From Mycobacteriales bacterium (GTDB lineage Bacteria > Actinomycetota > Actinomycetes > JAFAQI01 > DASSKL01): 64,000 nt of DNA. Positions 1-64,000 of this stretch are shown here, piece by piece. The first letter of the stretch is position 1. Every line of letters starts with the position of its first letter. Position numbers and translations under genes: made by a program. The DNA lies in contig DASSKL010000010.1 of assembly GCA_035690485.1 (NCBI GenBank), positions 856 through 64,855 on the forward strand. Direction: 5' to 3'. The notes under the pieces are model-generated. The model worked only from the letters and a program-made list of their open reading frames with translations, searched no databases and was not told the DNA's origin.

Positions 1-376
1 CGGCCCGGTGCAGGGCGGCGAACAGCCAGTCGCCGCTGCGATCACCGGTGAAGATCCGTCCGGTGCGGTTGCCGCCGTGCGCCGCCGGCGCGAGCCCGAC
101 GACCGCGATCCGCGACCGCCGCGGACCGAACCCCGGAATCGGCCGGCCCCAGTAGATCTCCTCGCGGAACGACGCCCGCTTCTCCTCGGCGACCTGCTCG
201 CGCCAGGCCACCAGACGGGGGCACGCGCGGCAGACGGAGACCCGGCCGCTGAGGTGGTCGAGCGTGGGCGCGCTGCCGGCGAGGCGGCGTACGTCGTCGG
301 CGCTGCGCGCCACCGGCGTCGTGGCACTCGCGAGGTCGCCGGGCCAGCCTGATCCGGGAGGTACGCAGCGGCTCAT
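1..376 (-). CDS. Uracil-DNA glycosylase family 4/5 (UdgB-like), N-terminal part; continues beyond the window edge
   Basis: Reverse-strand frame not in the ORF track (no in-window stop) translates cleanly from ATG 376-374 as [11 protein letters not shown]...[76 protein letters not shown]. The [17 protein letters not shown] motif is typical of UDG family 4/5. ATGA start/stop overlap with ppx. Confidence 0.6.
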
Positions 377-1311
377 CCGTCGGCCAGCCGGTAGGCGATG
401 CCGTCGAGGATGTCGTGCTCGGAGGCGACGACCCCGTCGCAGCCCAGCCGGTCGATGATCCGGCGCAGCACCAGCGCACCCGCGGCGATGACGTCGACGC
501 GACCCGGATGCATCACCGGGATCGCCGCACGTTGCGCGCGGTCGAGGTAGAGCAGCCGCTCGCTGATGTCGCGCACGCGGTCGGCCGGGATCCGGGCGTG
601 GTGGATGCGCTCCGGGTCGTAGTCCGGCAGTTCGAGCGCGATCGCCGCGACGGTCGTCACCGAGCCGGCCAGACCCACGAGCGTGCGCGCCTCCTCGAAC
701 GGGACCTCCTCCCCGGCAAGCGCGATCGCCGAATCGATGTCGTCGGTGGCGGCCGCCACCTGCGCCGCGGTCGGCGGATCGGCGGCGAAGTGCCGCTCGC
801 TCATCCGCACGCAGCCGATGTCGACCGACCTGGCCGCGTGCACCTCCCCGTCGCCCAGCACGAACTCCGTCGACCCCCCGCCGATGTCGACGACGAGGTA
901 CGGCGGATCGACCGGGCAGCCGGCGAGCTCACGGGTGGCGCCTTCGTAGGACAGCGCCGCCTCGGCCATGCCGGTCACCACCTCCGGGTCGACACCGAGG
1001 ATCTCGCGCACTCCCGTGACGAACTCCTCGCGGTTGGCCGCGTCGCGGGTCGCCGACGTGGCGACCATGCGCACCGGCGGCGATCCGCACCGCTCCAGAT
1101 CGGACGCGAAGGAGCGCAGGGCGGCGAACGTCCGCTCGAGGGCCTCGGCCGCGAACCGGCCGGTGCGGTCGACGCCCTGGCCGAGCCGGACGATCTCCAT
1201 CCGGCGTACGACGTCGACGAGCCGCGCCCCGTCGACGTCGGCGACCAGCAGCCGGACCGAGTTGGTGCCGCAGTCGATGGCGGCGACCCGGCTCACGACA
1301 CCTCCACGCAC
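373..1311 (-). CDS. ppx: Exopolyphosphatase / guanosine pentaphosphate phosphohydrolase (Ppx/GppA family)
   Basis: 312 aa; N-terminal [16 protein letters not shown]...DIGGGSTE, the actin-like ATPase fold of Ppx/GppA. Conserved position downstream of eno-ftsB-DUF501, as in mycobacteria. Confidence 0.85.
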
Positions 1312-1765
1312 GGGCCGCGTGCGCCCCAGTCGGGCAGCAGGTCGAGCACCTCATCGCCGAGCGGGTTGACGCCGCGCCCGGCGGCGAGGGCGTGGGCGGC
1401 GAGCACGTGCAGGCACTTCACCCGGTCGGGCATGCCCCCGGCGCTGACGCCGATGCCGAGCGGCTCGACGGCGTCACGGCGACGCAGGTAGTCGTCGTGG
1501 GCGGCGCGGTACGCGGCCGCGAGGTCGGGATCGGCGTGCAGCCGTCGGCTCATCTCGCGCATGAGCCCGGAGCCCTCCAGCCGGCCGATCGCCGACGAGG
1601 CGCGCGGGCACGACAACCAGTAGAAGGTCGGGAACGGTTCGCCGTCGGGCAGCCGGGGCGCGGTCTCGAGGACGTCGGGCAGCCCGCAGCTGCAGGTGTG
1701 GGCCGCTCCGCGCAGGCCGCGCGGCGGCCGGCCGAGCTGCGCGGTGGCGACCGTCGTCAGGTCGG

Positions 1766-1769
<4 letters not shown>
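1293..1769 (-). CDS. DUF501 family protein (Rv1025-like)
   Basis: Start taken at the internal Met (MTDLTTVATAQLGRPPRG...); 4-nt overlap with the upstream ftsB-like gene; conserved partner of eno/ppx in actinobacteria. Confidence 0.7.
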
Positions 1770-5292
<3,523 letters not shown>

Positions 5293-5296
<4 letters not shown>

Positions 5297-6384
5297 CGGC
5301 CCTCCCAGCGCTGCTGCCACTGCCGCACGTCGAACTCCTTCGGATCGAGCCCGGCGCTGCGGGCCTCCCGCTCGACCTCGGCGAGCCGGTCTCGGAACGC
5401 CCTGGCGCGGCCGCGAAGAGCCGCCTCCGGGTCGACGTCCTGCAGCCGCGCGAGCAGGACTGCGGCCCACAGCAGCTCGCCGACCGTGTCGACGCCGGAC
5501 CGCTCCTCGACGACGGCCGCAGCGGCGCTCACGGCCTGCCCGGGCGTCTCGGCAGCGGCGATCTCCGGCGACAGCAGGCCCGGCGGCAGGCCGAGCTTGG
5601 TCGCCTTGCGCTGCAGGGTGGCGGCGAGGGTCAGCGCCGGCTGCGACATCGCGACGCCGTCGGTCACCGACGTACGCCGCTTCTCCTCGGTCTTGATGAC
5701 GTCCCAGTTGGCGACGACGTCGTCCGCCCCCGCCACCTCCACGTCGGCGAAGACGTGCGGGTGCCGGCGGACCAGCTTGTCGACCAGCCCCGACGCGACG
5801 TCGTCGATCGACCAGGGCCGCTCGGTGTCCTCCTGCGCGACCCGCGCGTGGAAGGCGACCTGTAGCAGCACGTCGCCGAGCTCCTCGCGCAGCGCGTCGC
5901 GGTCCCCCTCCTCGATCGCCTCGAACGCCTCGTAGGCCTCTTCCAGCAGGTAGGGCCCGAGGCTCTCGTGCGTCTGCTGCGCGTCCCAGGGGCAGCCGCC
6001 CGGCGAGCGCAGCCGGTCCATCGTGGTGACGACGTCGAGCAGCCGGGCGCCGGGCAGGTCGAAGGAACCGTCGAGGACCTCGACCTCGAGGCCTGCGTCA
6101 CCCAGCGCCCGCAGCGCGCTCAGCAGGGCGTCGTCGCCCTCCGGCGCGACCAACCAGACGGCGGGCACGGCCCGGGCGCGCTCCCGCAGCTCCCGCGCGG
6201 TGGCCTCGGGTTCGCCGTCGAGGACGTCCACGTCGATGCCGGCGTGCCGGACCGCCTCCAGCTGCGGGTGCTCGGGGTCGCCGGTGAGCGCGACGCCGGT
6301 GCGCAGCGTCTCCCACGCCGGCCAGGACAGCAGCCCGGGCGCCACCCGGGGCGAGGTGGCGAGAAGGACGACACGGTCGGGCAC
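5293..6384 (-). CDS. mazG: Nucleoside triphosphate pyrophosphohydrolase MazG
   Basis: 363 aa; two MazG-like EExxE repeats (YLLEEAYEAFEAIEEGDRDALREELGDVLLQV); conserved position between mfd and eno. Confidence 0.85.
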
Positions 6385-6418
6385 CTGCCCACCATGCCAG
6401 AGCCGGTCGGGCTGCCGG

Positions 6419-7438
6419 TCAGCCGCCGAGCGGGAGAGTCGGCTGGGCCGTCGGCTTCGACTGCAGCGGCTTGGACAGCGTGTCGACGCGGGCGACGACC
6501 TGGTTGGTGTTGGGGTCGTAGCGGCCGAAGCGCGGGTTGATGTGCACGCCGAGCCGCTTGGCGGTCGCGGAGAGCACCTTGGCCTCCAGCGTCGACTGCT
6601 GGTCCTGCAGGTAGGCGCGGCGCAGGTCGGGCTTGGCCTGCGCGAACGTCGTCGTACGCCGCGCGATGACCTTCACCACGTGCCACCCGAACTGGCTGTG
6701 CACCTCGATGATCGATCCGGGCTTGGCCGCGAAGATCGCGTCGGCGAAGGCGGGGACGAACTGCCCGCGCCCGGCGTAGCCGAGCTCGCCGCCGTTAGCC
6801 GCCGAGCCCTGGTCGGTGGAGTACTGCTTGGCCAGCGCGCCGAACGACGCCGGGTCCTTGCGGGCCTCGGCCAGGATCTTGTCGGCGGTCGCCTTGTCCT
6901 TGACCAGGATGTGGGCCGAGCGCACCTGGTCGTAGTCGTCGATGTGCTGCTCGTAGAGCTGGCGCAGCGTGCTGTCGGGCACCTTGACGTCGGCGACCAG
7001 CTTGTCGCCGAGCTTCTGCTGGAGCAGCACGTCCTCGACGAGGCCGCGCAGGTCGCCGGGGGCGAAACCGGACCGCTCCGCCTGCTGCTCGAGCGCCTTC
7101 ATGCCGCCGGCCTGTTGGGCGTAGACCTTCAGCTGCTGGTCGATCTCGCCGTTGGTGACGGTGATGCCGCGCTCCTGGGCGGCGGTGCGCACCACGGCGG
7201 AGCCGACCATCCGGCTGAGCTGGCTGCGCTCGAAGTCGAGCTTGCTGCCGAGCGCCTGGGCCGCCTGCGGGTTTCCCGTGTAGGCGCGGTGGACCATCGA
7301 GGCGAGCTGGTCGACCGAGAACGACGTGTTGCCGACGACGGCCGCCGCGCCGGGGTTCGTGGTGCACCCGGACAGCGCAAGCCCACCGGCGAGGGCCAGG
7401 ACGGCTGCGGCGGTGAGTCGACGGGAGTTGCGGATCAA
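6419..7438 (-). CDS. SurA/PpiC-type peptidyl-prolyl cis-trans isomerase lipoprotein
   Basis: TTG start at 7438 preceded by GAGAGGA; signal peptide with lipobox LALSGC; parvulin domain SAHILVKDKATADKILAEARKDPASFGALAKQYSTDQGSAANGGELGY. Confidence 0.7.
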   Translation of the reverse strand: MIRNSRRLTAAAVLALAGGLALSGCTTNPGAAAVVGNTSFSVDQLASMVHRAYTGNPQAAQALGSKLDFERSQLSRMVGSAVVRTAAQERGITVTNGEIDQQLKVYAQQAGGMKALEQQAERSGFAPGDLRGLVEDVLLQQKLGDKLVADVKVPDSTLRQLYEQHIDDYDQVRSAHILVKDKATADKILAEARKDPASFGALAKQYSTDQGSAANGGELGYAGRGQFVPAFADAIFAAKPGSIIEVHSQFGWHVVKVIARRTTTFAQAKPDLRRAYLQDQQSTLEAKVLSATAKRLGVHINPRFGRYDPNTNQVVARVDTLSKPLQSKPTAQPTLPLGG

Positions 7439-7473
7439 CGAAGGTCCTCTCGGTCCGGCACGTGCACGGTGCG

Positions 7474-11007
<3,534 letters not shown>

Positions 11008-11070
11008 GAGTTGTCCCCAGGATATCGGGCGGATCCGGCGCCCGGATGCCCTGCCTCGGGCCACGAAGGG

Positions 11071-11649
11071 TCAGTCGTTGTAGCGGTTCTGGGCTCGCTC
11101 GAGGCCTTCGGTGAGCAGCGCCTCGACCGCGTCGGCGGCGCGTTCGAGGTGCAGGTCGATGTCCTTGCGCTCGGCGGTCGAGAAGTCGCGCAGCACCCAC
11201 TCGGCCGGGTCCTGCCGGCCCGGCGGACGGCCGATCCCGAAGCGCACCCGGTAGAAGTCGCCGGTGCCCAGTGACGCGCGCAGTGACCGCAGGCCGTTGT
11301 GGCCGTTGTCGCCGCCGGCGTACTTCAGCCGCAGCGTGCCGTAGGGCAGGTCGAGCTCGTCGTGGACGACGGCCAGCCGATCGGGAGGGATCTTGTAGAA
11401 GTCGCGGAGCGCGCAGACCGGGCCGCCCGAGTCGTTCATGTAGGACAGCGGCTTGGCGAGCACCACGCGGCTGCCGCCGATGCGGTCCTCGAGGACCTCC
11501 GCGCGGCCGCGGTGCACCTTGAACCTGCCGGCGAGCCGCTCGGCGAGGACGTCGAGCACGAGGAAGCCGGCGTTGTGCCGGTTGGCGACATGGCGCGGGC
11601 CCGGGTTGCCGAGGCCGACGACCAGCCAGGCGCCCTCCGATTCGGGCAC
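11071..11649 (-). CDS. pth: Peptidyl-tRNA hydrolase
   Basis: 192 aa; [12 protein letters not shown]...NRHNAGF signature. Confidence 0.95.
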
Positions 11650-11658
11650 CGGGAGGGC

Positions 11659-12393
11659 TTACTCGGCGGGAGTCTGCTCGGGCGACGGTCCGCCCTCGCC
11701 GGACTGCGTGTCGGGCACGACGTCGCCCTCGCCGGTCGCGGCCTCGCTCTCGGCCTCGGCCTTGGCCGCCTCCTGTGCGGCAGCACCGGCCTCGCCCGCG
11801 CCGAGCTCGGCCTCGGCCTGCGCGAGCTCCGCGTCGATCTGGGCCGCAGTGGGGGCCTGGGCGATGTGGATGATCGTCGCCTCGGGGTCGGTCTTGAGCT
11901 CCGCGCCCTCCGGCAGCTTCAGGTCGCCGGCATGCACGGACTGGCCGACCTCGAGCACGCTGATGTCGAGGTGGATCGGCTGCGGGATGCTGGTGGCCTC
12001 GACCTCGAGGCTGACGGTGGTCAGTTGCACGTCGAGCAGCCCGTCGCTCGGCGCCTCGCCCTCGGCGACGACCGGGACGTCGACGGTGACCCGTTCGCCA
12101 CGGCGGACGAGCAGCAGGTCGACGTGGGCGACGGCGCCACGCAGCGGGTCACGCTGGATCGCCTTGGCCAGCGCGAGCTCGGACGCCCCGTCGATCTGCA
12201 GGTCGAGAAGGACGTTCGCGCCCGCCTCCGTCCGCAGCGCGTGCTCGAAGTCGCGCGCCGGCAGCGCGATGTGCCGCGGGTCCTCGCCGTGGCCGTAGAG
12301 GACGGCGGGCACCTTGCCGGCCCGACGGGTGCGCCGGGCGGCACCTTTGCCGAACTCGGTGCGCGGTTCGGCGGCGATGCGGACCTCGGACAC
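11659..12393 (-). CDS. rplY: 50S ribosomal protein L25 / general stress protein Ctc
   Basis: 244 aa; L25/Ctc N-terminal domain followed by an acidic Ala/Glu-rich tail; conserved pth-rplY pair. Confidence 0.9.
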   Translation of the reverse strand: MSEVRIAAEPRTEFGKGAARRTRRAGKVPAVLYGHGEDPRHIALPARDFEHALRTEAGANVLLDLQIDGASELALAKAIQRDPLRGAVAHVDLLLVRRGERVTVDVPVVAEGEAPSDGLLDVQLTTVSLEVEATSIPQPIHLDISVLEVGQSVHAGDLKLPEGAELKTDPEATIIHIAQAPTAAQIDAELAQAEAELGAGEAGAAAQEAAKAEAESEAATGEGDVVPDTQSGEGGPSPEQTPAE

Positions 12394-12476
12394 GGCGGGA
12401 CTCCTCGAAACGACGTACGACGTGAATGCTCACGGTGCACGAGCGGCCCGCGGCGCGAGTTGCCAGTCTAAGCCGG

Positions 12477-13457
12477 TCAGGCGTTGCCGTCGAAGAGGGA
12501 GGTGACCGAGCCGTCGGCGAAGACCTCGCTGATCGCCCGGGCGACGAGCGGCGCGATCGAGACGACGGTCAGCTTGTCGAACTGCTTCTCCGGCCCGATC
12601 GGCAGCGTGTTGGTGAGCACGACCTCGCAGATCCGGCTGTTCTTCAACCGGTCGATGGCCGGCTCCGACAGGATCCCGTGCGTCGCGGCGACGATCACCG
12701 ACTCGGCACCGTCGGCGAACAAGGTCTCGGCCGCCTTCGTGATGGTGCCGGCGGTGTCGATCATGTCGTCGACCAGGATGCAGGTGCGGCCCTGCACCTC
12801 GCCGACCACGCGGTTGGCGACGACCGAGTTGGCGACCGTGATGTCGCGGGTCTTGTGGATGAACGCCAGCGGGGTGCCGCCCAGGCGCTCGGTCCAGCGC
12901 TCGGCGACCCGCACCCGGCCGGAGTCCGGCGAGACGACGGTCACGCGGCTGAGGTCGTAGTTCTCCGAGATGTGCTTCGCGAGCAGGGGCAGCGCGAACA
13001 GGTGGTCGACCGGCCCGTCGAAGAAGCCCTGGATCTGGCTGGTGTGCAGGTCGACGGTGAGGACCCGGTTCGCACCGGCGGTCCTGTAGAGGTCGGCGAC
13101 GAGCCGGGCGGTGATGGGCTCGCGGCCACGACTCTTCTTGTCCTGGCGGGCGTAGGGGTAGTAGGGGACGACGACCGTGATGCGCTTGGCCGAGCCCCGC
13201 TTCAGGGCGTCGCACATCACGAGCGTCTCCATGATCCACTCGTTGACCGGCGCCGTCATCGACTGGATGACGAACGCGTCGCAGCCGCGGACCGACTCCT
13301 CGAAGCGGGTGTAGATCTCCCCGTCGGCGAAGTCACGACTGTCGGTCGGGCTCACCGCGATCTCCAGCTCGCGGGCGATCTCCTCGGCCAGCGCAGGGTG
13401 CGCGCGACCGGAGAACAGCATCAGCGTCTTCTCGCCGGTGGTCTTGATGCCGGTCAC
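12477..13457 (-). CDS. prs: Ribose-phosphate pyrophosphokinase
   Basis: 326 aa; PRPP-synthetase motifs ([26 protein letters not shown]). Confidence 0.95.
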
Positions 13458-14941
13458 GGCTGGTTCTCCCCTGGAAGTTGGTCGGTCGTGGAAGGGGAAG
13501 GTGCCTCCATTGTGCCGCCCGCACCGGCCCGCCGAGCGGCGGCGGCCGACTTCGTCCCGGCGCGTCGCCGCAGGACCCAGTCCACGACGTTGCGCTGGCG
13601 GGCCCGGGCGACGGCCAGAGCCCCGGGCGGCACCTCGTCGGTGACCACCGAACCCGCCGCGGTGTAGGCGCCGTCACCGACCCGCAGCGGCGCGACGAGC
13701 ATCGTGTCGCTACCGATCCGCACGTCGTCGCCCACCGACGTGTGGTGCTTGTCGACCCCGTCGTAGTTGACGAAGACCGTGGCGCAGCCGATGTTGGAGC
13801 GCTCGCCGATCGTCGCGTCCCCGACGTAGGTCAGGTGCGGCACCTTGGTGTCGTCGCCCACGACGGCGTTCTTCATCTCGACGAAGATGCCCGCCTTGGT
13901 GCGCGCGCCGAGACGGGTGCCCGGGCGCAGGTAGGTCCACGGTCCGACGTCGGCCTGCGGGCCGATGACCGCGCCGACCGCGACGGTGTTGACGACTCGG
14001 GCCTCCTCGCCGACGGCGGTGTCGGTGAGCGTGCAGTTGGGTCCGACGACGGCGCCGTCGGCGAGCGTCGTACGTCCCTTGAGCTGGGTGTTGGGCTCGA
14101 TCGTCACGTCACGGCCGACGGTCACCTCCGCGTCAAGCCAGGTGGTGGCCGGGTCGACGATGGTGGCGCCCGCGCGCATGGCGGCCTCGACGAGACGGTC
14201 GCGCAGCACCCGGCCGGCGTGCGCGAGCTGCACGCGGTCGTTGACGCCGAGCGTCTCGTCGGCATCCGCGACGGTGTGGGCGCCGACCCCACGCCCGTCG
14301 GCGACGAGAATCTCGATGACGTCGGTGAGGTACTGCTCGCCCTGCGCGTTGTCGGTGGTGATGCGCTGCAGCGCGTCGTGCAGCAGCGCGGCGTCGAACG
14401 CGTAGACCGACGTGCCGACCTCGCGGATCCGCCTGGTCTGCTCGTCGGCGTCGCGTTCCTCGACGATTGCCCGCACGCCGCCGGCATCGTCGCGAACCAC
14501 CCGGCCGTAGCCGGTGGGATCCACCAGGTGAGCGGTCAGCAACGTGGCGGCGGCGGCCGACTCGGCGTGCTCGTCCAGCAGAGCCGCGAGGGTCGCGGTC
14601 GTCAGCAGCGGCGCGTCGCCCGGGACGACGACGACGGTCCCGTCGAGCCGCGGCAAGGCGTCGAGGGCAACGCGTACGGCGTGACCGGTGCCGTCCTGGG
14701 ACTCCTGGACCACCGCCGTGGCGGAGGGATCGATCTCCGCGAGGTACTTGTCGACCGCCTCGCGACCGTGGCCGATGACGACCGCGACATGGGGCGCCTG
14801 GAGGGGCGCGACCGCGGCGAGCACGTGCCCGAGCAGCGAACGGCCGCCGATCTCGTGCAGGACCTTGGGGTGAGCGGAGCGCATCCGGGTGCCCTGTCCG
14901 GCGGCGAGGACGACGACCGCGGCGGGCCGGCTCTCGGTCAC
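13454..14941 (-). CDS. glmU: Bifunctional UDP-N-acetylglucosamine pyrophosphorylase / glucosamine-1-phosphate N-acetyltransferase
   Basis: 495 aa; N-terminal LAAGQGTRM nucleotidyltransferase domain plus a C-terminal left-handed beta-helix hexapeptide-repeat domain; 4-nt overlap with prs. Confidence 0.95.
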
Positions 14942-15010
14942 GCCTCAAGGCTAGCGGTGGGCTCGCCGCCCCGGCACACCCGCGACGGTTGCCCACCACG
15001 CCGAACACGT

Positions 15011-15048
15011 CGGAAAACTGCCAGGCGAGGCTAGGCAGTACCTCGCCT
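15011..15048 (-). terminator. Putative intrinsic terminator downstream of tRNA-Gln
   Basis: Inverted repeat aggcgagg / cctcgcct (15023-15030 and 15041-15048); on the minus strand it is followed by a UUUUCC run (reverse complement of gaaaac at 15013-15018); lies between the tRNA-Gln 3' end and the glmU start. Confidence 0.4.
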
Positions 15049-15081
15049 AAGAAGCAAACGGGGGATCAGCAGAATTGCAAT

Positions 15082-15156
15082 TGGCTGCGCCGTCTGGACT
15101 CGAACCAGAAAACCCGGAGTCAAAGTCCGGTGTGTTGCCAATTACACCACGGCGCA
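15082..15156 (-). tRNA. tRNA-Gln (anticodon UUG)
   Basis: 75-nt cloverleaf read off the reverse complement: 7-bp acceptor stem UGCGCCG/CGGCGCA, anticodon loop CUUUGAC, T-arm UCUGG-UUCGAGU-CCAGA, 3' GCCA. Confidence 0.9.
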
Positions 15157-15198
15157 ATCAACAATTCGTTGGCGATTCCGGTGAATGCTTCGCCAGTC

Positions 15199-15650
15199 TC
15201 AGTATATCGGCTGCGAACGCGACGGCGCCGTAAGGGCGGCAGCAACGCCGACCCACGCTCTCGTCCGTGGGTCATGACGCTTCAGGGAAGTCGCCGTGAA
15301 CGAGGTCAGAGGGTGCCCGACGACATCCGACCAGTAATGCATTGCGGCCTTGGCGTCGGCAGTCTCGTGAATCTGCAGTCGGAACCGCAAACGATCGGAT
15401 TCAACGCCCACCAGCAACAACCAACTGAGAAACGTGGTGACCATCGTCGGGTCGGAGTTGCAGAACGTCACGCGCTCGCGGCGCGAAGTAAGGCTTGTCC
15501 TTGGCTCCCTCCGCCCAGTAGAGCGCGACACCGATCAGGTAGAGCTCTCGTTCGGTCACCTTCCCGACGGATGCGCTGGCCCGAGCCTTCGTCACGAGGC
15601 GCTCGATGTTGCGGCGGCGACGAACAAGGGCCCGGCCCGGCGCAGCGCGC
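15199..15650 (-). pseudogene. Frameshifted, lower-GC hypothetical ORF remnant adjacent to tRNA-Gln (possible relic of a tRNA-targeting mobile element)
   Basis: Two overlapping minus-strand ORFs in different frames (15401..15898 and 15199..15531) that join into one reading ...ELYLIGVALYWAEGAKDKPYFAPR / RERVTFCNSDPTMVTTFLSWLLLVGVESDRLRFRLQIHETADAKAAMHYWSDVVGHP.... Local composition is visibly AT-richer than the flanks. No recognisable family. Confidence 0.3.
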
Positions 15651-15873
15651 GGGCGCGCCCGGCCCGCGGATCTTCGTCGAAGTCCATGAGCTGATCTTCC
15701 GCGAACCCCCCGACACCTGGGGGCATGGCGAGCTGCCCTGTGGGCAAACCGGGCGCAGGGGTTTCGTCGTACATCTCCAGGAGAGCCCACAAGCAGCGCC
15801 ACCCTCTCTCGCCAACCTACGGATGCGTAGGTTACGGTGGCGTAGCCAGCACATCGGTATGCCGAGGAGCAGC

Positions 15874-16854
15874 ATGACCGCACCCACGACCACCGCACCC
15901 GCCCGCCCGAGCCGGCCGACCGCCAACGCGCCCAAGCCGTTGCAGTTCGTGCCGGGCAGCATGACCAAGGCGCGGGTTGAACAGGTGGCGCTGGGGCTGT
16001 TCATCGCGATCCCGGCGCTCGCCGTGGCCGCCGCGGTGCCCGTCGCGTGGGGCTGGGGCCTCGGCTGGCGCGACATCGTGATCGCGATCGTGATGTTCTA
16101 CTTCACCGGCCACGGCATCACGGTCGGCTTCCACCGCTACTTCACCCACGGATCGTTCAAGGCGAAGCGGCCGCTGCGGATCGTGCTCGCCGTCGCCGGC
16201 AGCATGGCCGTGCAGGGCTCGGTCGTCCGCTGGGTCGCCGACCACAGGCGCCACCACGCGTTCAGCGACCGCGACGGCGATCCGCACTCGCCGTGGCGCT
16301 ACGGCGAGAACCTCAAGGGCCTCGCCAAGGGCTTCTGGCACGCCCACATCGGCTGGCTGTTCGACACCGAGCAGACCAACCAGGAGCGCTTCGCACCGGA
16401 CCTCCTCGCCGACAAGGACATCCGCCGGGTCGACCGCGCCTTCCCGACCCTGACCGCCGTCACGCTGCTGCTGCCGCCGCTGGTGGGCGGCCTGTGGTCG
16501 CTGTCGTGGCAGGGCGCGCTGACGGCGTTCTTCTGGGGCAGCCTGGTCCGCGTCGCGGCCCTGCACCACACGACCTGGTCGATCAACTCGATCTGCCACA
16601 TGTGGGGTTCCAAGCCCTTCAAGAGCCGCGACCGCTCGGTCAACGTCTGGTGGCTCGCGCTGCTGTCCATGGGCGAGTCGTGGCACAACCTGCACCACGC
16701 CGAGCCGACCAGCGCCCGGCACGGAGTGAGCCGCGGCCAGATCGACACGAGCGCCGAGCTCATCCGCCTCTTCGAGAAGCTCGGCTGGGCCTACGACGTC
16801 CGCTGGCCGACGCCCGAACGACTGCGCAAGCTGCGGGTCGCCGAGGTCGCGTGA
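15874..16854 (+). CDS. Membrane-bound acyl-CoA (stearoyl-CoA type) desaturase
   Basis: ATG at 15874 preceded by GAGGAG; 326 aa; His-box motifs HRYFTH, HRRHHAF and HNLHHAE with TM segments. Confidence 0.85.
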   Translation: MTAPTTTAPARPSRPTANAPKPLQFVPGSMTKARVEQVALGLFIAIPALAVAAAVPVAWGWGLGWRDIVIAIVMFYFTGHGITVGFHRYFTHGSFKAKRPLRIVLAVAGSMAVQGSVVRWVADHRRHHAFSDRDGDPHSPWRYGENLKGLAKGFWHAHIGWLFDTEQTNQERFAPDLLADKDIRRVDRAFPTLTAVTLLLPPLVGGLWSLSWQGALTAFFWGSLVRVAALHHTTWSINSICHMWGSKPFKSRDRSVNVWWLALLSMGESWHNLHHAEPTSARHGVSRGQIDTSAELIRLFEKLGWAYDVRWPTPERLRKLRVAEVA

Positions 16855-16904
16855 CCGACGGCGCCAGCCAGCCTGTCGAGGGAGCCCGCCCGGTCCGGGT
16901 ACGC

Positions 16905-17498
16905 ATGTCCGGCAAGGAGCGCCGGGAGCAGCTCCTCGAGATCGGCCGCGTGGTCTTCGCCGAGAAGGGCTTCGACGCCGCATCGACCGAGGAGATCGCC
17001 GCCCGCGCCGGCGTCTCGAAGCCGGTCGTCTACGAGCACTTCGGCGGCAAGGAAGGTCTCTACGCCGTCGTCGTCGACCGCGAGATGCAGCGGCTGGCCG
17101 ACCGCATCACCAGCGCGCTGACCGCAGGCCATCCGCGGGAGCTGCTGGAGCAGGCCGCCCTCGCGCTGCTCGGTTACATCGAGGGCGACACCGACGGGTT
17201 CCGCATCCTCGTGCGCGACTCCCCGGTCGCCTCGGAGTCGGGCACGTTCGCCAGCCTCATCAGTGACATCGCCAACCGCGTCGAGCACATCCTGGGCAAC
17301 GAGTTCGCGATGCGCGGCTTCGACCCGGGCCTCGCGCCGATGTACGCCCAGGCGCTCGTCGGCATGGTCGCGCTCACCGGCCAGTGGTGGCTCGACGCGC
17401 GCCAGCCGGGCCGCAACGAGGTCGCCGCCCACCTGGTCAACCTTGCCTGGAACGGCCTGTCGCACCTCGACAAGGCGCCGACGCTGCGTCGACGCTGA
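16905..17498 (+). CDS. TetR family transcriptional regulator (probable regulator of the adjacent desaturase)
   Basis: MSGKERREQLLEIGRVVFAEKGFDAASTEEIAARAGVSKPVVYEHFGGKEGLY is a TetR-type HTH. An alternative GTG start at 16851 would give a GTGA overlap with the desaturase stop. Confidence 0.8.
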   Translation: MSGKERREQLLEIGRVVFAEKGFDAASTEEIAARAGVSKPVVYEHFGGKEGLYAVVVDREMQRLADRITSALTAGHPRELLEQAALALLGYIEGDTDGFRILVRDSPVASESGTFASLISDIANRVEHILGNEFAMRGFDPGLAPMYAQALVGMVALTGQWWLDARQPGRNEVAAHLVNLAWNGLSHLDKAPTLRRR

Positions 17499-17520
17499 CC
17501 CTGCGGGGCAGGTCCCCCGC

Positions 17521-18339
17521 GTGACCTTGCTCGTCGGCACGTCCGGATGGCAGTACGCCGACTGGCGCGAGCCGTTCTACGCCGGGGTGCCCCAGCGCCG
17601 GTGGTTCGAGCACGTGCTCGCGGCCTTTCGCACCACCGAGCTCAACGTGTCGTTCTACCGCCTGCCGAAGCGCGAGACGTTCGAAGGCTGGGCCCGCCGC
17701 TCGCCCGCGGACGCGATCGTCACGGTCAAGGCCAGCCGCTACCTCACCCACGTCAAACGGCTTCGCGACCCGGCGCCCTCGGTGGCGCTGCTCGTGGAGC
17801 GCGCGACCGGCCTGGGCGCCAAGCTCGGCCCCGTGCTCGTGCAGCTGCCACCGGACCTGCACGTCGACGTGGACGGGTTGCGCGCGACGCTCGACGCATT
17901 CCCCTCCGGCGTACGAGTTGCCGTCGAGCCCCGGCACGACTCGTGGTGGACCGACGAGGTCCGAGACGTGCTCGCCGCGCACGGTGCCACCCTGGTCTGG
18001 GCGGACCGCGAGGAGAGGTCTCTCGGCCCGCTGTGGCGCACGGCCGACTGGGGCTACCTGCGGCTGCACGCGGGAGCCGCCGACGTCTGGCCCTTCTACC
18101 GCCCGGAGGCGCTGGCCGGCTGGGTCGACCGGCTGACCGGCACCTGGCCCGACGACGCCGACGTGTTCGTCTACTTCAACAACGACCCCGGCTGCGCGGC
18201 CGTGCACGACGCGGTGCACTTCGCGGCGTACGCCGAAGGCCACGGCCACCCGGTCTCGCGGGTGCCGCAGCACCCCGAGGTGGCCTACGCCTGCGGGGCG
18301 AGGAGCTCGACCCGGTTGCCGAACGGGTCGTCGCTGTAG
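17521..18339 (+). CDS. DUF72 (UPF0759) family protein
   Basis: GTG start; VTLLVGTSGWQYADWREPFY...VYFNND is a typical DUF72 opening and body. Confidence 0.7.
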   Translation: MTLLVGTSGWQYADWREPFYAGVPQRRWFEHVLAAFRTTELNVSFYRLPKRETFEGWARRSPADAIVTVKASRYLTHVKRLRDPAPSVALLVERATGLGAKLGPVLVQLPPDLHVDVDGLRATLDAFPSGVRVAVEPRHDSWWTDEVRDVLAAHGATLVWADREERSLGPLWRTADWGYLRLHAGAADVWPFYRPEALAGWVDRLTGTWPDDADVFVYFNNDPGCAAVHDAVHFAAYAEGHGHPVSRVPQHPEVAYACGARSSTRLPNGSSL

Positions 18340-19435
18340 AAGCGGCGACGAGGCGCTAGCTCGTCGTCCCAGGTCACCGAACGGCCGGCGGCCGCAAGCC
18401 GGTCGGCCAGGCCGTCGAGGTCGTGCACGACGAACGCGACATGCGCCTTGCGCGCCGGGCGGAACTCGGCCTCGACGCCCAGGTGCACCTCGGTGCCGTG
18501 CCCCCGGAACCAGCAGCCGCCGCGGGCGGCGAGCACCGGCGGCTTCGGTGCCTCGACCAGGCCGAGCAGGTCGGCGTAGTAGCCGCGCGCAGCGTCCTCC
18601 CCGCCGGTCGGGATCGCGACCTGGACGTGGTCGAGGCCGGTCACCGAGGCCGGCTGAGCCGCGCCGCCGCGCCGGCCCACCGCGAAGATCCGGCGGAACG
18701 GCAGCAACGTGCCGTGCTCCCCCTTCGGGTAGGCGGCGCGCAGCCGCGCGGCCAGCTCGGCGAGGAACTCCGCCTGCTCGGCCCCGTCGAGGCGGGCGAG
18801 AACCGGCCGCAGCGCGGTTCCCTTGACCCACTCGAGCACCGCATCGTCGCCGGGGAGCAGGTGCTGGTAGGTCGTCTCCCACACGTCGGCGTGCAGGCCG
18901 GCCGCGGCGAGGGCCGCGAGGTAGTCGCCCGGTTGGCACACCCCGGCGCCGCGGTCCGCGTCGGCGCCGAGCAGGTCGCGCCACCGCGGCGAGCGGCGCA
19001 GGTCGAGGATCGCCCGGTGGCTGGGCGCCTCGAAGTTGCCCGGCACCTGGAAGGCCAGCGTGCCGCCCGGTGCGACGTGCCCGGCGAGCACGCCGAGCAG
19101 GTCGATGTGGCCGGGCACCCACTGCAACGTCGCGTTGGCCACGAGGACGTCGACCGGCTCGTCCGGCCGCCACTCGCGCAGGTCCTGCTGCCGGAACTCC
19201 AGCCGCCCCGGAAGCTCCAGAACCTTGGCCTCGGCGAGCATCTCCGGCGAGCTGTCGATCCCGACGACCCGAGCGGCCGGCCAGCGCCTGGACAGCGCGG
19301 CCGTGAGCTGTCCCGGTCCGCAGCCGAGGTCCACCACCCGCCGGGCCGCGGGGACGTCGACACGGGCCAACAGGTCGAAGAACGGCCGCGCCCGCTCGTC
19401 GCCGAAGCGCTGGTACTGCTGCGGGTCCCACCCCG

Positions 19436-19439
<4 letters not shown>
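18285..19439 (-). CDS. Trans-aconitate 2-methyltransferase-like SAM methyltransferase fused to a C-terminal VOC/glyoxalase domain
   Basis: GTG start with a GTGA overlap to the ABC-F stop. N-terminal part (WDPQQYQRFGDERARPFFDLL...VVDLGCGPGQLT) resembles Tam; the last roughly 125 aa (GLDHVQVAIPTGGEDAARGYYADLLGL...HVAFVVHDLDGLADRLAAAG...DPFGNRVELL) is a glyoxalase/bleomycin-resistance fold. Confidence 0.7.
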
Positions 19440-21171
<1,732 letters not shown>

Positions 21172-21172
<1 letters not shown>

Positions 21173-22137
21173 CAGCGACGCGGACCGGCGGGCGCTGCCT
21201 CGACCGGTTCGTCAACAACGACCCGCGCCCCTGCGACCGGCCCGTCGGCCCGGCGGATGCCGCGGCAGACGTCCATGCCGGCGAGCGCGGCCGCGACGTG
21301 GACGCCGTCGTCGGCGGAGCGCGTGAGGAACGCGACGGTCGGACCGGACCCCGACACGACGGCGCCGACCGCCCCGACCTCGCGACCGGCTTCGAGCACC
21401 CGTCCCAGCTGCGGTCGCAGCCGCAGGGCGGCTGGTTGCAGGTCGTTGCACAGCGTGCGCCCGAGCGCGACCGGGTCGCCGCTGCGCAGCGCCGCGAGCA
21501 CGCCGTCGAGGTTGGCCTCGGGTTGCGGCTGCTCCGCGCGCATCGCGTCGAGCGCGGCGTAGACGGCCGGCGTCGACAGCCCGCCGTCGGCGAGCGCGAA
21601 GACCCAGTGGTAGGTGCCGCGTCCGAGCACCGGTGAGAGCTGCTCCCCGCGCCCGGCGCCCAGCGCGGTGCCGCCCTGCAGCGCGAACGGCACGTCGCTG
21701 CCCAGCCCGGCGGCCAGGCCGAGCATCGTCTCGCGGTCCAGCCCGGTGTCCCACAGGGCGTCGACGGCGACCAGCGCACCGGCGGCGTCGGCGGAGCCGC
21801 CCGCCATGCCCCCGGCGACGGGGATCCCCTTGCGGATGGTGAGGCGCACGGCCGGCTCGCGGCCGGTGAGCGCGGCGACCGCCCGCACGGCCTGCACCGC
21901 GAGGTTGCGGTCGTCGAGGGGCACGTCGTCGGCGCCCTCGCCCACCACGCCGACCGAGAGCCGCTCGGCCGGCTCGACGACCACGTCGTCGTAGAGCGAG
22001 ACCGCGTGGAAGACCGTCGAGAGCTCGTGGAAGCCGTCGTCGCGCAGCGGCCCGACGCACAGCGCGAGGTTGACCTTCGCCGGCACCCGCACCGTCACGG
22101 CGCCGGGCGCCGGACGTGTGTCGTGCGGCTGGCTCAC
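21172..22137 (-). CDS. ispE: 4-diphosphocytidyl-2-C-methyl-D-erythritol kinase
   Basis: 321 aa; GHMP-kinase motif PVAGGMAGGSADAAGAL; conserved upstream of ksgA. Confidence 0.9.
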
Positions 22138-22146
22138 CCCTCGATG

Positions 22147-23058
22147 CTAGGAGGCGCCGGTAGCCGCCCCGCGCGCCGCGGCGATCCGCGCGAAGTCGTC
22201 GACGCCCAAGCCCTCACCGCGCGCACCGGGGTCGACGCCCGCGGCGCGCAGCACCGCCTCGGCCGCCGAAGGAGACCCGGCCCACGCGGAAAGCGCCGCC
22301 CGCAACGTCTTGCGCCGCTGGGCGAACGCCGCGTCGATGACGGCGAACACCTCGCCGCGGCTCGCCGTGGTGGCCGGAGGAGCGTGCCGGGTGAAGGCGA
22401 CCAGCCCGGAGTGGACGCGCGGCTCGGGCCAGAAGACCGTGCGGGAGACCGGACCGGCCCGGCGTACGTCGGCGTACCAGCGGGCTTTGACCGACGGCGC
22501 GCCGTAGGTCCGGGACCCCGGGCCGGCCGCGAGCCGGTCGGCGACCTCGGCCTGCACCATGACCAGCCCACCGGCCAGTGAGGGGAACCGCTCGAGCGCG
22601 TGCAGCAGCACCGGGACCGCGACGTTGTAGGGCAGGTTCGCGACCAGCCGCGTGGGGGGCTCGCCGGGCAGCACCTCGAGGCGCATTGCGTCGGCCGTGA
22701 CGACGTCGAGGCGGTGGGCGTAGGCCGGAAGCCTCGTGCGCACCGTCTCGGGAAGCGCCCCGGCGAGCACGGGGTCGATCTCCACGGCGACAACCCGTCC
22801 GACCTCCGGCAGGAGCCCCAGGGTCAGCGAGCCGAGCCCGGGGCCGACCTCGAGGACGACGTCCTCGGCGCGGACGCCGGCCGCGCGCACGATCCGGCGG
22901 ACGGTGTTCGCGTCAATGACGAAGTTCTGCCCGAGCGTCTTGGTCGGCCGCAAGCCGAGCGCCGCAGCGATCTCGCGGACCGCGGCGGCGCCGAGCAGCC
23001 CGGAGCCGGGGCGGTCAGCTGTAGAGATAGTGACCGCAGACCGGCCACGGCGAGTCAC
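22147..23058 (-). CDS. rsmA: 16S rRNA (adenine1518/1519-N6) dimethyltransferase RsmA/KsgA
   Basis: LGQNFVID plus [14 protein letters not shown] motif. Start is ambiguous: GTG 23058 (44-nt overlap with rpfB) or GTG 23130 (116-nt overlap). Confidence 0.8.
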
Positions 23059-24259
23059 CGCTGCGGGAGTAGAGGATCTGCGCCCGGTAGGTCTGCTCGC
23101 CCGAGGAGGCGTCGATCGGGTCGCCTGCACCGCCCACGCCGTGCCAGGTGCCCAACGAGAACTGGTAGAGCCCGCGGTAGGTGCCGCCCGGCGAGACGGC
23201 GCGCGGGTTGCCGCCGGACTCGCACTGGGCGAGCGCGCCCCAGTTGAGGCCGTCGGCGCTCGGGGCGTGCTGGGGCGCGGCCGGCCTGACCTTGGTGCCG
23301 ACGACGACGACGCGGGTGACCGGAGCCTGGGTGACGACGCTGTTCATCAGCTTCTTCTTCCAGGGCTTGCCGTCGCGCATCGTGTAGATGTAGTCGAGCG
23401 TGCGGACCCCCGGCCGACCCTCCTGCAGCACCTTCTTCTGGTCGCGGTACATCGAGGAGTCGTAGCGGGTTTCCGTGCCGAACGGCAGCGCCACGCTCTC
23501 CAGCACCCGGCGGTCACGGATGCGGGTGACGGTCACGACGAGGCCGTCGGTGGGGTAGGTCCACGACGGCACGCTGACCAGGTCACTGGGCGCGAGGTCG
23601 AGGTGGAGCTGCCAGCGCAGCAGGTCGTCGACGCTCCTCGCCGTCGTGGTCGGCTGCAGCGTGTGGCCGTCGACCAGGATCGTCGGGTGCTGCGGGGTGC
23701 GCACGGTCAGGCTGAGCCCCTTGCGGGGGATCGTCAGCGAGCGCGAGGCGGAGATGAACTCGCCGGACTCCCGCAGGCCCAGCTCGCCGAGGGCGTCGTC
23801 GACGCTGGCGGCCGTCACCCAGACCTTGCGCTCCTTGCCGTTGACCGTCAGCGCGAGCTCGCGCGCGTGGCGCACCACGACGCGGCCGCCGTCCTTGATC
23901 GCCGCATGCTCGTCGGGGACGACCAGGTCGTGCGGGCCCACCTCGACGCCGGCACGGTCGAGGACTCCTGCGACGTCTCCCGCGAACGTGTGGATCTGGC
24001 GCTGCTGGCCGTCGACCGAGACCGTGACGGTCTTGCCGAGCGCCGCGTAGGCCACCGCACCACCGCTGAGAAGGGTGAGCACGGCCACGAAGAACGCGAG
24101 GGCGGCAGGAGAGCGGCGCACAATGCTCCAAGGTCGTGCGATCCGGGCACGGGAGCGAGCACGCGCAGGCCGCGGTACTCCCCCATCCTGGATCGGATCC
24201 CAGGCCTGGCTTCGCGCCGCCGCCCCCCGAAGCGTGCCCGGATGTCCCGATCCGGCCAA
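23015..24259 (-). CDS. rpfB: Resuscitation-promoting factor RpfB (DUF348 repeats, G5 domain, lysozyme-like transglycosylase domain)
   Basis: 414 aa; N-terminal TM/signal, repeated DUF348-like segments, and a C-terminal Rpf catalytic domain ...[36 protein letters not shown]; conserved tatD-rpfB-ksgA order. Confidence 0.85.
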
Positions 24260-24325
24260 CAGTTCGGGGACCTTAGCGACCGGCGTGGCGGATTGACAAA
24301 TCGAGGGTGGGGACAGGAGGGGTGT

Positions 24326-25141
24326 TCAGAGCCCGAACACGCGTGCGGCAGTGGCCGCGACGGCCGCGCACAACGTATCGGTTTCGACCCCTTTGACCTC
24401 GGCCAACGCGCGCACGGTGAGCGGCACGAGGTAGGGCGCGTTGGGCCGGCCGCGGTAGGGCACCGGCGTGAGGAACGGTGCGTCGGTCTCGACCAGCAGC
24501 TGGTCGATCGGCGCGACGGCGGCCGCCGCCCGCAGGTCGTGGGCGTTGTTGAACGTGACGTTGCCGGCGAAGCTCATCACGAAGCCGCGCTCGGCGCAGG
24601 TGCGGGCCATGGCCGCGTCGCCCGAGAAGCAGTGAAAGACCGTCTGCTCGGGAGCGCCCTCCTCGGCGAGAACCCGCAGCACGTCGTCGTGGGCGTCGCG
24701 GTCGTGGATGACGAGCGCCTTGCCCGACTCCTTCGCGATCGCGATGTGCCGCCGGAACGACGCCTCCTGGACGGCCCACTCGGGCTCGCCGGTGCGGAAG
24801 TGGTCGAGCCCGGTCTCCCCGATCGCGACGACCTGCGGCAGACCGGCAAGCCGGGCGATCTCGGCGAAGTCCTCCTCGGTGGCGCTCGGCGACTCGTTGG
24901 GGTGGATCGCGACGGTGGCGTGGACACCGGCGTGCTGCTCGGCGGTCGCCGCGCACCACTGCGACGAGGCCACGTCGATGCCGACGGTGAGCAGGGGCGC
25001 GATGCCGGCCGCCCTCGCCTCGTCGACCGACGTCCGGACGTCGTCGCCCATGAGGTCGAGGTGGCAGTGCGCGTCGGGGACGGCGACGGCCAGCGGCTCC
25101 GGCGCGGGCGGCCTCTCGCCCTCGCGCTTGCCTCGGCTCAT
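24326..25141 (-). CDS. tatD: TatD family metal-dependent DNase/hydrolase
   Basis: Start at MSRGKREGE... (ATGA overlap with the metG stop); PDAHCHLD motif; 272 aa. Confidence 0.85.
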
Positions 25142-26931
25142 CCGGCCCGCTCCTCCAGGCGGGCGAGCTCCTCGTCGACGACCGACGGGTCGAGCTTGCG
25201 GAACACCGGCGTCGGCGCGGCCAGCGGCGTGCCGGCGACGATCTCGCGACGTTCCCAGGCCGGTACGTCGTCGTAGTCGCCGGTGATGACGGGGTACGGC
25301 GTACCGCCGTCGAGGTCGTCGGCCTCGCGGATCTCCGGCGCGGGGGAGAACCGGCCGGTGCCGCCCAGCAGCTCGTGCACCCGCTGCGCGCTGTGCGGCA
25401 GGAACGGCGCGAGCAGCGTGTTGCAGTCGCTCACCGCCTGCAGCGCCACGTGCAGCACGGTCTCCATCCGCTGCGGGTCGTCGTTCTTGAGCTTCCACGG
25501 GGCCTGGTCGGAGAGGTACTTGTTGGCCTCGCCCACGACCCGCATCGCCTCACCGAGCGCGGCCTTGAAGTGAGAGCCGTCGAGATGCCCACCGACGGTG
25601 GAAAAGCCTTGCTGCACCGAGGAAAGCAGGGCGCGGTCCGCGTCGGTGAGGTCGCCCGCGGCGGGGATGGAGCCGACGTTCTTGGCCGCCATCGACACCG
25701 ACCGGTTGACGAGGTTGCCCCAGCCGGCGACCAGCTCGTCGTTGTTGCGCCGGAGGAACTCCGACCAGGTGAAGTCGGTGTCCTGGTTCTCCGGGCCTGC
25801 GGCCGCGATGAAGTAGCGCAGCGCGTCGGCGTCGTAGCGGGAGAGGAAGTCGCCGACGTAGATGACGACCCCACGACTCGAGGAGAACTTCTTGCCCTCC
25901 ATCGTCAGGAACTCGCTGGACACGACCTCGGTGGGCAGCTGGAGCTCGCCGTAGTCCCCCGGGGTGCCGCCCTTCGCGCCACGGCCGTCGTAGCCGAGCA
26001 GCTCGGCCGGCCAGATCTGCGAGTGGAACGTGATGTTGTCCTTGCCCATGAAGTAGTAGGACGCCGCATCGGGGTCGCACCACCACTGCTGCCAGGCGTC
26101 GGGGTCGGCCCCGCGCCGGGCCCACTCGATCGACGCCGACAGGTAGCCGATGACCGCGTCGAACCAGACGTAGAGCCGCTTGTTGGGGTTGTCCTCCCAG
26201 CCGGGCAAGGGCACCGGGATGCCCCAGTCGATGTCGCGGGTCATCGCCCGCGGGCGCAGATCGTCCAGCAGGTTCAGGGAGAAACGCAGGACGTTGGGCC
26301 GCCAGCCGGTGCGGGTGCGCAGCCAGGCGCCGAGTGCGTCGGCCAGGGCCGGCAGGTCGAGGAAGAAGTGCTCGGTCTCGACGAACTGGGGCACCTCGCC
26401 GTTGATGCGGCTGCGCGGGTTGATCAGGTCGGCCGCGTCGAGCTGGTTGCCGCAGTTGTCGCACTGGTCCCCGCGGGCGCCGTCGTAGCCGCAGATCGGG
26501 CAGGTGCCCTCGATGTAGCGGTCGGGAAGCGTGCGGCCGGTCGACGGGCTGACCGCACCGGTGGTCGTCTGCTCGATCATGTAGCCGTTGCGGTAGAGCG
26601 TCTTGAACATCTCCTGCGCGACGGCGTAATGGTTGCGCGTCGTCGTACGCGTGAAGAGGTCGTAGGACAGCCCGAGCGCGGTGAGGTCCTCGACGATCAC
26701 CCGGTTGTAGCGGTCGGCGAGCGACTTGGGGGTCACCCCCTCCTGCTCGGCCTGCACGAGGATCGGCGTGCCGTGCTCGTCCGTGCCGCTGACCATGAGC
26801 ACGCGGTCGCCGGTCATCCGCCGGTAGCGGCTGAAGATGTCCGACGGCACGCCGAAACCTGCGACGTGCCCGATGTGCCGGGGGCCGTTGGCATAGGGCC
26901 AGGCGACAGCGGTGAGCACGTGGCGGGGCAT
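25138..26931 (-). CDS. metG: Methionyl-tRNA synthetase
   Basis: 597 aa; class-I HIGH motif ([12 protein letters not shown]), KMSKS-like KFSSSRG, and a CxxC...CxxC zinc knuckle. Confidence 0.95.
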
Positions 26932-27022
26932 GCATCCACCCTAGTGAGAGGCGTCCAACCACTTCGGTGGCGCGCAAACACCAGGGATGTGGCTGTCTCG
27001 ACGTGCGGATCCAACAACACCA

Positions 27023-27889
27023 CTAGTGCCGACGAGGGTGGTCGTTCTTCGCGGCCACGACCGCGGCGTAGACCTCGCGCTTCGGCAGGCCCGTCTCGCG
27101 CGCGACCTCGCCGATCGCGTCCTTGCGCGACTGCCCCGCCTGCTCGCGCGCCCGGACGAGAGCGACCAGATCGTCGCTGCTACCGACGTACGCCGCGGCC
27201 GGGGCGCCACCCACGACGAGCGTGATCTCGCCCCTGACCCCGGCGGCGGCCCAGGCGGCCAGGTCGGCCAGGCTGCCGCGGCGCACCTCCTCGTAGGTCT
27301 TCGTCAGCTCGCGGCAGGCCACCGCCGGGCGGTCGTCGCCGAAGGCCGCGGCCAGGTCGGTGACGGTGGCCGCCAACCGGTGCGGCGCCTCGAAGAGCAC
27401 CAGTGTGCGCGGCTCCGTGGCGAGCTCGGCCAGCCGCGCGCGGCGCTCGCCGGCCCGGCGCGGCAGGAAGCCTTCGAAGCAGAACCGGTCCGTGGGCAGC
27501 CCCGACACCGCCAGCGCGGTCGTCACCGCCGACGGCCCCGCGAGCGCAGTGACCGGCAACCCCTCGGCCGCGGCGGCGGACACCAACCGGTAGCCGGGAT
27601 CCGACACCGTCGGCATGCCCGCGTCGGTGACGAGGAGCACGGTCGCGCCACCGCGCAGGGCGGCCAGCAGCTCCGGCGTACGCGCCCCTTCCACGGAGTC
27701 GTAGTAGGACACGATCTTGCCGCCGAGCGTGACGTCGAGATCCGCGGCGAGGCGGCGCAACCTGCGGGTGTCCTCGGCGGCGATGACGTCGGCGGTCGCC
27801 AGCAGGTCGCGCAGCCGCGGCGAGGCGTCGGCCGGATCGCCGATCGGTACGCCGGCCAGCACGAGCCGCCCCGCGTCGTCGCTGCGCAT
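27023..27889 (-). CDS. rsmI: 16S rRNA (cytidine1402-2'-O)-methyltransferase RsmI
   Basis: Start at MRSDDAGRLVLAGVPIGD; tetrapyrrole-methylase fold; divergent to pmt, as in mycobacteria. Confidence 0.8.
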   Translation of the reverse strand: MRSDDAGRLVLAGVPIGDPADASPRLRDLLATADVIAAEDTRRLRRLAADLDVTLGGKIVSYYDSVEGARTPELLAALRGGATVLLVTDAGMPTVSDPGYRLVSAAAAEGLPVTALAGPSAVTTALAVSGLPTDRFCFEGFLPRRAGERRARLAELATEPRTLVLFEAPHRLAATVTDLAAAFGDDRPAVACRELTKTYEEVRRGSLADLAAWAAAGVRGEITLVVGGAPAAAYVGSSDDLVALVRAREQAGQSRKDAIGEVARETGLPKREVYAAVVAAKNDHPRRH

Positions 27890-27929
27890 CCGGCCATCCT
27901 GCCGCGCCGGCGGTCCTAGCATTGGCCGC

Positions 27930-29543
27930 GTGGCGACCGGGCTGGCAACGGGGGGCCCCGCGCCCGACGCGACCGCGGAGCTGCCTGCCGCCGACCAGCA
28001 CGCGCGGCTGGCCCGCATCCGCGCGCGGCTCGTGGTGCCGCTGCCGCGCGACGTGCTGTGGGGGTGGCTCGGCCCGCTGCTGGTGACCGGGCTGGCCGCC
28101 TACCTGCGCTTCCACCGGCTCGGCGTGCCGCAGGCGAAGGTCTTCGACGAGGTCTACTACAGCCACGACGCGTGGAGCCTGCTGCACCACGGCGTCGAGC
28201 TCAACGCGCACGACAACGGCCCCGGCTTCGTGGTGCACCCGCCGCTCGGCAAGTGGATGATCGCGTTCGGCGAGTGGGTGTTCGGCTACAACTCCTACGG
28301 CTGGCGGTTCTCCGCGGCGCTCGTCGGCACGCTGTCGGTGCTGATCCTCGCCCGTACGGCGCGGCGGATGTTCGGCTCGACGCTGCTCGGCTGCCTCGCC
28401 GGGCTGCTGCTGGCGCTGGAAGCGCTGGAGTTCGTGCAGAGCCGAGTCGCGATGCTCGACATCTTCCTGATGTTCTGGGTCGTCGCGGGGTTCGCCTGCC
28501 TCGTCATCGATCGTGACGACGGCCGGCGGCGCCTGGCCGAGCGTATGGAGGAGTGGCCGGCGTCGGCGCGGGGCCGCGGCCCGTGGCTCGGCGTGCGCTG
28601 GTGGCGGCTCGGTGTCGGGATCTGCGCGGGTGCCGCGTGCGCGACCAAGTGGAGCGGCGTCTGGTTCGTCATCGCGTTCTTCCTGCTGGCGTGGGCGTGG
28701 GACGCGGGCGCCCGCCGGGCGGCCGGCATCCGCCACCCGCGCCGGGCCGCGCTGCTGCTCGACGGCCTGCCCTCGATCGTCCTGCTGCTGCTCGTCCCGG
28801 CGATGGTCTACGTGCTGTCGTGGCTCGGCTGGTTCATGGCCACCGGCGCCACCGCCTGGGATCACGACAAGTTCGTGCACCCGGGGCAGGGCTGGTTCGC
28901 GCACGCCGTCGCGGTCGTGCACGGCTGGGTGAGCTACCACCGCGAGGTCTACAACTTCCACGTCCACCTCGACGCGGGCCACCCCTACAAGTCAGAGCCG
29001 TGGGGCTGGCTGCTGCTGGCCCGGCCGGTGGCGTACTTCTACTCCTCGCCGGACCTGGGCCAGCTCGGCTGCCATGCTCAGCAGTGCTCCCGCGAGGTGC
29101 TCGCGATCGGCACGCCGGCGATCTGGTGGGCGTCGATCCCGGCGCTGCTCTGGACGATCTGGGTGTGGGTCGCCCGGCGCGACTGGCGGGCGACCGCCGT
29201 GCTCTGGGGGTTCGGCGCGGGCTATGTCGTGTGGCTGGCCTTCCCCAGCCGCACGATGTTCCTCTTCTACGCGCTGCCCGCCGTGCCGTTCATGATCCTC
29301 GGGCTGACACTGGCGGCCGGCTCGTTGCTGGGCCGCGCACGAACGACGCTGCTGCGCAGACGGTGGGCCGCGGCGGCGGTCGGCGCCTTCGCCCTGCTGG
29401 TCGTGGCGAACTTCTTCTACCTGTATCCGATCCTCGCCGCGAAGGTCATCCCGCAGAGCGAGTGGCACGACCGCATGTGGTTCCGCCAGTGCACGAGCGC
29501 GAGCAGCGACCACACGGTCGAGGTCGCGCCCTGCTGGATCTAG
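27930..29543 (+). CDS. pmt: Protein O-mannosyltransferase (GT39, dolichyl-phosphate-mannose-protein mannosyltransferase family)
   Basis: GTG start at 27930; multiple TM helices; KVFDEVYYSHDAW...HPPLGKWMIAF motif region typical of PMT-family enzymes. Confidence 0.8.
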   Translation: MATGLATGGPAPDATAELPAADQHARLARIRARLVVPLPRDVLWGWLGPLLVTGLAAYLRFHRLGVPQAKVFDEVYYSHDAWSLLHHGVELNAHDNGPGFVVHPPLGKWMIAFGEWVFGYNSYGWRFSAALVGTLSVLILARTARRMFGSTLLGCLAGLLLALEALEFVQSRVAMLDIFLMFWVVAGFACLVIDRDDGRRRLAERMEEWPASARGRGPWLGVRWWRLGVGICAGAACATKWSGVWFVIAFFLLAWAWDAGARRAAGIRHPRRAALLLDGLPSIVLLLLVPAMVYVLSWLGWFMATGATAWDHDKFVHPGQGWFAHAVAVVHGWVSYHREVYNFHVHLDAGHPYKSEPWGWLLLARPVAYFYSSPDLGQLGCHAQQCSREVLAIGTPAIWWASIPALLWTIWVWVARRDWRATAVLWGFGAGYVVWLAFPSRTMFLFYALPAVPFMILGLTLAAGSLLGRARTTLLRRRWAAAAVGAFALLVVANFFYLYPILAAKVIPQSEWHDRMWFRQCTSASSDHTVEVAPCWI

Positions 29544-29574
29544 CCCGGCCGGCCGCCGGCGGCGAGGTTCGCCA

Positions 29575-29952
29575 CTAGCCGACCACCATCAGCACGTTGC
29601 TCTCGTGGTCGCGAAGCCAGAACATCGGGGGCACCGGACCGCCCATGCGCTGCACCTCGGCGTCGACGTCGACGCCGGCCCCGCGCAGCTGTGCGTGGTA
29701 GCCGTCGACGTCCTCGGTGTGCAGGCTGATGCCGGTCTCCCGGCCGCCGGTCTTGGCCTCCGGGTGCGGGGGCGCGAGCGCGATGGTCGTCTCCTGACCG
29801 GGCAGCCCGACCTCGATCCAGCGGTCGGGGCCGGGGCCGAACGGGATGTCCACCCGCTTCTCGAAACCGAGCTTGCCGACGTAGAAGTCCACCGCGGCGT
29901 CCTGGTCGGCCATCGGGACGATCACCGTCGCGATCTTGCTGGCTTGTGCCAT
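29575..29952 (-). CDS. VOC/glyoxalase family protein
   Basis: Start at MAQASKIATVIVPMADQDAAVDFYVGKLGFEK (internal Met); 125 aa. The upstream part of the listed ORF merely translates the att/tRNA-like repeat. Confidence 0.7.
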   Translation of the reverse strand: MAQASKIATVIVPMADQDAAVDFYVGKLGFEKRVDIPFGPGPDRWIEVGLPGQETTIALAPPHPEAKTGGRETGISLHTEDVDGYHAQLRGAGVDVDAEVQRMGGPVPPMFWLRDHESNVLMVVG

Positions 29953-30090
29953 GGCTCCTCCTGCTCGTCGAAGCTGTCCGCAAGTAGACGACGAAGCGCG
30001 GCAGAAGTCATCGGGCTCGGGGTACGCCGGCAGAAGACTTACCTCTGCGCCACCCTGGACCTGGCACGGCCCGGCTCGGGTCAGAACCGA

Positions 30091-30123
30091 CGTGCGGGTG
30101 GTGGAGCTGAGGGGATTTGAACC
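30091..30123. repeat. att direct repeat (distal copy): 33-bp perfect duplicate of the tRNA-Ala 3' end plus 8 nt of 3' flank
   Basis: cgtgcgggtggtggagctgaggggatttgaacc is identical to 40112-40144. No D-arm or anticodon arm lies upstream, so this is a partial tRNA copy and not a gene. Confidence 0.85.
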
Positions 30124-30142
30124 ACTCGTCGCTCGCTTCCTA

Positions 30143-30168
30143 CCTGCGACTATACGCAAAGTCGCAGG
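30143..30168. other. 9-bp inverted repeat hairpin just inside the left att site
   Basis: cctgcgact-atacgcaa-agtcgcagg; could be an Int/Xis arm-type site or a terminator for the convergent cargo gene. Confidence 0.3.
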
Positions 30169-30307
30169 TCAGCGCGGTGGTCGTGAGCAGCCGGCGGTCG
30201 TTCGACGCCGTTGTACGCCGTGCCGTTATGCCCCGGGGCATAACGGATGATCTTGTTGCGGGGCGGCGAGACGTCCGATCGTCCGTGCGTTGATCAAGAG
30301 AACGGCA

Positions 30308-30883
30308 TCATTCAGAACCCGGCGCGTCGGGGGTCAAACCGAGCCGGTGCCCGGAGCCGCGCAGCCAGTCAATGACCCGCGCCCGAGCAACCCCGTGTCC
30401 GGCCGGCAGCAGCGCGGCGCGGTCCAACAGCGTGCCGAGATCGGCCAGGCGGGCCTCGAGAAGCGCATAGGCAAACGCGAAGTCCTTCTCCCGGTGTGCC
30501 GCGAGCTTCGCGACAATCAGGTCGTGTCGCTCCAGGCACAGCGCCGTCGCCGGCTCGGCCGCTCTGGCGTCGAACCGCACCAGTCGCTCCCGCCAGCCGA
30601 CGGGCAAGATCGCCGTGCTCACGTCGACGCCCTGGGCGTAGTAGGCGAACGTCTGGTGAAACGACGAGAGCTCGCCGATGGCGCCGTCGACGAGGTTGGC
30701 CTTCGCGGAGTCGTCGTCGTCGAAGAAGGCAAGATCCGCTTCGACCGACAGCCACGCGATCTCTGGCAGATCGTCCTCGCCGAAGGTGCCGAGGATCGCC
30801 TGTGAGCCGAGGACGAGGATGTCGGGGTCTCCGGCGACGCGAGCTGCCGCGCGGAGCACGTGCGCCAGCTCCTCGCGTCTCAC
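30308..30883 (-). CDS. Nucleotidyltransferase-fold protein, AbiEii-like putative toxin
   Basis: GTG start at 30883 with a GTGA overlap to the upstream HTH gene; hG[GS] motif (ILVLGSQAILG) followed by an acidic [DE]h[DE]h site (LSVEADLAFF) as in pol-beta-superfamily NTases; 192 aa. Confidence 0.5.
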   Translation of the reverse strand: MRREELAHVLRAAARVAGDPDILVLGSQAILGTFGEDDLPEIAWLSVEADLAFFDDDDSAKANLVDGAIGELSSFHQTFAYYAQGVDVSTAILPVGWRERLVRFDARAAEPATALCLERHDLIVAKLAAHREKDFAFAYALLEARLADLGTLLDRAALLPAGHGVARARVIDWLRGSGHRLGLTPDAPGSE

Positions 30884-31404
30884 CGCACCTTCGGCGAGTT
30901 CGCCGCCCCCAGCACCCGACGCCGTTCCTCCTCGGACAGCACCCCGGCGAAGGGGTTGTTCTGCCGCAGCTCGCGGGATCTGGGCGACGGTGAGGTCAAT
31001 GCGGTCAGCAGCTCGGTCAGCGGGCCTTCCAGCAGCCGCTCCCACTCCCGCATCCAGATTCGCGCGGCCCCACGCGAGGAGGACTCCCGCATCCGGCGCA
31101 GGTTCTCGCGAGCCAGCGCCCGTGCGCTGTCCGGATCTTCCGCTATCCGGCCGGCGATCGCATGCGCCAGCAGCAACGACCGCACCTGATCGCGAGTCAT
31201 CCGGCGTGCACCTGCGGCAACCACGTCGACGTCGCGCTGACGGACCCGACGGTGCTTACCCACCCATGAACACGGCAGGACGCCTTGGTCGCACAGGTCA
31301 ACGACGTGCTGGCGGGACACGCCCAACCGCGCCGCGGCCTCGCCAGTGCTCAACAACTCCTCGCCAGTGTCGGCGGCCAGGCGTTCGGCAACGGTCCCTC
31401 TCAC
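30880..31404 (-). CDS. HTH_17 (MerR/excisionase-type) DNA-binding protein with a C-terminal helical domain; AbiEi-like putative antitoxin/regulator
   Basis: GTG start at 31404; LSTGEAAARLGVSRQHVVDLCDQGVLPCSWVGKHRRVRQRDV helix-turn-helix; 4-nt overlap with the downstream NTase gene; C-terminal domain contains RSLLLAH (Rx5H). Confidence 0.5.
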   Translation of the reverse strand: MRGTVAERLAADTGEELLSTGEAAARLGVSRQHVVDLCDQGVLPCSWVGKHRRVRQRDVDVVAAGARRMTRDQVRSLLLAHAIAGRIAEDPDSARALARENLRRMRESSSRGAARIWMREWERLLEGPLTELLTALTSPSPRSRELRQNNPFAGVLSEEERRRVLGAANSPKVR

Positions 31405-31532
31405 GGCAACTACGCTAATGCCTAACCACCAAAAACACAATGATGGAGCGGCGATATTGGGTTTTGATCGGGTCGCAGGCACCATGCACGGGCGTCTGTC
31501 GAAGCCTGCGGCAGTAGCGGACGCGCACAAGG

Positions 31533-31991
31533 TCAGGACAGATCCAGATCCTGCTTCATCGCGGCCAGCTCATCCGCCGCCGAGAGGCGCAGCAGATCGT
31601 CCTCACGCTTGTGCCGCAGGAGGCTGTCCACGAGGACGCGCCGATGAGTCCCCACCATCCGATAGCCGATCTTGCCGTCGTTCAGCAAACCGATGAGGTA
31701 GGGGCGGGAGACGTTGAGCAGGTCGGCGGCCTGCTGGGTGGTCAGCTCGGCCGTCGATGGGACGACGGCGACCCCGTGACCGGCAGCCATGTGCGCGAGG
31801 ATCCGCACGAACACCCTGAGCGCTGCCGCGGGCACGAGCACCGTCTCCCCGTCGTCCTCCTCCACCCTCAGGTGGATCGACTCGGGCAGCCGCCGGTGTC
31901 GGGTGAGGTAGGACTGCAGCGCCGGTAGGGCCTCGGCAGCACGCGTGGCGTCGTCCTTGCTCGGCAAGATCGTGTCGAGCGCTGCGGTCAT
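31533..31991 (-). CDS. Hypothetical protein with a C-terminal HTH_17 DNA-binding domain (element regulator candidate)
   Basis: 152 aa; C-terminal LTTQQAADLLNVSRPYLIGLLNDGKIGYRMVGTHRRVLVDSL; the N-terminal roughly 80 aa has no recognisable family. Confidence 0.5.
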   Translation of the reverse strand: MTAALDTILPSKDDATRAAEALPALQSYLTRHRRLPESIHLRVEEDDGETVLVPAAALRVFVRILAHMAAGHGVAVVPSTAELTTQQAADLLNVSRPYLIGLLNDGKIGYRMVGTHRRVLVDSLLRHKREDDLLRLSAADELAAMKQDLDLS

Positions 31992-32440
31992 GACTCACCT
32001 CCTCCGCAGTCGCAGTATCCGCAACAAACGAAACAGACGCAATGACGCGTCCGCCGCGATCTTCAGGGGCCATCGGCACCCAAGCAGCCCCCGCGGCCAC
32101 CGTGCTCGAGGCCGCCAACCCGAACGGGAGTGGGTCCGGCGCTTCCCCCCGGGAGGCGAGACACCGGCCCCGTATCGGAGATACCGGGGTGTGTTCCGTC
32201 TGGTTTGTGTCCTGGGTCAGGTTCGTTGGGTCACATGTTCTTGGTGATCTCGTTCGCGTTCGGGATCTTGTTGTCGTGGGTGTTGGTGTCGTGTGAGCCC
32301 GTGATCGCATTCTGGAGATTGTGGTCACTGGCGACTCCTGTGCCGAGATTGGCTCCCTGCACTCCTTCCGCGTCGATTCCGCCAGGCGGAACACCAGCCC
32401 CACTCGGCTCGCTCGAGCTTCGATCAGTCCGCGGCCCGCG

Positions 32441-32488
32441 CGGGGACGCAGGCGGGGACGTCAGCGGGGACGCGGGCGGGGACGCGTG
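32441..32488. repeat. Four tandem 12-bp iteron-like repeats (CGGGGACGNNNG) upstream of the relaxase gene
   Basis: cggggacg recurs at 32441, 32453, 32465 and 32477 (exact 12-nt period); two more copies at 32695 and 32707; sits in an 850-bp non-coding region. Confidence 0.65.
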
Positions 32489-32498
32489 TCGGGTTGCC

Positions 32499-32606
32499 GG
32501 ACAAGGTGTTGGCCAAGGATCTGGACAAGGTCGTCACGCCTGACGAGCAGAATCCGGGGCGCTTTCGGCTTGCGGCCAAGGGTTCGGATAAGGATCTGGA
32601 CAAGGT
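32499..32606. repeat. Direct repeats AAGGATCTGGACAAGGT (x2) / GGACAAGGT (x3) inside the candidate oriT/regulatory region
   Basis: aaggatctggacaaggt at 32515-32531 and 32590-32606; ggacaaggt also at 32499-32507. Confidence 0.6.
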
Positions 32607-32694
32607 ACGGGCGCCAGAGTCCTCGCCGTGCAGACGGACCGGTGGCCTGATTTCAAGATCCCCCCACGCTCGAAACCGGCCCCGGGGGCGCCGG

Positions 32695-32718
32695 CGGGGA
32701 CGTCGGCGGGGACGCCCC
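32695..32718. repeat. Second cluster of two 12-bp CGGGGACGNNNG iterons about 130 bp before the relaxase start
   Basis: cggggacgtcgg cggggacgcccc at 32695-32718. Confidence 0.6.
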
Positions 32719-32845
32719 GAGCTTGCAATGCGCGCATGGATCTCGACCCCGGTGCGCCCACCCGCCGTCCCCGCCCGCCTGCCGCCCCCTCCCCGTCGAC
32801 CCGGGCTACCGCTGCGAGGGGTGGGCGGCGGTGATCTCGGTCGAG

Positions 32846-35701
32846 ATGCTGACCGGCGGACCCGGCGCGGGGGACTACTACCTGCGCCGGCAGGCGGACT
32901 GCGCGGCTGACTACTACGTCGGTCGGGGCGAGTCGGAGGGCGTGTGGGTAGGTGCCGGCGCCGAAGCGCTCGGCCTGACGGGTCCGCTGGGTCCAGGCGG
33001 CGAGCATGTGCTGCGAGCGATGCTCGCCGGCCGCGCTCCGGACGGCCAGGTGTTGGTGGCGGCGGTGCTTCGGGCGGTTCCGGCGTCCCGGCTGCCCGCC
33101 GGCCCACTCGTGGAGGCGGTCAGGGCGGTCGCGATCGGCCAGCAACTGACCCCGTCCGAAATCCTGCCGCGGACGCCGGATGCGCGGTACCGGGTGCTGG
33201 AACGGCGGATGGACGGGCCGCGTGGCGCGACGGCGACCGTGGGCGCGGAGGACGCCGAGCGGCTGTGTTCGGCGGCCGGCCTCGACCCGGTCGCGGTGTT
33301 CCGGGCGGCGGACGGCACGGACCGGTTCAGCCCGGCGCTCGCGGCGGCCGACGGCCGAGTGGACATTCGCCGCGCTGGGATCGACGTGACCATGTCCGCG
33401 CCCAAGTCGGTTTCCGTCCTCTACGGGCTCGGCTCGCCGGCGGTCGCCGGGCAGGCGCGGGCCGCCCACGACGCCGCGGTCGCCGAGGCACTGCGCTACC
33501 TGTCGCGGGAGGCGGGGCACGGGCTGCGCGGGCATCAAGGTGATGGGCGGCGGGCGGCGCGCATCGGCACCGACGGGCTGATCGCGGCGGGGTTCACCCA
33601 CCGGACGAGCCGCGCGGACGACCCGCAGTTGCACACCCACCTGGTCATCCCGAACGTCGTACGGGGTGAGGACGGCCAGTGGAGCGCGGTGGACTCCCGG
33701 GCGGTCTACCGGCACGCCACCACGGCCTCCTACCTGTACCAAGCAACGTTGCGGGCCGAGCTGACCCGCCGGCTCGGCGTCACGTGGACCGCCCCCAAGC
33801 GGGGCATCGCCGAGATCGTGGGGGTGCCGGCTGGGCTGCGCCGGCTCTTCTCGACCCGCAGCGTCCAGATCAGCACCGAACTGGCCCGAACCGGCCGGGA
33901 CGGCCCCGCTGCGGCGCAGGTCGCCTGCCTGGCCACCCGCCCCGCCAAGTCCCACACGCCGGAGGTCGCGCTACGGGAGCGCTGGCAGCTGCGCGCCGCC
34001 GAGGCTGGTCATCCGGGCGAGCAGCTGATCGACCAGACGGTCGGCCGGCAGATCGAGTTGCCGGCGTTGCCGACGTTCGCCGAGATGAGCGACAGGCTGG
34101 TCGCCCCGACCGGGCTGACCTCGATGCAGACCAGCGTGGACCGCCGCGATCTGCTGCAGGCCGTCTGCGAAGAACTGCCGCCCGGCGCACCGGTCTCCCT
34201 CGAGCTGGTCGACGCCTACGCCGACGCCACCCTCCGCTCCACGGAGTTGGTGCGGCTGGCAGGCGCCGCCGCGGTGGTTGAGGATGGGCCGCGCTGGTCC
34301 ACAGCTGAACTGCTGGCCACCGAAAAGCACGCCTTCACCGTCGCCGCCACGCTCCGTGCCGCCGCCCCCGCCCGCCCGATCCGCTCTATCGCTTTGCGCG
34401 GCCTCAATGGCGAACAGGCGGCGCTGGTCCGCGGATTGCTCGAGCATACAGGCGGACTGACGATCGTCGTCGGCCCGGCGGGCGCCGGTAAGACCGCCGC
34501 GCTGAAGACCGCCGTCGAGGCATGGTCCGCGGCCGGCGTACCCGTGCACGGCGCGACGGTCGCCGCGCTCACCGCCCGCGAACTATCCCGGGCCACCGGC
34601 ATGCCCACAACTACGTTGACCCGCCTGCTTGCTGACGCCGACCGGCCTACCGCCGACGGTCACCCTCCGGCAGGCCTGCCGGCCGGGTCGGTGCTGGTCG
34701 TCGACGAGGCCGGCATGGTCGACACCCGCACCCTCGTCCGGCTTCTCGACCACGCCGCGGCCAGCCGAGCGAAACTCGTGCTGGTCGGGGATCCGGCCCA
34801 GCTGCCGGAGATCGGCGCCGGCGGGCTGTTCACCGCGCTCACCCGCCATCCCGACACCATCCGGCTGCAGGGCAACCAGCGGCAGCACCGACTGTGGGAA
34901 CGGGTCGCGCTCGCCCAGCTGCGCACCGGTGACATTGCCGGGGCCCTGGATGCCTACGAGGCGCACGGGCGTATCCACACGGCCCCGACCGCGGTCGACG
35001 CGCAGGTCGAGATCGTCAGCGACTACCTCGCCCTCCGGGACCAGACAGTCCATCCCGACCGGGTGCTCATGCTCACGTCCACCCGCGCCGACACGTGCGA
35101 GCTCAACGAGCTGACCCGCGCCCGGCTGCGCGCCCACGGCCGGCTCGCCGGCCCCGCACTCACCGTCATGACCGCTGACGGGGACGTACGTGACTTCCAG
35201 GCCGGCGACGAGGTGGTGGTCATCCGCAACGACCACAGCCGGGGGCTGCTCAATGGCACCCGGGCCACCGTCACCGCCGTCGACCCCCACGCCCAGTGGC
35301 TCGCCTTGACCACCCGCGACGGCGCCGGGCACACCGTCGGCACCGACTGGCTACAGGAGGATCGACTCGCCCACGGTTACGCGCTCACCGTCCATAAGGC
35401 CCAAGGCTCCACCGTCGACCACGCCCTGCTCTACGGCACCGGCGCCCTCAGCCAGGAAGCCGGCTACGTCGCCCTGTCCCGTGGCCGCGAGAGCAACCAC
35501 CTCTACGCCGCGAACCCCGACCTCGACGAGCTGTACGCCGTCGAGCGGCAAGTACCGGACTGGCTCGCCGACCGGCTCGAACAGTCAGCCCGGCAAACGC
35601 TCGCCCTCGAGCAGTACCCGGACGGCGGATCTCATCCGGACGGGCTGTTCGACTGGCTGCGAGATGACGGGCGCGGCCACGACCTCGGGATCGGCCGATG
35701 A
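32846..35701 (+). CDS. traA: MobF-family conjugative relaxase fused to a RecD-like helicase (TraA/TrwC-like)
   Basis: N-terminus MLTGGPGAGDYYLRRQ...DYYVGRGESEGVWVGAGAEALGLTG; ...TMSAPKSVSVLYG...; HTHLVIPNV three-His motif; C-terminal VVGPAGAGKTAAL Walker A, VVDEAGMV and YALTVHKAQGSTVDH helicase motifs. An alternative GTG start lies at 32831. Confidence 0.85.
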   Translation: MLTGGPGAGDYYLRRQADCAADYYVGRGESEGVWVGAGAEALGLTGPLGPGGEHVLRAMLAGRAPDGQVLVAAVLRAVPASRLPAGPLVEAVRAVAIGQQLTPSEILPRTPDARYRVLERRMDGPRGATATVGAEDAERLCSAAGLDPVAVFRAADGTDRFSPALAAADGRVDIRRAGIDVTMSAPKSVSVLYGLGSPAVAGQARAAHDAAVAEALRYLSREAGHGLRGHQGDGRRAARIGTDGLIAAGFTHRTSRADDPQLHTHLVIPNVVRGEDGQWSAVDSRAVYRHATTASYLYQATLRAELTRRLGVTWTAPKRGIAEIVGVPAGLRRLFSTRSVQISTELARTGRDGPAAAQVACLATRPAKSHTPEVALRERWQLRAAEAGHPGEQLIDQTVGRQIELPALPTFAEMSDRLVAPTGLTSMQTSVDRRDLLQAVCEELPPGAPVSLELVDAYADATLRSTELVRLAGAAAVVEDGPRWSTAELLATEKHAFTVAATLRAAAPARPIRSIALRGLNGEQAALVRGLLEHTGGLTIVVGPAGAGKTAALKTAVEAWSAAGVPVHGATVAALTARELSRATGMPTTTLTRLLADADRPTADGHPPAGLPAGSVLVVDEAGMVDTRTLVRLLDHAAASRAKLVLVGDPAQLPEIGAGGLFTALTRHPDTIRLQGNQRQHRLWERVALAQLRTGDIAGALDAYEAHGRIHTAPTAVDAQVEIVSDYLALRDQTVHPDRVLMLTSTRADTCELNELTRARLRAHGRLAGPALTVMTADGDVRDFQAGDEVVVIRNDHSRGLLNGTRATVTAVDPHAQWLALTTRDGAGHTVGTDWLQEDRLAHGYALTVHKAQGSTVDHALLYGTGALSQEAGYVALSRGRESNHLYAANPDLDELYAVERQVPDWLADRLEQSARQTLALEQYPDGGSHPDGLFDWLRDDGRGHDLGIGR

Positions 35702-35919
35702 GGCTGCTGACCATCCCCGAAGCGGCCACGGAGCTGCACGTCCCCGAAGGCTGGCTGCGCAAGAAGGTCACCGCTCGCGAAGTGCCCTTCACCCGCCTGG
35801 GCAAGCACGTCCGCTTCACCGACGACCAACTACGCGCCATCGTCATAGCCGGCGAGGTACTACCGATTGTCGTACCCGCCAGGCAAGGCCTCAGCCGGCG
35901 CGCCAGGAAGCTCGCATAA
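35698..35919 (+). CDS. xis: Excisionase/Xis-like HTH_17 DNA-binding protein
   Basis: 73 aa; LTIPEAATELHVPEGWLRKKVTAREVPFTRLGKHVRFTDDQL; ATGA overlap with the relaxase stop. Confidence 0.7.
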   Translation: MRLLTIPEAATELHVPEGWLRKKVTAREVPFTRLGKHVRFTDDQLRAIVIAGEVLPIVVPARQGLSRRARKLA

Positions 35920-35974
35920 CATGCTCGGCCAGTTTGCAGGACCCTGTCGGTTCCTTGAGGGTGCACTCGGAATT

Positions 35975-36008
35975 GGATCCGGACACCACTGTTGCGGTGT
36001 CCGGATCC
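35975..36008. terminator. Bidirectional hairpin terminator between convergent xis and the secreted-protein gene
   Basis: Perfect 13-bp inverted repeat ggatccggacacc-actgttgc-ggtgtccggatcc, 56 nt after the xis stop and 46 nt after the stop of the minus-strand gene. Confidence 0.45.
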
Positions 36009-36053
36009 AATGGCCGGATTGCTACGCCCTACCAGTTGGGTGAGTGTGCACTC

Positions 36054-36902
36054 TCAGATGCTGGCGCACGCATCGCCGCGGTCGTAGTACGGCGACGGCG
36101 TTTCCCACCAGGTCGCGTCCCACACGGTCGAGTAGTTGACTGGGCCGTAGACGACAACGACTTGTTGCCCGTACGTCACGTTCGTGTCAGACGAGTTCGC
36201 GCCTCCGGTTCCTGGGTGACAGGACGTTGCGCTGATTCCTTCGTTGGACACGGACACATGGCCCTGGTCGACCCAAGATCCCAAGTACGTGTAGGTGCCC
36301 TTGATGTAGTTGGATCCGCCGACCAAAGTCGTACCCACGCATATGGTGCCGCTGGACGTAGTGGCAGCACAGGCTGAGCCGACAGGAACAGACGCCGGGG
36401 AAACCTGTGTCGGCGACTGCGTCTCGGACGGGGATGGGCTAGCACTTGCTTGATCCGCAGACGGGCTAGCACTCTCTTGCGGCCCAGACGCGGAAGAGTT
36501 GGAATTCGCTTGCGCCCCCGAGGGCACTGGCACCGACTTCGGATCGCAACTGATCACACCGGCGACGGCCAAGGTCGTTATGTCCGCAGGCATGCCCTTG
36601 ATCCCGCTGGCGCCGCTAACGGGGATGTACTCGAGGTTCTCAAGGTGGCAACCGGAGGGAGCAAGCTCGTCCCATTTCGCGCTTCGCATGCTTGCTTGCT
36701 GGTCGGCTGCCCAGGCTTCCCACGCGCTTCTCGGCGCTGCTGCCGACGGCGCGGCCGGAAGTGGGTTTGCGTCCACGCTGGAAACAGGTTGCCCCGTTGG
36801 CGTCGGAGGCGAACCATCTGCAGCCGCGGGTGCAATGTCTGCGCCTCCCACGAAACCCAACGCGACGGCGAACGTGACTACGAACGACTTGCGACGAGCC
36901 AC
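36054..36902 (-). CDS. Secreted Cys-containing protein of unknown function (two domains joined by a Ser/Pro/Gln-rich linker)
   Basis: GTG start with AAGGGGG RBS; signal peptide VARRKSFVVTFAVALGFVGGADIAPAAA; low-complexity linker SGPQESASPSADQASASPSPSETQSP; C-terminal domain with about 5 Cys; lower-GC codon usage. Confidence 0.5.
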   Translation of the reverse strand: MARRKSFVVTFAVALGFVGGADIAPAAADGSPPTPTGQPVSSVDANPLPAAPSAAAPRSAWEAWAADQQASMRSAKWDELAPSGCHLENLEYIPVSGASGIKGMPADITTLAVAGVISCDPKSVPVPSGAQANSNSSASGPQESASPSADQASASPSPSETQSPTQVSPASVPVGSACAATTSSGTICVGTTLVGGSNYIKGTYTYLGSWVDQGHVSVSNEGISATSCHPGTGGANSSDTNVTYGQQVVVVYGPVNYSTVWDATWWETPSPYYDRGDACASI

Positions 36903-36943
36903 TGCAACCACCCCCTTCTTGTCAACAATTGGACTTAGGTGTC

Positions 36944-38062
36944 TCAACTCGATGGACGAGTCTCTGGCGCGTTCAGCGTGATCGGGCCTGGCAGCGCGGC
37001 AACGGCGATGCTGTCGTCGAGTCCCCATTCCAGTCGGGCACTTCCCTGGCCGGCGGGGACCTCGATTTGCATCGCGAATGTGGCGCTGTCCCCGGCCTTA
37101 ATGCCGTTTGTCTCGTCGCAGTTGAGGCGGTACTGGCCGACGGTGGCGTCAGTTGGCTGGTCGTAGCCGGCACCCATGTATTGGGTGTAGATCGGACAGC
37201 GGTTGAAGATCACGTCCCGATCGGACGGATTGTGGAGGGTAACCGTGTAAGTGACCGTGTCTCCGCTGGTAGCCGCGCGGGGAGCGCTGATCGTGATCAC
37301 CAAGCCGTTCAACTCCGAGGTGGCCGCCGCGGGCGTGGTGAACGCGCTGTACGTGAAGGCCGTATGCCGAAAACCGTTGCACGGAGTGTCGGTCGCAGCG
37401 GGGAAGGCGATTGTCACCTCGCCGCCCCCCGGGGCCGGCACCCGGAAGGCTGTCGCGGTGGCATTGGATTCGCCAGAAGGCATTGGGGGCAACGTGTCGC
37501 ACTCGTCTGAGTAGCTGAACACGATCGCCGCACGCTCCCCAGGCTTTAGGTTTGCCGGCGGGGCGGTGTGCACATGAGGGTCAGCCGTCACGGTCGTCCC
37601 GCTGACCCGACCACCGCCGGTCAGTTCCACGCTTATGTCAGAGGCATAGCCGGACAGCGTGCAGGGCTGGCTGCCACGATTGGTGAACCAGAGCAGAAGG
37701 CGATGATCGTGAACACCAAGGCCCGCGTCGACTGGTTCGGCGCGACCTTGCATTTCCGCGGCGCCGCAGGCTGGATACTCGGCCGAGTTGTCGACTTCTA
37801 CGGGCTGGTTGACCCATGGCGCCGGCTGCGCGCTTCCCATACGGATCGGGACCGGCTCAGTAGAGTGCCCGGCGAGGCTGTAGGTAGAGAGGACGGCGAC
37901 GACGGCGGTCGTCGTGGCCGTCGCCGTTAGAACCGCGACAGCGCGGCGAGAGCGGCGTCGGCGGTCGATACGCCGGTGCAGTTCTTCCAGAAATTCCCCC
38001 TGTACCGCAACGACGGGAACGTCTTCGAAGGCACGAACTAGCTCACGTTCTGCATCGTTCAT
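36944..38062 (-). CDS. Anti-sigma factor with extracytoplasmic DUF4232-like domain
   Basis: ATGA overlap with the sigma gene; N-terminal cytoplasmic segment MNDAERELVRAFEDVPVV..., a single TM (AVAVLTATATTTAVVAVLS), and an ectodomain with HRLLLWFTNRGSQPCTLSGY typical of DUF4232. Confidence 0.55.
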   Translation of the reverse strand: MNDAERELVRAFEDVPVVAVQGEFLEELHRRIDRRRRSRRAVAVLTATATTTAVVAVLSTYSLAGHSTEPVPIRMGSAQPAPWVNQPVEVDNSAEYPACGAAEMQGRAEPVDAGLGVHDHRLLLWFTNRGSQPCTLSGYASDISVELTGGGRVSGTTVTADPHVHTAPPANLKPGERAAIVFSYSDECDTLPPMPSGESNATATAFRVPAPGGGEVTIAFPAATDTPCNGFRHTAFTYSAFTTPAAATSELNGLVITISAPRAATSGDTVTYTVTLHNPSDRDVIFNRCPIYTQYMGAGYDQPTDATVGQYRLNCDETNGIKAGDSATFAMQIEVPAGQGSARLEWGLDDSIAVAALPGPITLNAPETRPSS

Positions 38063-38556
38063 TTCGGTTGCTCCGCTTCCCGCAATGGCGAGCCGAGCCG
38101 TTCTCTTAGCGTGCGCAAGGCCTTGGCCGACTGGCTCTTCACGGTGCCGACGCTGCATCCCAAGGCCGCTGCGGCCTGTTGTTCGGAGTAGTCAGCCACA
38201 TAACGCAGCGCCAACACCGCTCGCTGACGCGGAGGCAAAGCGGCGAGCGCGTCCCACACCTCGAAACTCCGGCCGACCGGCTCATAGAATTGCTCCGGAA
38301 CTACGGCGACCAGGCGTTCCAAGCGGCGACGTCGCCACCAACTGATCCTCTGGTTCACCATGACCTGACGGACGTACCTGGCCGGGTCCCCGCTTGCGAG
38401 CACACGAGACCACCGGGTCCCGACCTGCAACAGCGCTTCCTGCACCAAGTCGTCGGCATGCGCGGAGTTGGCGGTCAGCGCATATGCGAAGCGAGAGAGT
38501 TCCGGCATACGGACACGCACGAACGCGTCGAACGACGCTCGTTCGTCGGCGTCCAC
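38059..38556 (-). CDS. ECF (sigma-70 family group IV) RNA polymerase sigma factor
   Basis: 165 aa; region 2 (ADDLVQEALLQVGTRWSRV...YVRQVMVNQRISWWRR) and region 4 HTH (QRAVLALRYVADYSEQQAAAALGCSVGTVKSQSAKALRTLR). Confidence 0.8.
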   Translation of the reverse strand: MDADERASFDAFVRVRMPELSRFAYALTANSAHADDLVQEALLQVGTRWSRVLASGDPARYVRQVMVNQRISWWRRRRLERLVAVVPEQFYEPVGRSFEVWDALAALPPRQRAVLALRYVADYSEQQAAAALGCSVGTVKSQSAKALRTLRERLGSPLREAEQPK

Positions 38557-38760
38557 GCTTCACCACCTTCCGCCAGTAGCACGCACGAGGAGGTGGAAAG
38601 GTTGCCCGGGCCGACCAGCAGATTGGGCGACAGGGTTGCCGGACCAGGCAAACGTTCCTGAAAGCGACCTCCGTAGTCAGGTGTACGGCCCCCGACTCCG
38701 GGCCGAATCGCCATTGTCAGTCAGACCGGGCATGCTGCGCCCGAACGAGGAATGGCACCC

Positions 38761-40020
38761 CTATGCCGGCTTCTCCTCAAGCACGAGCACCGCCGCCTCG
38801 ACGCTGTCCCCTCCGGTTGCGGTGACCACCTTGCGACCGCCGAGTGCCCGGTCGATGGCGAGGTCGGCTATCTCGTGGGTCTGGAAGAGCAGCCCACCGT
38901 AGACGTCGACGGTGATCTGGATGCTCTTGTGGCCGAGCCGCTTCTGGATCACCGGCAGGGGGACGCCAGCCGAGATCAGCCAGGCGGCGTGCGTGTGCCG
39001 CAGGTCGTGGAACCGCGGCGTCTTCGCCAGTCCTTTGGCCTGCGCGGCCTTGATCGCGCGCTGCCATCCGCCGTACCAGTTGCCGTGCACCCGCCGGCCG
39101 CCGCCGCGGGCGCTGAACACCAGATCGTCCGGGCCTCGACCGGCCACGACGCGGCGCAACGCCTCGACGACGCGCGGGGCCAGGGTGATGCGCCGCCGGG
39201 ACTCGCGCGTCTTCGGCTTGCCGATGTAGGCGACGCCGTGCTGCCCGAGCGCGAACTCGCCCCGGCCGTTGCTCTTCCAAGCCCGGCGGATCGTCAGCAT
39301 CGCCGGTGAGCCGTCGATGTTGAGGTCCTTGACCTTGAGCGCGGTGAGCTCGCCCCAGCGCAGCCCCGTGCCCACGGCGACAGTCAGGAAGTCGCGGTCA
39401 ACCTCGGGCATGCACGAGCGCAGGAGCGCGAACTCCTTCTCGGTGAGGAAGACCTTGTCCTCGTCGTCCTCAGTGTCGTCGTCGGTCGGCGGCAGTTTCA
39501 CCCCTTCGCAGGGGTTGCGGCCGATCAGGCCCTTCTCCACCGCGCTCTTGAGCACGGCCGCCAGCAGGCCGTGGTAGTTGGCGATCGTCTTCGGGCTGGC
39601 GCCGGCCTTGCGCCGGGCGACGATCCAGTCGCGGTCGTCGTCCGACGTCAGGTTCTCGATCGTCGGCTGGCACCGCTTGATCTCGGTGAGCCAGCCGTCG
39701 AGCGACGTCAGCTGCTGGACGTACTTCGTCTGCGTGTCCGGCCCGGCGCTGGTGAGCCGGCGGACGTACGCCGTGCCGAACTCGAGTAACGGGCGCTCCT
39801 CCGCCGGCTCCTCCCACGCCTCACCGAAACCCATGCCCTTGACCCAGCCGTCCGGCCACCGCTGACCGGCGGCGTCGACGAGCGCCGCGAACTTCAGCGC
39901 CGCCCGGCGGTCGGCGAACGTCTCGGACTGCCATGGTGCGCCGCGGCTGCCACCGAGCAGCCACTGCACCTTGTAGGTGCGCTCGCCGGACTTGTGCTTG
40001 CGCGTGACGACGCTCGCCAT
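38761..40020 (-). CDS. int: Tyrosine-type site-specific recombinase / phage integrase
   Basis: ATG 40020 with GGAGG 6 nt upstream; N-terminal MASVVTRKHKSGERTYKVQW AP2-like domain; catalytic region with R...HDLRHTHAAWLISAGVPLPVIQKRLGHKSIQITVDVYGGLL (R, HxxR, Y). Lies directly 3' of tRNA-Ala. Confidence 0.9.
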   Translation of the reverse strand: MASVVTRKHKSGERTYKVQWLLGGSRGAPWQSETFADRRAALKFAALVDAAGQRWPDGWVKGMGFGEAWEEPAEERPLLEFGTAYVRRLTSAGPDTQTKYVQQLTSLDGWLTEIKRCQPTIENLTSDDDRDWIVARRKAGASPKTIANYHGLLAAVLKSAVEKGLIGRNPCEGVKLPPTDDDTEDDEDKVFLTEKEFALLRSCMPEVDRDFLTVAVGTGLRWGELTALKVKDLNIDGSPAMLTIRRAWKSNGRGEFALGQHGVAYIGKPKTRESRRRITLAPRVVEALRRVVAGRGPDDLVFSARGGGRRVHGNWYGGWQRAIKAAQAKGLAKTPRFHDLRHTHAAWLISAGVPLPVIQKRLGHKSIQITVDVYGGLLFQTHEIADLAIDRALGGRKVVTATGGDSVEAAVLVLEEKPA

Positions 40021-40111
40021 GACCGCCTCCAAGATCAACCGTTATGCCTCGGTTATGCCTCGGGAGCGACCGTAGAGCGGCCCTGCGACAGTTTTCGCAG
40101 GTCAGAGCCTT

Positions 40112-40144
40112 CGTGCGGGTGGTGGAGCTGAGGGGATTTGAACC
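40112..40144. repeat. att direct repeat (tRNA-proximal copy) overlapping the 3' 25 nt of tRNA-Ala
   Basis: Identical 33-mer to 30091-30123. Confidence 0.85.
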
Positions 40145-40196
40145 CCTGACCCCCTCGATGCGAACGAGGTGCGCTACCGGACTGCGCCACAGCCCC
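40120..40196 (-). tRNA. tRNA-Ala (anticodon CGC)
   Basis: 77-nt cloverleaf GGGGCUGUGGCGCAGUCCGGUAGCGCACCUCGUUCGCAUCGAGGGGGUCAGGGGUUCAAAUCCCCUCAGCUCCACCA; G3:U70 Ala identity pair; anticodon loop UUCGCAU; encoded CCA. Confidence 0.9.
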
Positions 40197-40252
40197 GCGG
40201 TGCTGTCCAAGTTACACGAACGCGGCGCCACCCCTGCGTGGACGCAGCGGCG

Positions 40253-41146
40253 TCAGTCTCCGACTGCCCGACGTTCGACGATCTGGTCGAGCTCGTCGTC
40301 CTCGTCGTCCCAGCCGTCGACCTCGACGGCAGGCTCGTCGTCGAGGAACGCGTCGCTCCACGCGCCAGGTCGGGTGAGGTCGATGACCGGCATCGCCGGC
40401 GGCTTGAGCGTGTAGGTCGGCGGGGGCACCGGCACCGGCTGCCAGCCGTCGGTGCCGGTTGCGCCCTCCTCGATTACGCCCTCTGCCACCATCGGCTCGA
40501 CCGTAGACACCTCGGTGGCGGCGGCCGGCGCGTAGGCCGGGACCTCCGGCTCCTCGGCCGGCACCGGCGGCGCGGGGCGTGCCGGCGCGGGCCGCGCCGG
40601 AACCGGACGAGCGGGGGCGCGGCGCATGGGCCGGCGGGCGGCGGAGCGCGCCTCGATCCGCAGGTGCGCGACGTAGGCGACCAGCAGCAGGTCCACCAGG
40701 AGCTGCACCGGCAACGGCAGCACGCCGACCGCGACGAGCACCAGCGACAGGAAGACCAGCGACACCAGGACGAGCAGCACCCGGCGCCGGCGAGCCATCA
40801 GGCCCCGGCGGGCGTCGGCCGGCCGGGCCGGCCGGGATGCCGCGACCGGCGGTCGTGCCCCGGCGGGACGGGAGGCCGGCCGGGGCTGCGGCGCAGGCTC
40901 CGGCCGGGTCTGGCGGGCCCGGCGAGCCGGGTCGGACGCCCCCGAGACGTGCCAGGACATCGCGTCGGGCAGGCGACGGGGCATGACGACGTACCTCTTC
41001 GACGTGGTGGACCGGGACGCCATCGGGATGGCGCGCCGGGACAGGACCCGCATCGCAGCGGAGAAGCGGTCGGCGGACCGGGCCTCGAGAGAGGCGTCGT
41101 GTCGCCGGAGCCACATGGGGACGAGAACCGCCGCCCACATGGCCAC
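40253..41146 (-). CDS. Proline-rich conserved membrane protein (Rv0996-like)
   Basis: 297 aa; single hydrophobic segment VLLVLVSLVFLSLVLVAVGVL flanked by Pro/Arg-rich regions and an acidic C-terminus; conserved position upstream of rimJ. Confidence 0.45.
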   Translation of the reverse strand: MAMWAAVLVPMWLRRHDASLEARSADRFSAAMRVLSRRAIPMASRSTTSKRYVVMPRRLPDAMSWHVSGASDPARRARQTRPEPAPQPRPASRPAGARPPVAASRPARPADARRGLMARRRRVLLVLVSLVFLSLVLVAVGVLPLPVQLLVDLLLVAYVAHLRIEARSAARRPMRRAPARPVPARPAPARPAPPVPAEEPEVPAYAPAAATEVSTVEPMVAEGVIEEGATGTDGWQPVPVPPPTYTLKPPAMPVIDLTRPGAWSDAFLDDEPAVEVDGWDDEDDELDQIVERRAVGD

Positions 41147-41324
41147 GATCGCGGCGTAGATCAGCCCGCTCAGGACAGCCTCCAGACCCTTGTACCTACC
41201 GCCGCTGAACGCTAGTCAGGCCCTCCGCGTGCGGCACGCATCTGGCCCGGTGTGTCGCCGGGTTCCTCACCGGCCGAGGGGACAACGGCGTCGTATCTCG
41301 GCTGGTTCCTCATCCAGCGACCGA

Positions 41325-41933
41325 TCAGCGCGCCGCGGCGGCGAGCGCACGGGAAAGGAGACCGGCGGGTGCATCTTCCACCGTGACCGCGTAGCTGATG
41401 TGGTCGCGGTAGGCACCGTCGATGTGCAGGTAGCGCCGGCGCAGGCCTTCCTCGCGGAACCCGAGCTTCTCGACGACGCGGCGGCTGGCGGCGTTCTCGG
41501 GCCGGATGTTGGCCTCGACGCGGTGCAGACCGGCCCGCTCGAAGCAGTGGTCGACGGCGAGGGCGAGCGCGATCGGCATGATCCCGCGGCCCGCCACGGC
41601 CGAGTCGATCCAGTAGCCGGCATGACCGGAGTTCAGCGAGCCGCGCACGATCGTGGCGATGGTGACCTGGCCCACGAGCCGGCCGTCGAAGAGCAACGCG
41701 AAGGGCAGCGCCGATCCCTCGCGGCCCTTGCGGTTGAGGTCTCGCCGCATCGCCAGGTAGACCGTGGCGCTGGGGTCGGATCGCCCACTCTGGCCCGGCG
41801 GGGTCGCCTCCCAGGGCCGCAGCCAGTCCTCATTGCGGCGGCGCACGTCGACCCACTCACCGGCGTCGCGCAGCCGCATGGGCCGGAGGGTGACCGGGCC
41901 GTGGCCGAGGCGCGCCGGCCATCCCGCCGCCAC
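41325..41933 (-). CDS. GNAT family N-acetyltransferase (RimJ-like ribosomal-protein acetyltransferase)
   Basis: 202 aa; GNAT core with RGIMPIAL... and HRVEANIRPENAASRRVVEKLGFREEG. Confidence 0.8.
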   Translation of the reverse strand: MAAGWPARLGHGPVTLRPMRLRDAGEWVDVRRRNEDWLRPWEATPPGQSGRSDPSATVYLAMRRDLNRKGREGSALPFALLFDGRLVGQVTIATIVRGSLNSGHAGYWIDSAVAGRGIMPIALALAVDHCFERAGLHRVEANIRPENAASRRVVEKLGFREEGLRRRYLHIDGAYRDHISYAVTVEDAPAGLLSRALAAAAR

Positions 41934-41936
41934 GGG

Positions 41937-42434
41937 TCAGTGGTCCTCGCCGTGCAGCTGCGCGACGGCGTGCCCGATGACCGGCGCGAGCACCGCCATG
42001 CCGTCGCGGACGCCGCCGGTCGAGCCGGGGAGGTTGACGACGAGCGTGCCGGCGGCGACACCGGCGACACCGCGGGACAGGATCGTCGTCGGGATCTGCT
42101 CGCGGTTGTACTGCCGGACCGCCTCCGCCAGCCCGGGCGCCTCCTTGTCGAGCACGGTGCGGGTCGCCTCCGGCGTGACGTCGCGCGGTGCGAACCCGGT
42201 GCCTCCGGTCGTGACGCAGACGTCGACCTCGTCGGCGATTGCGCTGCGCAGCGCGGCCACGATCTCGGGCACCTCGTCGGGCACGACGACCACGTCGCCG
42301 ACCTCGAATCCCTGGTCGCGCAGCAGGCCGGCGAGCAGCGGTCCCGAGGAGTCGTGGCGCGCGCCACCGTGCGAGCGGTCGGAGACCGTGATCACCCGGG
42401 CGGTGGCGCCGGCAGGAAGTCCTTCGCTACCCAT
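41937..42434 (-). CDS. mogA: Molybdenum cofactor biosynthesis protein MogA/MoaB
   Basis: 165 aa; VCVTTGGTGFAPRDVTPEAT motif. Confidence 0.85.
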   Translation of the reverse strand: MGSEGLPAGATARVITVSDRSHGGARHDSSGPLLAGLLRDQGFEVGDVVVVPDEVPEIVAALRSAIADEVDVCVTTGGTGFAPRDVTPEATRTVLDKEAPGLAEAVRQYNREQIPTTILSRGVAGVAAGTLVVNLPGSTGGVRDGMAVLAPVIGHAVAQLHGEDH

Positions 42435-42903
42435 CCCGCCTCCAGTCGCCGCTCTTGCCGCCGGTCTTCTCCACGACGCAGATGTCGGTGACGACCGCGG
42501 CCGGGTCCACCGCCTTCACCATGTCGACGAGGGCGAGCGCGGCGACGGTCACCGAGGTGAGCGCCTCCATCTCGACGCCGGTGCGGTCGGCGGTGCGCAC
42601 GGTAGCGCTGATGTCAACCCCGTCGTCAGCGACGTCGAGGTCGACAACGACCCCGTGCACGGCGATCGGGTGGCAGAGCGGCACCAGGTCGGGCGTGCGC
42701 TTGGCGGCCATGATCCCGGCGATGCGGGCGACGGCGAGCGCGTCGCCTTTGGGCACGCCCTCGCCGCGGAGCAGCTCGACGACCCGTGGCGACACCAGCA
42801 CCCGGCCCCGCGCGGTCGCCGTGCGGACGGTCACGTCCTTGGTGGCGACGTCGACCATGCGGGCCGCGCCGGTCGCGTCGACGTGGGTCAGCCGCTTGCT
42901 CAT
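42427..42903 (-). CDS. moaC: Cyclic pyranopterin monophosphate synthase MoaC
   Basis: 158 aa; [15 protein letters not shown]...[28 protein letters not shown]. Confidence 0.9.
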   Translation of the reverse strand: [158 protein letters not shown]

Positions 42904-44165
42904 CGCTGCCTTCTCTCGAGCATCAGGCAGTCAACCGCCGCGCCCGCAGGTAGCTCGGTCGTCTCCTCCGGGACGACGACGAGCGTGTTGGCGGCGGCGT
43001 AGTCGGCTAGCAGGTGCGAGCCCGGGCCCTCGAAGGGCGCGACCACATAGGCGCCGTCCTTGACCCGCAGCCGGCCGCGCGCGAACTGCCGGCGGCCCGC
43101 CCCCTTGCGAATCGGGCTCTCGAGCTTGGCGCGCACCGTGGGCCGCTGGATCGGCTCGGTGCCGAGCATGCGGCGCAGCGCGGGCCGCACGAACACCTCG
43201 AAGGAGATCAGCGCGCTGACCGGGTTGCCGGGCAGCCCGAAGAACGGCGTCGCCTCCGGTCCGACGGTGCCGAACCCCTGGGGCATGCCGGGCTGCATGG
43301 CGACCCGGTGGAAGCCGACGGTGCCGAGCTGGGACAGCACCTCTTTCACCACGTCGTAGGCGCCGGCGCTGACCCCACCGCTGGTGATGATGCAGTCGGC
43401 GCGGATCAGCTGGTCCTCGAGCGTGTCGCGGAACTCCCGGGGGTCGTCGGTGGTGATGCCGACCCGGAACGCGATCGCGCCCGCCTCCCGGGCCGCGCAG
43501 GTCAGCCCGTAGGAGTTGGAGTCGACGATCTGACCGTGGCCCAGCGGCGTACCCGGCTCGACCAGCTCGCTGCCGGTCGACAGGATCACCACACGCGGGC
43601 GGGGGCGGGCCAGCACGCGGGCCCGGCCGACCGCGGCGAGCAGGGCGACCTGCGCGGCACCGAGATGCGTGCCGGCCGGCAGCACCTGCTGGCCCGCCGT
43701 CACGTCCTCGCCGGCGCGGCGGATGTGCGCACCCTCCGGCGGCGTACGCCGAATCGCCACGGTCGCGATGCCACCGTCGGTCCACTCCACCGGGACCACC
43801 GCGTCGGCGCCGGGGGGCAGCGGCGCCCCCGTCATGATCCGGACGCACAACCCGGGCTGCACCGTGTAAGGGGTCGCGCTGCCGGCGGCCACGTCGCCCA
43901 CCACCGGCAGCATCGTCGGGGACTCCTCGGAGGCACCGGCGACGTCGGCCCGGCGCACGGCGTAGCCGTCCATCGCGGAATTGTCGAAGGGCGGCAGCGG
44001 GTGGCTGCTCGTGACGTCCTCGGCGAGCACGCACCCGTGCGCGTCGAGCAGCGAGAGGTCGAGCTCGGACAGCGGGGAGACCACCTCGAGGATCTCCTCG
44101 AGGTGCTGCTCGACGGTGCGCTGCGGCGGGGCGTGCCCGTGGTCGCCGTGCGGTGGGGAGGTCAC
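42900..44165 (-). CDS. moeA: Molybdopterin molybdenumtransferase MoeA
   Basis: GTG start at 44165 with a GTGA overlap to the galU stop; 422 aa; SGGVSAG / GLPGNPVSA MoeA motifs. The upstream 140 aa of the listed ORF is an antisense artefact. Confidence 0.85.
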   Translation of the reverse strand: MTSPPHGDHGHAPPQRTVEQHLEEILEVVSPLSELDLSLLDAHGCVLAEDVTSSHPLPPFDNSAMDGYAVRRADVAGASEESPTMLPVVGDVAAGSATPYTVQPGLCVRIMTGAPLPPGADAVVPVEWTDGGIATVAIRRTPPEGAHIRRAGEDVTAGQQVLPAGTHLGAAQVALLAAVGRARVLARPRPRVVILSTGSELVEPGTPLGHGQIVDSNSYGLTCAAREAGAIAFRVGITTDDPREFRDTLEDQLIRADCIITSGGVSAGAYDVVKEVLSQLGTVGFHRVAMQPGMPQGFGTVGPEATPFFGLPGNPVSALISFEVFVRPALRRMLGTEPIQRPTVRAKLESPIRKGAGRRQFARGRLRVKDGAYVVAPFEGPGSHLLADYAAANTLVVVPEETTELPAGAAVDCLMLERRQR

Positions 44166-45088
44166 GGCCGCACCGGCTCCTCGTCGCCACCGGCCAGCCG
44201 ATCCGGCAGCCATTCCTGCAACCAGGCAAGGAAATCCGGCCCGAGATCCGGCCGGTCGGCGGCGAGCTGCACGACCGACCGGAGGTAGTCGCCCTTGTCT
44301 CCGGTGTCGTAACGACGCCCTCGGAAGACCACTCCGTGCACCGGGCCGGCGCTCTTGCCGTAGGCCTCGATGGCGTCGGTCAGCTGGATCTCGCCGCCTC
44401 GGCCGGGTGGGGTGCTGCGGATGACGTCGAACAGCTCGGCGGCCAGCACGTAGCGACCGATCATCGCGAGGTTGCTCGGCGCCTCGGCCGGTTCGGGTTT
44501 CTCGACCATGCCGGTGACCCGGACGACATCGGCCTCGCCCGTCGGCGCGGTGGCGGCGGCGCCGTAGAGCCGGATCTGCTCGCGGGGCACCTCGAGCAGG
44601 CAGATGACGCACCCGCCGTAGCGCTGCTGCACCTCGATCATCCGCGGCAGCACCGGGTCGCGCTCGTCGATGAGGTCGTCGCCGAGCAGCACGGCGAACG
44701 GTTCGCCGCCCACGTGGTCGGCGGCGCAGAGCACGGCGTGGCCGAGACCGCGCGGGTCCTGCTGGCGCACGAAGTGGACGGTCGCGAGGTCGGTCGCGGC
44801 GCGGACCCGCTCCAGCAGGTCCTTCTTGCTCGGCTGGCCCTCGAGGGTGTCCTCCAGCTCATAGGCCCGGTCGAAGTGGTCCTCCAGCGCGCCCTTGTTG
44901 CGCCCGGTGACCATGAGCACGTCGGCGAGGCCGGCGCGGGAGGCCTCCTCGACGACGTACTGGATGGCCGGCTTGTCGACGACCGGGATCATCTCCTTCG
45001 GGACCGCCTTGGTCGCAGGCAGGAACCGCGTGCCGAGACCCGCGGCGGGGATCACCGCCTTGCGGGCGCGCGCCGGGCTGCTGCTCAT
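44162..45088 (-). CDS. galU: UTP-glucose-1-phosphate uridylyltransferase
   Basis: 308 aa; KAVIPAAGLGTRFLPATKAVPKEMIPVVDKPAIQYVVEEA. Confidence 0.9.
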   Translation of the reverse strand: MSSSPARARKAVIPAAGLGTRFLPATKAVPKEMIPVVDKPAIQYVVEEASRAGLADVLMVTGRNKGALEDHFDRAYELEDTLEGQPSKKDLLERVRAATDLATVHFVRQQDPRGLGHAVLCAADHVGGEPFAVLLGDDLIDERDPVLPRMIEVQQRYGGCVICLLEVPREQIRLYGAAATAPTGEADVVRVTGMVEKPEPAEAPSNLAMIGRYVLAAELFDVIRSTPPGRGGEIQLTDAIEAYGKSAGPVHGVVFRGRRYDTGDKGDYLRSVVQLAADRPDLGPDFLAWLQEWLPDRLAGGDEEPVRP

Positions 45089-45112
45089 GAGCCGGACCCT
45101 AACGGGGCGCGC

Positions 45113-47134
45113 TCAGCGCCGCTGTTGCTGCTGTGCCGGAGCCCCGCGGAGCGTCGCGTGGGGCACGGCCACCCGCCACTGGTCGCGGCCCTCGGTCTTC
45201 GCGGCGTACAGCGCCTCGTCGGCGGCCCGGATCAGGCCGGGCCCGTCGGCCGCGTGGGTCGGGTAGGTCGAGACACCGACCGACACGGTGACCCTGATCG
45301 CCGGCTGGTCGTCGCCGTGACCGTCGAACGACCGGTTGCGAACGACCTCGCAGATGCGCTCGGCGGACGTCGTCGCGCCGGCAGCGCCCGTCTCGGGCAG
45401 CAGCAGCACGAGCTCCTCACCGCCGTAGCGGGCGACGACGTCGACCTCGCGGATCACCGAGTGCACCCGGGCGGCCAGCTCGACCAGCACCGCATCACCT
45501 CGCTGGTGGCCGTAGGCGTCGTTGACGTCCTTGAAGTGGTCAAGGTCGAGCATGAGCAGGCTCAGCGGTCGGCCGAACCGGGTGGCCCGCTCGATCTCCT
45601 GCTCGAGGGCCATCTGCAGGTAGCGGTAGTTCCACAACCCGGTCAGCGGGTCGGTGATCGAGAGCCGCTGCGCCTCCTCGTGCAGCAGGACGTTCTCGAC
45701 GGCGACGCTGGCCTGCGCGGCGAACGACCGGATCGTGACGAGGTCGCCCTCGCGGAACTCCGACGACCCGTCGGGGTCGTAGAGGTTGAGCACGCCGACG
45801 ACACGTTCCCCGCTGTGCAGCGGCGCAGCCAGCACCGCCGCCGCCTGTGGCTCCTCCGGCGACAGCACCAGCTGCCCGGGCCCGACCCGACCACGCAACG
45901 GTTCGGCCCGCACGGCCACCCGACCGGTGACACCGGAGCCGAGGGGGATCGAGAGCGTCTCGCCGACACCACGCGGTCCGAGGCCGACGCCGACCGCGAG
46001 CTCGAGCCGGCTGCGATCGGGCGAGACGAGCAGCACCGCGCCCGCGGTGGCGTTGGTGGTCGCCATGGCCGCCTCGAGGATCACGCCGAGGATGCGGTCG
46101 AGGTCGTGGGTGCTCGACAGCGTGTCGCCGAGCCGGGAGAGGTTGCGCCGCAGCTGGTCGCGACTCGCGACCAGCGCACGGATGTGCGACTGCAGCTTGT
46201 CGGTCATCTCGTTGAACGCCACGGCGAGCATGCCGACCTCGTCCCGGGAGCGCACCGGGATGCGGGTGTCCAGGTCACCGCCCGCGACCCGGCCGGCGGC
46301 GTCGGCGAGCTCGACGAGGGGACGCGTCGTCAGCCCGGCCAGCAGCCACGCGACCGCCGTCGCGACGAGGAGCGCCACCAGCAGCACCACCGCGACCACG
46401 GCGACCAGCCCGCTGCGCCCGGGTTGGGCATCGCTGACCACGACGAGCGGCCCGCCGGGCACGCTGTGTGCCGCCGTGACGATCTGGCCGCCGGCGTGCA
46501 CGGAACCGCTGGCGGCCACGGCACGCTCGGCGACCGCGGCGACCTGCGCGGCGCGCCGCGGCGGCAGCGTGCTCGCCACGGGCTCGCCCCGGGAGACGAT
46601 GGTCAGGGCGGTGTCTGCGCCACCTGCCAGCGCGCGGAGCCGCTCCCGCGGCAACGGCACCCCGGCGACGACGGTCCCGCGCGCGGAGCCGTCGGGGTTG
46701 TGCAGCGCGACTGAGGTGACCAGCACGTAGCCACCGGCGCCACGACCCGCCACGCAGGAGCCGGCCGGAGCCGCGGCGCCGACGGGGCCGCCGCCCGGGA
46801 GCTGCGGCACGGTGCCGCGCTCGGCGACGACGCGGCCGGCCGGATCGAGGACGGCGGCGTAGCCGACGACCTGCCGGTCGACGACGTCGGCGACCGCGGC
46901 CGACGTGGTCGCCGTCGGTAGCTCGTGCGCGACGAGGTCGGCGCCGACCTGGGCGGTGCGGCAGAGGTCGCCGACGACCTCGGTGATGGCGGCCCGGCCG
47001 GCGGACAGCCGCTCGTCGACCTGGCTCTGCAGCGCGGAGGGGACCCGGGTGAGCATCAGGACGGCCCCGGCGGCGACGGGCACCAGCACGACGAGCACGA
47101 ACGCCAACCACAGCCGGGCGCGGAGGCTGCTCAC
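45113..47134 (-). CDS. Membrane sensor diguanylate cyclase (TM - HAMP - GAF - GGDEF)
   Basis: GTG start at 47134 (GAAGGG RBS); TM helices, HAMP (LADAAGRVAGGDLDTRIPVRSRDEVGMLAVAFNEMTDKL), GAF, and a GGDEF domain with the active site RYGGEELVLLLPETG. Confidence 0.8.
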   Translation of the reverse strand: MSSLRARLWLAFVLVVLVPVAAGAVLMLTRVPSALQSQVDERLSAGRAAITEVVGDLCRTAQVGADLVAHELPTATTSAAVADVVDRQVVGYAAVLDPAGRVVAERGTVPQLPGGGPVGAAAPAGSCVAGRGAGGYVLVTSVALHNPDGSARGTVVAGVPLPRERLRALAGGADTALTIVSRGEPVASTLPPRRAAQVAAVAERAVAASGSVHAGGQIVTAAHSVPGGPLVVVSDAQPGRSGLVAVVAVVLLVALLVATAVAWLLAGLTTRPLVELADAAGRVAGGDLDTRIPVRSRDEVGMLAVAFNEMTDKLQSHIRALVASRDQLRRNLSRLGDTLSSTHDLDRILGVILEAAMATTNATAGAVLLVSPDRSRLELAVGVGLGPRGVGETLSIPLGSGVTGRVAVRAEPLRGRVGPGQLVLSPEEPQAAAVLAAPLHSGERVVGVLNLYDPDGSSEFREGDLVTIRSFAAQASVAVENVLLHEEAQRLSITDPLTGLWNYRYLQMALEQEIERATRFGRPLSLLMLDLDHFKDVNDAYGHQRGDAVLVELAARVHSVIREVDVVARYGGEELVLLLPETGAAGATTSAERICEVVRNRSFDGHGDDQPAIRVTVSVGVSTYPTHAADGPGLIRAADEALYAAKTEGRDQWRVAVPHATLRGAPAQQQQRR

Positions 47135-47217
47135 CGCGGGAACCCTTCGTCGACGGCCCCCCGCCAACTCTGCTTGCGCTGCGCTCCCCCGCCGTCGCGC
47201 TGCGTCATTGTGGACCG

Positions 47218-47814
47218 GTGCCCGCCACCCCGCCAACCGCCATAAGTGTGGTGAAGTCACGCCTGCGGGCGCAGCTGCTGGCGCGGCGGGCGAGCAGGTC
47301 GCCGGCGGAGCGTCGCGCCGCCGCCGCCGGGCTGGCGCGCCACCTCGACGCCCTGCCGGAGATCGGTGCCGCGCGCTGCGTGACGGCGTACGTCGGAGTG
47401 GACGACGAGCCCGGCACCGGGCCACTGCTCGACGAAGCGGCGGCGCGCGGCCTGGAGGTCTTGCTGCCGGTGGCCCTCCGGGGCGGGCGCCTGGCCTGGG
47501 CGGCGTACACGGGAACGGCCGACCTCGTGGCGGGACGGTTCGGCCTGCGCGAACCGGCCGGCCCGCGGCTCGGGCCGGAAGCCGTCGCCGAGGCCGACCT
47601 GTTGCTGGTGCCGGCGCTGGCCGTCGACCGCGCCGGGCACCGGCTGGGCCGGGGCGGCGGACACTACGACCGGTTGCTGGCGAGCCTGGCGCAGCCGGCG
47701 TACGCGGTGGTCTTCGACGACGAGGTGCTCGACGCCGTGCCCGTGGACGCCCACGACCGGTCGGTCACCGGCGCCCTCACCCCGTCAGGCTTCGTGCGGC
47801 TAGTGAAGAGCTGA
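47218..47814 (+). CDS. 5-formyltetrahydrofolate cyclo-ligase
   Basis: KSRLRAQLLARRAS...GLREPAG...RLGRGGGHYDRLL motifs; start ambiguous (GTG at 47218, 47248 or 47251). Confidence 0.75.
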   Translation: MPATPPTAISVVKSRLRAQLLARRASRSPAERRAAAAGLARHLDALPEIGAARCVTAYVGVDDEPGTGPLLDEAAARGLEVLLPVALRGGRLAWAAYTGTADLVAGRFGLREPAGPRLGPEAVAEADLLLVPALAVDRAGHRLGRGGGHYDRLLASLAQPAYAVVFDDEVLDAVPVDAHDRSVTGALTPSGFVRLVKS

Positions 47815-49056
47815 CCCAGCGAGCCAGTCGGCCCAGGACATGTTCCAGTCGGCGGTGCCGGCGTCCCAGCGCACCGGCAGGCGGGGGGTGTTGAAGATGT
47901 CGATGATGTCGCCGCGCTGGGAGAAGTTGTAGAACCACTCCGCGTCGGACGGCGCGAGGTTGACGCAGCCGTGGGACACGTTGGTGTTGCCCTGGTCCGC
48001 CACCGACCACGGGGCGGAGTGGACGAACGCGCCGCCGTTGGAGATGCGGACGTCCCACTTGACCGTCTCGTAGTAGCCGTCGGGCGAGTTGCGTGGGATG
48101 CCCACCGTCGCGGAGTCCATGATCACCGTGGGCGCCTTGTCGAGCGCGATGTGGACGCCGCCCATCGTGGGCCACTTGTCCTCGCGGCCCGCGCTGATCT
48201 TGAACGTCTTGACCAGCTTGCCGTTGGCGAAGACCTGCATCGAGTGGTTCTTGACGTCGACCTTGCTGACGTGGGAGTCGCCGATGCGGTAGGTCGCGGT
48301 GTGCGCGTCGCGCTCGCCCCAGACCCCGTCACCGAGGTAGAGGTGCGCGAGGTTGACGCCGAAGGTCACGGTCGTGCCGGGCGCCCAGTAGTTCTGGGGC
48401 CGCCAGTGGATCTCGGTGCCGCTGATCCAGTGCCACGAGCCCTCGACGCTGGGGCTGGTGCTGATCGTCAGCCGCCGCTCGACGTCGGCCTTCTCGCTGT
48501 CGGGCACGGTGCGGTTGAAGGTGACGATCGCGGGCTGGCCGATGCCGACCACGGCGCTCATCGCCGGGTTGAGCACCGGCCGCAGGTGCTTCTCGGAGTC
48601 GGCGACCAGCACCTTGAGGTCGTCGGTGTGGCTCTTGCCGCGCAGGTCCTGGTAGGCGACGTGGACCGTGTAGGTCTCGAGCGGCTCCAGCGTGTTGCTG
48701 CTGCGCCACTCCGACCCGTCGGCCGTTGCGTGACCCGGCAGCGCCTGGCCGCCAGGCCCGGTGACCGAGGTCGAGGTGATCGCGGCGTGCTCGGCGACCA
48801 GCCGTAGCGGCTGGTCCCACGGCACCTGCCCCTGCGCGTTCTGCAGCGCGACGACCAGCTTGGCGGGGGGCGGCGGCAACGGTGACAGCTCGGCGGTGCC
48901 CTGTGCCGCGGTGACGCTCCCGGGCTGAGAGCCGGTGCCCAGCGTCTCGTAGGCCGCGACCCCGCCACCGGCGACGGCAAGGACGGCGACCGCAGAGGTG
49001 AGGGCGGTACGCAGACGCACGGGGCTGCTCCGGTCGACTCGGTGGGGCAGGCACAT
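47800..49056 (-). CDS. L,D-transpeptidase (YkuD domain) with N-terminal Ig-like domains
   Basis: 418 aa; catalytic HGCVNLAPSDAEWFYNF with His/Cys; N-terminal signal or lipoprotein-like segment. Confidence 0.8.
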   Translation of the reverse strand: MCLPHRVDRSSPVRLRTALTSAVAVLAVAGGGVAAYETLGTGSQPGSVTAAQGTAELSPLPPPPAKLVVALQNAQGQVPWDQPLRLVAEHAAITSTSVTGPGGQALPGHATADGSEWRSSNTLEPLETYTVHVAYQDLRGKSHTDDLKVLVADSEKHLRPVLNPAMSAVVGIGQPAIVTFNRTVPDSEKADVERRLTISTSPSVEGSWHWISGTEIHWRPQNYWAPGTTVTFGVNLAHLYLGDGVWGERDAHTATYRIGDSHVSKVDVKNHSMQVFANGKLVKTFKISAGREDKWPTMGGVHIALDKAPTVIMDSATVGIPRNSPDGYYETVKWDVRISNGGAFVHSAPWSVADQGNTNVSHGCVNLAPSDAEWFYNFSQRGDIIDIFNTPRLPVRWDAGTADWNMSWADWLAGSALH

Positions 49057-49188
49057 GATGCCCGGCGGGGGTGCCGGTCATACGACTAGACGCATGAGGT
49101 GCCAACAAGGTTGCCCGACCGGTGCATTCCGCAGCATCCGCCGCTCCGGTGATCGGTGCGGGCGGAAGGGACTACCTCGCCCGCCGCG

Positions 49189-51808
<2,620 letters not shown>

Positions 51809-51816
<8 letters not shown>

Positions 51817-52549
51817 GCCGGTCCCCGCTACCGCCGCGACGCAGGCGGCGCCGGACTACGCCATCGAGGCGATCAACGTCGTCAAGCACTTCGACGGCGG
51901 GATCGTGCGGGCACTCGACGGGGTGACGCTGCGGGTGCGCCCCGGGGAGTCGGTCGCCATCACCGGGCCGTCGGGGTGCGGCAAGTCGACGCTGCTGCAC
52001 CTGCTGGCGAAGCTCGACAGCCCGACCTCCGGCACGATCCGGGTCGACGGCATCGACCTGTCGACGCTGTCCGACCCGAGCGACTACCGGCGCACCACCG
52101 TCGGGCTGGTCTTCCAGCTGCACAACCTGCTGCCCCACCTGTCCGCCGTACGCAACGTCGAGATCGCGATGTTCGGCACGCACCTGTCCCGCGGCGAGCG
52201 GCACGAACGAGCGCTGCAGCTGCTCGCCGCGGTCGACCTCGCCGGGCGCGAGAACCGGCCCCCCACCAAGCTCTCCGGCGGCGAACGTCAGCGCGTCGCG
52301 ATCGCACGGTCGCTGGCCAACGACCCGCCGATCCTCCTCGCCGACGAGCCGACCGGCAGCCTCGACGAGAAGTCCGTCGACCACGTGCTGTCGCTGTTCC
52401 AGCGGCTGCGCCAGGACGCCCCGTCACTCTGCATCCTGATGGTGACCCACGACGCGCGGGTGGCGCAGTCGTGCGACCGGATCGTGCGGATGCGCGACGG
52501 CCGGGTGGTCGACGAGCCGAACACACCGACGCCGGTCGCGACGATCTGA
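51809..52549 (+). CDS. ABC transporter ATP-binding protein (MacB/LolD-like)
   Basis: 246 aa; GPSGCGKST Walker A, LSGGERQRVAIARSL signature, LLADEPTGSLD Walker B. Confidence 0.9.
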
Positions 52550-52575
52550 GGGACCGCGGCGGCAGGCGGCGGCCG

Positions 52576-53067
52576 CTAACCGGCGAAGACGATGCGGGCG
52601 TCGGCCTGCTGCGTCGGGTCGGGTGTCGGCTGGCTGACGTTGATCAGGCACGGCTGGGTCGCGCTGCAGACGATGTTGTGCGTGCCGAACGGGCCTTTCT
52701 TGACCGTGTAGTCGGCCTGCACCGTGCCGGTGCCGTCGGCGGTCGCGGGCACGACGGCGGTGATGTCGCAGTCGCCCTGGCCGGTCTTGCTCCCCTTGTC
52801 GCCGCACTCGGCGACGATGTAGGTCGCTCCGGGGGTGAAGCCGGTGCCGGTGACGTGCACGGCCTGCCCGTCGTGCAGTCCCTTGGCCGGTTGCACGGTG
52901 ACGTGCGGCTTGCCCGGGTGAGGCGAGGCGGTCGGAGGGGCGGTCGTGGGCGGCGCGACTTTCGTCGCCGGGTGCGCGGTCGGCGGCAGCACGACCAGCT
53001 CCTGCCCGCCCGTGCCGCACCCGGCGGCCACGGCGACGAGCACACCGGCGGCGAGGACACGGACCAC
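52576..53067 (-). CDS. Lipoprotein of unknown function
   Basis: GTG 53067 with GGAGG 7 nt upstream; lipobox LVAVAAGCG; Cys-containing C-terminal domain (AECGDKGSKTGQGDCDITA...CSATQPC). Confidence 0.5.
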   Translation of the reverse strand: MVRVLAAGVLVAVAAGCGTGGQELVVLPPTAHPATKVAPPTTAPPTASPHPGKPHVTVQPAKGLHDGQAVHVTGTGFTPGATYIVAECGDKGSKTGQGDCDITAVVPATADGTGTVQADYTVKKGPFGTHNIVCSATQPCLINVSQPTPDPTQQADARIVFAG

Positions 53068-53129
53068 GTGCACGCCTCCACGGTGCCACGTGCGGCGGGC
53101 CGGCGACCCGCCTTTGACAACGACCTGCC

Positions 53130-53285
53130 GTCGTGGTCCGCTGTAGCCGCAGTCGTCACGGACAGGGGAAGCCGGTCGAAATCCGGCGCTGACCCGCAAC
53201 CGTAGGCCTCCGGGTGGACTCCCGGGAGCGAGCCGGAACACCTGGCGGTGACGAGGGCTCCCTGACATCCGTCGAGGTTCGCGGG
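53130..53285 (+). promoter_or_regulatory. Putative cobalamin (adenosylcobalamin) riboswitch
   Basis: acAGGGGAAGCCGGTCGAAATCCGGCGCTGACCCGCAACCGTAGG matches the conserved AdoCbl riboswitch core (AGGGAA..CCGGTGAAAATCCGG..GCTGCCCCCGCAACTGTAAG); a downstream GAGCCGGAACACCTGGCGG is a degenerate B12-box-like element; about 120 nt upstream of the first gene of the cluster. Confidence 0.55.
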
Positions 53286-53402
53286 GCGGAGCCCGGGCCG
53301 TGCGCCCGTGACCGCCCCCTGTCGCCGTCCGGCGACGGGGGGTTTGTCGGTTCGGGGGTGGGTCCGGCGACGCGCCGCGATCTCCGAACCGAAAGGCCAC
53401 CG

Positions 53403-54668
53403 GTGTCTCTCGTCACCCGCGCCGCGACCGGCGTCACGCTCGCCGGCCTGCTCGCCGCCCCGCTCTGGGCCGCTCCGGCCTACGCCGCCACCCCGGCGCC
53501 GACGACCGGCGCGTCCACCACGGACCCCGCCCGGGCCGCAGCCGGGTGGCTCGCCGGGCAGCTGACCGGGCCGCAGGCCGACCACCTGACCTCGTCGTAC
53601 GTCGATCAGAACGGCGCCACGCAGACCTACGCCGACCAGGGCCTGACCGCCGACGCGGTGCTGTCCTTCGACGCGGCCGGGGTCGCGCAGGACGCCGCGA
53701 AGCGGGCGACCACCTGGCTCGCGACCCAGGTCGACGCGTATGCCGGCACCGCGCCGAACTACTACCCCGGTTCGCTCGCCAAGCTGATCCTCGTCGCGGT
53801 CGCGCAGGGCGAGGATCCGCACGCCTTCGGCAACACCGACCTGGTCAAGGCGCTGCAGGGCGAGGAGGCGTCGGACGGCCTCTACACCGACCCGGACACG
53901 CAGAACGGCTACCAGAGCGTGGTGACCCAGGCGCTCGCACTGGTCGCCCTCTCACGGACCGACACCAAGCCCGACGCCAAGGCGGTCTCCTGGCTGGCCG
54001 GGCAGCAGTGCGCCGACGGCGGCTTCCAGACCGACGTCCGCACCAGCACGAGCGCTCCCTGCACGAGCGACGCCGACACCACGTCGTTCGCCGTGCAGGC
54101 GCTCGCGGCCACGCGCACCGACGCCAGCAAGGCGGTCGCCTGGCTGACCGCGCACCGCAACTCCGACAACGGCTTCGGTACGCCGAGCAGCAACGCCAAC
54201 TCCACCGCGATCGCCGTCCAGGCGCTGCTCGCCGCGGGCGGCGACCCGTCGGCGTCCATCGCCTACCTGCGCGGCCTCCAGGTGGGGTGCGCGGGCACGA
54301 CCGCCCAGCGGGGCGCGGTGACGTTCAGCGGCACCTTCGGCGCGACCGCCGTGCGCGCCACCTCACAGGCCGCGCAGGCGCTGGCCGGCAAGACGCTCGC
54401 CCAGATCACCGAGTCGGGCGCGGGCGCGGCAGCGCCGACCCTGGCCTGCGCCGCGACGGCGACCCCCACGCCGACGCCCACCGCCACGCGCACCGTCGCA
54501 CCACTGACCGACGGCCACGTCCAGCGGCCTGCTCCCCTCGCGAGCTCCGGCACCGCGGAGCTGCCGCGCACCGGCAGCAGCGCGCCGGTCGTGCCGCTCG
54601 TGGCCGCCGCGCTGGCGGCGCTGGCCATCGGCGCAGTGCTCCTGCGATGGGGCCGGCGCACGGCCTGA
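53403..54668 (+). CDS. LPxTG-anchored surface protein with prenyltransferase/squalene-cyclase-like alpha/alpha-toroid repeats
   Basis: GTG start; signal peptide; repeated units (QQCADGGFQ, HRNSDNGFG, QNGYQSVVTQALALVAL); C-terminal sortase signal LPRTG + hydrophobic segment + RWGRRTA. Confidence 0.65.
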   Translation: MSLVTRAATGVTLAGLLAAPLWAAPAYAATPAPTTGASTTDPARAAAGWLAGQLTGPQADHLTSSYVDQNGATQTYADQGLTADAVLSFDAAGVAQDAAKRATTWLATQVDAYAGTAPNYYPGSLAKLILVAVAQGEDPHAFGNTDLVKALQGEEASDGLYTDPDTQNGYQSVVTQALALVALSRTDTKPDAKAVSWLAGQQCADGGFQTDVRTSTSAPCTSDADTTSFAVQALAATRTDASKAVAWLTAHRNSDNGFGTPSSNANSTAIAVQALLAAGGDPSASIAYLRGLQVGCAGTTAQRGAVTFSGTFGATAVRATSQAAQALAGKTLAQITESGAGAAAPTLACAATATPTPTPTATRTVAPLTDGHVQRPAPLASSGTAELPRTGSSAPVVPLVAAALAALAIGAVLLRWGRRTA

Positions 54669-54669
54669 C

Positions 54670-55524
54670 ATGGCAACGACGCGCGCCCGCAGATGGTGGG
54701 TGCCGGCGCTCCTGGTGACGGTGGCGCCGGCACTCGCCGGGCTGCTGCCCGCGGTGCCGAGCAGCGCGGCGAGGCAGATCTGCGTGGCCGTCGTCGTCGA
54801 CTTCCGGACGCTCGGCGGCAGCGTCGCATCGACCTGCGCGAAAGTGCCCGACGGCACGACCGGCACGCAGGTGCTCAAGGCCGCCGGGCACACGATGACG
54901 TTCCGCAGCGACGGGCTGATCTGCACCATCGACGGGCAGCCGGCACAGGGATGCAGCGCGACCGACAGCTCGCACTACTGGGCCTACTGGCACCGCCCGG
55001 CCGGCTCCAGCACCTGGCAGTACAGCTCCGAGGGGTCCGGCACCTACCAGCCGGCCAACAACTCCAGCGACGGCTGGGTCTGGCAGAACGGCGGCCCGGA
55101 GGGCAGCGACCCGCCGCCGAACATCCCGGAGTCCCAGATCTGCCCGCCCGCCGCGACCGCGACGCCGCCGGCTGCGCCCGCCCGGCCGGCACCCGCGCCC
55201 GCTCCGGCCGCGACGGCGGCCGCCGCGCCGGTCCCCGCCACGGGCGGCGGGTCCGCGCCCGGCGTCGCGACGGCAGGCGCCACCGGCCGGCCGCCCGCGA
55301 CCCGCGCGCCGGCAGCCGCAAAGAGCTCGCCGGCCGTGACCGCCACGTCCGCGGCACCGGCCGGCGGGAGCACGGCCACGCCCCCGCCGGATCCGGCGGG
55401 GCGCACGCGGGCCGCGGCGCACTCCGGCGGGAAGCCCGGCGGCGGCTTCCCGACCGGGCTGGTCGTCGGCGTCGTGGTGGCCGTCGCGCTCGGTGGCGCC
55501 GCCTTGCTGCGGACCCGGCGATGA
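54670..55524 (+). CDS. Secreted DUF4430-like domain protein with a C-terminal Pro/Ala-rich segment and TM anchor
   Basis: Signal peptide; DUF4430-like core VLKAAGHTMTFRSDGLICTIDGQP...HYWAYWH...DGWVWQNGG; C-terminal TM LVVGVVVAVALGGAALL-RTRR. Confidence 0.55.
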   Translation: MATTRARRWWVPALLVTVAPALAGLLPAVPSSAARQICVAVVVDFRTLGGSVASTCAKVPDGTTGTQVLKAAGHTMTFRSDGLICTIDGQPAQGCSATDSSHYWAYWHRPAGSSTWQYSSEGSGTYQPANNSSDGWVWQNGGPEGSDPPPNIPESQICPPAATATPPAAPARPAPAPAPAATAAAAPVPATGGGSAPGVATAGATGRPPATRAPAAAKSSPAVTATSAAPAGGSTATPPPDPAGRTRAAAHSGGKPGGGFPTGLVVGVVVAVALGGAALLRTRR

Positions 55525-56639
55525 CGACCGCGGCGCACCCCCTCGCGCAGGCCCGGCTGCCGCGGCTGCTGCACCCCGCCGCGTGGTGGCTGTGGGCCAT
55601 CGGTCTCGGCACCGCGGCGAGCCGCACCACGAACCCGCTGCTGCTGCTGCTCGCCATGGCGGCCGCCGGCTACGTGGTCGCTGCCCGGCGCACCGACGCT
55701 CCGTGGGCCCGCTCCTACGCGGCGTTCGTACGGCTCGCGCTGACCGTGCTGCTGATCAGGGTGCTGCTGCAGATCCTCTTCGGCGGCGGGGTGCCGGGAC
55801 ACACGCTGGTGCGGCTGCCGCAGGTGCCGTTGCCGTCATCGTTCGCCGGGCTACGCATCGGCGGCGACGTGACCGTCGAGGGCACCGTGGCGGCGGCGTA
55901 CGACGGGCTGCGCCTGGCCGCGATCCTGGTCTGCGTCGGCGCCGCCAACGCGCTCGCGAGCCCGGCCCGCCTGCTGCGGGTGCTCCCGGCCGCGATCTAC
56001 GAGATCGGGGTGGCGGTGACGGTCGCGCTGACGTTCGCCCCGCAGGCCGTGGTCGCGGCCGGCCGGGTCCGCGCCGCGCGACGGCTTCGGGGACGGACGA
56101 TCCGCGGGCTGTCCGGGCTGCGTGGCCTGGTGGTGCCGGTGCTGGAGGACGCCCTGGAGCGCTCGCTCGACCTCGCGGCGGCGATGGACACCCGCGGCTT
56201 CGGGCGCCGCGCGGGCGTGCCGGCCCGCGAGCGCCGGCTCACGGCGGCGCTGACGGTGAGCGGGCTTCTCGCGGTGTGCGCGAGCACCTACGGCCTGCTC
56301 GACTCCTCCGCGCCGACCGCGCTCGGCCTGCCGCTGCTCGCCGTCGGCGCCGCACTCGCGGCGGCCGGGCTGGCTCTCGCCGGGCGGCGTACCCCCCGGA
56401 CCCGCTACCGGCCGGACCCCTGGGCGCTGCCGGAGTGGCTGGTCGTGCTCGGCGGGGTGCTGGCGGCCGCCGCGGTCTTCGCCACCGACCCGGGCGCCCT
56501 CGACCCGTCGACGTCGCCACTGGTCGCCCCGACCCTGCCGTTGCTGCCGGTGGCGGGGCTCGCCTGCGCGCTGCTGCCGGCCTGGGCGGCGCCCGAGGTG
56601 CCCGCGGCGATGCGGACCCGCCGGGCGGTGGCCGCGTGA
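55521..56639 (+). CDS. ecfT: Energy-coupling factor transporter transmembrane component EcfT (CbiQ family)
   Basis: ATGA overlap with the upstream gene; polytopic protein with ...EDALERSLDLAAAMDTRGF, the characteristic EcfT/CbiQ coupling helix. Confidence 0.75.
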   Translation: MTTAAHPLAQARLPRLLHPAAWWLWAIGLGTAASRTTNPLLLLLAMAAAGYVVAARRTDAPWARSYAAFVRLALTVLLIRVLLQILFGGGVPGHTLVRLPQVPLPSSFAGLRIGGDVTVEGTVAAAYDGLRLAAILVCVGAANALASPARLLRVLPAAIYEIGVAVTVALTFAPQAVVAAGRVRAARRLRGRTIRGLSGLRGLVVPVLEDALERSLDLAAAMDTRGFGRRAGVPARERRLTAALTVSGLLAVCASTYGLLDSSAPTALGLPLLAVGAALAAAGLALAGRRTPRTRYRPDPWALPEWLVVLGGVLAAAAVFATDPGALDPSTSPLVAPTLPLLPVAGLACALLPAWAAPEVPAAMRTRRAVAA

Positions 56640-58240
56640 TCCGCTTCGAGCACGTCTCGGTGACCTACCCGGGAGCCGGTGACCCGGTGCTGCGGGGGGT
56701 CGACCTCACGATCCCCGAGGGAGAGCTCTGCCTGGTGGTCGGTCGCACCGGGTCGGGCAAGTCGACGCTGCTGCGCTGCGTCTCCGGCCTGGTGCCGCAC
56801 TTCACCGGCGGCCTGCTCGCGGGCCGCGTGACCGTCGACGGCCGCGACACCCGCGAGCACCCGCCGCGCGAGCTGGCCGACACCGTGGGTTCGGTCTTGC
56901 AGGACCCGCTCGCGGGCTTCGTCACCGACACCGTCGAGGACGAGCTCGCCTACAGCCTCGAGTCGCTGGGCGTCGCCCCAGACGTCATGCGCCGCAGGGT
57001 CGAGGAGACCCTCGACCTGATGGGGCTGGTCGACCTTCGCGACCGGCCGCTGCTCGCGCTGTCTGCCGGGCAGCAGCAGCGGGTGGCGATCGGTTCGGTG
57101 TTGACCAGCGGTCCTCGGGTGCTCGTGCTCGACGAGCCGACGTCCGCCCTCGACCCGGCCGCTGCCGAGGAGGTGCTCGCGACCCTGACGCGCCTCGTCC
57201 ACGACCTCGGCCTCACCGTGCTCCTGGCCGAGCACAGGCTCGAGCGCGTCGTGCAGTACGCCGACCGCCTCGTGCTCGTCCCGGGCGGCGGCGCACCGCT
57301 CGTCGACGGCCCCCCGGCAGCGGTGCTCGCGACCTCGCCGGTCGCACCACCCGTGGTCGAGCTCGGCCGCCTCGCGGGCTGGTCCCCGCTGCCGCTCTCG
57401 ATCCGCGACGCGCGCCGGCGCAGCGCCGAGCTGCGCGACCGGCTGGCCGGCCGCGTGCCGGTCCCCGCGCCGGCGTCGGCGCAGGGGCCCGTGGGCGAGG
57501 CCGGTGACCTCGTCGTCCGCTACGGCGCGACGGTCGCGTTGCGGGGCGTCTCCCTCGTCGTACGCCGGGGCGAGGTCGTTGCGCTCATGGGTCGCAACGG
57601 GGCGGGCAAGTCGACGCTGCTCGGCGCACTGGTGGGCATGCGGGCGCCCGCGTCCGGCACGGCCCGGGTGGGTGGCGCCGACCCGGCCCGGCTGCGGCCG
57701 CGCGACCTGCTGCGACACGTCGGCCTGGTCCCGCAGCAACCCGGCGACCTCCTCTACGCCGAGACCGTGGCGGGCGAGTGTGCCGACGCCGATCGTGACG
57801 GCGGAGCGGCGCCGGGCACCGCGTGGCGGCTGCTGACCGAGCTGCTGCCCGACGCCGACGGCGACCTGCACCCGCGTGACCTGTCCGAGGGTGGCCGGCT
57901 CGCGCTCGCCCTGGCCGTCGTGCTGGCCGCCGCCCCGCCGCTCGTGCTGCTCGACGAGCCGACCAGGGGCCTCGACTACCCCGCCAAGCGGATGCTGGCC
58001 GCCGCGCTGCGCCGGCTCGCCGCCGCCGGTCACGGCGTGCTGCTCGCGACCCACGACGTCGAGCTCGTCGCCGAGCTGGCCGACCGCGTCGTGATGCTCG
58101 CCGAGGGCGAGGTGGTCACCGACGGCCCGACCCGCGAGGTGGTCACCGCGTCGCCGGCGTTCGCGCCGCAGGTCGCGAAGGTGCTGGCGCCGCTGCCCAT
58201 GCTGACCGTCACCGACGTGCGTGAGGCGCTGGCCGGATGA
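56636..58240 (+). CDS. ecfA: Fused duplicated ECF transporter ATPase (EcfA-EcfA')
   Basis: GTGA overlap; two ABC domains (GRTGSGKST + LSAGQQQRVAIGSVL; GRNGAGKST + LSEGGRLALALAVVL). Confidence 0.85.
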   Translation: MIRFEHVSVTYPGAGDPVLRGVDLTIPEGELCLVVGRTGSGKSTLLRCVSGLVPHFTGGLLAGRVTVDGRDTREHPPRELADTVGSVLQDPLAGFVTDTVEDELAYSLESLGVAPDVMRRRVEETLDLMGLVDLRDRPLLALSAGQQQRVAIGSVLTSGPRVLVLDEPTSALDPAAAEEVLATLTRLVHDLGLTVLLAEHRLERVVQYADRLVLVPGGGAPLVDGPPAAVLATSPVAPPVVELGRLAGWSPLPLSIRDARRRSAELRDRLAGRVPVPAPASAQGPVGEAGDLVVRYGATVALRGVSLVVRRGEVVALMGRNGAGKSTLLGALVGMRAPASGTARVGGADPARLRPRDLLRHVGLVPQQPGDLLYAETVAGECADADRDGGAAPGTAWRLLTELLPDADGDLHPRDLSEGGRLALALAVVLAAAPPLVLLDEPTRGLDYPAKRMLAAALRRLAAAGHGVLLATHDVELVAELADRVVMLAEGEVVTDGPTREVVTASPAFAPQVAKVLAPLPMLTVTDVREALAG

Positions 58241-59214
58241 CGACTACCGCCACCTCCGCGACGATGCCGACGGCATCCGGACGGGCCGCGTTGGCCCTGC
58301 GGCCCCGGTCAGCCCTGGCGGTCACCGCGGTGACGCTTGCGGGACTGGCCGGCTTCACCTGGCCGCTGTTCGCCGGCGGCCGGCTGGCCGGCTCGCACGC
58401 GGTCGACGCGCCGTGGCTGTTCGTGGCGCTGCTGCCCCTGCTGCTCGCCGTCGTCTTCGCCGAGGTGTCCGACGGCGGCCTCGACGTGAAGGGGGTCGCG
58501 CTGCTCGGGGTGCTCGCCGCCTGCGGGGCGGCCCTGCGCCCGCTCGGCGGCGGGGCGACCGGGTTCCAGCCGATGTTCTTCCTGCTGCTGCCCGCCGGAC
58601 GCGTGTTCGGGCGCGGGTTCGGGTTCGTGCTGGGCGCGGTGACGATGTTCGCCGGCGCGCTGCTGACCGGTGGCGTCGGGCCGTGGCTGCCCTTCGAGAT
58701 GCTCGGGGCGGCCTGGGTTGGTTTCGGTGCGGGCTGCCTGCCGCGGGCTCGCGGCCGCTGGGAGATCGCGCTGCTCGCGGCGTACGGCGCGGTGGCCGGT
58801 CTGCTCTACGGGCTGCTGCTCAACCTGTGGTTCTGGCCGTTCGCGCACGACCTGCCGCCCGCGATCGCATTCGTGCCCGGCGGCTCGCTGGCCACCAACC
58901 TGCACCACTGGGTGCACCACGACGTGGCCACGTCGCTGGGCTTCGACGTGCCCCGGGCGCTCACCACGGCCGCCCTCGTGGTGATCGCGGGTCGTCCCGT
59001 GCTCCTGGCCCTGCGACGCGCGGCGCGGCGAGCGCTCTTCGAGGGTTCAGGGAAGGGGGTGGCCGTAGACACCCCAGTGCAGGAGGAAGAAGACGGCCGC
59101 GGCGACCGTGCCGGCCGCCGGGAGCGTGAGGACCCAGGCGATCACGATGTTGCCGGCCACGCCCCACCGCACCGCCGAGAACCGCTTGGTCGCGCCCACG
59201 CCGAGAATCGATGA
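58237..59214 (+). CDS. ECF transporter substrate-specific (S) component; C-terminal extent uncertain
   Basis: ATGA overlap with ecfA; six-TM small integral membrane protein. The last roughly 55 aa overlap the convergent pitA gene by 167 nt and look non-coding. Confidence 0.5.
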   Translation: MTTTATSATMPTASGRAALALRPRSALAVTAVTLAGLAGFTWPLFAGGRLAGSHAVDAPWLFVALLPLLLAVVFAEVSDGGLDVKGVALLGVLAACGAALRPLGGGATGFQPMFFLLLPAGRVFGRGFGFVLGAVTMFAGALLTGGVGPWLPFEMLGAAWVGFGAGCLPRARGRWEIALLAAYGAVAGLLYGLLLNLWFWPFAHDLPPAIAFVPGGSLATNLHHWVHHDVATSLGFDVPRALTTAALVVIAGRPVLLALRRAARRALFEGSGKGVAVDTPVQEEEDGRGDRAGRREREDPGDHDVAGHAPPHRREPLGRAHAENR

Positions 59215-60066
59215 CGTGATCACGTGGGTGGTCGACAGCGGTACGCCGAAGTGCGCGGCCGACAGGAGCACACTGGCGGCCGTGGTCTCCGCCGCGAAGC
59301 CACGTGACGGGTCGAGCTGGATGATCCTCCGCCCCAGCGTCCGCATGATCCGCCAGCCGCCGGAGTAGGTGCCGAGACTGATCGCGCCGGCCGCCAGGCC
59401 GATCACCCACCAGGGCACGTGGAAGTGCTCACGCGACACGTGGCCGGTCGCAACGAGCGCGAAGGTGATCACGCCCATCGTCTTCTGCGCGTCCTGGGTG
59501 CCGTGGCTGAACGACATCGCCGCCGCCGACAGGGTCTGGACATGGCGGAAGCCGCGGTTGAGCTTGCTCGGCGAGCCCCGGTGCACGATCCAGAGCAGGG
59601 CCAGGTGGAAGAGGTAGCCCACGACGATTCCGACGATCGGTGAGAGCACCATCGGGATGATCACCTTGTCGATCACGCCGGTCCACTTGACCGTCGACGA
59701 CGCGGCGATCGCGGCGCCGACGAGGCCGCCGATCAGCGCGTGCGACGACGACGAGGGCAGGCCGAAGTACCAGGTGATGAGGTTCCAGGTGATCGCCCCG
59801 ACCAGGGCCGCCGTCGCCAGCACGATCGCCCCGCCGGGGTCGACGGGGATCTCGATGATTCCCTTGCCGATCGTCGCCGCGACCCCCGTCGCGAGCAGGG
59901 CGCCGGCCAGGTTGAGCACTGCCGCCATCCCGAGTGCCACCCGGGGCGTCAGCGCCCGGGTCGACACCGAGGTCGCGATGGCGTTGGCCGCGTCGTGGAA
60001 ACCGTTGGTGAAGTCGAATCCGAGAGCAATGACGATGAGCAGTGCCAGCCCGATGTCGAGCGCCAT
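59047..60066 (-). CDS. pitA: Low-affinity inorganic phosphate transporter (PiT family)
   Basis: 339 aa; FDFTNGFHDAANAIATSV motif repeated (HGTQDAQKTMGVI); 10-12 TMs. Confidence 0.9.
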   Translation of the reverse strand: MALDIGLALLIVIALGFDFTNGFHDAANAIATSVSTRALTPRVALGMAAVLNLAGALLATGVAATIGKGIIEIPVDPGGAIVLATAALVGAITWNLITWYFGLPSSSSHALIGGLVGAAIAASSTVKWTGVIDKVIIPMVLSPIVGIVVGYLFHLALLWIVHRGSPSKLNRGFRHVQTLSAAAMSFSHGTQDAQKTMGVITFALVATGHVSREHFHVPWWVIGLAAGAISLGTYSGGWRIMRTLGRRIIQLDPSRGFAAETTAASVLLSAAHFGVPLSTTHVITSSILGVGATKRFSAVRWGVAGNIVIAWVLTLPAAGTVAAAVFFLLHWGVYGHPLP

Positions 60067-60072
60067 GAGCGC

Positions 60073-60693
60073 CTATGACTCCTTCACGGCGATCGTCTCG
60101 ACGGTGTCGGCGACGTTCTCGAACGCGTCGGCGGCGGCCTCGAGCTGGTCGACGACCTCCTTGAGCTTCAGCACCATCAGCGCGTCGTAGGTCCCGCTGA
60201 ACAGCTTGGCGAGGAACCGGCGGTAGAGCTGGTCGGCGCGGTTCTCGAGCTCGTTGATGCCGATCCAGTAGTCCTCGAGGTTGTGCAGCGACTGCAGCCG
60301 CCGCAGCCCCTCGGCAGTCGTGACCGCAGCCTGCTGCAGCACCTCGGTGATCGCGGTCAGCTCCGAGGGCAGGTCGTCGAGGTCGTAGAGCACGACCAGG
60401 TCGGAGGCGGCTTCGACGAAGTCCATGACGTCGTCGAGTCGGCTCGCCAGCCGGTAGATGTCCTCGCGGTCGAAGGGCGTCACGAACGTGGAGTTCAGCT
60501 CGCGCAGGATCCGGTGGGTGGCGTCGTCGCCGGCGTGCTCGCAGTCGCGGATCTTCGACGCGATCACCTGCCGGTCGCCGGGGGCGGCGGCGAGGAGGGC
60601 GCTCATGAGGCGGATGCCGTCGACGAGGTTGTCGGCCGAGTCCGTGAACATGTCGTAGAAGGTCGTCTTCGTCGGTCGAAGGCGCAGGCGCAC
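60073..60693 (-). CDS. DUF47 / PhoU-like Pit accessory protein
   Basis: 206 aa; conserved partner immediately upstream of pitA. Confidence 0.8.
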   Translation of the reverse strand: MRLRLRPTKTTFYDMFTDSADNLVDGIRLMSALLAAAPGDRQVIASKIRDCEHAGDDATHRILRELNSTFVTPFDREDIYRLASRLDDVMDFVEAASDLVVLYDLDDLPSELTAITEVLQQAAVTTAEGLRRLQSLHNLEDYWIGINELENRADQLYRRFLAKLFSGTYDALMVLKLKEVVDQLEAAADAFENVADTVETIAVKES

Positions 60694-60694
60694 G

Positions 60695-61057
60695 TCAGAT
60701 CTCCTCGTTCGCGCGGACGCGCGCGGTGACGCGCCGTTCGACCACGAAGGACAGGAAGGGAATGGTGCCGGCGAGGAGCACTCCGACGCTGCGCAGCAGC
60801 GGCCAGCGCAGCCGCATCACGGTCAGCTCGAACGCCGCGAGCACGTAGAGGATGAACAGCAGCCCGTGCACGGTCCACGCGAAACCGACCTGGTGATAAC
60901 CCCCGATGTACTCCAACGGCAGGCCGACAAGGCAGAGGCCGGTGAGCCAGACCCCGACGATGTAGGCCATCACGCGGTAGCGCGTCAGCGAGCCGCCGAT
61001 CCGGTGCGTGCGGCGGCCGGCGGTCCGCGGCGCGGGCCCCTCGGGTGCGGTGGTCAC
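60695..61057 (-). CDS. DUF3817-like small membrane protein
   Basis: Hydrophobic segments YIVGVWLTGLCLVGLPL, HGLLFILYVLAAF; start uncertain. Confidence 0.45.
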   Translation of the reverse strand: MTTAPEGPAPRTAGRRTHRIGGSLTRYRVMAYIVGVWLTGLCLVGLPLEYIGGYHQVGFAWTVHGLLFILYVLAAFELTVMRLRWPLLRSVGVLLAGTIPFLSFVVERRVTARVRANEEI

Positions 61058-61479
61058 GAGCGCGGGTTGGCAGCGAGCCAGGCGAGGTAGGCGTTGTAGG
61101 CGGCCAGCTCCTCGTCGGCGCCGTCGTCGTGGACCGCCACCGAGCTGCGCTGGGCGACAGCGACCGCGACCGCACGGCGGCGTTGCTTCTGGTGGATCGT
61201 CGGCAGCACCGGTGCGAGCTCCTCGGCCAGGTCGTCCGTCGTCGTGTCGGCGGGTTCCTCGTCACGCTCCTTGAGCTCGTCGTGCAGCATCTTGATCCAA
61301 CCGCCGATCGCGAGGATGCCGAACGACCACCACTGGAAGGCGTAGCCGAGGTTCTGGATGTCGTGGGTGCGGGAGCCCCGGCCCCACTGCCACCAGCCGA
61401 GACCTGCGAACGCCGGCTGCGCCAGCACGATCACCACGGTGAGGATCAGCCAGCGGCGGGTGAGCAGGACCTCGCGCAC
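61054..61479 (-). CDS. Hypothetical membrane protein
   Basis: 141 aa; two TM segments and an acidic tail; ATGA-type overlap with the downstream gene. Confidence 0.4.
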   Translation of the reverse strand: MREVLLTRRWLILTVVIVLAQPAFAGLGWWQWGRGSRTHDIQNLGYAFQWWSFGILAIGGWIKMLHDELKERDEEPADTTTDDLAEELAPVLPTIHQKQRRRAVAVAVAQRSSVAVHDDGADEELAAYNAYLAWLAANPRS

Positions 61480-61557
61480 GGCCTCAACGGTACCTGCGCC
61501 GCTCCGAGAAGGAACCTCCGCACCCGTTCCTTGCGCCGGGGCCGCAACGGGCCGGGC

Positions 61558-63363
61558 TCAGCTGCGGCTCAGCGCGTCCTTGGCGTGCTCGGTGAACTCC
61601 GTGAGCTTGCCCTTGAAGCCCTTGGTCGCGATGCCGACGGCGTCCTCGTCGCCGTGCGCCAGACCCTTCATCGTCTTCTTGAGCATCGAGGGCCGCACGT
61701 GCGGCGGCAGCGGGGGGATCTGCGGGTCGGTCACGAACTCCAGCAGCACCGGCCCGTCGGCCGCGAGGGCACGATCCCACGCCGGCCCGACGTCCTCCGG
61801 CCGGTCGACCTTGATGCCCTCGAAGCCGAGCAGCCGGGCGAGCTCCGCGGCGGGCACGTAGGGCACCGTCTGCGTCTCGGGGTTCTTGGGGTCGGCCGAG
61901 AGGACCCGCTGCTCGTAGGAGACCTGGTTGAGGTCCTTGTTGACGAGTACGGCGAAGATCAGCGTCGGGTTCTTCTCGAGCAGCCGCTCCTGGTAGCGCT
62001 TGACGGTCAGCAGCTCGTTCATGCCGAGCATCTGGAAGGCGCCGTCACCGGTGAACGCGATGACCGGCCGCTCGGGGAAGGCGAACTTCGCGCCGATGGC
62101 GTAGGGCACCCCGGGGAGCATCGTGGCGAGCGTGCCGGACAACGACGACTTCATCTCGTCGTGCAGGTAGAGGTGGCGTGCCCACCAGTTCGTCGCCGAG
62201 CCGGAGTCGGACGTCGTTATGACGTCGCGCGGCAACCGCTCGTTGAGCTCCCAGAACACCAGCTGCGGGTTGACCGGGTCGGCCTTCTGGTGGGCCCGCT
62301 CCTCGAGGACCTTGTCCCAGGTGTGCCGCTCCCCCATGATCAGTTTCTGCCAGGAGCGGTCCTTCTTGTGCTGCAGCAGAGGGATCAGCGCTTTGAGCGT
62401 GTCCTTCGAGTCCCCGACGAGCGACACGTCGTTGGGGTAGCGCACCCCGATCATCGAACCGTCGATGTCGATCTCGACGCACTTGGCCGCACCGGGCTCC
62501 GGCAGCCACTCGGCGTAGGGGAAGCTGGTGCCTATCATGAACAGGGTGTCGCAGCCCATCATCATCTTGTGGCTGGGCTCGGTGCCCAGCAGCCCGAGCG
62601 AGCCGGTCACGAAGGGCAGCGTGTCGGGCACGGCGTCCTTGCCGAGCAGCGCCTTCGCGATCCCGGCACCGATCAGGTCGGCGACCTGGAGCACCTCGTC
62701 GCGCGCCTTGGCCGCCCCCTGGCCGATCAGCATCGCAACCTTCTGGCCCTGGTTGAGGACGTCGGCCGCCTGCCGCAGGAGGTCCCCGTCGGGCACCATG
62801 TGCGGCTGGTTCCAGCCGACGCTGGAGAAGACGCTGCCGTGCATGCGCGGTGGTTCGGCGTACTCCGACTCGGCGACGTCGTCGGGGACGATGACAACCG
62901 CCGGGCGCCGCTCGGTCAGGGCGGACTTGATCGCCCGGTCGAGGACGTGGCGGGCGGAGTGCTGGTCCATCACGGTCGAGACGAAGCCGCCGATGTCCTT
63001 GAAGAACGACTGAAGGTCGATCTCCTGCTGGTAGTGCGCCCCGACCGACTGCCGCTTCTGCTGGCCGACGATCGCCAGCACCGGTTGGTGGTCGAGCTTC
63101 GCGTCGTACAACCCGTTGGCGAGGTGGATGGCGCCCGGGCCGGACGTGGCGATGCAGGCACCGATCGTGCCGGTGAACTTCGCGTGGGCGCACGCCATGA
63201 ACGCGGCCATCTCCTCGTGCCGCGTCTGCACGAAGAACGGGTCGTCGCCGACCTTCTCGAAGGCCCCGAGGAAGGCGTTGATGCCATCGCCCGGGTAGCC
63301 GAAGATCCGGTGGATGCCCCAGTCGCGCAGGCGCTCGAGCATGTAGTGGGCAACGTCGGCCAT
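61558..63363 (-). CDS. poxB: Thiamine-diphosphate-dependent pyruvate dehydrogenase (quinone) / pyruvate oxidase (PoxB/CidC family)
   Basis: 601 aa; N-terminal Pyr domain, FAD-binding middle domain, TPP motif GDGAFQM...N. Confidence 0.85.
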   Translation of the reverse strand: MADVAHYMLERLRDWGIHRIFGYPGDGINAFLGAFEKVGDDPFFVQTRHEEMAAFMACAHAKFTGTIGACIATSGPGAIHLANGLYDAKLDHQPVLAIVGQQKRQSVGAHYQQEIDLQSFFKDIGGFVSTVMDQHSARHVLDRAIKSALTERRPAVVIVPDDVAESEYAEPPRMHGSVFSSVGWNQPHMVPDGDLLRQAADVLNQGQKVAMLIGQGAAKARDEVLQVADLIGAGIAKALLGKDAVPDTLPFVTGSLGLLGTEPSHKMMMGCDTLFMIGTSFPYAEWLPEPGAAKCVEIDIDGSMIGVRYPNDVSLVGDSKDTLKALIPLLQHKKDRSWQKLIMGERHTWDKVLEERAHQKADPVNPQLVFWELNERLPRDVITTSDSGSATNWWARHLYLHDEMKSSLSGTLATMLPGVPYAIGAKFAFPERPVIAFTGDGAFQMLGMNELLTVKRYQERLLEKNPTLIFAVLVNKDLNQVSYEQRVLSADPKNPETQTVPYVPAAELARLLGFEGIKVDRPEDVGPAWDRALAADGPVLLEFVTDPQIPPLPPHVRPSMLKKTMKGLAHGDEDAVGIATKGFKGKLTEFTEHAKDALSRS

Positions 63364-63483
63364 CAGTCACTCCTCGTCGGCGGGCTGTCTGTTTCGTCCC
63401 TTTAGCCGTGCCCGGTGTCTCGTCCGGCGACACACCCGCTGGCCCTCAGGTGTCGGCGCCGCCGGCCCGGGAAAGCGCCCTGC

Positions 63484-64000
63484 ATGAGTCCAGGCGTGAG
63501 ATGGCTGCCAGTCCGCATGGAGACCGACACCCCGACCAGGGCGGTGCCCGCCAAGACCGACCCACTGGTGCCCGGCGGCGTCTACTCCTCGGCCGTGATC
63601 GACGTGGCGGGTCTCGAACGCGCGCTGCGCAAGGGCATCACCGGCGAGGTGCGTTTCGACAAGGGCTCGAAGGCGATGTACGCCAACGACGCCTCGAACT
63701 TCCGCCAGGTGCCCATCGGCGTGGTCATCCCGAAGACCGTCGACGACATCGTCACCGCGCATCGCATCTGCCACCGGTTCGGCGCCCCGATCACCAACCG
63801 CGGCGGCGGCACCAGCCTGTCTGGGGAGACCGTCAACTGGGCGGTGATCATCGACAACTCGAAGTACCTGACGGAGATCGGCGGCCTCGACGTGCCCGGC
63901 CGCAAGGTCACCGTGCAGCCGGGGGTCATCAACGAGCAGCTGAACAAGCACACCGGCGAGCAGAACCTCGTCTTCGGACCCGACCCCTCCTCCCACTCCC
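63484..64000 (+). CDS. FAD-linked oxidase (FAD_binding_4 / GlcD-like), N-terminal part; continues beyond window
   Basis: Absent from the ORF track (no stop in window); + frame reads MSPGVRWLPVRMETDT...RFGAPITNRGGGTSLSGETV, the FAD-binding PCMH signature. Confidence 0.55.
   Translation, partial: MSPGVRWLPVRMETDTPTRAVPAKTDPLVPGGVYSSAVIDVAGLERALRKGITGEVRFDKGSKAMYANDASNFRQVPIGVVIPKTVDDIVTAHRICHRFGAPITNRGGGTSLSGETVNWAVIIDNSKYLTEIGGLDVPGRKVTVQPGVINEQLNKHTGEQNLVFGPDPSSHS

Follow-up and report, generated by a model that had tools for sequence, protein, structure and literature searches.

A five-gene operon in the window (the whole 64,000-nt stretch of DNA that was analysed) probably encodes a scavenging system for corrinoids, the vitamin B12 family, which would be repressed when B12 is abundant. 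A sequence-only reading of the same DNA had proposed that the first two gene products act as a transcobalamin-like receptor for corrinoids and pass them to an ECF importer under riboswitch control. This proposal is in part well supported computationally: the riboswitch, the fold of the second protein, the fusions in relatives and the linkage of the genes argue for it, while the details on DUF4430, CbrT, AdoCbl and novelty were not sustained. Three sources supplied the gene coordinates: the ORF list, gene calls made independently on the identical public contig, and the sequence itself as read directly. Downstream of the riboswitch lie five co-directional, translationally coupled genes, all on the + strand. 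Gene 1 (g1; 53403, a GTG, to 54668) encodes a secreted alpha/alpha-toroid protein of 421 aa and is preceded by a Shine-Dalgarno-like GAAAGG (53391-53396, + strand) read from the sequence 6 nt 5' of the GTG. Gene 2 (g2; 54670-55524) encodes a secreted protein with an SLBB/transcobalamin-beta-like domain, a stalk and a C-terminal transmembrane (TM) anchor. It is followed by g3 (55521-56639), an ECF T component of the CbiQ family (372 aa; ATGA overlap with g2), g4 (56636-58240), a fused ECF A-A' ATPase (534 aa; GTGA overlap with g3), and g5 (58237-59214), an ECF S component (325 aa; ATGA overlap with g4). The gene calls and the direct reading thus agreed with the tightly overlapping, co-directional cluster reported earlier, and the spacing given there for the g1 stop (TGA, 54666-54668) and the g2 start (ATG, 54670) was exact.

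The strong riboswitch core noticed in the letters was confirmed by a covariance-model scan. Using cmscan, a cobalamin riboswitch aptamer (RF00174) was located at 53121-53263 on the + strand, above the gathering threshold (35.5 bits versus 31.5, E = 2.3e-5) and spanning the full model (1-189). The match includes the core quoted in the first reading as well as the B12 box, and it is the sole riboswitch in the window. The distance to g1, previously put at about 120 nt, was roughly right; measured from the aptamer end it is 139 nt. The P6 extension of the aptamer has only 17 nt where the RF00174 model has 62 positions, and the label AdoCbl first attached to it is therefore not supported. At 53314-53350 (+ strand) we found a candidate expression platform, a 13-bp G+C-rich hairpin (53314-53343) followed by UUUGU, which resembles a terminator. 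RNA folding gave -32.1 kcal/mol and a z of -3.1 for this hairpin, with 0 of 200 shuffled sequences folding equally well; a strict terminator scan made no call at 53314-53350 because the U tract is short.

We also compared 26 related actinobacterial loci, and 25 of them showed the riboswitch-toroid-SLBB linkage. Among 20 genome loci, 11 had an RF00174 match above the gathering threshold 5' of the g1 homologue, as did all three loci from cultured genera (Kitasatospora, Actinosynnema and Catellatospora, the last with two divergent copies). With a family-specific nhmmer profile, the riboswitch was detected ahead of this homologue at 22 of the 23 genome loci scanned, a count that includes 11 loci outside the profile-building set and whose single miss is a contig beginning 136 nt upstream. 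The order g1-g2-T-AA'-S is kept across Actinomycetota and, since it recurs in related loci with homologous riboswitches, the arrangement is not due to chance. Riboswitch, g1 and g2 were also found in relatives lacking the transporter; therefore the g1/g2 pair, and not just the transporter, is under B12 control. Moreover, relatives exist in which g1-type and g2-type parts are fused, in transcobalamin order. The fusions in these families are SLBB-toroid-SLBB (P0276, whose toroid is 32% identical to that of g1, E = 2e-24), toroid-SLBB-SLBB-CWB2x3 (P0281) and SLBB-SLBB-toroid (P0365). Such Rosetta-stone fusions count in favour of the toroid and SLBB domains working together.

The SLBB domain of g2 occupies residues 33-160 (nt 54766-55149) and is followed by a stalk of about 100 residues, rich in Ala, Pro, Gly and Thr, and by the TM anchor (residues ~256-283). 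The protein had been described as a DUF4430 protein with a TM anchor. The YWAYW...DGWVW motifs and the TM helix are indeed present, but the Pfam DUF4430 HMM did not match g2 even at E = 10. By sequence, g2 is a distant member of the SCO2322 family (PF28005), separate from DUF4430: its relatives carry PF28005 'SCO2322', and it scores 35.6 bits against NCBIfam SCO2322_fam (NF040672), for which the curated cutoff is 85. The AlphaFold2 model of the domain has a pLDDT above 95. When it was searched against the PDB with Foldseek, the top 17 matches were the beta domains of transcobalamin, haptocorrin and intrinsic factor (E down to 3.8e-5; TM 0.67-0.71 to the isolated transcobalamin beta domain), as the proposed transcobalamin beta-domain fold would have it, and the next match was the bacterial DUF4430 structure 3u7z. 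The modelled order, strand-strand-helix-hairpin-strand, agrees with the beta-hairpin insert by which the transcobalamin-like SLBB clade is defined (PMC1796856). A significant sequence match between g2 and transcobalamin-family chains was not found, and the modelled kinship with the transcobalamin beta domain would be one of fold only.

The substrate may be either a complete cobamide or a cobinamide-type precursor. As a sub-variant of corrinoid scavenging, the operon might serve a B12 producer in salvage, importing B12 building blocks or unfinished corrinoids (cobinamide, cobyric acid/cobyrinate diamide, alpha-ribazole) rather than finished cobalamin, which we consider unlikely. B12 synthesis is common among Actinobacteria (review PMC8123684), metabolic reconstructions annotate CbrT-type ECF systems as precursor importers, and haptocorrin-like binders, represented among the fold matches by PDB 4kkj, accept cobinamide. 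However, the sequence offers nothing to tell the substrates apart, and no cob/cbi salvage gene was found, either among the ten large ORFs scanned in the 64-kb window or among the genes called on a 21-kb stretch around the operon.

Profile matches agreed with the assignment of genes 3-5 as EcfT, fused EcfAA' and an S component, in the case of g5 weakly (ECF_trnsprt, PF12822, 24.7 bits with a cutoff of 30.7). Conservation in g5 extends over ~270 aa but not over the final ~55 aa, which overlap a convergent PHO4 gene by 168 nt; its more than 6300 relatives, 55-80% identical, carry the source name 'ECF transporter S component'. No relative of the S profile was found in the PDB, CbrT and every solved S component included, and the identification of the importer as ECF-CbrT is thus not upheld. 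Assignment of g5 to a non-corrinoid S family, which had been named as a refuting outcome, did not emerge either: the sole hit was FolT (E = 0.069; 12.9 bits versus a cutoff of 60). The importer is a dedicated (group I) ECF transporter, with S, T and fused A-A' in one operon. ECF-CbrT of Lactobacillus delbrueckii (PMC5997447) is likewise an ECF-type ABC importer tied to B12, but its energising module is of the shared (group II) kind and no surface binder goes with it, whereas here the T/A-A' module is dedicated and no solved S component is detectably similar in sequence to g5.

The same five-gene split layout is found in Lactobacillus sakei, where lsa1836-1840 encode ECF S, A-A' and T components and two separate proteins resembling the transcobalamin beta and alpha domains, the alpha-like partner also being prenyltransferase-like in HHpred (bioRxiv 10.1101/864751). 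This preprint, the sole experimental paper on an analogous operon, ties it to heme accumulation and argues for heme, not B12, and reports an S component without the Cbl-binding residues of CbrT; g5 is likewise unrelated to CbrT by sequence. Nevertheless, we regard it as improbable that the present architecture takes up another tetrapyrrole such as heme. Essentially all related loci, those with g1 and g2 only included, have a cobalamin riboswitch ahead of the g1 homologue, and such control is sensible for a corrinoid, not for heme; neither a heme-related gene nor a heme-related regulator adjoins the operon in the gene calls. The L. sakei operon also differs in belonging to a Firmicute, in having no reported cobalamin riboswitch and in its anchoring, which that paper describes as lipoprotein-type, compared with LPRTG/TM here. 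Split layout and wall anchoring, earlier called unusual, had both been described before (PMC1796856; bioRxiv 10.1101/864751), and an LPxTG or LAxTG signal is present in roughly half of the relatives of g1.

The g1 protein has a signal peptide ending in AYA, four invariant Cys and the sorting signal LPRTG (residues 387-391, nt 54561-54575) followed by a hydrophobic TM segment and RWGRRTA, in line with the wall-anchored protein with prenyltransferase/cyclase-like repeats that had been read from it. In a domain search the Prenyltrans and SQHop_cyclase_C matches were both sub-threshold. Judged by sequence, g1 is a distant member of the catalogued SCO2321 family (NCBIfam NF053823; 158 versus a curated cutoff of 300). 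As a transcobalamin alpha-like half it has the toroid fold, but folds of the terpene-cyclase and prenyltransferase type resemble this toroid more closely than the transcobalamin alpha domain does. There is accordingly a slim chance that g1 is an extracellular enzyme, a class II terpene-cyclase-like or glycan-acting toroid with an indirect link to B12, for example through corrinoid remodelling or wall modification in place of passive binding. Structurally it comes closest to drimenyl diphosphate synthase, squalene-hopene cyclases and GH76/GH8-type hydrolases, squalene-hopene cyclase repeats are matched by its profile (E = 4e-23), and its invariant Asp227 lies in a DxD[TASG]TA motif aligned with the cyclase DxDDTA. 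Against a true terpene cyclase, an intact DxDD motif (DxDD[TS]A) is absent from g1 and from all 44 relatives (0/44), the third Asp being the one that is missing. In addition, g1 is a single toroid, whereas class II cyclases have a beta-gamma didomain; prenyl diphosphate substrates would not be expected in the wall, where this secreted protein is anchored; and relatives fuse the toroid to SLBB domains.

The g3 product matched CbiQ (PF02361, 31.4 bits, cutoff 25), and g4 contains two ABC_tran stretches (PF00005, E = 4.9e-52), scoring 237 against TIGR01166 cbiO, above the cutoff of 211.8, and 281 and 276 bits against TIGR04521 and TIGR04520, under their equivalog cutoffs. Although these CbiQ and cbiO matches, and the fact that B12 riboswitches often govern cobalt uptake, favour a cobalt (or nickel) importer of the CbiMNQO type with g1 and g2 as unrelated wall proteins, this is highly improbable, as neither CbiM nor CbiN was matched, the S component is of a different family with its weak ECF_trnsprt match, translational coupling ties g1 and g2 to the transporter, their types are fused in relatives and riboswitch-controlled even without a transporter, and the modelled fold of g2 is a B12-binding fold.

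Counted against corrinoid scavenging were the greater closeness of g1 to cyclases and prenyltransferases together with its invariant Asp, an S component untied to CbrT or to any characterised S family, the fold-level link of g2, the case made for heme in L. sakei and the poor U tract. In transcobalamin, a single B12 molecule is clamped between the toroid and the SLBB domain. For the scavenging system we envisage that cobalamin bound to the aptamer would let the hairpin at 53314-53343 end transcription, or would occlude the ribosome-binding site; when B12 is scarce, the five genes would be co-produced, each start codon overlapping or adjoining the stop codon before it. Sortase would link the g1 toroid to peptidoglycan through LPRTG, and the g2 SLBB domain would sit on its ~100-residue Ala/Pro-rich stalk above the membrane anchor. 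By analogy with transcobalamin, the two proteins may hold a corrinoid between them within the zone of the wall, after which the stalk-tethered SLBB domain would pass it on to the S component in the membrane, with ATP-driven import by the T/A-A' module.

Compared with animal transcobalamin, intrinsic factor and haptocorrin, the putative binder is split into two separately anchored polypeptides without detectable sequence similarity to these carriers; delivery would be to an ECF importer instead of an endocytosis receptor, and the toroid is nearer to terpene cyclases. Proteins of the BtuG/BtuH type in Bacteroides sit on the cell surface and bind corrinoids with high affinity ahead of a transporter; they are encoded in B12-riboswitch-controlled loci. 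The analogy is functional only, since these are outer-membrane lipoproteins with an unrelated beta-propeller fold that feed the TonB-dependent BtuB. In Streptomyces coelicolor, SCO2321 and SCO2322 (NF053823, NF040672; PF28005) represent the families of which g1 and g2 are distant members, with sub-cutoff scores; no paper on the function of SCO2321-2325 was found in the literature searched, and the database names carry none.

Burroughs, Balaji, Iyer and Aravind predicted in 2007 a transcobalamin-like SLBB clade of surface proteins scavenging B12 or its precursors, seen in low-GC Gram-positives, planctomycetes and euryarchaea (PMC1796856). Those systems share with the present operon a secreted or Gram-positive-anchored SLBB domain and an alpha/alpha toroid, genes for a CbiO-like ATPase and a CbiQ-like membrane protein encoded alongside, and paralogous second SLBB proteins in the same neighbourhood. 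That such a logic had already been predicted for Firmicutes counts in favour of the scavenging reading. Their main example is a fused toroid-SLBB protein, whereas here the SLBB protein is of the SCO2322 family and unrecognised by the DUF4430 model; a riboswitch link has 0 occurrences in that paper. The host here is actinobacterial, and Actinobacteria are absent from the range reported for the clade. The operon is thus most likely an actinobacterial member of the kind of system predicted in 2007 for other Gram-positive bacteria.

Three elements passed their gathering thresholds in an Rfam scan of the whole window: a single cobalamin riboswitch and a pair of tRNAs. The riboswitch (RF00174, 53121-53263, + strand) scored 35.5 bits against a gathering threshold of 31.5 (E = 2.3e-5), and its alignment ran over the full model (positions 1-189), taking in the core GGGAAGCCGGU...GCUG..CCCGCAACCGUA and the B12 box GAGCCGGAACACCUGGCGG. 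The covariance model thus confirms the element and the core described in the sequence-only reading. The label 'AdoCbl' attached to it there cannot be asserted, because the P6 peripheral extension is very short, 17 nt compared with 62 model positions. The start of the first gene, g1, lies 139 nt downstream of the aptamer end on the same strand. Between the two is a 13-bp, G+C-rich hairpin followed by UUUGU (53314-53343, + strand), with a folding energy of -32.1 kcal/mol (z = -3.1); none of 200 shuffled sequences folded equally well. This hairpin is likely the expression platform of the riboswitch. Its U tract is too short for a strict terminator scan to call it, and we therefore infer the platform role. 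Scans of 52900-53500 for consensus promoters and terminators found nothing. The TTGACA at 53114-53119 was considered as a promoter and rejected; it has no acceptable -10 box and its start would fall inside the aptamer, and consequently no promoter is claimed.

Gene limits were established from the ORF list, by direct reading and from genes called independently on a metagenome contig in the public databases that encodes identical proteins. Five co-directional genes follow the riboswitch on the + strand: g1, from a GTG at 53403 with GAAAGG in front of it to 54668; g2 at 54670-55524; g3 at 55521-56639; g4 at 56636-58240; and g5 at 58237-59214. The junctions are as previously described. The TGA stop of g1 (54666-54668) is one base ahead of the ATG of g2, and the tight overlaps after g2 are formed by three successive junctions, ATGA, GTGA and ATGA, g4 being tied to g3 and g5 through overlapping stop and start codons. 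The five genes are tightly co-translated, and their linkage is conserved.

We used 23 loci with g1 relatives from one-genome-per-species contigs, all of them from Actinomycetota. The order g1-g2-T-AA'-S is retained wherever the sequence suffices. The g1 and g2 genes also occur alone, with no adjacent ECF genes, in three Mycobacteriales MAGs (L004, L005 and L006) and in Kitasatospora (L027), where g1 and a short g2 are the only genes behind the riboswitch. In 11 of the 20 loci scanned, RF00174 reached its gathering threshold ahead of the g1 homologue. An nhmmer riboswitch profile built from 12 validated elements detected an element upstream of g1, on the same strand, in 22 of the 23 loci, 11 of which were outside the training set (E from 3e-27 to 5e-12); the one locus missed is a contig that starts 136 nt before the match. 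Every g1-like gene of three cultured genera, fetched separately, has RF00174 above gathering. Apart from Kitasatospora these are Actinosynnema sp. CS-041913 (L028), with a six-gene operon, and Catellatospora sp. TT07R-123 (L029), with two divergent operons, each behind its own riboswitch, one containing the ECF genes and the other the pair alone. Since the riboswitch also precedes g1-g2 units that have no transporter, the pair itself, and not just the transporter, is under B12 control. The near-universal presence of a cobalamin riboswitch before the actinobacterial pair is the strongest available argument for corrinoid handling. The Catellatospora arrangement suggests paralogous binder pairs, one anchored and the other possibly soluble.

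Several other features of these loci were recorded. The genes after g2 in L006 are convergent and unrelated, and from their translations they look like a glycine-cleavage T protein and a shikimate kinase. The Actinosynnema operon has an extra gene of 268 aa without a Pfam match (8721-9527) between the SLBB and CbiQ genes. At 6365-6674 of the Catellatospora locus two cobalamin riboswitches on opposite strands face away from each other within ~300 nt, and the second unit there encodes a toroid and a short SLBB protein of 157 aa.

The product of g1 has 421 aa and a signal peptide with the end AYA. Its C terminus has the layout of an LPXTG sorting signal, with LPRTG at residues 387-391, a hydrophobic segment at 390-418 and a positively charged RWGRRTA tail; TIGR01167 gave 15.0 bits, just below the cutoff of 15.9. 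Sortase anchoring had been regarded as an unusual feature, a view that does not hold for the family, since roughly one in two g1 relatives carries an LPxTG or LAxTG signal; the remainder have none. Between signal peptide and sorting signal is a single toroid of ~310 residues. The Pfam models SQHop_cyclase_C, Prenyltrans and TED all matched below threshold. Against the NCBIfam equivalog 'SCO2321 family membrane protein' (NF053823) g1 scored 157.9 bits with a cutoff of 300, and judged by this score it is a distant relative of that family and not an equivalog.

A 44-sequence g1 profile matched squalene-hopene-cyclase-type repeats in the PDB at E = 4e-23, with no transcobalamin chain among its matches. 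The AlphaFold2 model of g1 has a pLDDT of 87.7, reaching 97-99 in the toroid blocks, and as modelled g1 has the alpha6/alpha6 toroid fold that the alpha domain of transcobalamin also adopts. In a Foldseek search with this model class II terpene cyclases came out on top (E = 4.5e-6), and transcobalamin entries did not appear until rank 29 (E = 4.5e-4). Judged by its fold only, g1 cannot be tied to transcobalamin in particular, and neither by sequence nor as a structural match ahead of other toroids was g1 identified as the alpha domain of eukaryotic transcobalamin (TC), intrinsic factor or haptocorrin. The Foldseek alignments span only part of cyclases of 470-630 residues, and g1 has one toroid only in place of the beta-gamma didomain of class II cyclases. 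An intact catalytic Asp-rich motif had been named as evidence that g1 is a true cyclase; DxDD[TS]A is present in none of the 44 family members. The motif at that place reads (D/E)-V-D-(T/A/S/G)-T-A, in which D227 and T229 alone are invariant among the 44. The family also has four invariant cysteines.

The product of g2 (284 aa) consists of a signal peptide, a conserved domain of ~125 residues, a stalk of ~100 residues (35 Ala, 21 Pro, 14 Gly and 12 Thr) and a C-terminal TM helix. Computation shows two exported proteins, one a toroid with a sortase signal and the other a transcobalamin-beta-like domain that a long stalk connects to its membrane anchor. By eye, the g2 signal peptide (54670-54720) starts MATTRARRWWVPALL and has a twin-arginine context, RRWW. 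This context could direct g2 to Tat instead of Sec export, a route that would be odd given an apo-binder.

The motifs YWAYW and DGWVW, cited earlier as a DUF4430 signature, are present in g2. The assignment to DUF4430 itself fails; Pfam PF14478 is silent even at E = 10, on the whole protein and on the isolated domain. Run at E = 10 on the g2 relatives and the fused homologues, the same model found none except one relative, P0030, which was marginal (E = 0.013, 16.3 bits against a cutoff of 23.8). The NCBIfam SCO2322 family (NF040672) matched g2 below threshold, at 35.6 bits with a cutoff of 85. A newer Pfam family named SCO2322, PF28005, is precomputed on 28 of 35 g2 relatives, with none recorded for the g2 of the window. 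An exhaustive search with a profile of the g2 domain yielded 5254 cluster representatives at E <= 1e-3. PDB matches of the full-length g2 profile were discarded, as they were low-complexity Pro/Ala-rich chains only.

Sequence bridges from g2 to DUF4430 or transcobalamin were sought with Pfam at E = 10, phmmer, two PDB profile searches and a low-GC fused homologue, and none was found. The link between g2 and transcobalamin is therefore structural and made on a predicted model. The AF2 model of the domain has a pLDDT of 95-98. The top 17 Foldseek matches in the PDB were all TC, haptocorrin or intrinsic-factor chains, with E down to 3.8e-5, and TM scores normalised to the isolated human TC beta domain (5np4 and 5no0) were 0.67-0.71. 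The next match was 3u7z, a small bacterial protein which we take to be a DUF4430 member, and after it came a sharp fall to unrelated ubiquitin-like folds. The elements of the model follow the order E36-44, E52-60, H65-71, a hairpin E76-78/E84-87, E102-109 and E132-140. This modelled order of strand, strand, helix and hairpin fits the beta-hairpin insert that is diagnostic of the transcobalamin-like SLBB clade defined by Burroughs, Balaji, Iyer and Aravind in 2007 (PMC1796856). The g2 protein shares further traits with that clade: it is exported, TM-anchored, encoded beside a toroid and CbiO/CbiQ-type genes, and toroid-fused in relatives. On this structural link we consider the g2 domain a predicted transcobalamin-beta-like SLBB domain.

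Multidomain proteins in which a g1-type toroid is fused to g2-type domains are included among the best matches of the g2-domain profile. P0276 has the order SLBB-toroid-SLBB, with a toroid 32% identical to g1 (E = 2e-24); P0281 is toroid-SLBB-SLBB followed by three CWB2 wall-binding repeats; and P0365 is SLBB-SLBB-toroid. The domain order of transcobalamin is thus present among them. These Rosetta-stone fusions provide the best evidence that g1 and g2 act jointly. P0017 (492 aa) was rejected as a further toroid-SLBB fusion and regarded as an assembly artefact, its contig being a frameshift-ridden long-read assembly with fragmented genes.

The remaining three genes encode the transporter. The product of g3 matches CbiQ (PF02361) above cutoff, at 31.4 bits versus 25. 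Two ABC_tran stretches are present in g4, which exceeds the cutoff of TIGR01166 cbiO (237 versus 211.8) and falls below those of the ECF_ATPase equivalogs (281 and 276 bits versus 330 and 315). The g5 protein, with about 6-7 hydrophobic segments, matched the generic S-component family PF12822 weakly (24.7 bits versus 30.7); precomputed annotation assigns PF12822 to its close relatives, which their sources call 'ECF transporter S component'. The g5 family is actinobacterial, well conserved and very large, with >6300 matches at 55-80% identity. B12-riboswitch control of a dedicated (group I) ECF importer, with g5 as its probable S component, is the result for this part of the operon.

Identity with ECF-CbrT had been suggested for the transporter. 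The structure of ECF-CbrT is in the PDB, and g5 matched no solved chain, the searches at E <= 10 with the single sequence or a 22-sequence profile giving chance matches only. S components diverge past sequence recognition, and so the missing CbrT match does not exclude the same function. NCBIfam assigned no S family to g5. A match to a non-corrinoid S family would have spoken against a corrinoid substrate; FolT was the only one to appear, at an insignificant level (E = 0.069, 12.9 bits versus 60). The g5 ORF extends ~55 codons beyond the family-conserved region, and its tail overlaps the 3' end of a convergent PHO4/Pit phosphate transporter gene (59047-60066, - strand) by 168 nt (59047-59214). 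This long form is kept in close relatives (82-99% identical), and most of the family is 260-290 aa in length.

We consider it probable, though well short of certain, that g1-g5 serve in corrinoid capture and uptake. At low B12 the operon would be switched on, and the toroid linked to the wall and the SLBB protein held on its stalk would clamp a corrinoid between them, like the two domains of transcobalamin, and the tethered SLBB partner would then hand it to the S component for import by the T/A-A' module. At high B12 the riboswitch would terminate transcription at the 53314-53343 hairpin or block initiation. The heterodimer clamp of g1 and g2, drawn by analogy with transcobalamin, is held with less confidence than corrinoid uptake overall. 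The core of the sequence-only interpretation is accordingly supported, while several of its particulars, such as DUF4430, CbrT, the AdoCbl class and anchoring as an unusual trait, were wrong, overstated or not supported.

The substrate may be a precursor instead of finished cobalamin, and scavenging of B12 or its precursors is the role proposed for the clade in PMC1796856. Heme uptake has been claimed for an analogous operon of L. sakei, the one such operon studied by experiment (preprint 10.1101/864751); for the system described here it is disfavoured by the linkage of the loci to cobalamin riboswitches. Cobalt uptake is also disfavoured, since CbiM/N are absent and riboswitch-controlled g1-g2 pairs occur without a transporter. 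An enzymatic role for g1 is disfavoured by its degenerate motif, its single domain, its export and its fusion to SLBB in relatives.

Elsewhere in the window, housekeeping and mobile-element genes account for the ten largest coding ORFs, none of which is a cob/cbi gene or encodes a B12-dependent enzyme. No sortase was seen among these ORFs or among the genes called in the 21-kb stretch around the operon (L024). A conserved actinobacterial housekeeping neighbourhood occupies 373-31994 and includes enolase, MazG, Mfd/TRCF, a GlmU-like protein, an ABC-F ATPase, tRNA-Gln, an RpfB-like protein (DUF348-G5-transglycosylase), methionyl-tRNA synthetase and a protein O-mannosyltransferase. It is followed by a TrwC-type relaxase that includes a helicase domain (32651-35701, + strand) and a tyrosine integrase (38761-40041, - strand) that directly adjoins tRNA-Ala(CGC) (40120-40196, - strand). 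The region 32651-40196 is a probable integrated mobile element, laid out like the integrative conjugative or mobilisable elements of actinomycetes. Divergent from the riboswitch, a gene at 52576-53067 (- strand) encodes a 163-aa secreted protein matching Pfam Neocarzinostat (PF00960), the enediyne-chromoprotein apoprotein family; no enediyne biosynthesis genes were seen nearby.

The idea of transcobalamin-like B12 scavenging by bacteria is not new. Burroughs et al. (PMC1796856) described a clade with signal peptides, Gram-positive anchors and alpha/alpha-toroid fusions in either order, with paralogous SLBB proteins in the same operons and with linked CbiO-like and CbiQ-like genes. The split layout is also found in L. 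sakei, whose operon, like that of the window, is a five-gene ECF unit with the TC-alpha-like and TC-beta-like parts as separate proteins (10.1101/864751). What is new here is the occurrence in Actinobacteria, a lineage missing from those that Burroughs et al. give for the clade, an SLBB domain outside DUF4430, with its relatives in the function-less families SCO2321 and SCO2322/PF28005, and the near-universal cobalamin riboswitch. A literature search found no demonstration of B12 binding by the bacterial transcobalamin-like proteins predicted in 2007, and nothing relevant on SCO2321-2325 or on the combination of riboswitch, prenyltransferase and ECF genes.

The SCO2321/SCO2322-type families have thousands of representatives, Streptomyces-group genera included. 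To our knowledge, high-affinity B12 capture at the Gram-positive surface is poorly understood, and we know of no surface binder for the characterised importers ECF-CbrT and mycobacterial BacA. It is an evenly balanced proposal that the SCO2321/SCO2322-type pair forms a two-part transcobalamin, tethered to wall and membrane, and is the main high-affinity corrinoid receptor of Actinomycetota, missed until now because its SLBB domain escapes DUF4430, and that the toroid-SLBB clamp that holds B12 in animals was invented long ago by bacteria and occurs both split and fused. The actinobacterial pair offers a clean, widespread test case for the old prediction of bacterial transcobalamin-like B12 binders. 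If confirmed, the reading would give functional names to SCO2321 and SCO2322/PF28005, large families listed as of unknown function, and likewise to the very large family of the S component. Soil Actinomycetota would gain a recognised route of B12 uptake that matters for corrinoid cross-feeding, and there would be implications for the proposal that animal B12 carriers originated in bacteria.
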